Shown piece after piece: positions 1 through 41,715 of a DNA stretch of 41,715 nucleotides; positions within the stretch are counted from its first letter, which is position 1; every line of letters starts with the position of its first letter. The position numbers and the translations under genes were made by a program. The notes below the pieces were generated by a model, which was given only the letters and a program-made list of their open reading frames with translations, made no database searches and was not told where the DNA came from. Source of the stretch: Candidatus Heimdallarchaeota archaeon (lineage in GTDB: Archaea > Asgardarchaeota > Heimdallarchaeia > Hodarchaeales > Hodarchaeaceae). The stretch lies in NCBI GenBank assembly GCA_019057635.1, contig DXJL01000005.1, positions 1 through 41,715 on the forward strand, given 5' to 3'.

Positions 1-176
1 GAGGCATAATCTGAATATTTTCTCATCGCTTCTGCTTCTAATCGTAAACCATTACAAATCCTATTGCTTTTGTACTCTGGGCATAATTTACATAGATCTT
101 CCCGGTTTGCAGCTTTCCTCACTTGTCTAAAAGAAATAAATGCCTGAGAGTAGAGTTTGTGGGAAAACAGCTTCAT
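1..176 (-). CDS. Partial hypothetical protein running off the left window edge
   Basis: Manual translation from ATG at 176: MKLFSHKLYSQAFISFRQVRKAANREDLCKLCPEYKSNRICNGLRLEAEAMRKYSDYA..., open to position 1; contains CxxC. Confidence 0.4.
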   Translation of the reverse strand, partial: MKLFSHKLYSQAFISFRQVRKAANREDLCKLCPEYKSNRICNGLRLEAEAMRKYSDYA

Positions 177-487
177 ACAAATTACCCTAGGGTTTGTAAA
201 ATTGCTATTCTTCACCAGTGCAGATCTCTTACCATCACGTTAGGCGAATCACTGATCATCACTGAATTTCACTGTTTGAAGCCCTAATATTAACTTTATA
301 TTGGTCTGAGAGATTGTGTGACAGAAGATTATGGAATTCGTCAGTTATAGATACTAAATCTTGGCTAACAATTAACACTACCAGACAAATACACTCTTAT
401 CACTGTTTATCGAGGGAGTGAAGAGATATTGGAGACTTGAGAGCAGCATTTTAGAAAGAATATCTAACCTACAGAATTATCAATAAA

Positions 488-1090
488 GTGACTGAGGATG
501 ATCCATCAGTCAAATATAATGAATTTTATCTGACACTTCACAATATGTTTGTCCTAATAGCTGGACTTCCAGGTACAGGGAAGACATTCCTGGCAAAAAA
601 CCTCCTTTCCTCGTTTTTTTCTGGATTTATATCCCTCAGTACTGATGAAGTGAGACGTCTTTACTTTGGTCTATCTGAACACCAATATATGGATTTTAAT
701 CAGAAAATCTATTCCCAAGATAAACGAGATATAGTCTATAATGTCATAAATTTAATGGTAGACATTTTGCTAACGCAAGGCTTTTCTGTTGTCGTGGAGG
801 GGACTTTTTATCGTCAAGAGAAAAGAGAAAAGCTACTTGATATTTGTAACCGTTTGAGTCATCAATACATAATTATTAAAACGATTTTTCCAGACGAATT
901 GATGGAAGCTCGACTTCAGAATAGAGAGCTCTCCGATAATAATGTCAGTGACGCTAGATATCAAATATATTTAGCATTAAAAGAACGCTTCGAGACAATT
1001 GTGCAGCCACACCTTATTATTGATACTCAACAATCCATAACATCTTGTATTGAGGAAGTGAAGAGATATTACGACGAGATTCCATCCTGA
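488..1090 (+). CDS. AAA_33-type P-loop kinase (likely start at ATG 545)
   Basis: Walker A GLPGTGKT, STDEVRR, VVVEGTF, lid RLQNR...SDA. Confidence 0.8.
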   Translation: MTEDDPSVKYNEFYLTLHNMFVLIAGLPGTGKTFLAKNLLSSFFSGFISLSTDEVRRLYFGLSEHQYMDFNQKIYSQDKRDIVYNVINLMVDILLTQGFSVVVEGTFYRQEKREKLLDICNRLSHQYIIIKTIFPDELMEARLQNRELSDNNVSDARYQIYLALKERFETIVQPHLIIDTQQSITSCIEEVKRYYDEIPS

Positions 1091-1091
1091 A

Positions 1092-2045
1092 ATGCTTCTG
1101 AATCCTTCCGCATATGATTACTCTGTGGAAAATGTAGAACTACGAGAGACTCATATTTCTTGGGTCTTTCTAAGTGGTGATTTCGCGTTCAAGGTGAAAA
1201 AACCAGTAAAATTTGGCGATATTCTAGATTTTTCCACCCTTGATTTGCGAAAGAAATTCTGTGAACGAGAAATTGCGCTAAATTCGAGATTTTCTCCTGA
1301 TATTTACATAAATACATTTTATATTGATGATATGGGCCGAATCAATGGTTCAGGTACAATCATCGAGTATGGGGTGAAAATGAAGCGCTTACCTGAAGAA
1401 TACCTCTTGGTCAACCTCCTAGAGGAAAAAAAGGTCACCCGAGAATCCGTATCCAAGATTGCGGAAGTCATTGCCAAGTTTCATGCAAATACGACCAAAG
1501 TTCCAGAATATGGTGATTTAAAATTTATTGGTGAGAAATGGGATGAGAATTTTCGTACAACGGCTACTTTCCGTTCTATTGACGAATCTTTTCGAGAAAA
1601 AGTTACATGTTTTTTACGAGGTAATCGGGGACTATTTAAGGAACGAATCAATGCCAATCGGATAACTGATAATCATGGTGATTTTCAATCCCGAAATATC
1701 TTCGTACTACCCAATCATGAGGTTCTGATATTTGATTGTATAGAATTCAGTTCCTTATTACGATATGGAGATGTAGCTGAGGATGTGGGCTTTCTTGCTA
1801 TGGATTTAGATTTTTGGGATGAAAGAGAATTATCTAGGTATTTTGTTGATATGTATGTCAAATTTAGTGGAGATGACTTACTCTTAGAAAACATTTCTTT
1901 TTTTAAATCATATCGTGCTTATGTTCGGGGTAAGGTGTATGGTTTTCAGGCCTCTAAGGAAGTTGATGGCGGGAAGAAAGCGGAACTAACAGCGATGTCT
2001 GAGAAGTACTATACTCTCGCCTATCAATATTCAGAAAACTGGTAG
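1092..2045 (+). CDS. Aminoglycoside-phosphotransferase-like kinase (COG2187 type)
   Basis: ETHISWVFL, KVKKPV..LDFST, HGDF..NI, FDCIEF, D..EDVGFLAMDLD motifs. Confidence 0.85.
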   Translation: MLLNPSAYDYSVENVELRETHISWVFLSGDFAFKVKKPVKFGDILDFSTLDLRKKFCEREIALNSRFSPDIYINTFYIDDMGRINGSGTIIEYGVKMKRLPEEYLLVNLLEEKKVTRESVSKIAEVIAKFHANTTKVPEYGDLKFIGEKWDENFRTTATFRSIDESFREKVTCFLRGNRGLFKERINANRITDNHGDFQSRNIFVLPNHEVLIFDCIEFSSLLRYGDVAEDVGFLAMDLDFWDERELSRYFVDMYVKFSGDDLLLENISFFKSYRAYVRGKVYGFQASKEVDGGKKAELTAMSEKYYTLAYQYSENW

Positions 2046-2384
2046 ATGGTCTAACAAAAACAATGACCCTTCCATCCTATCTCATTATAGGTTAGATTTC
2101 GACTGATATTTGAGTAAGAATTGAGATAGGGGAAACTTTTCCGCTCTTGTGAAATTATTAATGAATCTGTCTCGATATAGCGTATCGACAGGGTACTACT
2201 AAAAGATTAGATGAATGGATTTTTAATATTAAGTCAAACTTAGTTCTTATTCACATTCACACTAAACTTAATCACAATTGAGTGATATTCGGGTCTTTTT
2301 TTGACTCTTATTTCTCACATAATGAATTATATATCGATTAATACTCGAATGATATTCCAAAGAAATTTGTCATCCTAAAGGATA

Positions 2385-3065
2385 ATGTTTGATATGGATT
2401 CTAAATTAGATAAATTATTTGAATCAAAACCTCAACCTGTCGTTTGGATTGAAGGTATAATTGGATGTGGTAAGACAACACTGACCAAAGCTATTTCTAG
2501 AAAGCTTAATTTTCGTGCTATTTATGAACCAGTAAATTTAGAATTATTAGAAATGTTTTACAAGGATCAGGATCGCTGGGCGTTTGCCATGCAAATTGAT
2601 CTACTCCACCGCCGCTATGCATTACAAAAACTGGCTTCTTTTGAATCTATTACAGGTCAAGGGGTAGTAATTGATAGAGGGCTTCCTGGAGATCGTGTTT
2701 TTGCCAAGATGTTATATAAAGCGGGAAAAATGGATCGAATCGAATGGGCTATTTACGAACGCGCATACTCGGTTATGACTAACTCTTTGATTCCTCCAAG
2801 TGTTATAATATTCATGGAAGTTCCTCCTGATGTAGCACGAGAACGAATAAGGAACAGAGATCGAAAAGCTGAACGTGGGGATTTAGTTCCACTTGCATAT
2901 CTTCAGGAATTGGAAAATGGCTATTTAGAACTCTTGTCAGAAATTGAATCGGCATATCCCGCATGGAGTAGAGGAATGAAAGTGATAAAACTTCCATTTA
3001 ATACCTCCGATGAATCCGAGGAGTCCATCAATAAAGTGATCGGTATAATACAGGATTTAATATAA
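2385..3065 (+). CDS. Deoxynucleoside kinase
   Basis: IEGIIGCGKTT, YEPV, FY.D..RWAF..Q, DR...D..F, RI..R.R..E motifs of the dNK family. Confidence 0.85.
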   Translation: MFDMDSKLDKLFESKPQPVVWIEGIIGCGKTTLTKAISRKLNFRAIYEPVNLELLEMFYKDQDRWAFAMQIDLLHRRYALQKLASFESITGQGVVIDRGLPGDRVFAKMLYKAGKMDRIEWAIYERAYSVMTNSLIPPSVIIFMEVPPDVARERIRNRDRKAERGDLVPLAYLQELENGYLELLSEIESAYPAWSRGMKVIKLPFNTSDESEESINKVIGIIQDLI

Positions 3066-3602
3066 ATGGTCCATATTAATATTGAGTTTAAAGCAAGATG
3101 TGACAATCCCGAGAGAATTCGTAAGATTCTCTTATCCGAGAATCCAGTGTTTAAGGGGAAAGATCACCAAATAGATACGTACTTCATTGTAGAGTCTGGG
3201 CGCTTGAAACTTCGAGAAGGGAATATCGAAAATGCATTAATCCATTATGAAAGACCGAATGTTGCGAATGCCAAACAATCAACAGTTCTTCTTCATCATC
3301 CTGAATCAGATAACACGTCTTCATTGAAAGAAATACTGATAAAAACCCTAGGTATTTTAACTGTAGTTGATAAAGAACGTGAGATTTATTTTATTGATAA
3401 TGTTAAATTTCATATTGATTACGTGAAGAATCTAGGTCACTTCATGGAAGTGGAAGCAATCGATAACGATGGGTCAATTGGTACTCAAAAACTTCAAGAA
3501 CAATGTGATCATTATCAAAAGTTGTTCCAGCTCTCTACGGAAGATCTAATTGAAGTATCATATTCAGATTTGATTTCGTTATCTGATAACAAGGTAAGTT
3601 AG
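3066..3602 (+). CDS. CYTH-domain protein (class IV adenylate cyclase / triphosphate tunnel metalloenzyme)
   Basis: N-terminal ExK (NIEFKA), QIDTYF, RLKLRE, K.R, H.D.V..LG.F.EVE, SY. Confidence 0.85.
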   Translation: MVHINIEFKARCDNPERIRKILLSENPVFKGKDHQIDTYFIVESGRLKLREGNIENALIHYERPNVANAKQSTVLLHHPESDNTSSLKEILIKTLGILTVVDKEREIYFIDNVKFHIDYVKNLGHFMEVEAIDNDGSIGTQKLQEQCDHYQKLFQLSTEDLIEVSYSDLISLSDNKVS

Positions 3603-3607
3603 TTAAT

Positions 3608-3928
3608 ATGGCATCTCTGAAAGAATTTCCTCCATTAATTGCCTACCAGAAGTATGTAGCTGAATTAGAAAAGGAGAGGGATTTTAAAGACCAATCAGTG
3701 ATTGACAAATGCTTATTACTCGGGGAAGAAGTAGGAGAATTGTTCAAAGCTGTCCGAAAGAAAGAAGGGTTGAATATTGATCTTAATTCAACCACCTCCC
3801 AAATTTCATATGAATTAGTAGATATTTTCATATTCCTGTGTGCAATTGCTAATCGTTATGATATCAATTTAGAAGATGCGTTTCGAGAAAAAGAAGAAAT
3901 AAATAAAAAGCGTCAATGGACCAAATAG
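3608..3928 (+). CDS. MazG-like nucleotide pyrophosphohydrolase
   Basis: LGEEVGEL.KAVRK...EL.D, IAN...I.LE.AF..KE..N..R.W. Confidence 0.85.
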   Translation: MASLKEFPPLIAYQKYVAELEKERDFKDQSVIDKCLLLGEEVGELFKAVRKKEGLNIDLNSTTSQISYELVDIFIFLCAIANRYDINLEDAFREKEEINKKRQWTK

Positions 3929-4239
3929 TGACGGAAACGTCGTCAAATCATGCTTTTACGACAATCGATTTCAAAGTGATTGTTTCATCTATAATCGAGA
4001 AAATGGGGAGGTGTGAAATCTTCCGAGGTATATTATCAAAATACGGTAGCACTTCAGCAGATACCCATTCAGCTTTGATGATGGATTCACAAAAAATGAT
4101 CCTCCTTTAATGAAGAGCTCCTCTCCGATACAAATTTGGGTGTTTATTAATCATTGTGTATGTTTTTTCTTATGATGCCACCTAGAACTGAACCGACTAA
4201 TAAATAAGTCCTCAACTATTCATAAATGAGATTCAAGCC

Positions 4240-6378
4240 TTGCAGACTAGTTCTACATCATTTCATTTCGATTTTATTCCTGATAAGATAGATCAATCAA
4301 GTATTAAGCTTCTTAGAAATGTATCTGATTCTTTTACTCTAGAATACGCGATTTTTGAACCCAAAACAGTTCATATTTGCATGCATGTTAAACCTAGAAG
4401 ACGTTTTTTCAGAAGTTCCTCACACTCTGCAACTGCTACACTCCAGCAATTCATCATTTCTCTCGGACTTCATGCCGACTTTCTCAAACCAAGTGAAGAT
4501 CCAATCCCTAGACTTCTTAGTATGATCGAGCCTCAGTTTTTTCTAGACCCAGAAGAACCCTGTCTTCATAGCGGCGGGTTGCTGGGTCTAGAAATTGACT
4601 CTTTACCTTCTTTATCAACGAAAGATGGATTCATTAATGGGTTACTTGAAATAATCACTGATGATCCAACTTTCACCCTATTACAGATTCCATTCAAATC
4701 TCAGAAAATTCCGAAAGAATTTCAATCCTTAGAAACTGCTGATTATAGAAACCAAATTAGATTTAATATCCAACAAGGAAAGGTTGAACGTCGTTCACAA
4801 CCTTTCAGTATGAATCTTATGGAAGAAGCTGGTTGTTTTTCTTTTTCAGTTCATCTTTTGATGGTTGAGCGTTCAGAAGAACAGCTACTAGCCAAATTAG
4901 AACGAGTTTCTGTATTTCTAAAAGCCCATGGAATTAAGACTCGGAAATATCCTTCCTTTTTACGTTCGTTTAAACGTTTTAAATCACATTTCAAGAGCCG
5001 ATCTATCCATCCAGCCTTGGTTACTGATGGATTTACGTTAATGAATTATCTATCGTTACCAACCAATCAATATTCACTACATGGGTATCAAATAGTCCCT
5101 CACAAGGAGAATTATAATATGTCTTCCACTTTATCACATCTTGATACAGAAGATACACTTAGAATTGGAACCCCAATTCTGAGTGGGAAGACAACTGATT
5201 CTCCTTTGCTTCTTTCAGGTAAAGATCTGTCTCGTCATATGGCGGTATTTGGGATGACAGGAGAAGGTAAAAGTCGATTTGTCTTTAACCTAATTCAACA
5301 ATTTCACAAAAATAAAGTGAATTTTTTAATTATAGACCCCAAAGGTGAATATATCCATCCAGTACAAACATTTTGTCAAGATTTTTTTTACATTAAACCA
5401 GGTTCTGATTCATTTCCCTGGGGGATTAACCTTTTTGAAGTTCCTTTGGATCCACAAGGTCAGCCTCTGATCTCTCCAGAAGATCATATTCAATTCGTTG
5501 TTTCATTGCTCGAAAATGTGGTTGATGAAGCTAATTCTTTATCTCCCCAGATGAGACGCTTAATCCAATTAGCAACCATTCAAACCATTAAAGAGAACGG
5601 CGATTTCAAATTATTCTTACAATGCTTAAATAAGCCTAATGTCCTTGGACTCAAAGGAGCTTATTTAGAAAATACATCGGCTGGTACTGTTAACCGTATC
5701 ATGAAGCTGTTATTTGGCAATACTGGAAGATGTTTTACTGTGAGCTCAACCACGTTTGATATTTCGCAATTTCTCTCTCATAACATTATCTTGGATTTAT
5801 CGACATTTGAAGCCATGGAAGATATAAATGGCCGGCAATTACTTCTGGAGGTTATATTCCAGTATCTCTATTACTATATTCGGAAATTTCGTCCCCCCTT
5901 CAAAGAAGAAAAACTTCCCCAGAATGTCATAATCCTTGATGAAATCAACAAACTCCTACCTGCACCAACCTATAGACAATCAACACCAAAGTCAATAATT
6001 GGCCGCGGGCCTTGGACCTTACGTGCATATGATGTATCAATGGTGTTTATAGGAACTGACCCAATAATAGATCTTCCTATGTTGACGAATGCCGGTATAT
6101 TTGCAATGTTTTATTCGAAGTTCGATTCATATAAAATCGCAGATTTTTTGGGTATTTCTAAGGGCACGTATGATCAATTGAAACCCCTCCTTAAGGCCAA
6201 GCCTGATGAAAGAAGATGTTTACTTTCGGTTAATAAAAATGTGACCTTAGTGAAAACAGATCAATTTGAGCTAAGTTCTTCTAACTCCTCTATCTTTGAA
6301 TTGTTGAAAAAAAATCCTATTCAGATGCATCTCAGAGAAAGTTATACCCAGAACTATTTTCAGCCAATCTTTGAGTAA
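4240..6378 (+). CDS. HerA/VirB4-like (DUF87) ATPase with long N-terminal extension
   Basis: RHMAVFGMTGEGKS (Walker A), IIDPKGEY, IILDE (Walker B); TTG start uncertain. Confidence 0.75.
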   Translation: MQTSSTSFHFDFIPDKIDQSSIKLLRNVSDSFTLEYAIFEPKTVHICMHVKPRRRFFRSSSHSATATLQQFIISLGLHADFLKPSEDPIPRLLSMIEPQFFLDPEEPCLHSGGLLGLEIDSLPSLSTKDGFINGLLEIITDDPTFTLLQIPFKSQKIPKEFQSLETADYRNQIRFNIQQGKVERRSQPFSMNLMEEAGCFSFSVHLLMVERSEEQLLAKLERVSVFLKAHGIKTRKYPSFLRSFKRFKSHFKSRSIHPALVTDGFTLMNYLSLPTNQYSLHGYQIVPHKENYNMSSTLSHLDTEDTLRIGTPILSGKTTDSPLLLSGKDLSRHMAVFGMTGEGKSRFVFNLIQQFHKNKVNFLIIDPKGEYIHPVQTFCQDFFYIKPGSDSFPWGINLFEVPLDPQGQPLISPEDHIQFVVSLLENVVDEANSLSPQMRRLIQLATIQTIKENGDFKLFLQCLNKPNVLGLKGAYLENTSAGTVNRIMKLLFGNTGRCFTVSSTTFDISQFLSHNIILDLSTFEAMEDINGRQLLLEVIFQYLYYYIRKFRPPFKEEKLPQNVIILDEINKLLPAPTYRQSTPKSIIGRGPWTLRAYDVSMVFIGTDPIIDLPMLTNAGIFAMFYSKFDSYKIADFLGISKGTYDQLKPLLKAKPDERRCLLSVNKNVTLVKTDQFELSSSNSSIFELLKKNPIQMHLRESYTQNYFQPIFE

Positions 6379-6398
6379 TTGTACGAGTTTTTAGGTTT

Positions 6399-7523
6399 TC
6401 ATACCATGACGGCAGCAATTTTTGGAGGGTCATCAGATGAAATTGTTATCAGCCCTTTCGTTACTAGATCTCCAAGCATTTGTTTTAATTTTAATGGATG
6501 AGCCCCTACAGACATAGCCAATGTTGAAAGATCTAATACTCCTCCTAAATTTAATAGTATAAGTATTGACGCATATAATGGATGAGTAGAAAGGAGTCTT
6601 TGAGTATAATCAAGGAGAACATTTTTCTCAAGCCGTTCCGTAATTGCTTTTGATAATTCAGCTTGTGCCTCTAATAGTTCTTCTTCAGCGATTTTTGTAG
6701 CTTCTTCTAATCGATCTACTGTAATTTTGTGTTGTCGTGTCGCATCCTCTAGCCGTGTATTTTGTGTTTCTAGTTTCTTTTTCATTTCCTCAAGATTTAT
6801 TTCCATCTCTCGACGAATCTCTTTGGTTCGACTTTGAATTCCGTCTTGGAGCATACGCTGGTAGTAGTTCTCTTGAATCTGATAAGTTTCTGCAACAGAG
6901 GCTAATGCTTCTTGAATATCCTTTTCGTGGATCAGTTCTTTTTCTTTTAATTTCTCTATTAACGCCTGATTAATTTCTAACTCATTGATCAATTCCTTAG
7001 ACTGAGTTTGGTGAACTTCAAGCTCTTTCTGTTGATTTTCAAGCTGTGATTGTACACGCTTCATGTCAGCCTCTAATACGGTGATCTGATCAGTTTTTTC
7101 AGCCACTTGAGTGAAGCTGTCGGCCTTTTCACTTTCAAGTTGCTTTAGCTCTGTATTTTTTTCTTTTATCTGAGTTTTAAATTCCAGATTACTTTCTCGT
7201 AATTGTACCAGTTCATTCTCCTGTTCCAGGGAAGCTTCATCTTGAATGATGATCGTGCTCTCAGATAATACTTCTCTTATCCGTCCTAGTGATTTGATCG
7301 TAATGCGGGTTAATTCGCTATCTACAACACGAGCAGTATCTTTGCGTACAGTTTTAATCAAAGCGTCAATATCTTGATAACTGAAGTGTGGTAATCCTTG
7401 GGCAATAAGTGTACTCTTCGTACCTGATACCACTACGCCAATCTCTTGCTGAGCAACTTTTCGGTCTTTAGCCATCTCGTTTATAAATTCTAAACCAAAT
7501 TCTTTCAGCGATTTTTGTGTCAT
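6399..7523 (-). CDS. Long coiled-coil protein with C-terminal winged-helix-like domain
   Basis: E/K/Q-rich heptads ~aa 95-300; C-terminal ILILLNLGGVLDLSTLAMSVG...LGDLVTKGLI wHTH pattern. Confidence 0.65.
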   Translation of the reverse strand: MTQKSLKEFGLEFINEMAKDRKVAQQEIGVVVSGTKSTLIAQGLPHFSYQDIDALIKTVRKDTARVVDSELTRITIKSLGRIREVLSESTIIIQDEASLEQENELVQLRESNLEFKTQIKEKNTELKQLESEKADSFTQVAEKTDQITVLEADMKRVQSQLENQQKELEVHQTQSKELINELEINQALIEKLKEKELIHEKDIQEALASVAETYQIQENYYQRMLQDGIQSRTKEIRREMEINLEEMKKKLETQNTRLEDATRQHKITVDRLEEATKIAEEELLEAQAELSKAITERLEKNVLLDYTQRLLSTHPLYASILILLNLGGVLDLSTLAMSVGAHPLKLKQMLGDLVTKGLITISSDDPPKIAAVMV

Positions 7524-7661
7524 TTATTGTTCCCTCAAATGACCTTTTACTTTTCGGTGGATAATCAAATGAGTATTATATTTGTGCCAATATATAAAGA
7601 TGTAGGAGGAGCTTTCTTTCGATTTTTCCTCTCGGTATAATTTAACAATCCAAATTTTTTC

Positions 7662-8102
7662 TTAAGATCCCCAGAGATTTTGCAATTCTGGTAAAATGGT
7701 TACTGTAAGCAACGTTATTATTCCTTGGATCAGGATCGCCGTAGCTAATGCAAAGAAGATACTCAACAACGTACCCAGCAAATAATATTCTGCAAAATGG
7801 CGTTCTTTAAGTTGTTCAAATCGGGCCATTGATTTGGCAACGAATACAAAGGAAATCGCTCCGAATTCTCCCATTAATGCCAAGGTCAGGATTATTGCTC
7901 TTTCTACCTGTCCAATCTTTTTACCTGCGCCCGAAAGACCCATTGGTTTCTCGGTTGATTTGGGATCCTTATAGGGAGATAAGAAATGGCCAACGAAAAA
8001 GGCTCCCCCAAAAATCGCCCATAGATACGCGCATAGATAAAGCAAAACAAGTATTACAAATAAATCCAGTTGAAACAAATGGTATCCTCCTAGGATCAGC
8101 AC
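7662..8102 (-). CDS. Membrane protein resembling the C-terminal part of DUF3307-family proteins
   Basis: GL..AG..IG..ER, AKS.ARF, EYYLLGTLLS motifs; overlaps the end of the SatD-like gene. Confidence 0.7.
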   Translation of the reverse strand: MLILGGYHLFQLDLFVILVLLYLCAYLWAIFGGAFFVGHFLSPYKDPKSTEKPMGLSGAGKKIGQVERAIILTLALMGEFGAISFVFVAKSMARFEQLKERHFAEYYLLGTLLSIFFALATAILIQGIITLLTVTILPELQNLWGS

Positions 8103-8731
8103 TTTGGGTATGTTAATTTATTTAATGTTTCGATTGCAAATGCGATTTCCTCCCAATGGGCACTTTTAAGAATGTTTGAAACTGCCTGTTTTGTAATGTT
8201 TTCTTCTTTTTCTGTTACAATTTTTTTTCCGATCTTTTCATAAGTTAAACCTTGTTTCCGAAGGTGAATTACCTCTTTTTGTCTATCTGTCAGTTGCAAC
8301 TTTAAGGTGGTTAAGAGAGTTAGTAAAGAGTTTGTCAATTGATCAAATGAATCATTTTCTGACAGTATCCAAGCTGTTCGACCATTATCACTTGCAATCT
8401 TCAAAGCTGCTCGTGATCTATGAAAAGCATGACCATCCATTTCCAGAGAATTTCTCGAAAATTTGGTACTAATCGTCCCGATTCCTAAACCACATCGAAA
8501 TTTAAATGAGAGATCTTCTTCTAATCGCTCAAAAATTGAATAAAAATCTGTTAATTCTTTTAAAACTCCTTGAAATGAATCCCCCCAGACAATAATGAAG
8601 GGAGAAATTATTTTTTTTGAATGATCAATATTTATTTGTTTAATTACCGTTTTCAACTCTTCTTGAACTTCAAGTCTATTGGTGACTTCCTTTGAATGTA
8701 CAATATCGCAAGTCATAACAAAATACATCAT
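8096..8731 (-). CDS. SatD-family protein (nucleotide-cyclase-like palm domain + C-terminal HTH)
   Basis: TCDIVHSK, SPF....GDSFQG, R.GLGIG.I, DG.AFHRSR.AL; HTH LTDRQKEV...TYEKIG...TKQAVSNIL. Confidence 0.8.
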   Translation of the reverse strand: MMYFVMTCDIVHSKEVTNRLEVQEELKTVIKQINIDHSKKIISPFIIVWGDSFQGVLKELTDFYSIFERLEEDLSFKFRCGLGIGTISTKFSRNSLEMDGHAFHRSRAALKIASDNGRTAWILSENDSFDQLTNSLLTLLTTLKLQLTDRQKEVIHLRKQGLTYEKIGKKIVTEKEENITKQAVSNILKSAHWEEIAFAIETLNKLTYPKC

Positions 8732-8788
8732 TGTTGTTTCACTACTTTACATCTTTTTGATACTGGTGAATTTAATCCCATCTATCAA

Positions 8789-8899
8789 GTCAACTGTTTT
8801 CAATTGACAAATAGTTGGTCAACTCTTCAGTATTGAGTCAACTTAAAAAGCTTGTCATTCGTTCTGTCAATAGTTTTCGATTGACAAGGTCTTTGTCAA
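8789..8899. promoter_or_regulatory. Array of GTCAA-N10-TTGAC palindromic boxes upstream of the SatD-like gene
   Basis: Boxes at 8789-8808 (perfect), 8818-8837 (TTGAG), 8837-8856 (TTGTC), 8866-8885 (perfect), plus a half-site at 8895. Confidence 0.7.
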
Positions 8900-8905
8900 T
8901 ACGGA

Positions 8906-9988
8906 TTAGCGAGTATTGAGCGGAGTATGACAAACCTCACAGGCAGTTTCTTCCCCCTCGAGGATTTGATTTGTATTATTACAATTGTGACAGTGCACAA
9001 ACACTTTTTTTTCCTTGAAAAAACCAAAAGTACCTTTACCAGCCAATATAGTCTTATCTGCTTGTTCTTTCATCTTTTTGAACAAGGGATTCGATAAATC
9101 CGTAAGACTGGTGATAACACTTTGTCGGTCGGAATGTTGTTGTTTGAAGGCAATTTTTTCTTGAAGGTATGCTTTGCGTTCCTCAGGTGTCATCTTTTCA
9201 AGTCGTTGCAGCTCTTTCAATCGAAGAGTAAACTTGTTTCGTTGTTCTAGTGACATAGAACTGAGCGTTTGCGTGGAAAATTCTGATAATTTCTCTAAAG
9301 TCAGCGCGGAAAAGTCAACATAGGAAATATTTGATGAGGGGGTACGAATGTTTGTAGAAGAACTTATTGTTCCTGGAGGTGGTGGTGGGGGAGGATTGAT
9401 TGTATTGGACCTTAAAGGGGAGGACGTGGGAAAACTTCTGCTTGCTATTTGCTTGAGATTCGATGTAATGCTATCTTGGACTGTTCCACTGAACTCCTCG
9501 ATTACAGTCGATAAGTACTCCTTCGAGGTAAATTCTTGTTGTTTATTTTCTAGAGATTTCAATTGTGCTTCTAATTCGCCGAGACGAGACATTAATTCAA
9601 GTAATTGCTGATCATTTTTGGATTCTTTGAGCTCTTTCTCAACATTACTCAATTCTTTCTGGTTATGACAAATATTACAGATACCGTTAATTAATTCGTC
9701 CTTTAAGGTTCTTCTACCACAGTTCTGGCAGATTGTGAACATTATTCTAAGTTCAGTAAGAGCAGTCTGAATTCGTTTATCATTCGAATTCAATTTGGCT
9801 TTGTTCTGATTCGAATCTCTTGCAATTACAGGTTTATGAATGAATATGGAGTCTCTTATTGACCAGTCTTTGTCATACATCGTTCCTAGTTGTTGGAGAG
9901 CTTTTTCTATATTGTTGAAAGGCTTCTTCTTCCCCCTCAGAGAGGAATGGGATTCAATGGCAGTATTTAATTTAGTTCTTTTGAACAT
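8906..9988 (-). CDS. Hypothetical protein: two CxxC/CxxC zinc fingers, coiled coil, heptaproline tract
   Basis: CQNC...CNIC, coiled coil, PPPPPPP in an S/T-rich linker, C-terminal CHNC...CEVC. Confidence 0.75.
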   Translation of the reverse strand: MFKRTKLNTAIESHSSLRGKKKPFNNIEKALQQLGTMYDKDWSIRDSIFIHKPVIARDSNQNKAKLNSNDKRIQTALTELRIMFTICQNCGRRTLKDELINGICNICHNQKELSNVEKELKESKNDQQLLELMSRLGELEAQLKSLENKQQEFTSKEYLSTVIEEFSGTVQDSITSNLKQIASRSFPTSSPLRSNTINPPPPPPPGTISSSTNIRTPSSNISYVDFSALTLEKLSEFSTQTLSSMSLEQRNKFTLRLKELQRLEKMTPEERKAYLQEKIAFKQQHSDRQSVITSLTDLSNPLFKKMKEQADKTILAGKGTFGFFKEKKVFVHCHNCNNTNQILEGEETACEVCHTPLNTR

Positions 9989-10004
9989 GATTTAATTCCT
10001 AATC

Positions 10005-10661
10005 CTAGTCAAGAGAAATAGCCTGTTCAAGAAACGACTGTGCTACAGATCGTTCGTTCGTGTCTACAGCTGAATTGCTTTCCTTGATTACAACTACTGC
10101 AATTCTTGCCAGTAAATCAAAATTTGGATCTAAGATTTGTTGTAATCCATTTTTAAGAAATTGAGCAGAAGACATTTCACGTTCGAGAGCAGTATTTGTA
10201 ATTCGATCCAACTCCGAGTAGATCACCTCGGCTATTTGTGGATCAATCTTTGTTGATAATTCTTGCCCGTCTGGAGCATTCTGCTCGGAATAAGCTTCAG
10301 AATCTTTTAAGAATCGTTGAATTACACTCATGGTATCATAAATTAAAATTGACTTTTGTTTGATAACATAGTGGTCATAGAATGCTTGCCAGTAGGGTTT
10401 ATGTGGGATACCTATGTAGCGTTGACGTTGACCTTTAGGTATAGAGATATTTACAACCGCAATTGCTTGTTTCTCTACTAATCGAGCAATTGCCCCATCA
10501 ATTTTTCCCCTACTCCAATTTAAACGAAGTACCAGGTCATTTACTGTTACGGGACGATCGAATTTGGAGAGTCTGCTGAGCATTTTTTGATCTGTTTCTT
10601 CAGCATTTCCTCGAGGCACGATTATATAACATCCTTTTACGTTAGAACAGACTTTTTCCAA
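10005..10661 (-). CDS. Winged-helix DNA-binding hypothetical protein
   Basis: PVTVNDLVLRLNWSRGKIDGAIARLVEKQAI wHTH pattern; 16 bp upstream of the next gene, probably co-transcribed. Confidence 0.6.
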   Translation of the reverse strand: MEKVCSNVKGCYIIVPRGNAEETDQKMLSRLSKFDRPVTVNDLVLRLNWSRGKIDGAIARLVEKQAIAVVNISIPKGQRQRYIGIPHKPYWQAFYDHYVIKQKSILIYDTMSVIQRFLKDSEAYSEQNAPDGQELSTKIDPQIAEVIYSELDRITNTALEREMSSAQFLKNGLQQILDPNFDLLARIAVVVIKESNSAVDTNERSVAQSFLEQAISLD

Positions 10662-11131
10662 ATTGACGGATATTTGTGTCTATCATTCTTGATAATAGCA
10701 TTCAGACAAGTCTAAATTTTTATGGTCTTAACATCCCAATTTTCATCTTTGGAGATGCAGATTTTCAGGTAAATTTGATATCTACTTGACTATATAACTT
10801 TATTGCTAGATTGAGGATATAAGTCGGACATTCTGTTAAAAAAAGAGATGTTAAGCGCGCCTATTACGTTATAAATGATATTCAAACCATCCCTTTCGGC
10901 CTTTTCTATCCCATAATTTAGTTAATGAAATAATAGTCGTGTCTATAACATTTTTAATTCATTTATAAGTACAAGAGTTCCTGTATCCTTTAAAGAAGGA
11001 AGCTTATATTATTAGGCCTGACGATTAACAACTGCATTTAATGAATAGAAATATTTAGAATTACTAGTACCCTTGTCTCTTCAGTATATTATGCGCTACA
11101 AAGAGCTAGTTAACAATTGGAAGGAAAATAA

Positions 11132-12988
11132 ATGGAAATCAACATAGATGGTTGCAAGATTGTCCTTTTGGACTTTTTTCAGAAGAATAAATCTAATCTC
11201 CTTAAATCACTCAAATCTGACGAAGTTCAGACCTTTCTCGAGCCATTAAGCGATATGACCATAATATTTTCAGATATACAAAAGACTACTGAGTTAAAAA
11301 AATATCTTAAAAATCTAGAAATACCAGAAGAAAATTTAAAAGACATTTTACAATTCTTTGATCGTCCTTTTCAATCCTCATTCTCTTGGGGATTCCAGGA
11401 TAAAGAATTCGTGTTCATACGCTTGGAAGAAACGACTAAATTGTTTCTTAAGAAAAATCGTAAAGGTTTAACAGGATTGATTATTCATGAAGTGTTACAT
11501 GGTGTACAACGCCAGCGAGGCTTAGAAATTCGTTTACACGACTCATTAGACTTCAGCTTGGATTTCTTTACACAATTGGCTGAGGTGATTCCTCCAGAAA
11601 AGTACAATCGCACACAAATAATATCATTTCTGAAACAAATATCTCAACTTGCTTTATTTGCGTTAAAAGACATATTTGTTAATGTTGAATTAATTAAACG
11701 AGGAATGGCAGAGTGGTTAATAATTTTCTATCGTGATGAGCTGGGATTTGGTGAAAATCTTGAAATTAAGCCTCCCCAGTACGAAACTGAATTCGAAAAA
11801 GGCGTCATTAAGGTAAAGGATCTGGATTCATTTGCCACAGCGTTTACTTATACGTTATCACTTATACCAATATGGTTACCCTTCATGGTTTTGGAAACTG
11901 ACTCAAAGGACTATGAACCGTCCCGTGAGTTGAAACATTTAATTTTTGATAAGTATTACGTTAATCCTTCATTCATTACACGGGAGATGTGGCATATAGA
12001 AAACATATTTCTGGCCAGCTTCTCCTTTTCCAAGAGTTTTCATCGTAAGTGGTATGGTGCGATCTTTAACTTAGCTCTTGAACATCTACTTGGTGAAGAT
12101 TTTCTGTTTTATCATCTCTTCAAGGCTACTGAGCTCTTAGAAGAGCTCTATACAACCCAAGAATCTGAAGAAAGAAAATCTATGGCCATGGTTCCAATTT
12201 TGAAAGCTGCTTATGTCTATAGACGAGAACAACTCGTAGGTATTCAAAAAAGGAACATTGAAGAGTTAAATTCTAAAATGCAACAATATGAAATAGGGGA
12301 GGAGGAAATTACAGAGCTTGAAGAAAGTATTGATGAACCTTCTGAACATGCTACTTCTCCAGAGCATATGTTTGAAAACCTCATGAAACTTTCAATTATG
12401 ATTGTAACACGAGATTTACGAGTAAATGTGTTTTCTGGTGAAAATTTTAAATTTAAGATCTTTAGTCGAACGATACTCTCTCTTCTCCAAGCGATTAATT
12501 ATCTAGAAGACGAGTGTGACGATCAATATTATCATACAGTTCGCTTAGGTGTGAAACGACTTCTCCGAACAGATAATCTGTTTAAACGTAAAAGATGGGC
12601 ATTATTACTGGAGAATTTTGCTCAAAATACGATTTTTCATGGAGAAACTGAACCCTCACAACTAGAAATTGATGAATTAATTTATAACTATGACTTTTTT
12701 GAAATTCCATTGACTAATTTCTTCATTGACCTTGGCGTATCTTTTATTCAGAATATAAAAACAGTCATGAAAACAGTCTCTGTAAACGATGATGAATTTC
12801 CTTTTTTAACAGCTCAACTTATCAATATTCAAATTGGAGGGATTAAACTTCCAATAGAAGATGAAGAACATCTGAACTTGATGTATGTAAGCAGTCTTAT
12901 TGCTACAAAAGGGATTCCATACAGAATGATACAAATCATGCTTACAGCTTTTCTACAAACTAGAGTCCCAAAGGAAGAAACAGATTAG
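11132..12988 (+). CDS. Hypothetical protein with HEXXH zincin-like motif
   Basis: GLIIHEVLHG followed ~55 aa later by KDIFVN; otherwise helical and acidic. Confidence 0.65.
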   Translation: MEINIDGCKIVLLDFFQKNKSNLLKSLKSDEVQTFLEPLSDMTIIFSDIQKTTELKKYLKNLEIPEENLKDILQFFDRPFQSSFSWGFQDKEFVFIRLEETTKLFLKKNRKGLTGLIIHEVLHGVQRQRGLEIRLHDSLDFSLDFFTQLAEVIPPEKYNRTQIISFLKQISQLALFALKDIFVNVELIKRGMAEWLIIFYRDELGFGENLEIKPPQYETEFEKGVIKVKDLDSFATAFTYTLSLIPIWLPFMVLETDSKDYEPSRELKHLIFDKYYVNPSFITREMWHIENIFLASFSFSKSFHRKWYGAIFNLALEHLLGEDFLFYHLFKATELLEELYTTQESEERKSMAMVPILKAAYVYRREQLVGIQKRNIEELNSKMQQYEIGEEEITELEESIDEPSEHATSPEHMFENLMKLSIMIVTRDLRVNVFSGENFKFKIFSRTILSLLQAINYLEDECDDQYYHTVRLGVKRLLRTDNLFKRKRWALLLENFAQNTIFHGETEPSQLEIDELIYNYDFFEIPLTNFFIDLGVSFIQNIKTVMKTVSVNDDEFPFLTAQLINIQIGGIKLPIEDEEHLNLMYVSSLIATKGIPYRMIQIMLTAFLQTRVPKEETD

Positions 12989-13101
12989 TTAGAAGACCCA
13001 TAAATCATCAGATTGATTTCAATTTGCAAGGAATTCTCTTGAAATGATAATAGTATTCTATTGAAATTTATTCCAAGAATATGCAAAAGAAAGGGAGAAA
13101 G

Positions 13102-13268
13102 CGGCACCAGCAGGAGTTTCAGTCAAAAACTAAATGTTCTTAACCTTTGAACCTGCGACCACTCGGTGTCTGTGTCCCTTTCTCAATGAAAGATGCTAAT
13201 TAACAGCCGAACGCTCTACCTCTTCAGAGATAAAGATTGAATCTCTATCCAAACTGAGCTATGATGCC
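13102..13268 (-). tRNA. tRNA-Asn(GTT) with three BHB introns
   Basis: Acceptor GGCATCA/TGGTGCC; introns at 13222-13251 (D-loop), 13168-13200 (37/38) and 13116-13145 (59/60); removal gives a 74-nt cloverleaf. Confidence 0.92.
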
Positions 13269-13284
13269 TATTCTACTAAGAATG

Positions 13285-13390
13285 TGGGCCTGGGGGGATT
13301 TGAACCCACGAACCATCCGGTTATGAGCCGGACGCTCTAACCATTTCAGAGGGTTATGACGTTATAAGCCCTAAACTGAGCTACAGGCCC
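13285..13390 (-). tRNA. tRNA with CAT anticodon (probably Ile2, otherwise elongator Met) with a D-loop intron
   Basis: GGGCCTG/CAGGCCC acceptor, TCCGG-CTCATAA-CCGGA anticodon arm; 30-nt intron at 13344-13373 with TCAG/CTGA BHB helix. Confidence 0.9.
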
Positions 13391-13449
13391 AATAGATGTT
13401 ATACGGTAATGTTACTTCCTTATTTAAGTGACTTCAGATAATCTGATAT

Positions 13450-14001
13450 TTATGTGTTTATAACGTAAAGTCCATCCTGGAAGACAGTTGGATCTTTACT
13501 TCGTCGTCCTCGTAATCTTGAAGATTCAGCTAAGCGTGCTGCAACTTGTGAAACCTTTTCTTTATCGATTCCAGTTAGAGTTACAATATCCGCTTTGATT
13601 TTGACATTAACTGAAGGATCATACGGAACCTTAATAGGCTCTCTTCGTCCATAGAGATTCTTTATGAGAATTATAGATTTTTGGACTTCTACAGTAGCAG
13701 GAAAGTGAGAAGTAATGACTTGAACCTGATAAGTGTACAATTCATTTACGCCTTTGATCATATTATTTAAATGGCCCGCGATGGTTCCTACTAAAGCTGC
13801 TTCTCTTTTCTTACCAAAGTGACTGCTAATAACAAATTTATTATCTTCGTAAGAAATTTTGACACTTATTCTAGTAAAAGATTTCACGATATTTCCTTTG
13901 GGTCCTTCTATTTTAACCGTGAATCCCCCACGAATTTGTTTCATATCAACCTTGATATTTTTAGGGACTTCAACGGTTTTTTCAATAACAAAGTGTGTCA
14001 T
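13450..14001 (-). CDS. rpl6: 50S ribosomal protein uL6
   Basis: GPKG, GTIAGHL.NMIKGV, SHFP, KDP.VFQDGLY. Confidence 0.95.
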   Translation of the reverse strand: MTHFVIEKTVEVPKNIKVDMKQIRGGFTVKIEGPKGNIVKSFTRISVKISYEDNKFVISSHFGKKREAALVGTIAGHLNNMIKGVNELYTYQVQVITSHFPATVEVQKSIILIKNLYGRREPIKVPYDPSVNVKIKADIVTLTGIDKEKVSQVAARLAESSRLRGRRSKDPTVFQDGLYVINT

Positions 14002-14020
14002 CGGTATTTTCTCTCCTTAA

Positions 14021-14407
14021 TTAAAATACGTAAGCTAAGAATCGTCCACCAAGATTTTTATCTGCAGCTTCGTGATGGGACATGACTCCTTCGGAAGTAG
14101 AAACTACAAGAATTCCCATATCTCGTGCAGGAAGGAATCTTTTCTCCCATTCTACATAGTCTTGTACTTTAACTGGATATCTTGGTTTTATAACACCAAT
14201 TTTAGTAATTCGGCCTAAGAGGTGAACAGAGATAATCCATAAATCTTCCATAACTTCGAATTCACCAATGGTTCCATATTTTTGGATCACACGCAGAACA
14301 TTTGCAATGATTCTGCTCGCAGGTCTAATTGTAACTTCTTTACGACCAAGAATTTCTGCGTTTGCTATTGTGGACATCGCATTAGCTAAGGGGTCATGCA
14401 TAACCAT
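14021..14407 (-). CDS. rps8: 30S ribosomal protein uS8
   Basis: DPLANAMS.I.NAE, GVIKPRYPV, FLPA..MG.LVVSTSEGVMSH. Confidence 0.96.
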   Translation of the reverse strand: MVMHDPLANAMSTIANAEILGRKEVTIRPASRIIANVLRVIQKYGTIGEFEVMEDLWIISVHLLGRITKIGVIKPRYPVKVQDYVEWEKRFLPARDMGILVVSTSEGVMSHHEAADKNLGGRFLAYVF

Positions 14408-14624
14408 AATTTTCTTCTCTTTTGTGGTTTATTCAAATGAAAATGGCTAGTAAAGCCGAATTAAATGAGTAGAAAGGCCGACATCGCCTTACCATCCATC
14501 TATACCGTCCATGAACCCACTTGTTAAAGGTTATCGTGGAGCAAGCAGTTTTCATTTTGTAGTGGGGTATTGCCTAAGCTTTTTTCTTCGACACAGGGGA
14601 ATTTTAATCAATATAAAATGAGGA

Positions 14625-15140
14625 TTACTTTTGCTTTCTTTTAATTTTGGCGATTGAACCAATTGTTGTAGCTCGGGGTATTATATCATCCACGCTGGAG
14701 CTTTCTTCAAGTATTTCAGTTTTAAGATCGATGTCAAGTTCTCGCTCAATCTTGGCAACCACTCTATCAGTAGGAATCACTTTTTCCGCTTCGATTCGGG
14801 CTAATAAAGTCTCTTTTTCCTTAATTAATCCTGCAAATTGAGCACGCCCATAACCACGCTCTTTACGAGCTTCTTGGATCAAGTGCCCATAGCCATCAAC
14901 AAGAATTTTATCATGCAGGAAGTCTTTCTTCGGAGGTATTCTAGTTACAGGTTTTGTTTTTGCCTTGGGTTGAACTTGATGTTTTTTGTACCTTGGTCGT
15001 TGGTCAGGTTTTGGACGTTTTACTACAGGTTTTCCAAATTTCGCGCATTTTGGACAGGCGTAAAGCTCTACATGGTCGATTTCAACAAGCGTAATAAAAC
15101 CTTCAGACCCACACATTTCACACTGCTGTATTTTACTCAA
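14625..15140 (-). CDS. mbf1: Archaeal multiprotein bridging factor aMBF1
   Basis: CEMCG...CPKCAKFG zinc ribbon + Cro-type HTH, T(I)G C-terminal motif; next to pan as is usual in archaea. Confidence 0.9.
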   Translation of the reverse strand: MSKIQQCEMCGSEGFITLVEIDHVELYACPKCAKFGKPVVKRPKPDQRPRYKKHQVQPKAKTKPVTRIPPKKDFLHDKILVDGYGHLIQEARKERGYGRAQFAGLIKEKETLLARIEAEKVIPTDRVVAKIERELDIDLKTEILEESSSVDDIIPRATTIGSIAKIKRKQK

Positions 15141-15534
15141 AAATAATACATCCTCAACATATAAAACTAATTCCAGTATTCAATATAACATCTTAGATAA
15201 AAATATTAAAATCCAACGAAGAGGGTAATTCTTAATTTATCAGTAAATCGACATTCGTTTCAGATTGTGTTATCATTCCGCCTTGAGACTGATTTACTCC
15301 TATTTCTGAATCATTTAACGAGCTGAGAAATTTTTTTATTTCAAAATATATGTAATTTCCCCTTTCATCAAAAACTAAAATTAATCATCAAGACAAGTTA
15401 TCACCTTAAGCAACCCGTATGAAAAGAAAAATAAAGGATCATTCAGTCTGTAGCTATCAGTGGAAAAAACCTCTTTCAATCCTTTAGGTCCAGCAATCAT
15501 ATGCTTTAAAACTTTAGGAAGGATTTGAAGGAGT

Positions 15535-16758
15535 TTGCTTTCAATCACTAAAGTAGGTATTATTATGCCAGAAAGTGTGGATGACAGAAAAGCCACGTTC
15601 GATGAGTTCACTGATTCTTATACTCGTACAATGGAACGTCGGATACGTACACTGGAAACGGAGAAACAATTACTAGAAGTTCAACGAAATAAATTAGAAG
15701 AGGATCGGGATAACTTAAGACTCGAACTACAAAAACTGAAACAACCTCCTCTGTTTACAGGCACATTGTTAGAAGTTCTGGAGAATGGAAAAGCTATCGT
15801 GAAGAGTTCTACTGGCCCTTCATTCGTTGTTGTAATAGATTCTACCATTCCGAAGGACATACTTGTTCCTAATAGTCGAGTTGCTCTTCATCAGAGAAAC
15901 TTTGCTATACTGGAAATTCTTCCCCAGAGCACAGATCCCCTTGTACGTAGCATGGAGATTGATACAAAACCATCTGAAACCTATGATGATATTGGTGGGT
16001 TACGAGATCAATTGTTAGACCTTCGTGAAACGGTCGAGCTTCCTCTCTTACAACCCGAACTTTTTGAAAAGGTAGGAATTGAACCACCTAAAGGTGTTTT
16101 GCTGCATGGCCCTCCTGGTTCAGGAAAAACACTCATGGTGAAAGCCGTTGCTCACGAAACACAAGCCACTTTCATTCGAGTCATTGGTTCCGAGCTGGTC
16201 CAGAAATACATCGGTGAAGGGGCACGATTAGTCCGTGAAGTGTTTGCGTATGCCCGTGATAATTCCCCAAGTATCCTATTCATTGATGAATTAGATGCTA
16301 TCGGAAGTAAGCGGCTTGATATTGCCACAAGTGGTGATCGTGAAGTTCAAAGGACATTAATGCAATTATTAAGTGAGTTAGATGGTTTTTCCCCACGTGG
16401 AGACGTGAAGATCATTGGAGCTACTAATCGAGTGGATATACTTGATCCAGCATTGATGCGACCTGGACGATTTGATCGACATATTGAGGTACCCTTACCA
16501 AATCTCGAAGAGAGATTCGAGATTCTCAAAATTCATTCAAGAAGGATGAATATTGAGAAAAATGTTGATTTGGAGTTAGTTGCCACTCAAATGGTTGAAG
16601 CTTCTGGTGCAGATATTCGTGCCATAACTCAAGAAGCAGGTATGTTTGCTATACGAGAAAGAGTTACAATTGTAAAGTCAAAACACTTCCTTTCTGCAAT
16701 CGATAAAGTGATAAACAAGAAGAAGGAAACTCTGTCTGGCAAGAATGAATATACTTGA
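15535..16758 (+). CDS. pan: Proteasome-activating nucleotidase (likely start at ATG 15565)
   Basis: Coiled coil, PP-OB domain, [37 protein letters not shown]. Confidence 0.96.
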
Positions 16759-16767
16759 AAGTTGCCA

Positions 16768-17259
16768 TTAATTTGGAGAGGGAGAACTATCCATTTTTCG
16801 TGTCTGTACTATTTTGTCCCAAGCAGAATAACACATATCTAATATGGATTTAAAAGCACTAATTGCCGTTTCTTCCTCCTCTCGTGGATGATGTAGTTTA
16901 TCGGGGTTTAAGCTCTCCATCAAACAAGCTACATAAGTATCAATCGAGATAAAATTCTGTATCCAAAAAAATAGGACGAGAGCTTCGACTTGATCGGCTA
17001 CTTGGCCTTTCTTTCCTTTAAACTTTAAGTAATCAGTTTTTGTCCATAGAGATGACCGATAGGCATGTGATAAAATTAAATCAGAAACTTTAGTGCCTGT
17101 AGTAGAATTCGTTACTCCACTCTTTGCCAAAGAATAAATAAAATTTACTAATGAATCGCCTAATTTTGCATTCCCCTTCACAAAAATGAAATCTCGGATA
17201 ATTTTTTGAGGATCCCCCCCCTCTAAAGAAGTTTTTAATCGTTCCTGAATGAAAGACAC
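16768..17259 (-). CDS. Archaeal RNase III-like protein
   Basis: AKLGDSLVNFIYSLA...KVSD..L..A...AD.VEAL. Confidence 0.75.
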   Translation of the reverse strand: MSFIQERLKTSLEGGDPQKIIRDFIFVKGNAKLGDSLVNFIYSLAKSGVTNSTTGTKVSDLILSHAYRSSLWTKTDYLKFKGKKGQVADQVEALVLFFWIQNFISIDTYVACLMESLNPDKLHHPREEEETAISAFKSILDMCYSAWDKIVQTRKMDSSPSPN

Positions 17260-17296
17260 ACTTAAACCCGAATCTCGATGGATTCATAACAATTTT

Positions 17297-17608
17297 CTAA
17301 GTAAAGCTAGATGTAACAAGATCAGTCAGGTCTTCACAATGTTTGTTAATTGTGTCAACCGCGATCTTTAGGGCATCAATGGGGTTAATGCCCTCTGTAC
17401 GGAGATAGAAAATCGGGTTCTCAAGAAGAGGATGGGGAAATCTATACGCTGCGAAAAGAACTCCCTCTTGATCCTTTAATGATTCTCTAAGTAGGTTTAA
17501 AAATGTATGATTTTCACCTGCTATCTCAACTTCCAGTAAAGATTCTTCTTTTCGTACAATTTTTGCTTGCAACTGAATATATCTCTCCAAACGTAAGTGA
17601 TTTATCAA
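17297..17608 (-). CDS. rpoL: RNA polymerase subunit Rpo11 (L); true start probably slightly downstream
   Basis: GENHTFLNLL...V.FAAY..PHPL. Confidence 0.93.
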   Translation of the reverse strand: MINHLRLERYIQLQAKIVRKEESLLEVEIAGENHTFLNLLRESLKDQEGVLFAAYRFPHPLLENPIFYLRTEGINPIDALKIAVDTINKHCEDLTDLVTSSFT

Positions 17609-17773
17609 TGAATGCTTTCTAACATTAGTTCAAATACTTTCTTTTCCACTAAGGAGTTATTGAAGTTAATTGATTCACTATCCCTTGACTTAAAAACGGA
17701 GGAACACTCTCTCCAACTTGATTATACTGCCAGTTAGTGGGACCAAAAAACTGAAATGAATCAGGATAAGACA

Positions 17774-18148
17774 TTAATCGGGTATGACTGTAGGAGCATA
17801 GGATTGGCCATCAAGACGTATGTAATTTCTGAAAGTTTTTCCCCGACCGCCCTGAAAATAAACAAGGGCTCCATTGGGAGACAATCTTGGAATTTTTTTA
17901 GCATTTTTATGTGAGGGAAATATTTCTTCATGATTGGATGTATTTTGAGAGGAAGGAGGATTAACTAGTCCGTCTAAAGCGTCGTTAAACGTATTATAGT
18001 TGTCTTCATTAGGATAAAGAGGAATCATGAAGTTAGAGATAAAAACTCTTTTTGCACTAGGAACTCTATAATTTAAAGCTTCGATGACATTAAAATAAAT
18101 GTCTGAAAATGGGGTAGGAGTAAATTCACACCTGCTGAAAGATTGCAT
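17774..18148 (-). CDS. Hypothetical protein
   Basis: 124-aa ORF filling the rpoL to tRNA-Ser gap; no recognised motif. Confidence 0.4.
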   Translation of the reverse strand: MQSFSRCEFTPTPFSDIYFNVIEALNYRVPSAKRVFISNFMIPLYPNEDNYNTFNDALDGLVNPPSSQNTSNHEEIFPSHKNAKKIPRLSPNGALVYFQGGRGKTFRNYIRLDGQSYAPTVIPD

Positions 18149-18200
18149 GAAAGATACGAAAGTTAATTAGAAAGGGATAAGAAAGAACAGAACGATGTGA

Positions 18201-18316
18201 GTCGGGATATCCAAGCCTGGTAATCAGCCATGAGAACCATACTGGACCAGAATGGAGCCAGCCTGCTAAGTTGGTGTTCTCTGAACTCGGGGGTTCAAAT
18301 CCCCCTCCCGACGCCA
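18201..18316 (+). tRNA. tRNA-Ser(GCT) with a 21/22 intron and encoded CCA
   Basis: GTCGGGA/TCCCGAC acceptor + GCCA; CCAGC-CTGCTAA-GTTGG; long variable arm; 30-nt intron at 18223-18252 with CTGG/CCAG helix. Confidence 0.92.
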
Positions 18317-18497
18317 ATTTTTTTCTTATTCTTGAATACATTCGGTTATAATTGTTTTCTAACTGTAGTACGTGAAGTTTGTTTCTCCATATTCAATTTT
18401 AAAGATGATTTATTGATTTCATTGCCATAACATTGAAGATCAGAATTCTCAGCAGATAGTGTAATTCAGGAAAAACAAAAATCATCTAGGGTTATTA

Positions 18498-18522
18498 TTG
18501 AAACTATCGAGAATAGTTTCAA
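18498..18522. repeat. Perfect 10-bp inverted repeat
   Basis: TTGAAACTAT-CGAGA-ATAGTTTCAA. Confidence 0.6.
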
Positions 18523-18610
18523 GAATTCTGAAACTTATGGAAAATATGAGCATCCTGGGGAACAAATGAAAATTCCACCAATTTGTGTAATAACTAGATA
18601 AAAGAGGGAG

Positions 18611-18714
18611 GGCCGGTGCGGGGAATCGAACCCCGACATGGTGGGCCACAACCACCGATTATAGTGATCTAGATACCAGAATAGGGATCTCTATCAAGAC
18701 TACCATTATCCTAC
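18611..18714 (-). pseudogene. 5'-truncated tRNA-His(GTG) copy (positions 7-73) with a 39-nt intron at 24/25
   Basis: GTAGGATAATGGTAGTC[18697-18659]TCGGTGGTTGTGGCCCACC...GCACCGGCC; clean BHB (GTAG/CTAT helix, TC|T and AA|T bulges); upstream CTAAATC cannot pair with the acceptor 3' strand. Confidence 0.85.
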
Positions 18715-18754
18715 GATTTAGTGAGCTTATAAAGAGAAGTAAAGGTTAGTCTAT

Positions 18755-21349
18755 ATGAATCATTATTCGCAAATATTCAAAACAAATCGGGCTTTAAATA
18801 AGGTTAATAAACCTAAAGAGGCAGCTGAGGAAGAAGAAATCGAAACTGCCAATCTGATGCATGTTAAGAACAGTATTGGATCTTTTCAAAGAAGTTTACC
18901 CTTAATCATCCTTGAAAAAAGGTCTAATTCTCTAATGAATAAATACTTTGGCGAATTCAATATAGAACATACAGTTACGGCTTCTATTAAAGGTAATGAA
19001 ACTTTAGCAAAGACTATTATTTTATATAAGGAAAGTAAAGGATCCACTTTCATTTATGATAGTTTTGGAAGAATTAGAGATTATTCGCAGCTTAAGGAAT
19101 CCTATTCAAACTCAAATCGATTGTTGAATATTCTTCATACCTCAATTTCTGAAGGTAATAAATCGATTCGATTAACAAAATTATATTTTAATTTCAAAAA
19201 AAATCTTGTAAAAAACAATTTTTCCAATTTGACAACAAATTTCAAAATTAACGAACGTAAATCATTAGTTGGATGGATATCTGTTACCTCAAACAGTATG
19301 GATATTATCACAGATATGGATAACTGTCTTGGAATAATAGAATTATTAAAAGAGAAAAGAAGATTCAATGAAATTACCTGGAACATATTGAAAGAGTTCA
19401 TTTTTCTAAAAATATTGAGAATTTTCTTTGGAAGGTGCGAAATTGATAATTTTGATGCATTTTTAAGAATTCTATTTGATTTATTGAGTAATCACAAAAA
19501 AAGAATCTCTCTCACTGTTTCGATTCTGTATAACGATCTTCTGTTTGTCATCGATAGAATTACAATTTCAAAAATAAATAAACTTAAGGATTTAGAGGGC
19601 ATAATTAACAACTTTGAATATGAGTGTATGGTTGATGCTTTATCCACTAATTCTAAGATAACAAGGTACTCTTTTGAAGAGATTTCCATAAAAAATAATA
19701 ATTTTGACACCATTTTCAAAATATTGAGGCAGTTTGAATCTTCTAAACTATTCTTAATGGCATTTAAGTATTCAGTAGATATTCAGCTATTAATTGTGAA
19801 GGGGAAATTAGCACTCACTTTCACTTATAAAGAATCCAATTTGCTTCGCAAGTATTTAAATCGGTTTTTCCACCCCTTAGGAATTACAATAAAACAAAAA
19901 AAGGGGGTTAATTTTCACAAGGTTTCCACTAGATATAGTAGAAGTTTAGGAATTAAAATAAACAAAATTAAAAATGTGAATCAGTTCTCGATTTTAATAA
20001 ATCTTAGGAAGCTTGGAAAACATAAAATTGAGCTTCTCGATCTAATCGTCAAACACTGTATCATTTACCAATTATATAACATAGGCGTTTCTCCAAGACA
20101 AATTAGGTTTCTTACTCATAGTGATAGAATATATCACGAATTAAAAGAAATTTCTGGGGGAAAAGAAAAGAGCAAGCAATTCCATAAGGATATTATCAAT
20201 TTCTTTATTGATTTTAACAAAGTTCTAATTAATAATATACATATTGATTCAAAAAGCATAAACTCAATTAATTGGAACTCGTGTATCAGAAACCAAGTTA
20301 AGAACCTTAATGAATTATTGGTTAATTCATTAAAATCTGAAATCTCTACAAATTACCAGCTTAGTTTACTCGATAGCAAGATCAAGGCATTAATTCAGTT
20401 TGGTGACTCTCCATTAAAGAGAATTAATAACCTAGAAATGAACGAAAATAGTTTAAAAAGTGTTAATGATGAAAATAAAGGAGCTACTCTATTATTTAAA
20501 AACTATATAATGAATTCGGAGGATAATCCTCTTTCCAAAGTTCTAAATATTGAAGGAAGTGCTGATGAGTACATTATCACTGATAAATATTCGGTTGCTA
20601 ACTGTGGAACCAAGAGTTATTGGTTTGGTGCTCCTGATATTTTAATAATTGATCGAAAATTAAAGAGGACTGTTGCTTTTATCCATCTCAAAGGAAAAAC
20701 ATTGGAAAAAAAAAGATTCACCCCACAAGGTATTATTTATCAGATCTTAGACTTAAAAGTGCTAGAGCAACTTTCAAACCTTAAGATTGCTTATGTGTTT
20801 ATCAGAGATTATTCAAATGATATAAAAAACCCTAGAATTCTATATCAATGGTATATAATAACTCAGCAATCAACTCAGTTCATAAGAAATCAATCTTGTA
20901 CTGATAAAGAAAAATGGAACTTGAAAAATTCTTCATTTGACAATCTCTTTCATGATATGATATTGAATAGAATTTTTCGCAGCAAAACACTCTCGAGGGG
21001 TTTCTACAGCAAGTGTGGGAAAACTACAACCAAGAATAAAAAAAATTTCACTCCAAATGAGATTGAACTATTTATTTCTGAAAAAGCCTCTGAAATTCAG
21101 CAAAAAATACTGCTTGCAACTCAGCTACTCGAAAAACATTTTAATATAAGTAGTAGCTATTTACAAAGAATAATTAGGAGTAAATATGAGAATTTTGTAT
21201 CCAATACAATTAATAACTTAGCACGGAATATTACTTCTGAGAGAAGCTTAGGACCTTACAAAACACAATCTATTTGGGAACAAACAATCCTAGATGCTTC
21301 CTTAACAAAATTTTATAACGGATATAAAGTCATAAATACAGTAGATTGA
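18755..21349 (+). CDS. 864-aa K/N/I-rich orphan protein with a C-terminal PD-(D/E)XK-like nuclease motif
   Basis: FGAPDILIID...AFIHLKG...IIYQI at ~20620-20750; composition differs from neighbouring genes. Confidence 0.65.
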   Translation: MNHYSQIFKTNRALNKVNKPKEAAEEEEIETANLMHVKNSIGSFQRSLPLIILEKRSNSLMNKYFGEFNIEHTVTASIKGNETLAKTIILYKESKGSTFIYDSFGRIRDYSQLKESYSNSNRLLNILHTSISEGNKSIRLTKLYFNFKKNLVKNNFSNLTTNFKINERKSLVGWISVTSNSMDIITDMDNCLGIIELLKEKRRFNEITWNILKEFIFLKILRIFFGRCEIDNFDAFLRILFDLLSNHKKRISLTVSILYNDLLFVIDRITISKINKLKDLEGIINNFEYECMVDALSTNSKITRYSFEEISIKNNNFDTIFKILRQFESSKLFLMAFKYSVDIQLLIVKGKLALTFTYKESNLLRKYLNRFFHPLGITIKQKKGVNFHKVSTRYSRSLGIKINKIKNVNQFSILINLRKLGKHKIELLDLIVKHCIIYQLYNIGVSPRQIRFLTHSDRIYHELKEISGGKEKSKQFHKDIINFFIDFNKVLINNIHIDSKSINSINWNSCIRNQVKNLNELLVNSLKSEISTNYQLSLLDSKIKALIQFGDSPLKRINNLEMNENSLKSVNDENKGATLLFKNYIMNSEDNPLSKVLNIEGSADEYIITDKYSVANCGTKSYWFGAPDILIIDRKLKRTVAFIHLKGKTLEKKRFTPQGIIYQILDLKVLEQLSNLKIAYVFIRDYSNDIKNPRILYQWYIITQQSTQFIRNQSCTDKEKWNLKNSSFDNLFHDMILNRIFRSKTLSRGFYSKCGKTTTKNKKNFTPNEIELFISEKASEIQQKILLATQLLEKHFNISSSYLQRIIRSKYENFVSNTINNLARNITSERSLGPYKTQSIWEQTILDASLTKFYNGYKVINTVD

Positions 21350-21466
21350 TTTATTCATTTTAGGATTGATGAGCAAGATTGAAAAATCTTACGTTAGCAA
21401 ACACCAATCTTATGAAATATCAGATAACGATTTAAGTTAATAAAAATCGTCACACTTTATAGCAAT

Positions 21467-21567
21467 GGCCGATGTAGGATAAATATGAGCAGATATTTGC
21501 TCGTAGACTATTGGTAGTCTCGGTGGTTGTGGCCCACCATGTCGGGGTTCGATTCCCCGCATCGGCC
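21467..21567 (+). tRNA. tRNA-His(GTG) with encoded G-1 and a 29-nt D-loop intron
   Basis: G-GCCGATG/CATCGGC-C acceptor; GGTGG-TTGTGGC-CCACC; intron at 21483-21511 defined by comparison with the left copy. Confidence 0.9.
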
Positions 21568-21700
21568 CTCACTTTCTAACAGTTTACCATTAAATTCATC
21601 CAATTTAATGCTTTTTTGGATAAAACACTTTAAGCATGATAAGTTTTAATTAGTATAGAACTATTATTCTTTATGGAGATTTATTTTAGGAAATATCCCT

Positions 21701-22249
21701 ATGACAAAAGGAAAACAAACACCCACTTCATTAGCGCTTGGCTGTATTCATGTTATTACGGGTGATGGGAAAGGAAAAACCACTTCTGCGTTAGGTCTTG
21801 CGCTAAGAGCAGCGGGTCACGACCTTAAGACCTTAATGATTCAATTTATGAAAAAAGGATGGGATTATGGAGAATTGAGAGCGGTTAAATTCTTCCCAAA
21901 TATCCAGATTATCCAGTACGGCACTCCTGATTTTGTGAACAAATCTAACCCCCTCCCTATCGATTTTCAGGAAGCTCAAGCAGCTCTGGCGCACTTTAAA
22001 AAGGAATTGAGTAATAATTGGGATATTATCATATTAGATGAGATTAACGTGGCACTTGACTATCACTTGATTTCTGAGCAGGAGGTTCTTGATCTTCTCG
22101 AGAGAAAACCTAAAAATCTTGAGGTCATATTAACTGGTAGATATGCCAGTCAAGCCATAATTGACTTAGCTGATTATTATACAACAATACAATCTGTTAA
22201 ACATCCGTATCAAAATAACATTAATGCCCGAAAAGGTGTAGAATTTTGA
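21701..22249 (+). CDS. cobO: Cob(I)alamin adenosyltransferase (CobO/BtuR)
   Basis: TGDGKGKTTSALGLALRAAG, QFMK, ILDEINVA, ILTGR, KHPY...ARKGVEF. Confidence 0.93.
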   Translation: MTKGKQTPTSLALGCIHVITGDGKGKTTSALGLALRAAGHDLKTLMIQFMKKGWDYGELRAVKFFPNIQIIQYGTPDFVNKSNPLPIDFQEAQAALAHFKKELSNNWDIIILDEINVALDYHLISEQEVLDLLERKPKNLEVILTGRYASQAIIDLADYYTTIQSVKHPYQNNINARKGVEF

Positions 22250-23961
22250 CTACCTCTCCGAAACGTCCCAATAAAGACCCAAATACAGAAACCCCCTCCG
22301 ATCGCGCCGAAATCCTTCAGAAGCGAAAAAATTGGGAGGAAGAATATGAGCAATTAATGAAAAAAAAGCCTGAAAGACTTTCTAGCTTCGTTACAACGTC
22401 TAGTGTGCCAATTAACCGTCTTTATGATCCTACCGATCTACCTCAAGATTGGAGCTACTTAAAAGACGTGGGTTATCCAGGTGAATTTCCTTATACTCGC
22501 GGAGTACAGCAAACTATGTATCGTGGTCGTTTGTGGACAATGAGACAATTTGCTGGTTTTGGAGGATCAGAAGAAACTAACGAAAGATTTAAATTTCTTT
22601 TAGCCAACGGAATGACAGGTCTGAGTGTAGCATTCCATCTGCCTACTCTTTATGGACGTGAATCGACACACCCAATGTCCTTGGGGGAAGTGGGGAAACT
22701 TGGAGTAGCCATTGACACATTACGGGATATGGAAATTCTTTTTGACGGAATTCCGTTAGACAAAGTTACTACTTCGATGACTATTAATGCTCCAGCAGCC
22801 ATTCTACTGTCTATGTATATCGCAGTAGCAGAAAAACAAGGCGTTTCCCCAGATCAAATAGGAGGGACAATACAAAACGACATTCTTAAGGAGTATATGG
22901 CTCAAAAATCATATATATTCCCACCTAAGCCATCAATGCGGCTTATCGTTGATACAATTAAATATTGTTCTAAATTTGTGCCTAGGTGGAATACGATATC
23001 GATTTCTGGTTATCACATCCGTGAAGCAGGATCTACTGCGGCTCAAGAGCTTGCATTTACTCTGATCAATGGATTAGAATACGTTAAATGGGCTGTCAAA
23101 TCGGGGATGGAAATAGATGAATTTGCACCTAGATTATCATTCTTCTTTAATTCGCATAACGATTTCTTCGAAGAAATTGCTAAATTCCGAGCAGCACGTC
23201 GCATTTGGGCTCGGTGGATGAGAGAATTTTCTCCAAAGAATGAACGCTCTCTCTGGCTTAGATTTCATACACAGACTGCTGGTTGTTCTTTAACAGCTCA
23301 ACAACCGTATAATAACGTTGTACGAACGACTGTTCAATCTATGGCTGCTGTAATAGGCGGTACACAGTCGTTACATACTAATTCGTTGGATGAAGCCCTT
23401 GCTTTACCCAGTGAAGATGCAGTAGAAATAGCACTACGTACACAACAAATAATTGCTCATGAAAGTGGACTCACTAATACGATTGATCCGCTTGCCGGGA
23501 GTTACTTCGTAGAGAGCCTCACAAACTTGATGGAAAAAGAAGTTGAAGATTATCTCCAAAAAGTTGACCAACTCGGAGGAGTAATCCCCGCGATTGAGAA
23601 GGGATTCTTCCAGCAAGAGATCGCTAATGCAGCTTACCAATATCAAAAAGAAATCGAAAAAAATGAAAGGACCATCGTAAGTGTTAACGATTTTACCAAA
23701 GATGAAGATATTGAAATTCCAATTTTACAAATTGGAGATGAGATTGCTGAAAGACAAAAAAAGCGATTAGAACGAGTTAAACAGGAAAGAAATACTGAAA
23801 AAGTTACTACCGCCTTATTAAAAATTCAAGAAGCAGCCAAGGGAAATGAAAATTTGTTTCCACTAATATTAGATGCAGTAAAATTGTATGCCTCCATTGG
23901 GGAAATATGCGATGTTCTAAGGGAAGTTTTTGGAGAATGGAAAGGAGATTTATTGTTTTAA
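22246..23961 (+). CDS. B12-dependent acyl-CoA mutase large subunit (methylmalonyl-CoA mutase family, isobutyryl-CoA-mutase-type residues)
   Basis: PGEFPYTRG, WTMRQFAGF, QNDILKEYMAQ, ISGYHIREAG, TQSLHTN. Confidence 0.92.
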   Translation: MTTSPKRPNKDPNTETPSDRAEILQKRKNWEEEYEQLMKKKPERLSSFVTTSSVPINRLYDPTDLPQDWSYLKDVGYPGEFPYTRGVQQTMYRGRLWTMRQFAGFGGSEETNERFKFLLANGMTGLSVAFHLPTLYGRESTHPMSLGEVGKLGVAIDTLRDMEILFDGIPLDKVTTSMTINAPAAILLSMYIAVAEKQGVSPDQIGGTIQNDILKEYMAQKSYIFPPKPSMRLIVDTIKYCSKFVPRWNTISISGYHIREAGSTAAQELAFTLINGLEYVKWAVKSGMEIDEFAPRLSFFFNSHNDFFEEIAKFRAARRIWARWMREFSPKNERSLWLRFHTQTAGCSLTAQQPYNNVVRTTVQSMAAVIGGTQSLHTNSLDEALALPSEDAVEIALRTQQIIAHESGLTNTIDPLAGSYFVESLTNLMEKEVEDYLQKVDQLGGVIPAIEKGFFQQEIANAAYQYQKEIEKNERTIVSVNDFTKDEDIEIPILQIGDEIAERQKKRLERVKQERNTEKVTTALLKIQEAAKGNENLFPLILDAVKLYASIGEICDVLREVFGEWKGDLLF

Positions 23962-24390
23962 TTGAAAGGAAGTCATTCAATGAGCACAAGTCAAAAAATA
24001 CGCGTGTTATTAGCTAAACCAGGGTTAGATGGTCATGATCGGGGTGTTAAAGTTGTCGCAAGGGCATTACGTGATGCTGGAATGGAAGTAATATACACAG
24101 GATTGCACAAAAGTCCAGAAGCAATTATAGAGGCAGCGTTACAGGAAGATGTAGATGTCATTGGGCTTTCCAGCTTAAGCGGTTCACACATGGCACTTTT
24201 CACACGAATTATGGAGCTTCTTGCAGAAAAAGAAATGGCAGTGGATACACTTGTGATAGCTGGGGGAATTATTCCCGACGATGACGCTCCAAAGCTTGAG
24301 AAAATCGGAATCAAAGGTATTTTTGGTCCTGGTGCGGATACTGATACCATAGCAAATTTTATCAGAGCAAATATTAAACGTACCTTGTAA
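23962..24390 (+). CDS. Acyl-CoA mutase cobalamin-binding small subunit (likely start at ATG 23980)
   Basis: [10 protein letters not shown] (DxHxxG), GLSSLSG, GGIIP. Confidence 0.93.
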
Positions 24391-24709
24391 GAGTGATAAC
24401 GATTTCGATAATTCTACAATATTGGGTTATAACATGACGTCGTACCTATGTCAAAAATGCCATCAGGAAATAGATCCTGCCGAATTGGAAACATTACCTG
24501 GGATTAGATGTATTATCTGCGGACATAGGATTCTCTTAAAAAAACGTCCCCCAATTATTAAAAGATTAAAAACAGATTAATCCGTAAAGAAGAATGAATT
24601 TCCAACACAGAAAAACTGATTTAGTATTAGTTTTAGATAAATTTATATTCTCTCGTAAATTAGTGATTGTCAGCTGATTCAACCAGAAATCTGAGGTTAA
24701 TATAAAAAA

Positions 24710-25021
24710 ATGGGTGAAATTTGTAAAACTTGTGGTTTACCGACAGAGTTATGTGCCTGTTCGGATATCGCAAGAGAAGAGCAGACGAGTATTCGTGTCT
24801 ATATTGAAAGAAGAAAATGGGGAAGAGAAGTAACCGTGATAGCGGGATTATCGAAAGATATCGATTTAAAACCCTTAACTAAACGCTTGAAGAAAAAATT
24901 AGCAACGGGTGGGACTACAAAGGAAGGGCGGATTGAACTTCAAGGTAATTTCATGCGATTAGTTTCCCCTATCTTAGTAAAAGAAGGTTTTCCTGAATCA
25001 TCTATCGAGCTTCGGTATTAA
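24710..25021 (+). CDS. sui1: Translation initiation factor aIF1 (SUI1 family)
   Basis: ICKTCGLP.ELC.C, RKWGR.VT, LK.KLATGGT.KEG.IELQG. Confidence 0.93.
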   Translation: MGEICKTCGLPTELCACSDIAREEQTSIRVYIERRKWGREVTVIAGLSKDIDLKPLTKRLKKKLATGGTTKEGRIELQGNFMRLVSPILVKEGFPESSIELRY

Positions 25022-25190
25022 TTTCTCCAATGATTTTCCTTCAGAAATTTTAAACAGAAGATTCTTCTTTGTCTACACGAATGTGTGATCCTCATTCAAT
25101 TGAGGTGAATTAAAAAATGGTGACCTCCACCCTTTCAAACGTGTAGGTGCGTTTCACCTTTATTTTCTTTATAATAAATTGTTAGATACT

Positions 25191-25523
25191 TTAATCTTGA
25201 GGAGTTTCTATAGCCTCAACTAAATGCTTGCCAGAGATGACTTGATCTATAGAATGGATCGAACCATGTAAATCATTGATCGCTTTTAATATCAATTCAT
25301 AATTCATGTTCGATCCTTCCAGAACTACTTTTAAATTCTCTGTTTTTGCGTCTATTTCAACAAGAGTACAATTTACGGCATTTACCCCATCAATTTGTTC
25401 TAATGCAGTTGCAAAAGATACAAGAGAGGGATCGTGAAGTTTTAATACATCTAGCACAAGACGGCGAACACCACCGACCTTTGTAGTACTTTTTCCACCC
25501 TTTGCATCAGTTTTGTCTGACAT
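25191..25523 (-). CDS. DUF211-family protein
   Basis: RRLVLDVLK.H.P, GSIHSIDQV..G. Confidence 0.85.
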   Translation of the reverse strand: MSDKTDAKGGKSTTKVGGVRRLVLDVLKLHDPSLVSFATALEQIDGVNAVNCTLVEIDAKTENLKVVLEGSNMNYELILKAINDLHGSIHSIDQVISGKHLVEAIETPQD

Positions 25524-25635
25524 AACTTCTGTGACACCTAAATTTATTTCGTATTAGAATAGAATACTGTGAGCGCTACTCAACAAAAAAGGTTTTTAAA
25601 CCTTAGGAAAAGAAATAATAAATTGTGATGCACAG

Positions 25636-25977
25636 ATGTCAAATCTAAATCGGTTTTTTTCGCAAGAAATCGGGGGAAAACCAAAATCCGATGAAACCCT
25701 TAAGAAAAAAAAACCATTCCTTTTCACCCGTAATAAATTCCCTCCTACTCTAGGTGATTTATCGAAAAAGGAGTTATTGGAATTACTAGAACGAGTGATC
25801 CCTCTCATTCCAGGATTTTTTGCTAATTTAGCCTGGACTCGACAAAAAATTCTTCCCAAAAATCCCAAAATTACCCCAGAAAACCTGGCCAGTCAATTGA
25901 GTATTCCTATGCTAGTAGCATATTATATTTTAGAACAACTTCAGGAAGGCTACTCCTCAGAAAGACCATCAGATTGA
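25636..25977 (+). CDS. Hypothetical protein
   Basis: 113-aa ATG ORF; possible C-terminal HTH (ITPENLASQLSIP). Confidence 0.5.
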   Translation: MSNLNRFFSQEIGGKPKSDETLKKKKPFLFTRNKFPPTLGDLSKKELLELLERVIPLIPGFFANLAWTRQKILPKNPKITPENLASQLSIPMLVAYYILEQLQEGYSSERPSD

Positions 25978-27176
25978 AACATAATTTCTGCAATGTTTTG
26001 GTAAGAATTAAGTTTATTAATTGCGTCGGTACATCCGTCAATCAGAGGGGTATTATTTAATTCTTCAGCTTTTGCTTTTGCCCTTTCCAGCACTTGTGTA
26101 GCTTCAGTAAAATGCACCATTGCTTCAGGCATCAGTTGGTCGTATTCGACTACTGCGTTACAAAACATTGTCATTGCGTTAAAATAGAGAATTTGAGGTT
26201 TAAAGGAATTGGCTAGTTCTTCACCAGGCAATTTGCTAAGCATTCCATCAAGAATTTTATGTGCGTAGGTAAAATTTGTAGCTGCGAATTCATGATTATC
26301 TTTTGCCATACTATCTTTCGCTAGGGCTTCATAATATGAAGACATCTGCATTTGTTCTTGCAGTTCATATTCAATATTACTTTGAATTTTCCTCAAGGAT
26401 CGATAAAGTTGAGCAGATTTGTTATATTCTAAGGAGGCCTTATTATAAGCTTCATTTTCTGAATGAAGAACACCAGTGGTAAAAAATGATTCTGCTTGTT
26501 TTTCTAATTTTTCAAGTCCCAACTTTATAATATGAGTTCGTGTTGCATTAAAATCGTCATTACTTGATTCTTGGCCCAAAAATCGGGCTTTTCGAAAAAA
26601 TCGTAAAGCTTGGTACATCTCATCTGATTTCAGTGTAGTTTTTCCTCGCAAATCATATAAAAGCCCTGTAACATAGTAAATATTTCTCAATGAATCGAAA
26701 TAATGATAGTAATCTTGCCTTTCCTGTTCCATTTCCAATTCATTTGAATACCGCTTTATTGCTTCTGTAAATAGGATTTCAGCTTGAGCTAAATCATTTT
26801 CTTCAAAAGTAGTGCGTGCACGTAAGTTCTGGATTCTAGCATCCGTTCTTAATAGAAGACGGTCGATATCATATTGCCATTGTGCGTAAAAATCAGGAAA
26901 TTCACTTTGGATCTTCGATATTCCTTCTTGGACTTTATGATAGTTGTTTAATGCCTTGTTCATCCGGTTTCTTAAAAATAAAAACTCACTGTTAAAGAAT
27001 AAACGTAAATTTTGTAGAAAGTGTAAGTAAAATTCGAAATCTGGGTTTTCTTGGGAACTTAAGGTTTCGTTGAGCTCATCACAAATGTTTACTACTTCAG
27101 CTATTTTATCAGCCGAAATTTGATAATCCTGGGTAAAGATCTCTTTTATTCTCGCTACTGCAGTTACTTCATTCAT
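25950..27176 (-). CDS. All-alpha TPR-like repeat protein
   Basis: Repeated A...F/Y..A helical pairs (AEILFTEA, ASLEYNKSA, AATNFTYA, AMVHFTEA). Confidence 0.65.
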   Translation of the reverse strand: MNEVTAVARIKEIFTQDYQISADKIAEVVNICDELNETLSSQENPDFEFYLHFLQNLRLFFNSEFLFLRNRMNKALNNYHKVQEGISKIQSEFPDFYAQWQYDIDRLLLRTDARIQNLRARTTFEENDLAQAEILFTEAIKRYSNELEMEQERQDYYHYFDSLRNIYYVTGLLYDLRGKTTLKSDEMYQALRFFRKARFLGQESSNDDFNATRTHIIKLGLEKLEKQAESFFTTGVLHSENEAYNKASLEYNKSAQLYRSLRKIQSNIEYELQEQMQMSSYYEALAKDSMAKDNHEFAATNFTYAHKILDGMLSKLPGEELANSFKPQILYFNAMTMFCNAVVEYDQLMPEAMVHFTEATQVLERAKAKAEELNNTPLIDGCTDAINKLNSYQNIAEIMFQSDGLSEE

Positions 27177-27355
27177 TTAATGGTCCACACTTATAATTTA
27201 AACACTCGCGGCTTATTTAGGAAGATGAATTACCAAAACATATCAAAGTTCTGGTGGGAATATTGAGAATTTTGCGATAAAAAAGATTTTCATATTCTTA
27301 GGAATTCCTCTCTAATGTCAGATAGCAAAAGAAAAACAAGCTGTAGGTGTAAGAA

Positions 27356-28384
27356 ATGACCGACTGGACATCAGAAGAGGGTATTACCGAGGAAGAGAAA
27401 CTTTACTACTATAGGAAGGCAGGGCAAATTGGTTACGAAGTGTTACATTCAGTAAAAGATATGATAAAACCTGGAGTTCCTATTATTGACATTTGTGAGT
27501 CCGCTGAAAAGATGATTTTAGATAAAGGAGCGGAAGGGTTTGGTTTTCCAACCAACGTATCTATTAACAATATTGCAGCCCATTATACAAGTCCTTTCGG
27601 GGATGAAAATGTAATTCCTGACTCTGGAAGTATTAAGCTAGATATTGGAGTACATGTAAACGGATATATTGCAGATACTGCTGTTACAGTGATTTTTTCT
27701 GAAGAGCTGAAAGATCTACAAAAAGCAGCCGAGGAAGGATTTAATGCCGGTATGGAAATTATTCAGGCTGGAACACTTCCCTCAATGGTAGGTGGAAGAA
27801 TTGAAGAGACTATTACTGGATTCGGGTATCGACCAATTAGAGAACTTACGGGCCACAAATTAGGACGATTTACGCTACACGGAGATAAAAGGTTACCAAG
27901 TGTAAGTTCTCCATTCGATCCTGCTGAAGCTGCACTAGAAGTAGGGGAAGCTTATGCTTTGGAAACGTTTGCTACAACCGGATCAGGAAGTATTCATGAA
28001 ATAAAGGGATCTAGGTATATTTATATGCTCCTTCCCCGACGAATTGCTATTAGGAATCTCGTTTCCAGAAAAATATATTCAACAATCTATAAGAAATATA
28101 AGACACTCCCGTTCGCAGAAAGATGGCTCAGTTCTTATGATCAATTTAATCGTGCTAGGGTTCGGTTCGCAATACGAGAATTGTTAAGCAATGGTGGAGC
28201 CATCGTGTACCCAACACTTGCAGATGAAAAAGGGAGTTATGTCGCTCAGTATGAACATACTTTTGTAATCACTGAAAATGATGGAGTGATTATCACTACC
28301 AAACCTCCTTTTAAGTTCGAGATCCCCGAATCTCTTTCTGAGAATGGAAGCGAGAAGAAATCTACAACTTCAGATGAGGAGTAA
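27356..28384 (+). CDS. map: Methionine aminopeptidase type II
   Basis: FPTNVSINNIAAHYT, KLDIGVHVNGYIADTA, LTGH, ALETFATTGSG, AQYEHT. Confidence 0.95.
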   Translation: MTDWTSEEGITEEEKLYYYRKAGQIGYEVLHSVKDMIKPGVPIIDICESAEKMILDKGAEGFGFPTNVSINNIAAHYTSPFGDENVIPDSGSIKLDIGVHVNGYIADTAVTVIFSEELKDLQKAAEEGFNAGMEIIQAGTLPSMVGGRIEETITGFGYRPIRELTGHKLGRFTLHGDKRLPSVSSPFDPAEAALEVGEAYALETFATTGSGSIHEIKGSRYIYMLLPRRIAIRNLVSRKIYSTIYKKYKTLPFAERWLSSYDQFNRARVRFAIRELLSNGGAIVYPTLADEKGSYVAQYEHTFVITENDGVIITTKPPFKFEIPESLSENGSEKKSTTSDEE

Positions 28385-28555
28385 ATACTACTTCAAATGG
28401 TATAACCTATCGGTTTCTCCTTTAAGTATAATTAAGGTCTGAAATATTGGGATTCCGTTAGTTTATTCCTCTAATAGAATATTTAAAATTCGATAAGCTT
28501 TTTCTATTCATCCTCCCTTGCTTATCTGAAACAAAGCAATTGTCATTTTCCGAGG

Positions 28556-30556
28556 ATGTTGTCATACTTGGGTTTGGAGAAGGATTTACGTAAAATTCTG
28601 ATAAAACTTCGTAAGGATAAGCTGATAGAAGAGAACTTGCTTTTAACACAGCTCAATAGAATGGAAAAATCTGCTAAAAATCAGGTAGAATATTCTCATA
28701 CCCCTTTATTAACCATGCTACAAACGGTTGACCAACATCAATCATTAAAAAAATTGAACTCAAAAATGGATACAATTGAAAGGGATATTGAGGCACTTAT
28801 TACTTCTTGGGAAAATAAAGATTTAACGGATGATGAGGCTCGAGGTAAAATTGCAAAACTTGTCGATTCAAAGCAATCGTATTGGTTACAAAGGGATAAT
28901 CTGAAGTATATCCTTATGGACAAGTTAAATTATCTTACATCTATAATTACGACATCAGGTCTTAATTCTCACGATTTTTTTAGTTCTAAATATAGTAGGA
29001 GCCAATTCAAGGTGGAAGCAAATATTCTAGATGCCTTTTTGGAGATATGGGTGAATCATCAAACATCAAACGCAGATGAAGAAAAATCTCTTGATGGGTT
29101 TAGTGTAACTGAAATCATAGAATCTGATATCTTAGAGGCCTTTATTTCTCCAATTTCGGAACAGAATCAAGTAAGGTTTCAGTTGAAAGAAATAATAAAA
29201 CCCCTTCCTGACATAATCAGTCAAGAACCTCTATTTAGTTCATCAGAGGTTCAAACAACAGAATCTAACACTTCTTCTAGTGAAGAAAAAGAAGAATCAT
29301 CACCTCAGATTCAAAAAGATGAAATGAATATTTGGAACTTCGTAGGTCTCGTGGCTTATAATCTGAAGAAAAAACCAATAGGATTAATTAGGGCGCCAAT
29401 TCAGGTAAATAAAATTCATTACTTGCCTATTGTTTTAGAAGAGTCCCTCTCGTTTACACAGATTAAATCTAAATATCTCTCATCTTTACAAATTTTAGGT
29501 ATAGACCCCAATACAACATCAACAGAAGAAATTCAATCGAAAATATCTGAAATGTTGAAAATCCCTCCTCAGCTCGCTTTTCAACCATCATTCTTTACTG
29601 AATGGCTTAGTCGCTTATCTGCAGATTTCATTCCAGTTAAACCAAAGATTGCAAATGTTTGGTTCCTCAAAGGGAACACTATTCAGAGTACATCTTCCGA
29701 TTCCTTAATTATCGACGAATCGGAATTAGAGAAAATCACATTACCCGCTTGGATACCAGTGCCCAGTCCACCCCCTTCTTTTACCGTTTCAATCGGTCAC
29801 ATAATTAAAGGAATAGCGGGAACTCATTTTGGTGAAATTGCAGGAATTATGAATCAAACCCCATTTGGTCATTCATTAATAATTGAACGTCCAATTCCTC
29901 CATCCACGTTGTTAGATATATTTTTACAGGGTCTGGGAAAACAAAATTTGGCTGAATTACGGTTTTATCTAGCAAAGAAACTGAAAATTGGAGAAGGAGA
30001 GGTGTTCTCCCCGAATAGTTTATGGAAAATTAATTTTCAGGAGAGATTATTACGATCCCCTCATGAAATTACCATTGCATATTATTCAATCGTCCCATCA
30101 TGTGCGTTTCACAAGTTAACAGAATTAAAAGCAAAGATTGGTATTTATTTTCATTCGATCTCTGAATCTTTAAAATTTTTAATTGGGAAATCCCTGTATA
30201 AGAACAACATTCATTTCGGAACTATTTATGGATTTAAAGTTGAAGATAATCAGCTTTTTGTACTCTTCTCTCCTCTTTCTGCTGATCAATTAGTTCAACA
30301 GGTAGGAAGGAAACATTCTCATCAACATTTAGACCGATTTCGAAAGAGGATATCCTTAGCTTTAGCAGTGCCTGAAAACGAAAGTTTATGGCCAAACAAC
30401 TTAGCAGTGTATTATCTTAATTTTATATTTCCGATGCGAGAAGAATTTAACTTGTTACCCAATACCATGGCAGCAATAGAGGCTAAATTTGCTTTAAAAC
30501 TAATTTCTTTTTCGGAATTTGACTCGATTACTGAAGACGGATTGTTTTGTGGATGA
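28556..30556 (+). CDS. Hypothetical protein: N-terminal coiled coil + three internal repeats with PRC-barrel-like starts
   Basis: Repeats begin FVGLVAYNLKKKPIGLI, SIGHIIKGIAGTHFGEI and LIGKSLYKNNIHFGTI. Confidence 0.6.
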   Translation: MLSYLGLEKDLRKILIKLRKDKLIEENLLLTQLNRMEKSAKNQVEYSHTPLLTMLQTVDQHQSLKKLNSKMDTIERDIEALITSWENKDLTDDEARGKIAKLVDSKQSYWLQRDNLKYILMDKLNYLTSIITTSGLNSHDFFSSKYSRSQFKVEANILDAFLEIWVNHQTSNADEEKSLDGFSVTEIIESDILEAFISPISEQNQVRFQLKEIIKPLPDIISQEPLFSSSEVQTTESNTSSSEEKEESSPQIQKDEMNIWNFVGLVAYNLKKKPIGLIRAPIQVNKIHYLPIVLEESLSFTQIKSKYLSSLQILGIDPNTTSTEEIQSKISEMLKIPPQLAFQPSFFTEWLSRLSADFIPVKPKIANVWFLKGNTIQSTSSDSLIIDESELEKITLPAWIPVPSPPPSFTVSIGHIIKGIAGTHFGEIAGIMNQTPFGHSLIIERPIPPSTLLDIFLQGLGKQNLAELRFYLAKKLKIGEGEVFSPNSLWKINFQERLLRSPHEITIAYYSIVPSCAFHKLTELKAKIGIYFHSISESLKFLIGKSLYKNNIHFGTIYGFKVEDNQLFVLFSPLSADQLVQQVGRKHSHQHLDRFRKRISLALAVPENESLWPNNLAVYYLNFIFPMREEFNLLPNTMAAIEAKFALKLISFSEFDSITEDGLFCG

Positions 30557-30825
30557 AGTTCCTAAAACAGGTAGGCAGTGATACTTTAATAACAGTTAAA
30601 GTCAAAACCCGCCAATCATCGAATATGATTCGCTTGGAAAACGATGAATTGTTTATTTATGTAAAAGATCCACCAATTAAGAATAAAGCGAATAGAACCA
30701 TTGTAAAATTAATGCGGAAACGCTTCAAAAATGACGTAAATCTAGAATATGGTCAAAATAGTACCACCAAGGTTTTACGGATTTGTAATATGAGCCCTAG
30801 TCAACTTCTAGAGTTATTGCGTTAA
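30547..30825 (+). CDS. DUF167 / UPF0235 (YggU-like) protein
   Basis: ITVKVK, VKDPPIKNKAN, G..STTK. Confidence 0.8.
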   Translation: MWMKFLKQVGSDTLITVKVKTRQSSNMIRLENDELFIYVKDPPIKNKANRTIVKLMRKRFKNDVNLEYGQNSTTKVLRICNMSPSQLLELLR

Positions 30826-30857
30826 AAAAATTGAAAAAAAAGGAAGAAAAATTCAGT

Positions 30858-32891
30858 TTAGAACTGAATTTCTCCCATCATTTGACGACGAGTAATCAGA
30901 CCCTCAACGACTTCAGGATTCGCTAGAGTCATTGTATTACCAATATCCTTCTGCTCTGCAACTGCTTTCAAAATTCTACGCATAATTTTTCCTGATCGAG
31001 TTTTAGGAACCGCGGTTGCAAACATGATAATCTCAGGATAAACTGCAGGACCAGCCACAGATCGTACATGCTTTTGAATATTCTTTTTCATATCCTCGCT
31101 CGCATCTTCGTCATTCATTAATGTAATGTACGCGAATATTGTTGCTCCTTTAACAGGATGAGGATAGGGAATAACCGCACTTTCTGCAACTTTTGGGTGT
31201 GAATTTATTGCCGATTCAACTTCTGCTGAGCCAAGACGATGCCCTGAAACTTTTATTACATCATCTGACCGGCCCAAGATGAAGTAATAGCCTTCATCAT
31301 CGATTTGGGCATAGTCACCAGTAAAGTAGTGTCCTGGAAATTGTGTGAGATAGGTACTTACAAAACGCTCGTGATCACCCCAAACCGTTCGCATGAGTCC
31401 TGGCCAAGGTTTATCATAAGCAAAGTATGCTTGTGTATTTGGTGTTTCTATTTTACCTCCCGTTTCGTCTAATAAGACGGGATTAATACCAAGAAAGGGG
31501 AATGTACAACTTCCGGGTTTCATTGGTGTAACAGCTCCAAGATTGACCATCATATATGATCCTGTTTCTGTTTGCCAATAACTGTCAACGATCGGTCGTC
31601 CTATGGGCTTCTCTCCACTCGATCCTTTTCCTACCACGTCCCAGTACCATTTCCACTCTGGCCAGTTACACACTTCACCAACAGTTCCTATCATCTTAAG
31701 CTTGGTGAGATCCCATTTTGTGACATTGTCATCTCCTAGTTTCATTAATGCACGGATAGCTGTAGGGGCAGTATAGAAATGAGTTACACCGAATTTTTCA
31801 CAGATTTCCCAGAAACGGCCGCCGTGAGGCCAAGTCGGAACTCCTTCATACATCACAGAAATAGATCCCAAAGCGAGTGGGGAATAGATAATCTGAGTAT
31901 GGCCGGTAATCCAACCAATATCTGCGGTACAATACCATACATCTCGGGATGCAGGTGTGTCACCTTTAAGATCAAGTAGACAAGAATAATCCCATACATA
32001 ATAATTCGTGGATACACCAAATACCAAATATCCAGCAGTTGTATGGACAACACCTTTAGGTTTACCAGTTGTACCAGAAGTGTAGAGGATGAACAAAGGA
32101 TCTTCGGCATCCATAGGTTCACTCTCACAAACTGGAGATTGTTCTTCCATAAGGGCTAAGAAGTCAACATCCTTTTCATACTCGTAAACTTCTCCACCTG
32201 TGAGTTTAATAACCGCAACATTTTCAATTGAATCACAGGTGTCAATAATTCCTTTGAGATTATCTTTCATTGGCCGATTCTTTCCAGCTCTTCGGACTTC
32301 ATCAGCAACTACGAGAACTTTACATTCCGAATCGTCTATTCTATCCTTTACGGATTCAGCGGAAAAACCTCCAAACACAATGGAGTGAATTGCACCTATT
32401 CGAGCACATGCAAGCATAACAATTGCGAGATTCTCAATCATGGGTAACCAAAGACAGACTCGATCACTTTTCTTAATCCCTAATGCCTTCAATGCATTTG
32501 CAGCTTTGTTCACCTGTTCTGTTAAAGATTTGTAAGTAAATTTCTTCACAGAATCGTCTTCTCCCATCCAAATGAGTGCAACTTCGTCACCATACCCTTT
32601 TTCAACCCAACGATCCAAACAGTTATAGGTGACATTTAGTTTTCCCCCAACAAACCATTTTCCTACAAATTCGTCATGATCTCCAGTTGGAGGTTGCCAC
32701 ACTTTTTCATAGGGGGTAAACCAATCAATTTTTTTCGCTTCTTCGGCCCAAAATTCTTCAAAATTTTCGACTGAATACTTCCATTTCTCAAAGTATGTGT
32801 CCATATTTTGAATATGGGCCTTCTCTGCCAATACTGGCAAAGGGTAATATTTTTTTGCCTTTTCTTTCTCTGTTTCTGTAAGCTCAGACAT
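30858..32891 (-). CDS. acs: Acetyl-CoA synthetase (AMP-forming)
   Basis: LYTSGTTGKPKGV, WCTADIGWITGH-like YCTADIGWITGH, YWQTETG, GRSDDVIKVSGHRLG, PKTRSGKIMRR. Confidence 0.95.
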   Translation of the reverse strand: MSELTETEKEKAKKYYPLPVLAEKAHIQNMDTYFEKWKYSVENFEEFWAEEAKKIDWFTPYEKVWQPPTGDHDEFVGKWFVGGKLNVTYNCLDRWVEKGYGDEVALIWMGEDDSVKKFTYKSLTEQVNKAANALKALGIKKSDRVCLWLPMIENLAIVMLACARIGAIHSIVFGGFSAESVKDRIDDSECKVLVVADEVRRAGKNRPMKDNLKGIIDTCDSIENVAVIKLTGGEVYEYEKDVDFLALMEEQSPVCESEPMDAEDPLFILYTSGTTGKPKGVVHTTAGYLVFGVSTNYYVWDYSCLLDLKGDTPASRDVWYCTADIGWITGHTQIIYSPLALGSISVMYEGVPTWPHGGRFWEICEKFGVTHFYTAPTAIRALMKLGDDNVTKWDLTKLKMIGTVGEVCNWPEWKWYWDVVGKGSSGEKPIGRPIVDSYWQTETGSYMMVNLGAVTPMKPGSCTFPFLGINPVLLDETGGKIETPNTQAYFAYDKPWPGLMRTVWGDHERFVSTYLTQFPGHYFTGDYAQIDDEGYYFILGRSDDVIKVSGHRLGSAEVESAINSHPKVAESAVIPYPHPVKGATIFAYITLMNDEDASEDMKKNIQKHVRSVAGPAVYPEIIMFATAVPKTRSGKIMRRILKAVAEQKDIGNTMTLANPEVVEGLITRRQMMGEIQF

Positions 32892-32940
32892 AGTATCACC
32901 CAGAAAATTTTTAAATTAAAATTCTGTATGAATGATGCCA

Positions 32941-32997
32941 TTGACATTTTATAAATAGTGTCAAGGTGGTGTTACAGAGCGTTAATTGACTCTGTAA
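32941..32997. promoter_or_regulatory. acs promoter region with two palindromic operator candidates
   Basis: TTGACA-N12-TGTCAA (32941-32964) enclosing TTTATAAA; TTACAGAG-N10-CTCTGTAA (32972-32997). Confidence 0.55.
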
Positions 32998-33342
32998 TCC
33001 AATTCAAAATAGTTCGTTTCCAGATTAAGAAGTTTATTTCTTGTATTGTAATTAATATATAACAGATTGTTATTTCTTGCACGAAATAAGGAATAAAAAG
33101 TAGATTAACATTCTTTCGGATAGTTTCCCTAGTTCTAATTTTAAGATAAGGTTTACGAACAGAATTTTGTTGGGTTCAGAATTATAACTTCTGCCCGGTT
33201 CTAAAATAATAGTCCAAAAAACGGCTTTATTGTATCCATTATTAATTCAACTTATCTCACTTTAAATATATATACTCACAAAAATTTTCGAAATTCAGGT
33301 CATATTTACAATATAGAACCATTCTTTCACAATATTCAAAAC

Positions 33343-34662
33343 ATGCTGGTGAGTAAACTGACAGAGACTTCCGATACATTGTATAATCGGTATCTTGTTG
33401 TTATAGGTGCACTTATCGTTCAACTTTGTCTCGGCTCTATTTATGCCTGGTCAATCTTTCAGACTTCTTTAAAGAAAGCACCATACAATTTAGGTACATT
33501 TGAAAGCTTGTTACCTTTTGCAATTGGATTAGCGACTTTTGCAGTGGTAATGATTTTTGCCGGGAAATGGCAAGATAAAGTTGGTCCACGTCGTGTTGCA
33601 ACGACGGGAGGAATCCTGCTTGGAGTGGGATATATTTTAGCAACAGGTGTAACTTTTTTTGAAACAGATCCCAATCTTTCTCTAATTTGGCTTGTTCTTA
33701 CCTATGGTATAATAGGTGGGGCAGGTATCGGGTTAGCATATGTTTGTCCTATTGCAGCACTCGTTAAATGGTTTCCCGACAAAAAAGGATTAATTACAGG
33801 CATTGCAGTTGCTGGATTCGGTGCTGGTGCTTTGATATTTGCACGTGTTGAGACAGCTTTTATCAAAGTTATTGCCCGAGATCCTGAAGGAATTATAATA
33901 GAAAGTGATATTGCTCCTGCATTATTTATCTGTGGATTAATTTATCTTATTGCAGTTATCCTCGGTGCACAACTTCTAAGAAATCCTCCTAAGGGATGGA
34001 CACCTGAAGGATGGCAGCCTCCTGCACCTACAGCTACAGGTTTAGGTCGGGATTATGAATGGCGTGAAATTCTCAGAACTCCACAGTTTTGGTTACTTTG
34101 GAGCATGTTTGTTCTTGCAGCTACAGCAGGATTGATGACATTAGGAATTCTAAAAACATTCCTTCAAGCAGCAAATAGCGCAATTGATGATAATTTAGCA
34201 GCATCCATCGTGGGAATCTTGGCTATATTTAATGCAGGTGGCCGTATTTTTTGGGGTTTTGTATCCGATAAAATCAACCGCGCTCCCACCATGATCATGA
34301 TGTTTGCCCTTCTTGCAATAGCAATGTTTGCTTTTGGTTTCCAAACTGAAATTCTTATGATAACGGTAATAGCATGTATTATTGGACTTTGTTTTGGGGG
34401 TAATTTTGCATTATTCCCATCCACTACCGCAGACTATTTCGGAACAAAAAATGTTGGTAATAATTATGGATTTGTCTTTTCTGCCTATGGAGTTGCAGGA
34501 ATACTTGGAGCTATAATTCCCGCCGTAGTTATTGATGCAATCAAAGGCAGTAGCACGACCATTACAGGTTCTTCTTATGCACCTGCTTTTATCGTTTGTG
34601 CGGTCGGAGCTATTGTTGCAGTGGGATTAGCTGCATTCGCAGAATACCTAAACCGAAAATAA
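33343..34662 (+). CDS. OFA-family MFS transporter (oxalate:formate antiporter-like)
   Basis: LGSIYAWSIF, G.WQDK.GPR, KWFPDKKGLITG.AVAGFG.G, GR.FWG.VSDKI, G.NYG; ~12 TM segments. Confidence 0.9.
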   Translation: MLVSKLTETSDTLYNRYLVVIGALIVQLCLGSIYAWSIFQTSLKKAPYNLGTFESLLPFAIGLATFAVVMIFAGKWQDKVGPRRVATTGGILLGVGYILATGVTFFETDPNLSLIWLVLTYGIIGGAGIGLAYVCPIAALVKWFPDKKGLITGIAVAGFGAGALIFARVETAFIKVIARDPEGIIIESDIAPALFICGLIYLIAVILGAQLLRNPPKGWTPEGWQPPAPTATGLGRDYEWREILRTPQFWLLWSMFVLAATAGLMTLGILKTFLQAANSAIDDNLAASIVGILAIFNAGGRIFWGFVSDKINRAPTMIMMFALLAIAMFAFGFQTEILMITVIACIIGLCFGGNFALFPSTTADYFGTKNVGNNYGFVFSAYGVAGILGAIIPAVVIDAIKGSSTTITGSSYAPAFIVCAVGAIVAVGLAAFAEYLNRK

Positions 34663-34701
34663 GCGAGAATTCCTCTCCTTTTTTTCTCCCTTTTTATTTT
34701 T

Positions 34702-35235
34702 CTAAACTAGGCCTAGTTTCTGAAAATCAGCAACTAATTTTTTTCTTTCTAGCCAAGCATCCTGAATTGCGCCTAGATCTTCCAGAATTTCATTTGTTAG
34801 TCTACTACTGTCAGAAAGCATACCGCTTTCAATCGAGTCATCAAATTGCTTTATTTTCTCATCTAATCGGTCAATTACATCTAGAACTGTTTTTTCTAAA
34901 GTGTATAAATAGCCTAGATCAAAGTCTTTGATTAAACCAGAATCAAAGAAAGTACTTATCCCATATTTCGACGCTTTAATTAAATATCGGGAATCTGTGA
35001 AGCTAGAAACCAATCTATCAAGATCTGACCAAGTCGTAATCATCTGACTCATCAACGCAGCTTCTTGAATTTTCTTAACATCATCTGAGCAGGTCGATAA
35101 ACGATTTTCTAGATATTTTTTGATTGAAGTATCAGAATGTTTTCTATCTGGTTGTTTTTCATAGCAAAGGTAACCAGGAATTTGCCTATTTAGCTTTTTC
35201 CGTGCATCGCTACTCTCTGGATCTAGTTTCGGCAT
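34702..35235 (-). CDS. Helical hypothetical protein, last gene of the MoxR operon
   Basis: 177-aa ORF, co-oriented, 22-bp gap to the upstream gene. Confidence 0.7.
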   Translation of the reverse strand: MPKLDPESSDARKKLNRQIPGYLCYEKQPDRKHSDTSIKKYLENRLSTCSDDVKKIQEAALMSQMITTWSDLDRLVSSFTDSRYLIKASKYGISTFFDSGLIKDFDLGYLYTLEKTVLDVIDRLDEKIKQFDDSIESGMLSDSSRLTNEILEDLGAIQDAWLERKKLVADFQKLGLV

Positions 35236-35257
35236 GATTTTTCTCTCAAGAGGGAGG

Positions 35258-36643
35258 TTAAGTCTGTTCTTCCTCCTCCGTGTCTAATAGTTCTTCCTCC
35301 TCCTCCTCTAATATCCTCTCATCTTCGGATGGTTCACTAGCAGCTGTGGGTTGCGGAGCAGAGCGATCAAAATCAACTAGAGTGTCTATTCGCTGTACTA
35401 CACGCTCCATGACTTTCCTAGTTTTACCACTTGTCAAATATTTTAAAATAACACCAACGAGTATAAGAATTAAAGCCATATTTAAGATAAGTATTGTCTG
35501 GAATTCTGGCTGGGATATTTCGAGACTATCCACCAATGCTGGAAAGATGAAAAGCTTTATCCCGAATATTTCAAGATTCAATACACCCTCGGGGGCCATA
35601 ATGAAATATGCAAGGACTACTACCGCGATAATTCGAAATATCATGGCTGGAATGAAATATTTGATTAATGCGCTCGCATCTGGCTGAGCTGTTTGAGCGG
35701 CTAATTTTAAATCTACACGTGGATCACTTTGTTGAAGGTTAGCAAGATAAGACTGCAATCTCATCATAGATTTCGGATCACGAACCGTTTCTCCCCTTTT
35801 AAATACACGTCGCTCGACCATTTCACGCAAATAGCTTGCTGCTAATAGGCCATGTTTACTTGATTGCATACTTTGTATTGATTGATCGGTACTTTTAGCT
35901 CCTTCTTCAATTGGTACAAAGGTTCTGATTCGTTTAAGGTGGCGTTGAATTCTTTTCTCTCGTTCCGACATTGGTTCAATAATATTGAGCGTATACGAGG
36001 TTTGAAATGCCACTTCGAGGAGTAAATACAACAAGAAGCCCAATGTGAAGATTGGACTTAAAATCATTGACAACAATGAGCTAGTATCAATCTGGGTTGA
36101 GATTTTTATATTCTGAGTAAAAATTGCGACAATCAAGATCAGTTGAAAACCTAAAAATGAATAAATTGCCAATTTTGTATCGCCTTCGCGTAGAAAGCCT
36201 ATTCCTGAGAAAAATGCAATTGGTAATAAAATCAAAATTGTTGTCGCACCAAAGAAGATTGAGAATTCCTGGATAATATCTACTTGAGCAAGATCAATGG
36301 TTGAATGAGGATAAAAACCATTATCAGGGTTAAAAATGCTAGCAAGCATTTGCTCTATGTCACCAATATTAATTGTCCCTAAACTTGGATCTCCAATGAT
36401 ATTTCCAAGGAAAGGAATAGACGCTTTACCTGCAAGAATAGAATTGGTAATTAATTTCGCTATTCCCCCCATAGCACTTACAATCGCTTGAACAATCAGC
36501 ATTACATAATTTAGAATCTCAAAAACTCTAGTAAAATCAAACATTGCGGAATCGATACTGGAAATTACAAGGAATCCCGAAAAAATAAACAAGACCATAT
36601 AGATAACTCGGAAGAAGTATGCTGCGCCTTGACTTGTTGCCAT
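35258..36643 (-). CDS. Multi-pass membrane protein with acidic tail
   Basis: ~7 hydrophobic segments; poly-E C-terminus. Confidence 0.75.
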   Translation of the reverse strand: MATSQGAAYFFRVIYMVLFIFSGFLVISSIDSAMFDFTRVFEILNYVMLIVQAIVSAMGGIAKLITNSILAGKASIPFLGNIIGDPSLGTINIGDIEQMLASIFNPDNGFYPHSTIDLAQVDIIQEFSIFFGATTILILLPIAFFSGIGFLREGDTKLAIYSFLGFQLILIVAIFTQNIKISTQIDTSSLLSMILSPIFTLGFLLYLLLEVAFQTSYTLNIIEPMSEREKRIQRHLKRIRTFVPIEEGAKSTDQSIQSMQSSKHGLLAASYLREMVERRVFKRGETVRDPKSMMRLQSYLANLQQSDPRVDLKLAAQTAQPDASALIKYFIPAMIFRIIAVVVLAYFIMAPEGVLNLEIFGIKLFIFPALVDSLEISQPEFQTILILNMALILILVGVILKYLTSGKTRKVMERVVQRIDTLVDFDRSAPQPTAASEPSEDERILEEEEEELLDTEEEEQT

Positions 36644-36648
36644 TTTGA

Positions 36649-38118
36649 TTACACCGAACCTTTTCCAACTTGTTTTCCTTTCATATACGTCTTTATTACA
36701 TTAGGAAGAATATCATCAGGACCTACATTGATGATTTCTACCCCAAGTCCTCTTAAACTATCTTCTACTTGTTTTCGATATCCTAAATATTCCTCAAAGA
36801 TGGCCTCGGCAATGGCTCTTTCAGTAGTTGATAAGTCAGTCAGTTTCGTTTCGAATAATGGTCCAAAAGGTGAAATTACTGTTATCCTGTTTTTTCTGGA
36901 ACGTGCTCTTTTGGCTGCTTCAGTAAAAATCTCTGAATCAGAAGATTCTAGGTCAGTTAAAAAAACATAAAATGATGCTCTTGGTAATCTTTGCATAACA
37001 TAGTCCACGGCGGCAAGAGGATCTGAACGACCTTCTGGTTCAACTAATGCGAGTATTTCTAGAAGTTGATGAAACATCGATTTCTTTCCCCCAGGAGGTA
37101 AATAAGATGTGGGTCTGTCAGCATACGTTAATAGTCCAAAAAGATCTTGTCGTTCTTCAGCCATCTTCATGACTAGCATCACCGATCGGATGGCAAAATC
37201 TAATTTTGTGTTGTTTGGGATACCAGCCCCCATACTTCCACTGTGGTCAAGAAATAGAACGATACGAATATTCTTTTCAGCTTCAAATTCTCGTACCATT
37301 AATTCCCCTGTACGACTAAAGGCTTTCCAGTCTAATGATTTGAAAGGTGCTCCAGGATAATAACGTGCTAAAGAATGGAAATCATCGCCCATGCCTTTTT
37401 GTTTTGTTTTATGAGCGCCAAACATTTTGCCTTGTTGCCTTCGCTTACTCAATGCCTCCATTCTACGAATATCTTCGTATGATGGATAGCATAACACTTC
37501 AGTATAAAAGTGCCTCACATCTTCTTCAAAATAGAAACCTAATCGATCATGAATAATGACTTTCACAGGGCCTATCTGATATACTCCCCTCGTGCTAACC
37601 TGTATTATATATGAGAATTCTTTCGTTTCATGACCAGCTAATTGAGTTATAATGAAATTCTCCCCTATTACAATTTCAAACATATCTGGTATAGCATCAT
37701 ATATTTCTAGAAAATCAATTCTTTTTCCACCAGTGTTTTCTACTCTAACTGTTACATGTACGTACTCCCCTGCAAAAGCTTTTTCTCTATCTACCCTACG
37801 TGTAACGCGTATTAATGAAGCATTTGCCGATGCTCTGAAGAATGGTAATCCTATGACACTAGCCAGAATCAGTAAAGTTCCTAAAAACATACTGTAATCT
37901 ACAATCGGAGAACTGTTTAAAATTTCAAAAGCTTCGAGAAATTCCATTCCTTCAGGCAAACCGCTTGCTGTTTGATTGCCAGATTGTTGTATTAATCCCT
38001 CTCCACTAAAGAGAATCGGAACCATAGTAGTAACTGTTCCAATTCCCTTCGCGCTGAGTCCAACCGATAGAAGTAAGATTCCTCCAATAGCAATAAAAGC
38101 ACCGCGAGACGAAAGCAT
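36649..38118 (-). CDS. DUF58 vWA-like protein
   Basis: G.DFHSLARY.PG...LDWKA.SR...MVREFE.E, DHSGSM MIDAS, K.DFA. Confidence 0.9.
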   Translation of the reverse strand: MLSSRGAFIAIGGILLLSVGLSAKGIGTVTTMVPILFSGEGLIQQSGNQTASGLPEGMEFLEAFEILNSSPIVDYSMFLGTLLILASVIGLPFFRASANASLIRVTRRVDREKAFAGEYVHVTVRVENTGGKRIDFLEIYDAIPDMFEIVIGENFIITQLAGHETKEFSYIIQVSTRGVYQIGPVKVIIHDRLGFYFEEDVRHFYTEVLCYPSYEDIRRMEALSKRRQQGKMFGAHKTKQKGMGDDFHSLARYYPGAPFKSLDWKAFSRTGELMVREFEAEKNIRIVLFLDHSGSMGAGIPNNTKLDFAIRSVMLVMKMAEERQDLFGLLTYADRPTSYLPPGGKKSMFHQLLEILALVEPEGRSDPLAAVDYVMQRLPRASFYVFLTDLESSDSEIFTEAAKRARSRKNRITVISPFGPLFETKLTDLSTTERAIAEAIFEEYLGYRKQVEDSLRGLGVEIINVGPDDILPNVIKTYMKGKQVGKGSV

Positions 38119-38164
38119 TCAAGGATACACCTTTGCACCAAATTTAATTGACGGGAATCTTTTG

Positions 38165-39232
38165 TTAATCTTCATCAGCAATTTCTTCTATGTATTCTTC
38201 ATACACCATTTCTTCTTCAACTGGATCGACTGGGAGTATTAAACTATCCCGTACATCCTCAGAAATGCGGATTTGGGTAATTCCTTCTAGTTCAGCCTCA
38301 GGTTTGAGGATAAGACGATGATGTACAACATGCGGAATCATAAGAATAACATCATCTGGGATCACGAAATCTCGTCCATGAATAGCAGCTCTTGATTTTC
38401 CGGAAAGCAGTAAACTCTCACTGCCTCTTGGAGAACAACCTAGAATTAACCGTGGATCTGTACGTGTAGCAATTGTAATATCGCGGATCATCTCTAGAAT
38501 TTCAGGAGATACGTATACTCGTTTTACTACATCCATCATGGCTACGATGGTTTGAGGTGAGACTACTTGTTTAATTCTAGCTGGAACAGGTTCATTCTTG
38601 AACTTAATAATTCTTAATTCGTCATCGGGAGATGAATGGTGTATTATTACTTTAAGCATAAATCGGTCAAGCTGAGCTTCTGGTAAAGGATATGTACCCT
38701 CTTGTTCAACTGGGTTAGAGGTAGCTAAGACAACAAACGGTATTTCGAGTTTGTGTGTTTCTCCTTCTATAGAAACTTGTCCTTCACCCATTGCTTCAAG
38801 CATAGCAGATTGGGTTTTAGGTGGTGCTCTATTTACTTCATCAGCTAATATGACATTACCAAAGATTGGACCTTTTTTCAGTCTAAATGTCCCTGTTTTC
38901 GGATTAAAGATATTTGTACCCACAATATCCGATGGAAGCATGTCAGGAGTAAATTGGATCCGACTGAAATCAGTACCAAGACATTGTGAGAATGTATTAG
39001 CCATATATGTCTTTCCAATTCCTGGAACCCCTTCTAAATAAACATGCTTTCCAGTTAGCATTGCTATCCAAAGCATTTCAAATATTTCAGTTCTTCCAAT
39101 GTATACTTTACGAATTTCCCCCATTATTTGTTGATATGCTCGTGCGATATCACTTACATCAAGCATTTCAAGCGTGATTTCATCACTCGTGAAATCCTTG
39201 CCCTTAGCACTGGTATTACTCATTTCTTCCAC
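38165..39232 (-). CDS. moxR: MoxR-family AAA+ ATPase
   Basis: EGVPGIGKT, RIQFTPDMLPSD, LADEVNRAPPKTQSAMLEAM, EGTYPLPEAQLDRF. Confidence 0.95.
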   Translation of the reverse strand: MEEMSNTSAKGKDFTSDEITLEMLDVSDIARAYQQIMGEIRKVYIGRTEIFEMLWIAMLTGKHVYLEGVPGIGKTYMANTFSQCLGTDFSRIQFTPDMLPSDIVGTNIFNPKTGTFRLKKGPIFGNVILADEVNRAPPKTQSAMLEAMGEGQVSIEGETHKLEIPFVVLATSNPVEQEGTYPLPEAQLDRFMLKVIIHHSSPDDELRIIKFKNEPVPARIKQVVSPQTIVAMMDVVKRVYVSPEILEMIRDITIATRTDPRLILGCSPRGSESLLLSGKSRAAIHGRDFVIPDDVILMIPHVVHHRLILKPEAELEGITQIRISEDVRDSLILPVDPVEEEMVYEEYIEEIADED

Positions 39233-39269
39233 TTCTTATCTATTAGCATGCATTATTATTTATTTCTCA

Positions 39270-40982
39270 TTAGCTTATTACTGATCCTATATTTTTGAGG
39301 AAAAAGTAATGATCGAGGAATTCCTCTTCAGTTATCAATGATCGTAATTCAATTATGTTTTCAATTAATGAAAAGTTCTCCATGAGATTTTTATAGGAAA
39401 AAGTCTCTGGAAATTCATTAATCAAATATGTAGCAATGACATCAGGAGTTAAATCCTCCTCAGGACTATAACGCCTAATAACATTTCGTTTTAACCTTCT
39501 AAAAATTAGTTCAAGCCCTCTTGAGTATTGTCTGTATTCAAGAAACCATCTCATTTTCACAGCAAAGAAACTTCGTCCATAATAACGTTCAACTCGTGTG
39601 AGTAGCAATGGTTTTGCCTGAGTCTTTCTTGGAATAAATTTACGTGACAAAATTAATGTAATGGGCACTAAGAAAATTGCGAACAGTGGAAACATCGTTA
39701 TCATATCCAAGAATTTAAGATAAAGACTTAAGGGGAATATGGGTGTTAATGGATTGTTTGCCAGATGTCCTTCATCAAAAATAATTGTTTGCCCAGGTCG
39801 TTCATTCATCATAATTCTTATGACATTATCTGCGAATGCGCGGTTATCATATCGGCTAGCATTTGGATACTTTACGACGTTTTCCGTATCTAGGTATTGA
39901 TTTATGAATATTGAGGGGTCTGAACACAAAATTATCTGCCCCCCTAGCGGAAAGGGAAAGTACACGAATACGGGGAAACCAATATTTGGATTTGCCCATT
40001 CGTCCAGATTTGGCTCAATACTGTTAACATCGGCTTTTGCTGATGCTATATCAGATTCCATCCATGCTTGTGTGCTACTATACAATACTGCGATTTGAAG
40101 ACTAAATGACATATCAGGGAGCTCAACTCCTGGAGGTAATTCTAAATTTTCATAAGCAGATGCGGCCGAGGCAGGAAATTCTCCCATCGGAACCCATTTG
40201 GTGATGTATTCGGTTGCATTAGGGTTTGTTTCAGTATTGTTGGGGTCAGGGTAGCGAACTTTCATAGTAATAATTGAGGCAAAGTTCCCAATTACACCAT
40301 TCCCACTCAATCCCGTTGTGAAATCAGTTACCCAAGGAGCAGGCATTTTATAGGTTGTCCCTTCTTGAGATGTACTCGGAGAATGGAAGATAGGTGTAAG
40401 TGGGGTATCATCATAACTACCTTGATCAGCTAACAAACTCCCATTAAAGGCAATCCCTGCAATTGGGAATGGAAATGAAGTATTTTCTCCAGCTGTGCCT
40501 GTATCCATTCCAAGCGGGTTAGTACCTCCTGAATCACCAAATCCCATCGATCCCAAATCGATCTCTGAGATAAATCCTAAAAATATAGATAAAACACTTA
40601 GAATGTCGTTGCCTGTACCAAAATCATCAGCAATTATCACTCTTCCACCATTTATGGCGTACATCAAAATTGCTAGCGATTCTGAAAAGTCGTAATGAAC
40701 AGCTGGTCCGAGAATGATTAATGACCCTTGATTGCCCCCTATTTCGGATTGGTTCAAACGGTTGAGGACATTACTACTTCCTACAATTGTGGAAATTTGT
40801 GCTCCTTTCTCAACAAACCGATCTTTAAACGTACTAGCACCGTTCCAACCAGTATTATAAATCGAAAAATTGGTTGAGTTATTCGTAAAAAGAAATCCGA
40901 ACATGGAAGCAGATACGAACGGATAAGAAATGAATATGGCTAGAATAATAAGAGCACTGGTTGTTTTATTGATCTCAGCCAT
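39270..40982 (-). CDS. DUF4350-domain membrane-anchored protein
   Basis: FSIYNTGWNGAS.F, GG.VIIADDFG.GN, SDPSIFINQ, IIFDEGH. Confidence 0.8.
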   Translation of the reverse strand: MAEINKTTSALIILAIFISYPFVSASMFGFLFTNNSTNFSIYNTGWNGASTFKDRFVEKGAQISTIVGSSNVLNRLNQSEIGGNQGSLIILGPAVHYDFSESLAILMYAINGGRVIIADDFGTGNDILSVLSIFLGFISEIDLGSMGFGDSGGTNPLGMDTGTAGENTSFPFPIAGIAFNGSLLADQGSYDDTPLTPIFHSPSTSQEGTTYKMPAPWVTDFTTGLSGNGVIGNFASIITMKVRYPDPNNTETNPNATEYITKWVPMGEFPASAASAYENLELPPGVELPDMSFSLQIAVLYSSTQAWMESDIASAKADVNSIEPNLDEWANPNIGFPVFVYFPFPLGGQIILCSDPSIFINQYLDTENVVKYPNASRYDNRAFADNVIRIMMNERPGQTIIFDEGHLANNPLTPIFPLSLYLKFLDMITMFPLFAIFLVPITLILSRKFIPRKTQAKPLLLTRVERYYGRSFFAVKMRWFLEYRQYSRGLELIFRRLKRNVIRRYSPEEDLTPDVIATYLINEFPETFSYKNLMENFSLIENIIELRSLITEEEFLDHYFFLKNIGSVIS

Positions 40983-41026
40983 GATTTTTCACTTCATAAA
41001 CAAGTATTAATCGTTCATCGTCGTTT

Positions 41027-41527
41027 TTATTCTGCGATGGAAATTTCTCCAAGTGATGTAGCCATTTGGAGGAACTGATGCAGGCCTGATAAGCCATCCT
41101 TAAATTCTTGATTGGTTAAGGGAGTTTGACCGTATCTTGCTTTTTCAAAAGCGATAATAATTGCGTTTATTGCGCCAGGGTCTAGATCACCTCTGTTCAT
41201 CAGTTTAACACCTAATTGTCTTGCGGATTCATTAGGTGCACGACCTACTCCGAGGAAACCCTCGGAAGCAAGAGTCATAGTCTGCCACATTAGTATAGCT
41301 GCGTCCTTAAACATTTGTTGTCGTGCTAACTGTCTAATTTGTACCAGTCGTTGTTCGATTTCTTGTTCCAAAATTGTTTTTTTGGCTGCGGTGATTCCTA
41401 ACGCGTCTATAATTCTTTCACGGAAGTAATAAACCAAAGCACTAGCTACTATTAGTACAACAAAAGCAAATATATAAAGTTCTGGGCCAATCTGAGCAAA
41501 GAAATTTAATCCTTTCATTCTTATCAC
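41027..41527 (-). CDS. DUF4129-like membrane-anchored protein
   Basis: N-terminal TM; PNESARQL, FEKARYG. Confidence 0.75.
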   Translation of the reverse strand: MIRMKGLNFFAQIGPELYIFAFVVLIVASALVYYFRERIIDALGITAAKKTILEQEIEQRLVQIRQLARQQMFKDAAILMWQTMTLASEGFLGVGRAPNESARQLGVKLMNRGDLDPGAINAIIIAFEKARYGQTPLTNQEFKDGLSGLHQFLQMATSLGEISIAE

Positions 41528-41715
41528 TAATTTGTCTTGTTATTTAGTTCTGATTCAAGTATATCTTGATATATTATTTTGGTATTGGTAAATATTAGGT
41601 TGATTTTACCTCATAATACTTTTTTCTTATAATTGTTCTGAAATCAAATATCATCATTTTTACATTTTTCAATTTTTTCTAAGCTTTTCGTCTAGATTTC
41701 ACTCTTTCAAAGATA

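What the first reader, a model, noticed from the sequence alone, without database searches (positions are those of the whole stretch)
18608..21570. Single-gene nuclease-like island bracketed by INVERTED tRNA-His copies
Seen: two tRNA-His(GTG) sequences point away from each other (18611-18714 minus, 21467-21567 plus). They share a 51-bp inverted repeat with one mismatch that runs 3 nt past the discriminator. Between them lies only one AT-rich 864-aa orphan ORF. Known: integrase-driven insertion at tRNA genes leaves a DIRECT repeat of the tRNA 3' part, and the element usually carries an integrase; neither applies here. Inference: this could be an undescribed selfish or defence cassette that uses tRNA halves as terminal inverted repeats, or one that disrupts the host tRNA-His and supplies a replacement, or an invertible segment. 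Best candidate for a novel system in this window.
Basis: partly seen in the sequence, partly recalled or inferred. Interest (0 to 1): 0.85.

Follow-up and report, generated by a model that had tools for sequence, protein, structure and literature searches.

The report
Orphan gene plus replacement tRNA-His island
An Asgard archaeon's own tRNA-His gene was cut short when about 3 kb of foreign DNA arrived carrying a large unknown gene and a complete, oppositely oriented tRNA-His, so the "inverted repeat" is two tRNA alleles facing each other rather than the ends of a transposon.

Summary
The 54-nt inverted repeat (18605-18658 / 21520-21573) exists, and a single low-GC 864-aa orphan ORF lies between the arms. 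The minus-strand "tRNA-His" is a pseudogene: it lacks the 5' acceptor strand and is otherwise 112/112 nt identical to the intact gene of the closest relative, G002. The plus-strand copy is complete but a different allele, with a D-loop intron instead of an intron before the anticodon stem.

The repeat is just the genus-wide conserved 3' exon, not a recent duplication or a terminal inverted repeat. Compared with G002, window 18715 to about 21739 is a replacement tract. Its right junction is a homologous crossover inside cobO codons 1-13. Its left junction is an illegitimate join at tRNA position 7/8. There is no integrase, transposase, TIR or target duplication.

The linkage ORF -> 32-nt motif -> intron-bearing tRNA-His recurs in one distant metagenome contig (ORFs 39% identical), there in the opposite orientation to cobO. 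The ORF family is restricted to Hodarchaeales-type Asgard archaea.

"Disrupts the resident tRNA and supplies a replacement" is supported. The TIR cassette and the invertible switch are not. A homing-endonuclease-like drive remains a testable minority reading.

The parts
18201..18316 (+). tRNA-Ser(GCT) with an intron and an encoded CCA; conserved left anchor of the variable slot
   Evidence: T-arm scan. ARAGORN calls tRNA-Ser(gct) in 272 in-silico intron-deletion variants. The block 18151-18313 is 84-91% identical in G004, G020 and G018 and aligns with G002.
18314..18610 (.). Spacer between tRNA-Ser and the resident tRNA-His 3' end; homologous to G002 but unusually divergent
   Evidence: About 83% identity to G002 in 18300-18599, against 0.91-0.99 in the other fully aligned flank windows. 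The cause is unexplained.
18611..18714 (-). Pseudo-tRNA-His, 'type A': D-arm, ~39-nt intron before the anticodon stem, anticodon arm GTG, T-arm and 3' acceptor CACCGGC + C; the 5' acceptor strand (7-8 nt) and promoter are missing
   Evidence: Identical to G002's intact gene from 'GTAGGATAATGG' to past the 3' end, 112/112 nt. Acceptor pairing 1/7. ARAGORN calls it in 1 of 1080 variants. No 5' partner elsewhere in the genome.
18605..18658 (.). Left arm of the 54-nt inverted repeat (the 3' exon of the pseudo-copy plus 6 nt of flank)
   Evidence: I1, 96% complementary.
18715..21739 (+). Replacement tract absent from G002: ORF promoter region, ORF864, motif, tRNA-His(+), spacer and the first ~13 codons of cobO
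   Evidence: The blastn boundaries with G002 are 18714 and 21686. Fine alignment shows 12 differences in cobO CDS nt 1-39, then about 98% identity. GC is 0.27-0.30. No TIR or direct repeat at the ends.
18755..21349 (+). ORF864 (P0001): orphan protein of a Hodarchaeales-restricted family; conserved core at about residues 570-700 (E573, A626-P627-D628, A641, I643, H644 [Q in the others], K646, G647, Q663, Y697, W699)
   Evidence: (2 hits among 1.84 billion representatives). No Pfam, PADLOC, PHROG, NCBIfam or PDB sequence match.
21404..21435 (+). Conserved motif CCAATCTTATGAAATATCAGATAACGATTTAA between the ORF stop and tRNA-His; probable promoter or regulatory element of the plus copy
   Evidence: 31 of 32 nt shared with L052 although the ORFs are only 39% identical. 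The core CAGATAACGATTTAA matches exactly only upstream of tRNA-His(+) in G000, G004 and G020 among 22 genus genomes. It is absent upstream of the other relatives' tRNA-His. A promoter role is inferred.
21467..21567 (+). Intact tRNA-His(GTG), 'type B': encoded G-1, 8-bp acceptor GGCCGATG/CATCGGCC, ~29-nt D-loop intron (about 21483-21511)
   Evidence: 7/7 acceptor pairs. ARAGORN calls tRNA-His(gtg) after removal of 22-38 nt in silico. The pre-tRNA folds at -43.8 kcal/mol, z = -4.15, and 0 of 200 shuffles fold as well. It is the only intact 5' acceptor + D-arm in the genome.
21520..21573 (.). Right arm of the inverted repeat (the 3' exon of the intact copy plus 6 nt of flank)
21701..22249 (+). 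cobO (ATP:corrinoid adenosyltransferase): right anchor; its first ~39 nt belong to the imported tract
   Evidence: Pfam PF02572, E = 6e-61. Mosaic 5' end.
17774..18148 (-). Fragment of a C5 DNA methyltransferase gene (context, not part of the island)
   Evidence: Matches part of a 323-aa PF00145 ORF that is intact in G004 and G018.

Best explanation
The interval is a recombination scar at a rearrangement-prone tRNA-His/cobO locus of an Asgard (Hodarchaeales-type) archaeon. It is not a transposon-like cassette. A tract of about 3.0 kb (18715 to about 21739) came from a related lineage in which tRNA-His lies on the same strand as cobO, directly upstream of it. The tract carries an 864-aa orphan gene, a 32-nt conserved motif, a complete D-loop-intron tRNA-His and the first ~13 codons of cobO.

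The tract replaced the promoter and 5' acceptor strand of the resident, oppositely oriented tRNA-His and everything between that gene and cobO. The right join is a homologous crossover inside cobO. The left join is an illegitimate join at tRNA position 7/8. The resident gene survives as a dead 3' remnant. The imported allele is now the only functional tRNA-His.

The 54-nt inverted repeat is a by-product: two alleles of one highly conserved tRNA facing each other. The orphan gene sits about 117 nt upstream of a single-copy essential tRNA, and that linkage is conserved in a second, distant genome. I infer that the gene persists and spreads as a hitch-hiker on tRNA-His, moved by homologous recombination through the conserved flanks. 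Its biochemical role is unknown; a PD-(D/E)xK-type nuclease is possible.

Shown: the anatomy, the boundaries, the allele types, the recurrence of the linkage and the clean presence/absence. Inferred: direction and donor of the transfer, hitch-hiking, promoter role of the motif, nuclease activity.
For: (1) The resident copy is truncated. The minus copy equals G002's intact gene, 112/112 nt including the intron, and shares its 3' flank. Identity stops at '...CCTAC|' inside the tRNA. Acceptor pairing is 1/7, against 6-7/7 in the other 18 of 20 scorable copies apart from L052's defective copy.
(2) There is a single functional gene. The genome holds two copies of the 3' half, and the 5' acceptor + D-arm matches exactly at only one place. 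The plus copy folds and is called tRNA-His.
(3) The alleles differ. Intron positions differ and each copy is internally coherent. The plus copy, its motif and its 3' spacer match G004 and G020.
(4) The right junction is homologous. G000 versus G002 is 0.77 identical in the first 100 alignment columns and 0.98 in the next 100. All 12 CDS differences fall in nt 1-39. The flanks elsewhere are 0.91-0.99 identical.
(5) There is no mobility machinery. ORF864 has no Pfam hit, and the insert ends show no TIR or direct repeat.
(6) The locus is a hotspot. Across, 17 of 21 same-genus genomes show a tRNA-His D-arm or 3' half. Each has one gene (G019's lies across two contig ends). cobO is adjacent in all 16 whose contig reaches it; G020's short contig does not. 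Orientation is divergent from cobO in 14 and co-directional in G004 and G021, in G020 (judged by its left flank) and in G000's plus copy. The slot holds unrelated cargo: an IS plus split ORFs in G002, an 819-aa orphan in G018 and a 601-aa orphan in G008.
(7) The linkage recurs. In L052 the 39%-identical P0005 is followed by the same motif and a D-loop-intron tRNA-His next to cobO, in the opposite orientation to cobO.
(8) Presence/absence is clean. No ORF remnant was found in 16 of 16 relatives' slots at E <= 1.
(9) The arrangement is stable. ORF pieces at 99% identity or more occur in runs from two other studies, and a 21250-21581 contig is present in X4.
Against: The donor arrangement (tRNA-Ser, ORF864, tRNA-His(+), cobO with no pseudo-copy) has not been observed. 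G004 and G020 have the motif and the plus-oriented tRNA-His but no ORF.

The spacer left of the pseudo-copy is only about 83% identical to G002. The tract might therefore extend further left, and the truncation might have happened in the donor.

Why the illegitimate join falls exactly at the 5' edge of the tRNA body is not explained by plain recombination.

With only two full-length orthologues, the conserved linkage could be old synteny followed by repeated loss rather than co-transfer. L052's intact tRNA-His has an intron most like that of its nearest relative G005, so there the tRNA looks native rather than imported.

Orientation of the middle segment cannot be read from k=31 contigs. It rests on comparative coherence and one short X4 contig. 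G000 is a 91.6%-complete MAG, so another tRNA-His could be unassembled.
Confidence: 0.62

Rival explanations
1. Homing-endonuclease-like drive ('collaborative homing'). ORF864 would be a free-standing site-specific DNA nuclease that cuts tRNA-His genes with an uninterrupted D-arm near positions 8-16. Its own linked tRNA-His would be immune because the D-loop intron splits the target. Repair of the break from a donor copies the ORF, motif and intron-bearing tRNA-His into the recipient. Here that would be by homologous invasion on the cobO side and end-joining at the break.
For: The break in the resident gene (position 7/8) lies 8 nt from the intron insertion site of the linked allele. Both ORF-linked tRNA-His genes (G000, L052) have the D-loop intron, and both defective copies lack it. 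The gene shows clean presence/absence between conserved genes. A short co-converted flank lies in cobO. There are no integrase or transposon features. The conserved E...APD...QxK core resembles PD-(D/E)xK, one of six recognised homing-endonuclease families (PMC6083498, passages). A free-standing endonuclease protected by an adjacent intron is an established mechanism in cyanophage (PMC6083498, passages).
Against: The nuclease fold is unproven. Pfam and PDB sequence searches found nothing, and ORF864 has H where 16 of 17 members have Q at the would-be catalytic position. The protein is far larger than typical homing endonucleases. In L052 the defective copy reads better as an att-type repeat of a separate integrated element, which leaves one clear case. 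The intron pattern has a chance probability of roughly 0.06, given that 11 of 21 copies carry the intron. The 5 paralogues are not next to tRNAs. The inverted geometry does not fit two-ended homologous repair.
Confidence: 0.15
2. Decayed integrase-type island plus inversion. An element integrated site-specifically into tRNA-His, leaving the usual partial tRNA copy. It later lost its integrase, and the segment holding the regenerated tRNA was inverted, possibly by the integrase itself.
For: tRNA-His in this group does carry att-like direct repeats. L052 has an intact copy and a 5'-defective copy 3.58 kb apart (start-to-start 3577 nt) with shared blocks of 43 nt (95%) and 32 nt (88%) around three orphan ORFs. 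Archaeal integrase att sites can lie in the 5' part of a tRNA (tRNA-Leu 2-44), and one integrase inverts DNA between inverted tRNA copies (PMC5495485, passages). A tRNA fragment plus an intact copy that gained an intron, flanking a single-ORF insertion, is described in Caldiarchaeum (PMC3293823; abstract, Results part 1, Discussion part 1). The orientation of tRNA-His relative to cobO has flipped in G004, G020 (by its left flank) and G021.
Against: No integrase or fragment of one lies in the interval. The intact copy has its own promoter motif and its own 5' acceptor rather than the resident's. The right junction is a homologous crossover in cobO, not an att site. An inversion across the shared 3' exon would leave chimeric alleles, which are not seen. 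No viral contig carries this tRNA-His 3' half.
Confidence: 0.12
3. Invertible switch: the 54-nt inverted repeats mediate flipping of the ORF-bearing segment, and both isomers coexist.
For: An inverted repeat with a 42-nt perfect run exists. One X3 contig starts with 6 letters before 21520 that do not fit the window (table 8); I could not see those letters.
Against: No joints in 4 runs (contigs only, so this is weak). No invertase. The flipped form would pair a GATG 5' acceptor with a CACC 3' acceptor. The repeat is explained by tRNA conservation.
Confidence: 0.03
4. The minus copy is the 3' piece of a split (trans-spliced) tRNA-His whose 5' piece is encoded elsewhere.
For: Split and multi-intron tRNAs occur in archaea (PMC3293823 abstract; PMC4090602 passages). 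The copy keeps a perfect body from position 8.
Against: None of the 18 GCCGGTG sites in the genome is followed by sequence complementary to the leader (best local score 7). The pattern GGCCGRTGTAGG matches exactly only at the plus copy. An 8-nt exon would be unprecedentedly short (my assessment). G002 has the same gene intact.
Confidence: 0.02

Closest known systems
tRNA gene disruption by a mobile element in Caldiarchaeum subterraneum (Sugahara et al. 2012, PMC3293823; abstract, Results part 1 and Discussion part 1 read)
   Same: A tRNA fragment and an intact tRNA of the same identity, with different intron content, flank a short insertion holding essentially one ORF. There is heterogeneity between very close genomes. 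Homologous recombination is invoked after the insertion.
   Different: There the fragment is the 5' part, the copies are direct, the ORF is a putative recombinase and the element is repeated six times in the genome. Here the fragment is the 3' body, the copies are inverted, the ORF has no recombinase signature, the tract is single-copy, and one junction is a homologous crossover in the neighbouring protein gene.
Integrase-type (SSV / pNOB8 / pTN3) islands at archaeal tRNA genes
   Same: A tRNA gene is the site of foreign DNA, a partial tRNA copy is left behind and tRNA function is maintained. The contig L052 shows the classical direct-repeat form at the same tRNA-His.
   Different: In the window there is no integrase and no direct repeats. 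The functional copy has its own promoter and 5' end, and the boundaries do not coincide with the repeat.
Free-standing homing endonucleases with 'collaborative homing' (F-CphI / psbA intron of cyanophage S-PM2; PMC6083498, passages read; the original Zeng et al. 2009 paper seen only as a citation)
   Same: An optional gene sits beside a conserved gene whose copy in cis carries an intron close to the break seen in the intron-less allele. A flanking marker is co-converted.
   Different: No nuclease activity or fold has been shown. The intron is an archaeal protein-spliced tRNA intron, not a group I intron. The host is a cellular Asgard genome. The geometry is inverted. There is only one clear case.
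Aloposons of Ca. Heimdallarchaeum (Wu et al. 2022, PMC8813620; passages read)
   Same: Asgard (Heimdall-group) elements in which very large orphan genes lie immediately upstream of a tRNA gene that marks the insertion site.
   Different: Aloposons have tandem 3000-6000-aa genes, four conserved upstream genes including a ParA-like ATPase, and integrate at tRNA sites. ORF864 is a single 864-aa gene. No relative of P0005 or the family profile was found outside this genus among 400 phylum genomes and 83 class genomes.
PD-(D/E)xK nuclease superfamily
   Same: The order and spacing of conserved residues: E, then about 50 aa, then (A)PD, then 17 aa, then (Q/H)-x-K-G, in hydrophobic strand-like contexts.
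   Different: The second acidic residue is Q (H in ORF864). There is no Pfam or PDB sequence match. The fold is untested.

Membership tests
Integrase-driven tRNA-targeted genomic island | Tyrosine (or serine) recombinase gene within the island | tested here: not met
   ORF864 is the only substantial ORF. It has no Pfam family at E <= 0.01 and no PHROG or NCBIfam hit.
Integrase-driven tRNA-targeted genomic island | Direct repeat of a tRNA part at the two island ends | tested here: not met
   The copies are inverted. The ends of the foreign tract (18715 and about 21739) are not the repeat. L052 does meet this feature.
Integrase-driven tRNA-targeted genomic island | Regenerated tRNA keeps the host promoter and 5' part | tested here: not met
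   The intact copy has a different 5' acceptor (GATG versus GGTG) and a motif absent from G002 and G018.
DNA transposon with terminal inverted repeats | Transposase, TIRs at the true ends, target-site duplication | tested here: not met
   No transposase domain. Local alignment of the insert ends scores 14 (inverted) and 18 (direct), which is chance level.
Site-specific invertible segment | Invertase gene, and both orientations present in the population | tested here: inconclusive
   There is no invertase and no joints in 4 runs, but those runs are contigs only and cannot show minority forms.
Free-standing homing endonuclease (collaborative homing) | Recognised nuclease domain | tested here: inconclusive
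   The E...APD...(Q/H)xK motif is invariant or nearly so in 17 members. There is no Pfam or PDB match.
Free-standing homing endonuclease (collaborative homing) | Optional gene between conserved genes, with clean presence/absence | tested here: met
   Absent without remnants in 16 of 16 relatives' slots. The flanks are conserved.
Free-standing homing endonuclease (collaborative homing) | Target in the neighbouring gene is interrupted or altered in the carrier genome | tested here: inconclusive
   The linked tRNA-His has a D-loop intron in 2 of 2 carriers, and the defective copies lack it in 2 of 2. However, 11 of 21 copies in the group carry the intron anyway, and the target site is unknown.
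Free-standing homing endonuclease (collaborative homing) | Site-specific cleavage of the allele lacking the gene | not testable with these tools
   Needs an in vitro or in vivo cleavage assay.
Split / trans-spliced tRNA | Separate 5' piece with a leader complementary to that of the 3' piece | tested here: not met
   0 of 18 candidate sites. The assembly is 91.6% complete.
PD-(D/E)xK nuclease superfamily | alpha-beta-beta-beta-alpha-beta core with D and (D/E)xK on adjacent strands | not testable with these tools
Only motif-level resemblance is available.
Known anti-phage defence systems (PADLOC) | Match to a defence protein model | tested here: not met
   No PADLOC family matched P0001, or P0005, P0002 and P0008.
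Aloposon | Tandem giant genes, a four-gene upstream module with a ParA-like ATPase, and a tRNA downstream | tested here: not met
   A single 864-aa gene with no such neighbours. Only the tRNA-downstream feature is shared.

The most novel reading that the evidence does not exclude
ORF864 and its orthologue would be the first free-standing, tRNA-gene-targeting homing nucleases in Asgard archaea. They would cut tRNA-His genes with an uninterrupted D-arm. The protein-spliced D-loop intron of the linked tRNA-His would act as the immunity determinant, so nuclease, motif and intron-bearing tRNA spread together by break repair. That would give a concrete selective reason for non-canonical archaeal tRNA introns (protection from, and co-spread with, a selfish nuclease). 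It would also describe a gene-drive-like replacement of an essential single-copy tRNA.
Probability: 0.13. Interest if true: 0.85.

Novelty: new variant of a known kind. Interest (0 to 1): 0.42.

Why it matters
The locus shows at nucleotide resolution how an essential single-copy tRNA gene in an Asgard archaeon can be swapped for another allele. The new allele has a different intron position, strand and promoter, and the old gene is left as a dated remnant. This bears on how non-canonical tRNA introns and tRNA fragments arise and move between lineages.

It also defines a lineage-restricted orphan protein family (17 members, all annotated hypothetical). One subfamily is tightly and repeatedly linked to tRNA-His. 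If that protein proves to be a site-specific nuclease, the locus becomes a test case for the long-standing idea that tRNA introns are tied to conflicts with mobile elements.

There is also a practical point. ARAGORN, and Rfam at its gathering threshold, missed the tRNA-His and tRNA-Ser genes here (3 of the 4 tRNA-like genes in the window), so tRNA-linked islands in these genomes will be under-reported.

Tried and rejected
**Structure and look-alike tools.**
- The look-up of encoding contigs was not called because it is closed.
- As a result there is no fold evidence for the nuclease idea.

**Sequence-level function searches that found nothing.**
- Pfam.
- PADLOC.
- PHROGs. The only hit was P0005 to phrog_35199 (unknown function) at E = 0.005, with no passing stretch.
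- NCBIfam.
- PDB profiles. The only hit was a 22-residue stretch at E = 2.3.

**Viral origin.**
- The family profile found no relative in viral contigs.
- The tRNA-His 3' half has no match there.
- The 17-nt motif hit 32 viral contigs. None of the 32 has any tRNA-His-like word within 200 nt, so they are chance matches.

**Filled versus empty site for the G002 paralogue.** G000's contig C56 is homologous only downstream of the paralogue (AcnX side) and unrelated upstream. No clean comparison was possible.

**'Same breakpoint in two genomes'.** I first read L052's second copy as a resident gene cut at position 7/8, like G000's. I withdrew this after and the intron comparison. L052's intact copy is the native one (its intron is closest to G005's). 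The defective copy plus three orphan ORFs fits an ordinary att-type integration. Its 'GGCAGG' could also be a decayed acceptor.

**Other cargo at the hotspot.**
- ORF864 and G018's 819-aa ORF are unrelated (best E = 0.21).
- No slot in 16 relatives holds ORF remnants.

**Alignment A3.** The G004 and G020 rows used wrong coordinates and were ignored. Only the G000/L052 pair was used.

**Not attempted.**
- The bulge-helix-bulge splicing motif was not modelled.
- Supplementary files of papers were not opened. Those of PMC5495485 and PMC3293823 may hold att-site details that bear on rival 2.

**Runs with small shares.** The parts of the stretch without cover in X2-X4 are not evidence either.

Full report
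**1. What is in the sequence.** The repeat finder confirms an inverted repeat with arms at 18605-18658 and 21520-21573: 54 nt, 96% complementary, 2861 nt apart. Reading the sequence shows that each arm is the anticodon arm (anticodon GTG), T-arm and 3' acceptor strand of a tRNA-His. ARAGORN finds no tRNA in the whole window. Rfam at gathering threshold finds only a tRNA at 13285-13390 with a 37-nt insertion in its D-loop. At permissive thresholds the two arms give only sub-threshold partial tRNA-like matches. The tRNA genes of this organism therefore carry non-canonical introns.

Between the arms lies one 864-aa ORF (18755-21349, +). Its GC is 0.27-0.30 in a window that otherwise runs 0.34-0.43. 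The neighbours are cobO, methylmalonyl-CoA mutase subunits, a PAN-type AAA ATPase, RNA polymerase subunit L and an RNase III-like protein.

**2. The organism.** The window is the whole contig C10 of a 3.19-Mb, 214-contig genome that is 91.6% complete. A same-genus genome's contig (G013:C62, 7490 bp) has the same length as a public record titled "Candidatus Hodarchaeota archaeon". G002's paralogue is named by its source as a protein of a "Candidatus Heimdallarchaeota archaeon". I therefore treat the host as an Asgard archaeon of the Hodarchaeales type. The runs holding this DNA are marine-sediment and cold-seep metagenomes.

**3. The two copies are different things.** I extracted tRNA-His from every genome of the genus in which a pattern found it. 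The 38-nt 3' half matched in 13 of 22 genomes. The D-arm pattern matched in 18 of 22. Only G000 has two copies.

Of 22 rows examined (including two from L052), 2 run off contig ends. Of the 20 scorable rows, 18 have 6-7 of 7 acceptor pairs. The window's minus copy has 1/7 and L052's second copy 3/7.

The minus copy is identical to the intact gene of G002 from "GTAGGATAATGG" onward. That covers a ~39-nt intron before the anticodon stem and the 3' flank. G002's GGCCGGTG is replaced by unrelated sequence. The plus copy has a full acceptor (GGCCGATG / CATCGGCC, with encoded G-1) and a ~29-nt intron in the D-loop.

After in-silico removal of 22-38 nt, ARAGORN calls the plus copy tRNA-His(GTG) in hundreds of variants. 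It does the same for G002's gene. It calls the minus copy in 1 of 1080 variants. The plus pre-tRNA folds into acceptor, anticodon and T arms plus an intron hairpin (-43.8 kcal/mol, z = -4.15, 0 of 200 shuffles as stable).

The exact 5' acceptor + D-arm word occurs once in the genome. None of 18 GCCGGTG sites is followed by anything complementary to the minus copy's leader, so a split tRNA is rejected.

The 38-nt core of the repeat is identical in the single genes of G002, G020, G004 and G018. The bases just past the discriminator are also shared. The repeat is therefore the conserved 3' exon of tRNA-His, not evidence of a recent duplication.

**4. Boundaries against the closest relative.** G002 shares 94-100% protein identity with the flanking genes and 0.91-0.99 nucleotide identity in 300-nt windows.

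- Left: homology with G002 runs to 18714. Base-by-base it ends at "...CCTAC|" inside the tRNA, so 7-8 nt of the 5' acceptor strand and everything upstream are replaced.
- Right: homology resumes at 21686. The fine alignment shows that the first 39 nt of cobO carry 12 differences and the next 100 columns are 98% identical. The real junction is a homologous crossover at about 21739. The donor must therefore already have had tRNA-His(+) directly upstream of cobO.
- Ends: the insert ends show no terminal inverted or direct repeats.
- Age: the pseudo-copy is 112/112 identical to G002's gene, while ordinary intergenic DNA in the flanks is about 92-93% identical and the adjacent spacer about 83%. The truncation therefore looks recent. 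The low identity of the spacer is unexplained. It leaves open that the tract reaches further left.

**5. The locus is a hotspot.** The ancestral order, seen in most genomes, is mutase-cobO | tRNA-His (divergent from cobO) | luciferase-like gene or, in the G000 clade, tRNA-Ser.

- Orientation is divergent from cobO in 14 genomes and in L052. It is co-directional in G004, G021, G020 (by its left flank) and the window's plus copy.
- The slot holds unrelated cargo. G002 has a DDE transposase plus two ORFs that are a split homologue of G008's 601-aa ORF, which lies in the opposite orientation. G018 has an 819-aa orphan.
- G004 and G020 join tRNA-Ser to a 15-nt core motif and a D-loop-intron tRNA-His(+) within about 90 nt, with no ORF.

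**6. The ORF family.**
- A search of 1.84 billion representatives found two hits. One is P0005 (870 aa, 39% identity over nearly the full length). The other is a 130-aa near-identical fragment.
- A profile found the C-terminal core in 5 of 21 other genomes of the genus and in 0 of 62 elsewhere in the class. P0005 matched 4 of 21 in the genus and none of the 378 other genomes searched in the phylum.
- The core profile recovered 17 proteins of 258-1487 aa. All the named ones are "hypothetical protein" of Hodarchaeota, Hodarchaeales, Heimdallarchaeota or Promethearchaeota MAGs, and none has a Pfam domain.
- Invariant in all 17 are A626-P627-D628, A641, I643, K646, G647, Q663 and A679. Position 644 is Q in 16 of 17 and H in ORF864. 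A glutamate about 50 residues upstream is conserved in 6 of the 7 members of the core alignment.
- This E...PD...(Q)xK order resembles PD-(D/E)xK nucleases. That comparison is my own reading of the motif.
- The five distant paralogues lie beside AcnX, an amidohydrolase, a radical-SAM gene and Nre. None has a tRNA T-arm nearby.

**7. The linkage recurs.** The contig encoding P0005 (L052) carries cobO(-) at 8586-9164 and P0005(+) at 10001-12613. After P0005 comes a block sharing 31 of 32 nt with window 21404-21435, and then a D-loop-intron tRNA-His(+). The ORF -> motif -> tRNA-His linkage is therefore conserved while the ORFs have diverged to 39%. The unit lies in the opposite orientation to cobO compared with the window.

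The core of the motif matches exactly only at these tRNA-His genes in G000, G004 and G020. One-mismatch hits are no more frequent than for the reversed control. No relative's slot holds a remnant of the ORF (0 of 16).

L052 also has a second, 5'-defective tRNA-His 3.58 kb downstream in direct orientation. It has an intron in the anticodon loop, and three orphan ORFs lie in between. L052's intact gene has an intron closest to that of its nearest relative G005. I therefore read that pair as an ordinary att-type integration at the 3' side. I do not count it as a second case of a resident gene being cut.

**8. Assembly and population.** Logan contigs of the probable source run tile the region and break in the shared 42-nt run, as expected at k = 31. 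A 2924-nt contig covers 18638-21561.

Such graphs cannot orient the middle segment. The assembled orientation is supported in three ways:
- Each copy is internally coherent: the A-type intron goes with the A-type acceptor, as in G002, and the B-type 5' acceptor goes with its compensating B-type 3' acceptor, as in G004 and G020.
- The left side is continuous with G002.
- An independent X4 contig at 21250-21581 has no differences. It reaches only 20 nt beyond the shared run, fewer than the 31 the tool asks for.

ORF pieces at 99% identity or more occur in X2, X3 and X4, which come from two other studies. No joints were reported, but contigs drop rare forms.

**9. Interpretation.** The best-supported account is a replacement by recombination. 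A tract from a related lineage brought the orphan ORF and a complete tRNA-His allele. It entered by a homologous crossover in cobO and an illegitimate join at the 5' edge of the resident tRNA body, and it left the resident gene dead. The imported allele is now essential.

The ORF lies about 117 nt from the tRNA, and that linkage is kept in a distant genome. I infer that the ORF hitch-hikes on the tRNA.

The TIR cassette and the invertible switch do not.

Two known mechanisms remain as rivals for the cause of the break:
- A homing-type nuclease whose own tRNA is shielded by the D-loop intron. The logic is that of collaborative homing (PMC6083498, passages) and of the proposal that introns shield tRNA genes from mobile elements (Randau and Soll, as cited in PMC4090602, passages).
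- A decayed integrase-type island with later inversion (PMC5495485, passages; PMC3293823).

My literature searches listed nothing describing this ORF family or an ORF-tRNA-His unit in Asgard archaea. These were keyword searches of an open-access library, so this is not proof of absence.

**10. Verdict.** It is a new variant of a known kind, a tRNA-associated island with a tRNA remnant. Its distinctive features are the inverted geometry, the absence of any recombinase, a homologous junction in the neighbouring gene, and a conserved orphan-gene/tRNA-His linkage. Interest is moderate. It would be high if the nuclease/intron-immunity reading were shown.

Noticed in passing
window 17774-18148 (-): The 124-aa ORF is a fragment of a C5 cytosine DNA methyltransferase. 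That gene is intact (323 aa, PF00145) and paired with a DUF2122 RecB-family nuclease (161-163 aa) in G004 and G018. In G002 the whole stretch is deleted. It is a decaying methyltransferase/nuclease pair beside the hotspot.
   Followed up: partly
window 18201-18316 (+): An intron-containing tRNA-Ser(GCT), missed by ARAGORN and by Rfam at gathering threshold. It has an encoded CCA in G000 and G002 but not in G004 or G020.
   Followed up: partly
window 13285-13390 (-): A tRNA with a 37-nt insertion in the D-loop (Rfam 53.8 bits), another non-canonical intron. The same gene is present in G002 (L022 3409-3514).
   Followed up: no
window 18314-18600: The spacer between tRNA-Ser and the pseudo-tRNA-His is only about 83% identical to G002. 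Flanking intergenic DNA is about 92-93% identical and the pseudo-tRNA itself is 100%. Unexplained: it may be a second recombination tract.
   Followed up: partly
L052 12848-16430: Three orphan ORFs (428, 301 and 247 aa; no Pfam, PHROG or PADLOC hits) lie between an intact tRNA-His and a 5'-defective tRNA-His in direct orientation. The pair shares blocks of 43 nt (95%) and 32 nt (88%). The defective copy has an anticodon-loop intron. It looks like a small integrated element without a recognisable integrase.
   Followed up: partly
L022 (G002) 8781-11966 and L029 (G008) 9042-10847: G002's slot holds a DDE transposase (PF01609) and two ORFs (290 + 341 aa). These are a split version of G008's 601-aa orphan, which occupies the same slot in the opposite orientation.
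   Followed up: partly
L079 (G021) 9617-9632: In G021 the tRNA-His is also flipped to be co-directional with cobO, and the luciferase-like gene that normally follows it is missing. This is an independent rearrangement at the same locus.
   Followed up: no
window 21520 (read laying, X3 record 24): A 683-nt contig of run X3 matches 21520-22196 but starts with 6 letters that do not fit the window. I could not see the letters. They could be the inner flank of the other repeat arm, from a graph artefact at low depth or from a flipped isomer.
   Followed up: no
L043 (G018:C158) 1282-5745 and L045 (G002:C91) 5333-8851: Two very large paralogues (1487 and 1172 aa) share only the ~140-aa core with ORF864. 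Both lie directly upstream of an Aconitase-X gene. G000 has the AcnX gene but unrelated DNA upstream of it.
   Followed up: partly

What the first reader, a model, noticed from the sequence alone, without database searches (positions are those of the whole stretch)
18611..21567. Two near-identical tRNA-His copies with different introns at different positions
The shared exon sequence (positions 7-73) differs at one base, C68 vs T68. The left copy has a 39-nt intron at 24/25 and an uninterrupted D-loop. The right copy has an unrelated 29-nt intron at 15/16 and an uninterrupted 24/25 junction. A simple DNA duplication cannot give this. It requires independent intron gain/loss, a spliced-RNA intermediate, or import from another lineage. 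This fits the known hypothesis that tRNA introns block element integration or cleavage.
Basis: partly seen in the sequence, partly recalled or inferred. Interest (0 to 1): 0.75.

Follow-up and report, generated by a model that had tools for sequence, protein, structure and literature searches.

The report
Intact tRNA-His plus truncated inverted remnant
An Asgard archaeon carries one working tRNA-His gene and, 2.7 kb away on the other strand, a dead 5'-truncated remnant of a second tRNA-His allele with a different intron, which captures tRNA gene and intron turnover at a rearrangement hot spot.

Summary
The 65 shared exon bases (positions 7-73) differ only at position 68. The right copy has a 29-nt intron at 15/16. 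The left copy has an unrelated 39-nt intron at 24/25.

The left copy lacks positions -1 to 6, so it is not a gene. The two copies are inverted. A single low-GC orphan gene, ORF864, lies between them.

The nearest relative, G002 (flanks 96% identical), has an intact tRNA-His exactly where the left remnant sits. It is identical over all 104 bases, intron included, while the adjacent spacer is only 82% identical. So the truncation is recent. The right copy matches the gene of G004 and G020 in exons, intron site, promoter and position.

Among the 18 of 21 congeners where a tRNA-His was found, 6 have no intron, 8 have only the D-loop intron, 2 have only the 24/25 intron and 2 have both. Both introns are therefore old and native to the genus.

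Best reading: a recent DNA replacement at a hypervariable tRNA-His island cut off the resident allele and left a second allele as the only working gene. Split tRNA, an integrase att remnant and assembly chimera are disfavoured. The idea that introns block integration is not supported here. Moderately interesting; a new example of a known kind.

The parts
21467..21567 (+). Intact tRNA-His(GUG) gene with encoded G-1, discriminator C73 and no encoded CCA. It is the only complete His gene found in the assembly.
   Evidence: ARAGORN calls tRNA-His(gtg) after script removal of the intron. Only two GUG anticodon-arm plus T-arm sites exist in the 3.19-Mb assembly.
21483..21511 (+). 29-nt intron in the D-loop (15/16) with a relaxed bulge-helix-bulge motif. 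The inner helix is 21484-21491 paired with 21498-21505. The central helix pairs positions 10-13 with intron bases -6 to -3 and has one A.A mismatch in this genome.
   Evidence: The same site and the same 29-nt length occur in 11 genes of the genus. Seven of 8 inner-helix pairs show changes on both sides, with 85.6% of cells paired against 74.2% in shuffles, and 0 of 500 shuffles as high. The local fold is -10.7 kcal/mol, z -3.6.
21421..21466 (+). Upstream block of the right copy with an AT-rich TATA-like stretch about 20-30 nt before G-1. It is conserved with G004 and G020.
   Evidence: Three-way alignment. The promoter role is inferred.
18611..18714 (-). 5'-truncated tRNA-His remnant covering positions 7-73. 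It lacks G-1, positions 1-6 and its promoter.
   Evidence: No tRNA is called even after intron removal. G002 has the full gene at the same place, and identity stops exactly between positions 6 and 7. The remnant is 104/104 identical to G002.
18659..18697 (-). 39-nt intron at 24/25 with a well-formed bulge-helix-bulge motif: central helix GUAG/CUAU, 3-nt bulges and inner helix UGAU/AUCA.
   Evidence: The centroid fold shows the motif. Intron termini are invariant in 4 distinct sequences and 96.9% of cells are paired.
18714..18715 (.). Breakpoint where homology with G002 ends, between tRNA positions 7 and 6.
   Evidence: Pairwise alignment. It lies inside one 2924-nt contig of run X1.
18755..21349 (+). 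ORF864, a low-GC (28.8%) orphan gene between the two copies. A TATA-like TTATAAA lies at 18727-18733, 28 nt before the ATG. The C-terminal part carries a conserved APD...(H/Q)LKG motif.
   Evidence: No Pfam or PADLOC family. One full-length homologue at 39% identity among 1.84 billion representatives. The motif is conserved in 6 sequences. Structure models were too poor to use.
18201..18317 (+). tRNA-Ser(GCU) with an insertion in the D region and an encoded CCA. It is the conserved left anchor of the locus.
   Evidence: ARAGORN calls tRNA-Ser(gct) after script deletion of about 25-37 nt. It is present in G002, G018, G004 and G020.
18318..18610 (.). Spacer between tRNA-Ser and the remnant, shared with G002 but only 81.8% identical.
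   Evidence: 242 of 296 aligned columns are identical.
21701..22249 (+). cobA (corrinoid adenosyltransferase), the conserved right anchor of the locus.
   Evidence: Pfam PF02572, E 6e-61. It neighbours tRNA-His in 16 of 16 congener loci that reach it.

Best explanation
Shown. The window holds one working tRNA-His(GUG) gene (right, 21467-21567, +) whose pre-tRNA carries a 29-nt archaeal-type intron in the D-loop. It also holds an inverted, dead remnant (left, 18611-18714, -) of a different tRNA-His allele that carries a 39-nt intron at 24/25. The remnant is the orthologue of the intact gene that the closest relative, G002, has at exactly this place. It has lost G-1, positions 1-6 and its promoter. 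Both intron configurations are old and native to this Asgard genus (relatives are titled Heimdall-/Hodarchaeota). Genes with both introns, with one, with the other or with none all exist among congeners.

Inferred. The two alleles derive from a two-intron gene, as still seen in G008 and G013, by loss of one intron or the other. Recently, a DNA replacement at this hypervariable spot between tRNA-Ser and cobA cut the resident allele between positions 6 and 7. The incoming DNA carried the low-GC orphan ORF864. I favour that it also carried the adjoining right-hand allele, taken from an unsampled congener of the G004/G020 type. The genome now depends on the right copy. The remnant cannot be charged and should decay.

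The pre-tRNA of the right copy is presumably spliced by the genome's splicing endonuclease, for which two tRNA_int_endo genes are present.

I put about 0.9 on the core: remnant plus sole working gene, old intron polymorphism and recent truncation. I put about 0.5 on the specific origin by lateral allele replacement.
For: Truncation. Identity with G002 runs through the 3' flank, 3' exon, intron and D-arm, then stops between positions 6 and 7. ARAGORN finds no tRNA in the spliced left copy but finds tRNA-His in the spliced right copy.

Recency. The remnant is 104/104 identical to G002. The spacer next to it is 242/296 (81.8%) and the working tRNA-Ser is 112/118.

Orthology of the right copy. Its exons are identical to those of G004 and G020. 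It shares their intron site and length, a conserved upstream block of about 45 nt, and the same order and orientation before cobA.

Intron states. Of 21 congeners searched, 18 gave a His gene: 6 without an intron, 8 with the D-loop intron only, 2 with the 24/25 intron only and 2 with both.

Introns are real. The D-loop inner helix covaries. The 24/25 motif is conserved. There are two PF01974 genes on contig C82.

Hot spot. The locus differs in G002 (an IS plus a split orphan gene), G018 (an 819-aa orphan), G008 (a 601-aa orphan) and the window. His orientation relative to cobA is divergent in 14 of 16 loci and tandem in 2 (G004, G021).

Sole gene. Only two His-like sites occur in the assembly.

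Assembly. One 2924-nt contig of run X1 spans 18638-21561 at depth 11, and the flanking contigs are at 10.5 and 10.1. A 332-nt contig from another study (X4) joins the end of ORF864 to the right copy with no differences.
Against: No donor was found. The flanks of the right copy are only moderately similar to G004 and G020, and the intron differs at 6 of 29 bases from G004. Any donor is therefore unsampled, and vertical descent of the right copy is not excluded.

The MCM tree weakly pairs G018 with G004 (80/52). If that is true, the replacement scenario needs extra events.

The left junction shows no target duplication or other mechanistic signature.

Zero differences in 104 nt could also mean the remnant is still under selection rather than young.

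Only run X1, which may be the source of the assembly, was shown to bridge the breakpoint. The listed pieces of X2 and X3 start at 18741 and 18727.

The central helix of the D-loop intron has an A.A mismatch in this genome, so splicing relies on a relaxed motif.

The assembly is 91.6% complete, so another His gene could be missing.
Confidence: 0.5

Rival explanations
1. Old inverted duplication with reciprocal loss. The ancestor of the G000/G002/G018/G004/G020 clade had two head-to-head tRNA-His genes. Each lost a different intron. Descendants kept one or the other. In this genome, insertion of the ORF864 cassette between them recently clipped the left one.
For: Both alleles sit at positions shared with congeners. 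The left copy is placed as in G002 and G018, the right copy as in G004 and G020. The right copy is about as diverged from G004 and G020 as the rest of the genome, as vertical descent predicts. DNA unique to this genome against both kinds of relative is just 18715 to about 21420, the ORF864 cassette. This scenario needs only one event in this lineage.
Against: It needs several independent losses: the right copy in G002 and in G018, and the left copy in G004/G020. In G018 the His-cobA adjacency looks like that of the outgroups. No sampled genome has two intact copies: all 18 congeners with a match show one gene, and the two G019 hits are identical sequences at contig ends.
Confidence: 0.3
2. Remnant of integrase-mediated integration. 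The left copy is an att site left by a virus or plasmid that integrated into tRNA-His, as with SSV1 or pNOB8-type elements and as proposed for the Caldiarchaeum tRNA-Thr locus.
For: The partial copy covers the 3' part of the tRNA plus a few flanking bases, and it borders foreign-looking low-GC DNA. The published analogue has a tRNA fragment, a 1.8-kb insert and a full tRNA with an extra intron at 24/25 (PMC3293823; abstract, Results part 1 and Discussion part 1 read).
Against: The repeats are inverted, not direct. ORF864 is the only long ORF of the genome-specific segment (the other ORFs of 60 aa or more there are short antisense ones) and has no integrase or other Pfam or PADLOC family. The remnant's intron and 3' flank are chromosomal, identical to G002. 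The full copy is itself at a chromosomal position shared with G004 and G020.
Confidence: 0.1
3. Split tRNA. The left copy is a working 3' part that is trans-spliced to a separately encoded 5' piece.
For: It is perfectly conserved with G002, intron included. Split tRNA genes are known in other archaea (PMC3218864; abstract from a search listing only).
Against: Of 98 GCCGGT sites in the assembly, the best run complementary to the leader is 8 nt and is not preceded by G-1. The only minus-strand GGCCGGT in the window lies inside a 677-aa coding ORF. A bulge-helix-bulge junction at 6/7 would need positions 1-4 (GCCG) to pair with the leader bases UAAA, which they cannot (read from the sequence). 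G002 has the same sequence as an ordinary contiguous gene.
Confidence: 0.03
4. Assembly artefact. Two strains, each with one allele, were joined into one contig.
For: The genome is a 214-contig metagenome bin with 3.2% contamination. The 41-nt exact inverted repeat breaks the short-word contigs at both copies.
Against: The breakpoint at 18714/18715 is not at the repeat. It lies inside a single 2924-nt contig of run X1 that runs from the left copy's anticodon arm through ORF864 into the right copy, up to and including T68. Depths are even, 10.1 to 11. C68 stays with the tRNA-Ser flank and T68 with the cobA flank. A contig from an independent study joins ORF864 to the right copy.
Confidence: 0.04

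Closest known systems
Heterogeneous tRNA-Thr(GGU) locus of Caldiarchaeum subterraneum (Sugahara et al. 2012, PMC3293823)
   Same: A tRNA fragment and a full tRNA gene of the same identity lie about 2 kb apart around inserted DNA. The two differ in intron content, including an intron at 24/25. Closely related genomes show the undisrupted state. There too the case was read as tRNA gene disruption and intron change happening quickly within a lineage.
   Different: There the fragment is a 5' piece in direct orientation, and the insert encodes a putative recombinase and is repeated in the genome. Here the fragment is a 3' piece (positions 7-73) in inverted orientation. The insert is a single orphan gene with no recombinase signature. 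Both introns are demonstrably old in the genus rather than brought in by the insert.
Non-canonical bulge-helix-bulge tRNA introns of archaea, including the intron-rich Asgard tRNA genes (PMC11291895; preprint 10.64898/2026.10.13.758758)
   Same: These are short introns at non-anticodon sites, many in the D-arm, that standard finders miss. They sit at predicted splicing motifs and are gained and lost repeatedly.
   Different: [quoted passage not shown] This case is a single-gene, within-genus series with all four presence/absence states, plus two alleles in one genome. I could not see their supplementary tables, which may list tRNA-His positions.
tRNA-derived att sites of integrated archaeal viruses and plasmids (SSV1 and pNOB8 types, as summarised in PMC3293823)
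   Same: A partial tRNA copy that includes the 3' end lies next to foreign-looking DNA.
   Different: There is no direct repeat and no integrase, and the partial copy is the chromosomal allele itself.
Split and permuted tRNA genes (Nanoarchaeum, Caldivirga; PMC3218864)
   Same: A tRNA piece stands alone in the genome.
   Different: No partner piece was found and no junction motif can form. The sister genome has the same sequence as a normal gene.

Membership tests
Archaeal endonuclease-spliced (BHB) tRNA intron: right copy, 15/16 | Removing the intron restores a canonical cloverleaf | tested here: met
   ARAGORN calls tRNA-His(gtg), 72 nt, after script removal of 21483-21511 and calls nothing before removal.
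Archaeal endonuclease-spliced (BHB) tRNA intron: right copy, 15/16 | A 4-bp central helix flanked by two 3-nt bulges at the splice sites, with flanking helices | tested here: inconclusive
   The geometry fits: positions 10-13 pair with intron bases -6 to -3, the bulges are AA|A and AU|U, and the inner helix is 8 bp. In this genome the central helix is G.U, G-C, A.A, U.G. It is perfect in G008 and G013. Across 11 genes, 77% of central-helix cells and 90% of inner-helix cells pair. The minimum-energy fold prefers a slightly different pairing.
Archaeal endonuclease-spliced (BHB) tRNA intron: right copy, 15/16 | The same site is conserved in orthologues, with compensatory change in the intron helix | tested here: met
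   Eleven genes have a 29-nt insert at the same site. Seven of 8 inner-helix pairs change on both sides, and 0 of 500 shuffles reach the observed score.
Archaeal endonuclease-spliced (BHB) tRNA intron: left copy, 24/25 | A 4-bp central helix flanked by two 3-nt bulges at the splice sites | tested here: met
   The central helix is GUAG/CUAU, the bulges are UC|U and AA|U, and the inner helix is UGAU/AUCA in the centroid fold. In 4 distinct sequences 96.9% of cells pair. The pairs are mostly invariant, so there is no covariation statistic.
Archaeal endonuclease-spliced (BHB) tRNA intron | A splicing endonuclease able to cut non-canonical sites is encoded | tested here: inconclusive
   There are two PF01974 (tRNA_int_endo) ORFs, of 201 and 240 aa, on contig C82. 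Two subunits would fit the heteromeric type that the abstract of PMC5829648 says can cut non-canonical introns, but subunit type and specificity were not tested.
Archaeal endonuclease-spliced (BHB) tRNA intron | Splicing is observed in RNA | not testable with these tools
   No RNA run holding this sequence was found; 0 of 17 listed runs are on record as RNA.
Functional tRNA gene: left copy | A complete acceptor stem and G-1 | tested here: not met
   Positions -1 to 6 are absent. No 5' strand occurs on the minus strand of the window outside a coding ORF.
Integrase att remnant | Direct repeat of the tRNA part at both ends of the inserted element | tested here: not met
   The only repeat of the tRNA is inverted. 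No further copy exists in the assembly.
Integrase att remnant | An integrase or recombinase gene in the element | tested here: not met
   ORF864 has no Pfam or PADLOC family. The genome-specific segment holds no other long ORF; the remaining ORFs of 60 aa or more there are short antisense ones.
Split tRNA | A partner piece exists with a trailer complementary to the leader, and a splice motif forms at the junction | tested here: not met
   The best complementary run is 8 nt among 98 candidate sites. The junction motif cannot form (sequence).
PD-(D/E)xK nuclease fold: ORF864 C-terminal part | Conserved catalytic motif and the alpha-beta-beta-beta-alpha-beta core | tested here: inconclusive
   APD and (H/Q)xK are invariant or nearly so in 6 sequences. 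The predicted secondary-structure order fits, but pLDDT is 46.6. Foldseek's best E-value is 0.095, with several restriction enzymes among the weak rows. No PDB sequence match is meaningful.

The most novel reading that the evidence does not exclude
The remnant is not junk. A promoter-less 3' tRNA-His piece, still carrying a spliceable intron, may be kept under selection next to ORF864, an orphan with a nuclease-like motif. It is 104/104 identical to the sister genome while the adjoining spacer is 82% identical. It could act as a tRNA-like RNA or decoy tied to ORF864. Or it could act as the second arm of an inverted-repeat pair that lets the ORF864 cassette flip.
Probability: 0.06. Interest if true: 0.75.

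Novelty: new member of a known kind. Interest (0 to 1): 0.42.

Why it matters
How the many tRNA introns of Asgard archaea arrive, move and disappear is stated to be open in the newest survey (preprint 10.64898/2026.10.13.758758; abstract and section 2.5 read). This locus is a compact natural series for that question. One gene in one genus shows all four combinations of two introns. One genome was caught with two alleles side by side, one of them freshly disabled. The locus shows that intron content can change in a genome by turnover of whole tRNA gene alleles at a rearrangement-prone site, without any intron moving. It also shows that a tRNA fragment can be made without an integrase. On the practical side, neither His copy nor the tRNA-Ser was called by ARAGORN or by Rfam's gathering threshold, and the tRNA-Met was called by Rfam only. 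Routine annotation would therefore report this genome as lacking tRNA-His.

Tried and rejected
Function of ORF864. Pfam and PADLOC gave nothing. The word-indexed search of 5.8 billion proteins returned only the protein itself. The full HMMER search gave one 39% homologue and one 130-aa fragment. The JGI metagenome scan found 592 pattern matches but no relative. Searching 83 genomes of the class found only weak C-terminal matches in 4 congeners. Searching 400 genomes of the phylum found none at E 1e-30. AlphaFold models had pLDDT 34.1 (full length, 3 sequences) and 46.6 (C-terminal part, 6 sequences). Foldseek had no match at E 0.001 or better. A PDB profile search gave nothing meaningful. The ESM Atlas best score was 0.76, which is uninformative. 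ORF864 shows no similarity to the orphan genes at the same spot in G018 and G008.\n\nHistory of the locus. Aligning the regions upstream of cobA across G000, G002, G018, G004, G010, G017 and G009 showed no usable homology to decide between old duplication and lateral replacement.\n\nSplit tRNA. RNA duplex scoring of 2899 loose candidates gave only chance-like results.\n\nCover in runs X2-X4. The listed pieces do not bridge 18714/18715, and 26 further pieces were not shown. I draw no conclusion from that.\n\nG003, G007 and G015 gave no His match with this query. G015 has none within 1.5 kb of cobA. Supplementary tables of the papers are closed.\n\n


Full report
WHAT IS THERE. ARAGORN finds no tRNA in the window. 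Rfam's gathering threshold finds only a tRNA-Met with a 37-nt insert. The two tRNA-His-like stretches are nevertheless real. An inverted repeat of 54 nt at 96% joins 18605-18658 to 21520-21573. An 18-nt T-arm word occurs twice against 0.00 expected.

The right copy (+) runs from G-1 at 21467 to C73 at 21567 and has a 29-nt insert at 21483-21511. With the insert removed in a script, ARAGORN calls tRNA-His(gtg), 72 nt, with a standard cloverleaf.

The left copy (-) consists of 18611-18658, a 39-nt insert at 18659-18697, and 18698-18714.

The left copy stops at G7, and upstream the sequence is unrelated to a tRNA. The spliced left copy is not called as a tRNA. The only minus-strand GGCCGGT in the window lies inside a 677-aa coding ORF. 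The copies face each other with their 5' ends. Between them lies one ORF, 18755-21349 (+), 864 aa, at 28.8% GC against 36.3% for the window.

ORGANISM AND SETTING. The flanking genes are core genes: proteasome-activating ATPase, RNA polymerase subunit L, corrinoid adenosyltransferase (cobA) and methylmalonyl-CoA mutase. Relatives found with cobA are titled Candidatus Heimdallarchaeota, Hodarchaeota, Hermodarchaeota or Promethearchaeota MAGs, so this is an Asgard archaeon. The runs that hold the sequence are labelled marine sediment and cold seep metagenomes. The window is the whole of contig C10 of a 3.19-Mb, 214-contig bin that is 91.6% complete.

COMPARISON WITH CONGENERS. Of 21 genomes of the genus, 18 gave a tRNA-His match. 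G003, G007 and G015 did not. Reading the genes gives these states:
- No intron: 6 genomes (G001, G006, G009, G016, G019, G021).
- D-loop intron only: 8 genomes (G004, G005, G010, G011, G012, G014, G017, G020).
- 24/25 intron only: 2 genomes (G002, G018).
- Both introns in one gene: 2 genomes (G008, G013; the G013 gene runs off its contig after the anticodon arm).

The two insertions are at different sites, and both are native to the genus.

All 11 D-loop introns are 29 nt long. Their inner helix covaries: 7 of 8 pairs change on both sides, 85.6% of cells pair against 74.2% in shuffles, 0 of 500 shuffles are as high, and slid controls give 35-40%. The central 4-bp helix pairs tRNA positions 10-13 with intron bases -6 to -3. 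It is perfect in G008 and G013 but has an A.A mismatch in the window, G004 and G020, so the motif here is relaxed. The 24/25 intron has a textbook bulge-helix-bulge: GUAG/CUAU, 3-nt bulges and UGAU/AUCA. Its termini are invariant in 4 distinct sequences. The genome encodes two tRNA_int_endo proteins.

WHICH COPY IS WHICH. G002 is the closest relative, with flanks 96% identical over 9.4 kb and 6.3 kb. At the place of the left copy it has a complete tRNA-His(-) with the same 39-nt intron. Identity with the window continues from the 3' flank through the exon, intron and D-arm, and ends precisely between positions 6 and 7, at window 18714/18715. The remnant is 104/104 identical to G002. The neighbouring spacer is 242/296 (81.8%) and the working tRNA-Ser is 112/118. 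A dead sequence would not stay identical for long, so the truncation is recent, unless the remnant is still selected.

The right copy has exons identical to the genes of G004 and G020. It shares their intron site, a conserved upstream block (21421-21466), and the same order of tRNA-His then cobA on one strand. So the left copy is the resident allele of the G000/G002 lineage. The right copy is the allele otherwise seen in G004 and G020.

A HOT SPOT. Across 17 congener loci, tRNA-His neighbours cobA in all 16 that reach it. Orientation is divergent in 14 and tandem in 2 (G004, G021). G020's contig ends before cobA but shows the same tRNA-Ser then His order as G004.

The DNA next to tRNA-His differs from genome to genome:
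- G002 has a DDE transposase and a split copy of an orphan gene.
- G008 has that same orphan gene intact (601 aa).
- G018 has an unrelated 819-aa orphan on the other side of tRNA-His.
- The window has ORF864.

ORF864 has no family. It has one 39% homologue in 1.84 billion representatives and a C-terminal domain shared weakly with other large proteins of the genus. That domain carries a conserved APD...(H/Q)LKG motif reminiscent of PD-(D/E)xK nucleases, but the models were too poor to test this.

ASSEMBLY. In run X1, which may be the source, one 2924-nt contig covers 18638-21561. That span contains the breakpoint, ORF864 and the right copy up to T68, at depth 11. The flanking contigs are at 10.5 and 10.1 and carry C68 with the tRNA-Ser side and T68 with the cobA side. 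A 332-nt contig from a different study (X4, 21250-21581, no differences) joins ORF864 to the right copy. X2 and X3 hold ORF864 pieces at near identity. The breakpoint is not at the repeat, so a repeat-induced chimera does not explain it. Independent bridging of the breakpoint itself was not shown.

ALTERNATIVES TESTED. Split tRNA: among 98 GCCGGT sites in the assembly, none has a trailer complementary to the leader beyond 8 nt. A splice motif at 6/7 cannot form, because positions 1-4 (GCCG) would have to pair with UAAA. Integrase remnant: the repeats are inverted, and there is no recombinase in the genome-specific segment. Only these two GUG anticodon-arm plus T-arm sites exist in the assembly, so the right copy is the only candidate for a working gene. 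The caveats are that the bin is incomplete and that a gene with an intron inside the scanned part would be missed.

HOW IT MOST LIKELY CAME ABOUT. This part is inferred. A two-intron gene, as in G008 and G013, gave rise to two derived alleles by loss of one intron or the other. On the MCM tree, G000 and G002 form a pair (100/99) inside a 100/100 clade with G018 and G004. The pairing of G018 with G004 is weak (80/52), and the backbone is unresolved.

The scenario with the fewest events has three parts:
- The left type arose once in the line leading to G018, G002 and G000.
- The right type arose, with an inversion, in the line leading to G004 and G020.
- The G000 line recently took up a block carrying ORF864 and a right-type allele from an unsampled congener. 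That block replaced everything from position 6 of the resident gene to about the start of cobA. Homology with G002 resumes near 21686-21701.

The main rival is an old head-to-head duplication with reciprocal losses, in which only the ORF864 cassette (18715 to about 21420) is new. I could not decide between these two. The flanks of the right copy are no closer to G004 or G020 than the genome average, and the cobA upstream regions are not alignable.

RELATION TO WHAT IS KNOWN. The closest published case is the Caldiarchaeum tRNA-Thr locus. There a 5' fragment and a full gene with an extra 24/25 intron flank a 1.8-kb insert with a putative recombinase, and the authors propose integration followed by recombination (PMC3293823; abstract, Results part 1 and Discussion part 1 read). 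The present case differs in orientation, in which end survives, in lacking a recombinase, and in both introns being old.

Asgard tRNA genes are reported as unusually intron-rich, with many non-canonical and D-arm introns missed by annotation (PMC11291895, passages read; preprint 10.64898/2026.10.13.758758, abstract, section 2.5 and passages read). [quoted passage not shown] The statement that only heteromeric and epsilon-type endonucleases cut non-canonical introns is from the abstract of PMC5829648, seen in a search listing. The hypothesis that introns protect tRNA genes from integration is cited within PMC3293823. I did not read its original source. A search listed only papers citing it.

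VERDICT. It is one working gene plus a young truncated remnant of another allele, at a rearrangement-prone tRNA island in an Asgard genome. The intron difference reflects old polymorphism in the genus, not a recent intron event. The protection-from-integration idea gains nothing here.

Noticed in passing
window 18201-18317 (+): A tRNA-Ser(GCU) with an insertion of about 25-37 nt in the D region and an encoded CCA. ARAGORN and Rfam's gathering threshold both miss it. It differs from G002 at 6 of 118 aligned columns, mostly inside the insert. Exact intron borders were not determined.
   Followed up: partly
window 13285-13390 (-): A tRNA-Met(CAU) with a 37-nt insert in the D-loop (Rfam, 53.8 bits). 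Together with tRNA-Ser and the two His copies, this makes four tRNA-like genes in the window that all have D-arm-region inserts.
   Followed up: no
window 20432-21154 (ORF864 residues 560-800); L067, L068, L069, L038: A C-terminal domain with invariant A-P-D and K-G and a conserved (H/Q)-x-K is shared with four other large proteins of the genus (open frames of 631 to 1521 aa). It resembles a PD-(D/E)xK nuclease motif. Foldseek's weak, non-significant rows include several restriction enzymes.
   Followed up: partly
L030 10281-13466 (G002); L033 10242-12047 (G008); L031 5268-9637 (G018): The same tRNA-His spot holds other cargo in congeners. G002 has a DDE transposase plus a 290-aa and a 341-aa ORF that together match the 601-aa orphan of G008. 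G018 has an 819-aa orphan, with a 323-aa ORF nearby whose sequence looks like a cytosine-5 DNA methyltransferase (not tested).
   Followed up: partly
window 21501-21520 versus 18697-18716: The 3' end of the D-loop intron plus the following exon repeats the sequence of the real D-arm 5' strand at 85% over 20 nt. In the minimum-energy fold of the pre-tRNA, this intron piece forms a substitute D-arm with the exon. In several congeners the intron's 3' end also resembles the 5' exon end. This hints at an origin by local duplication, which was not tested.
   Followed up: no
window 17781-18146: A 124-aa ORF region is missing in G002, where 365 bp are replaced by about 75 bp. It is present at 52-61% protein identity in G018, G004 and G020. 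This is another indel beside the tRNA cluster.
   Followed up: no
L016, L017, L018, L014, L021, L023 (congener tRNA-His genes): Several congeners have a U6.U67 mismatch in the tRNA-His acceptor stem. The two alleles in the window differ by a compensated pair, A5-U68 against G5-C68. After a flip between the inverted repeats, the hybrid gene would carry an A.C mismatch.
   Followed up: no
window 18727-18741: The TATA-like word in front of ORF864, together with the bases after it, recurs as 12-15-nt matches on several other contigs of the genome (for example C1 and C86). It may be a common promoter word.
   Followed up: no
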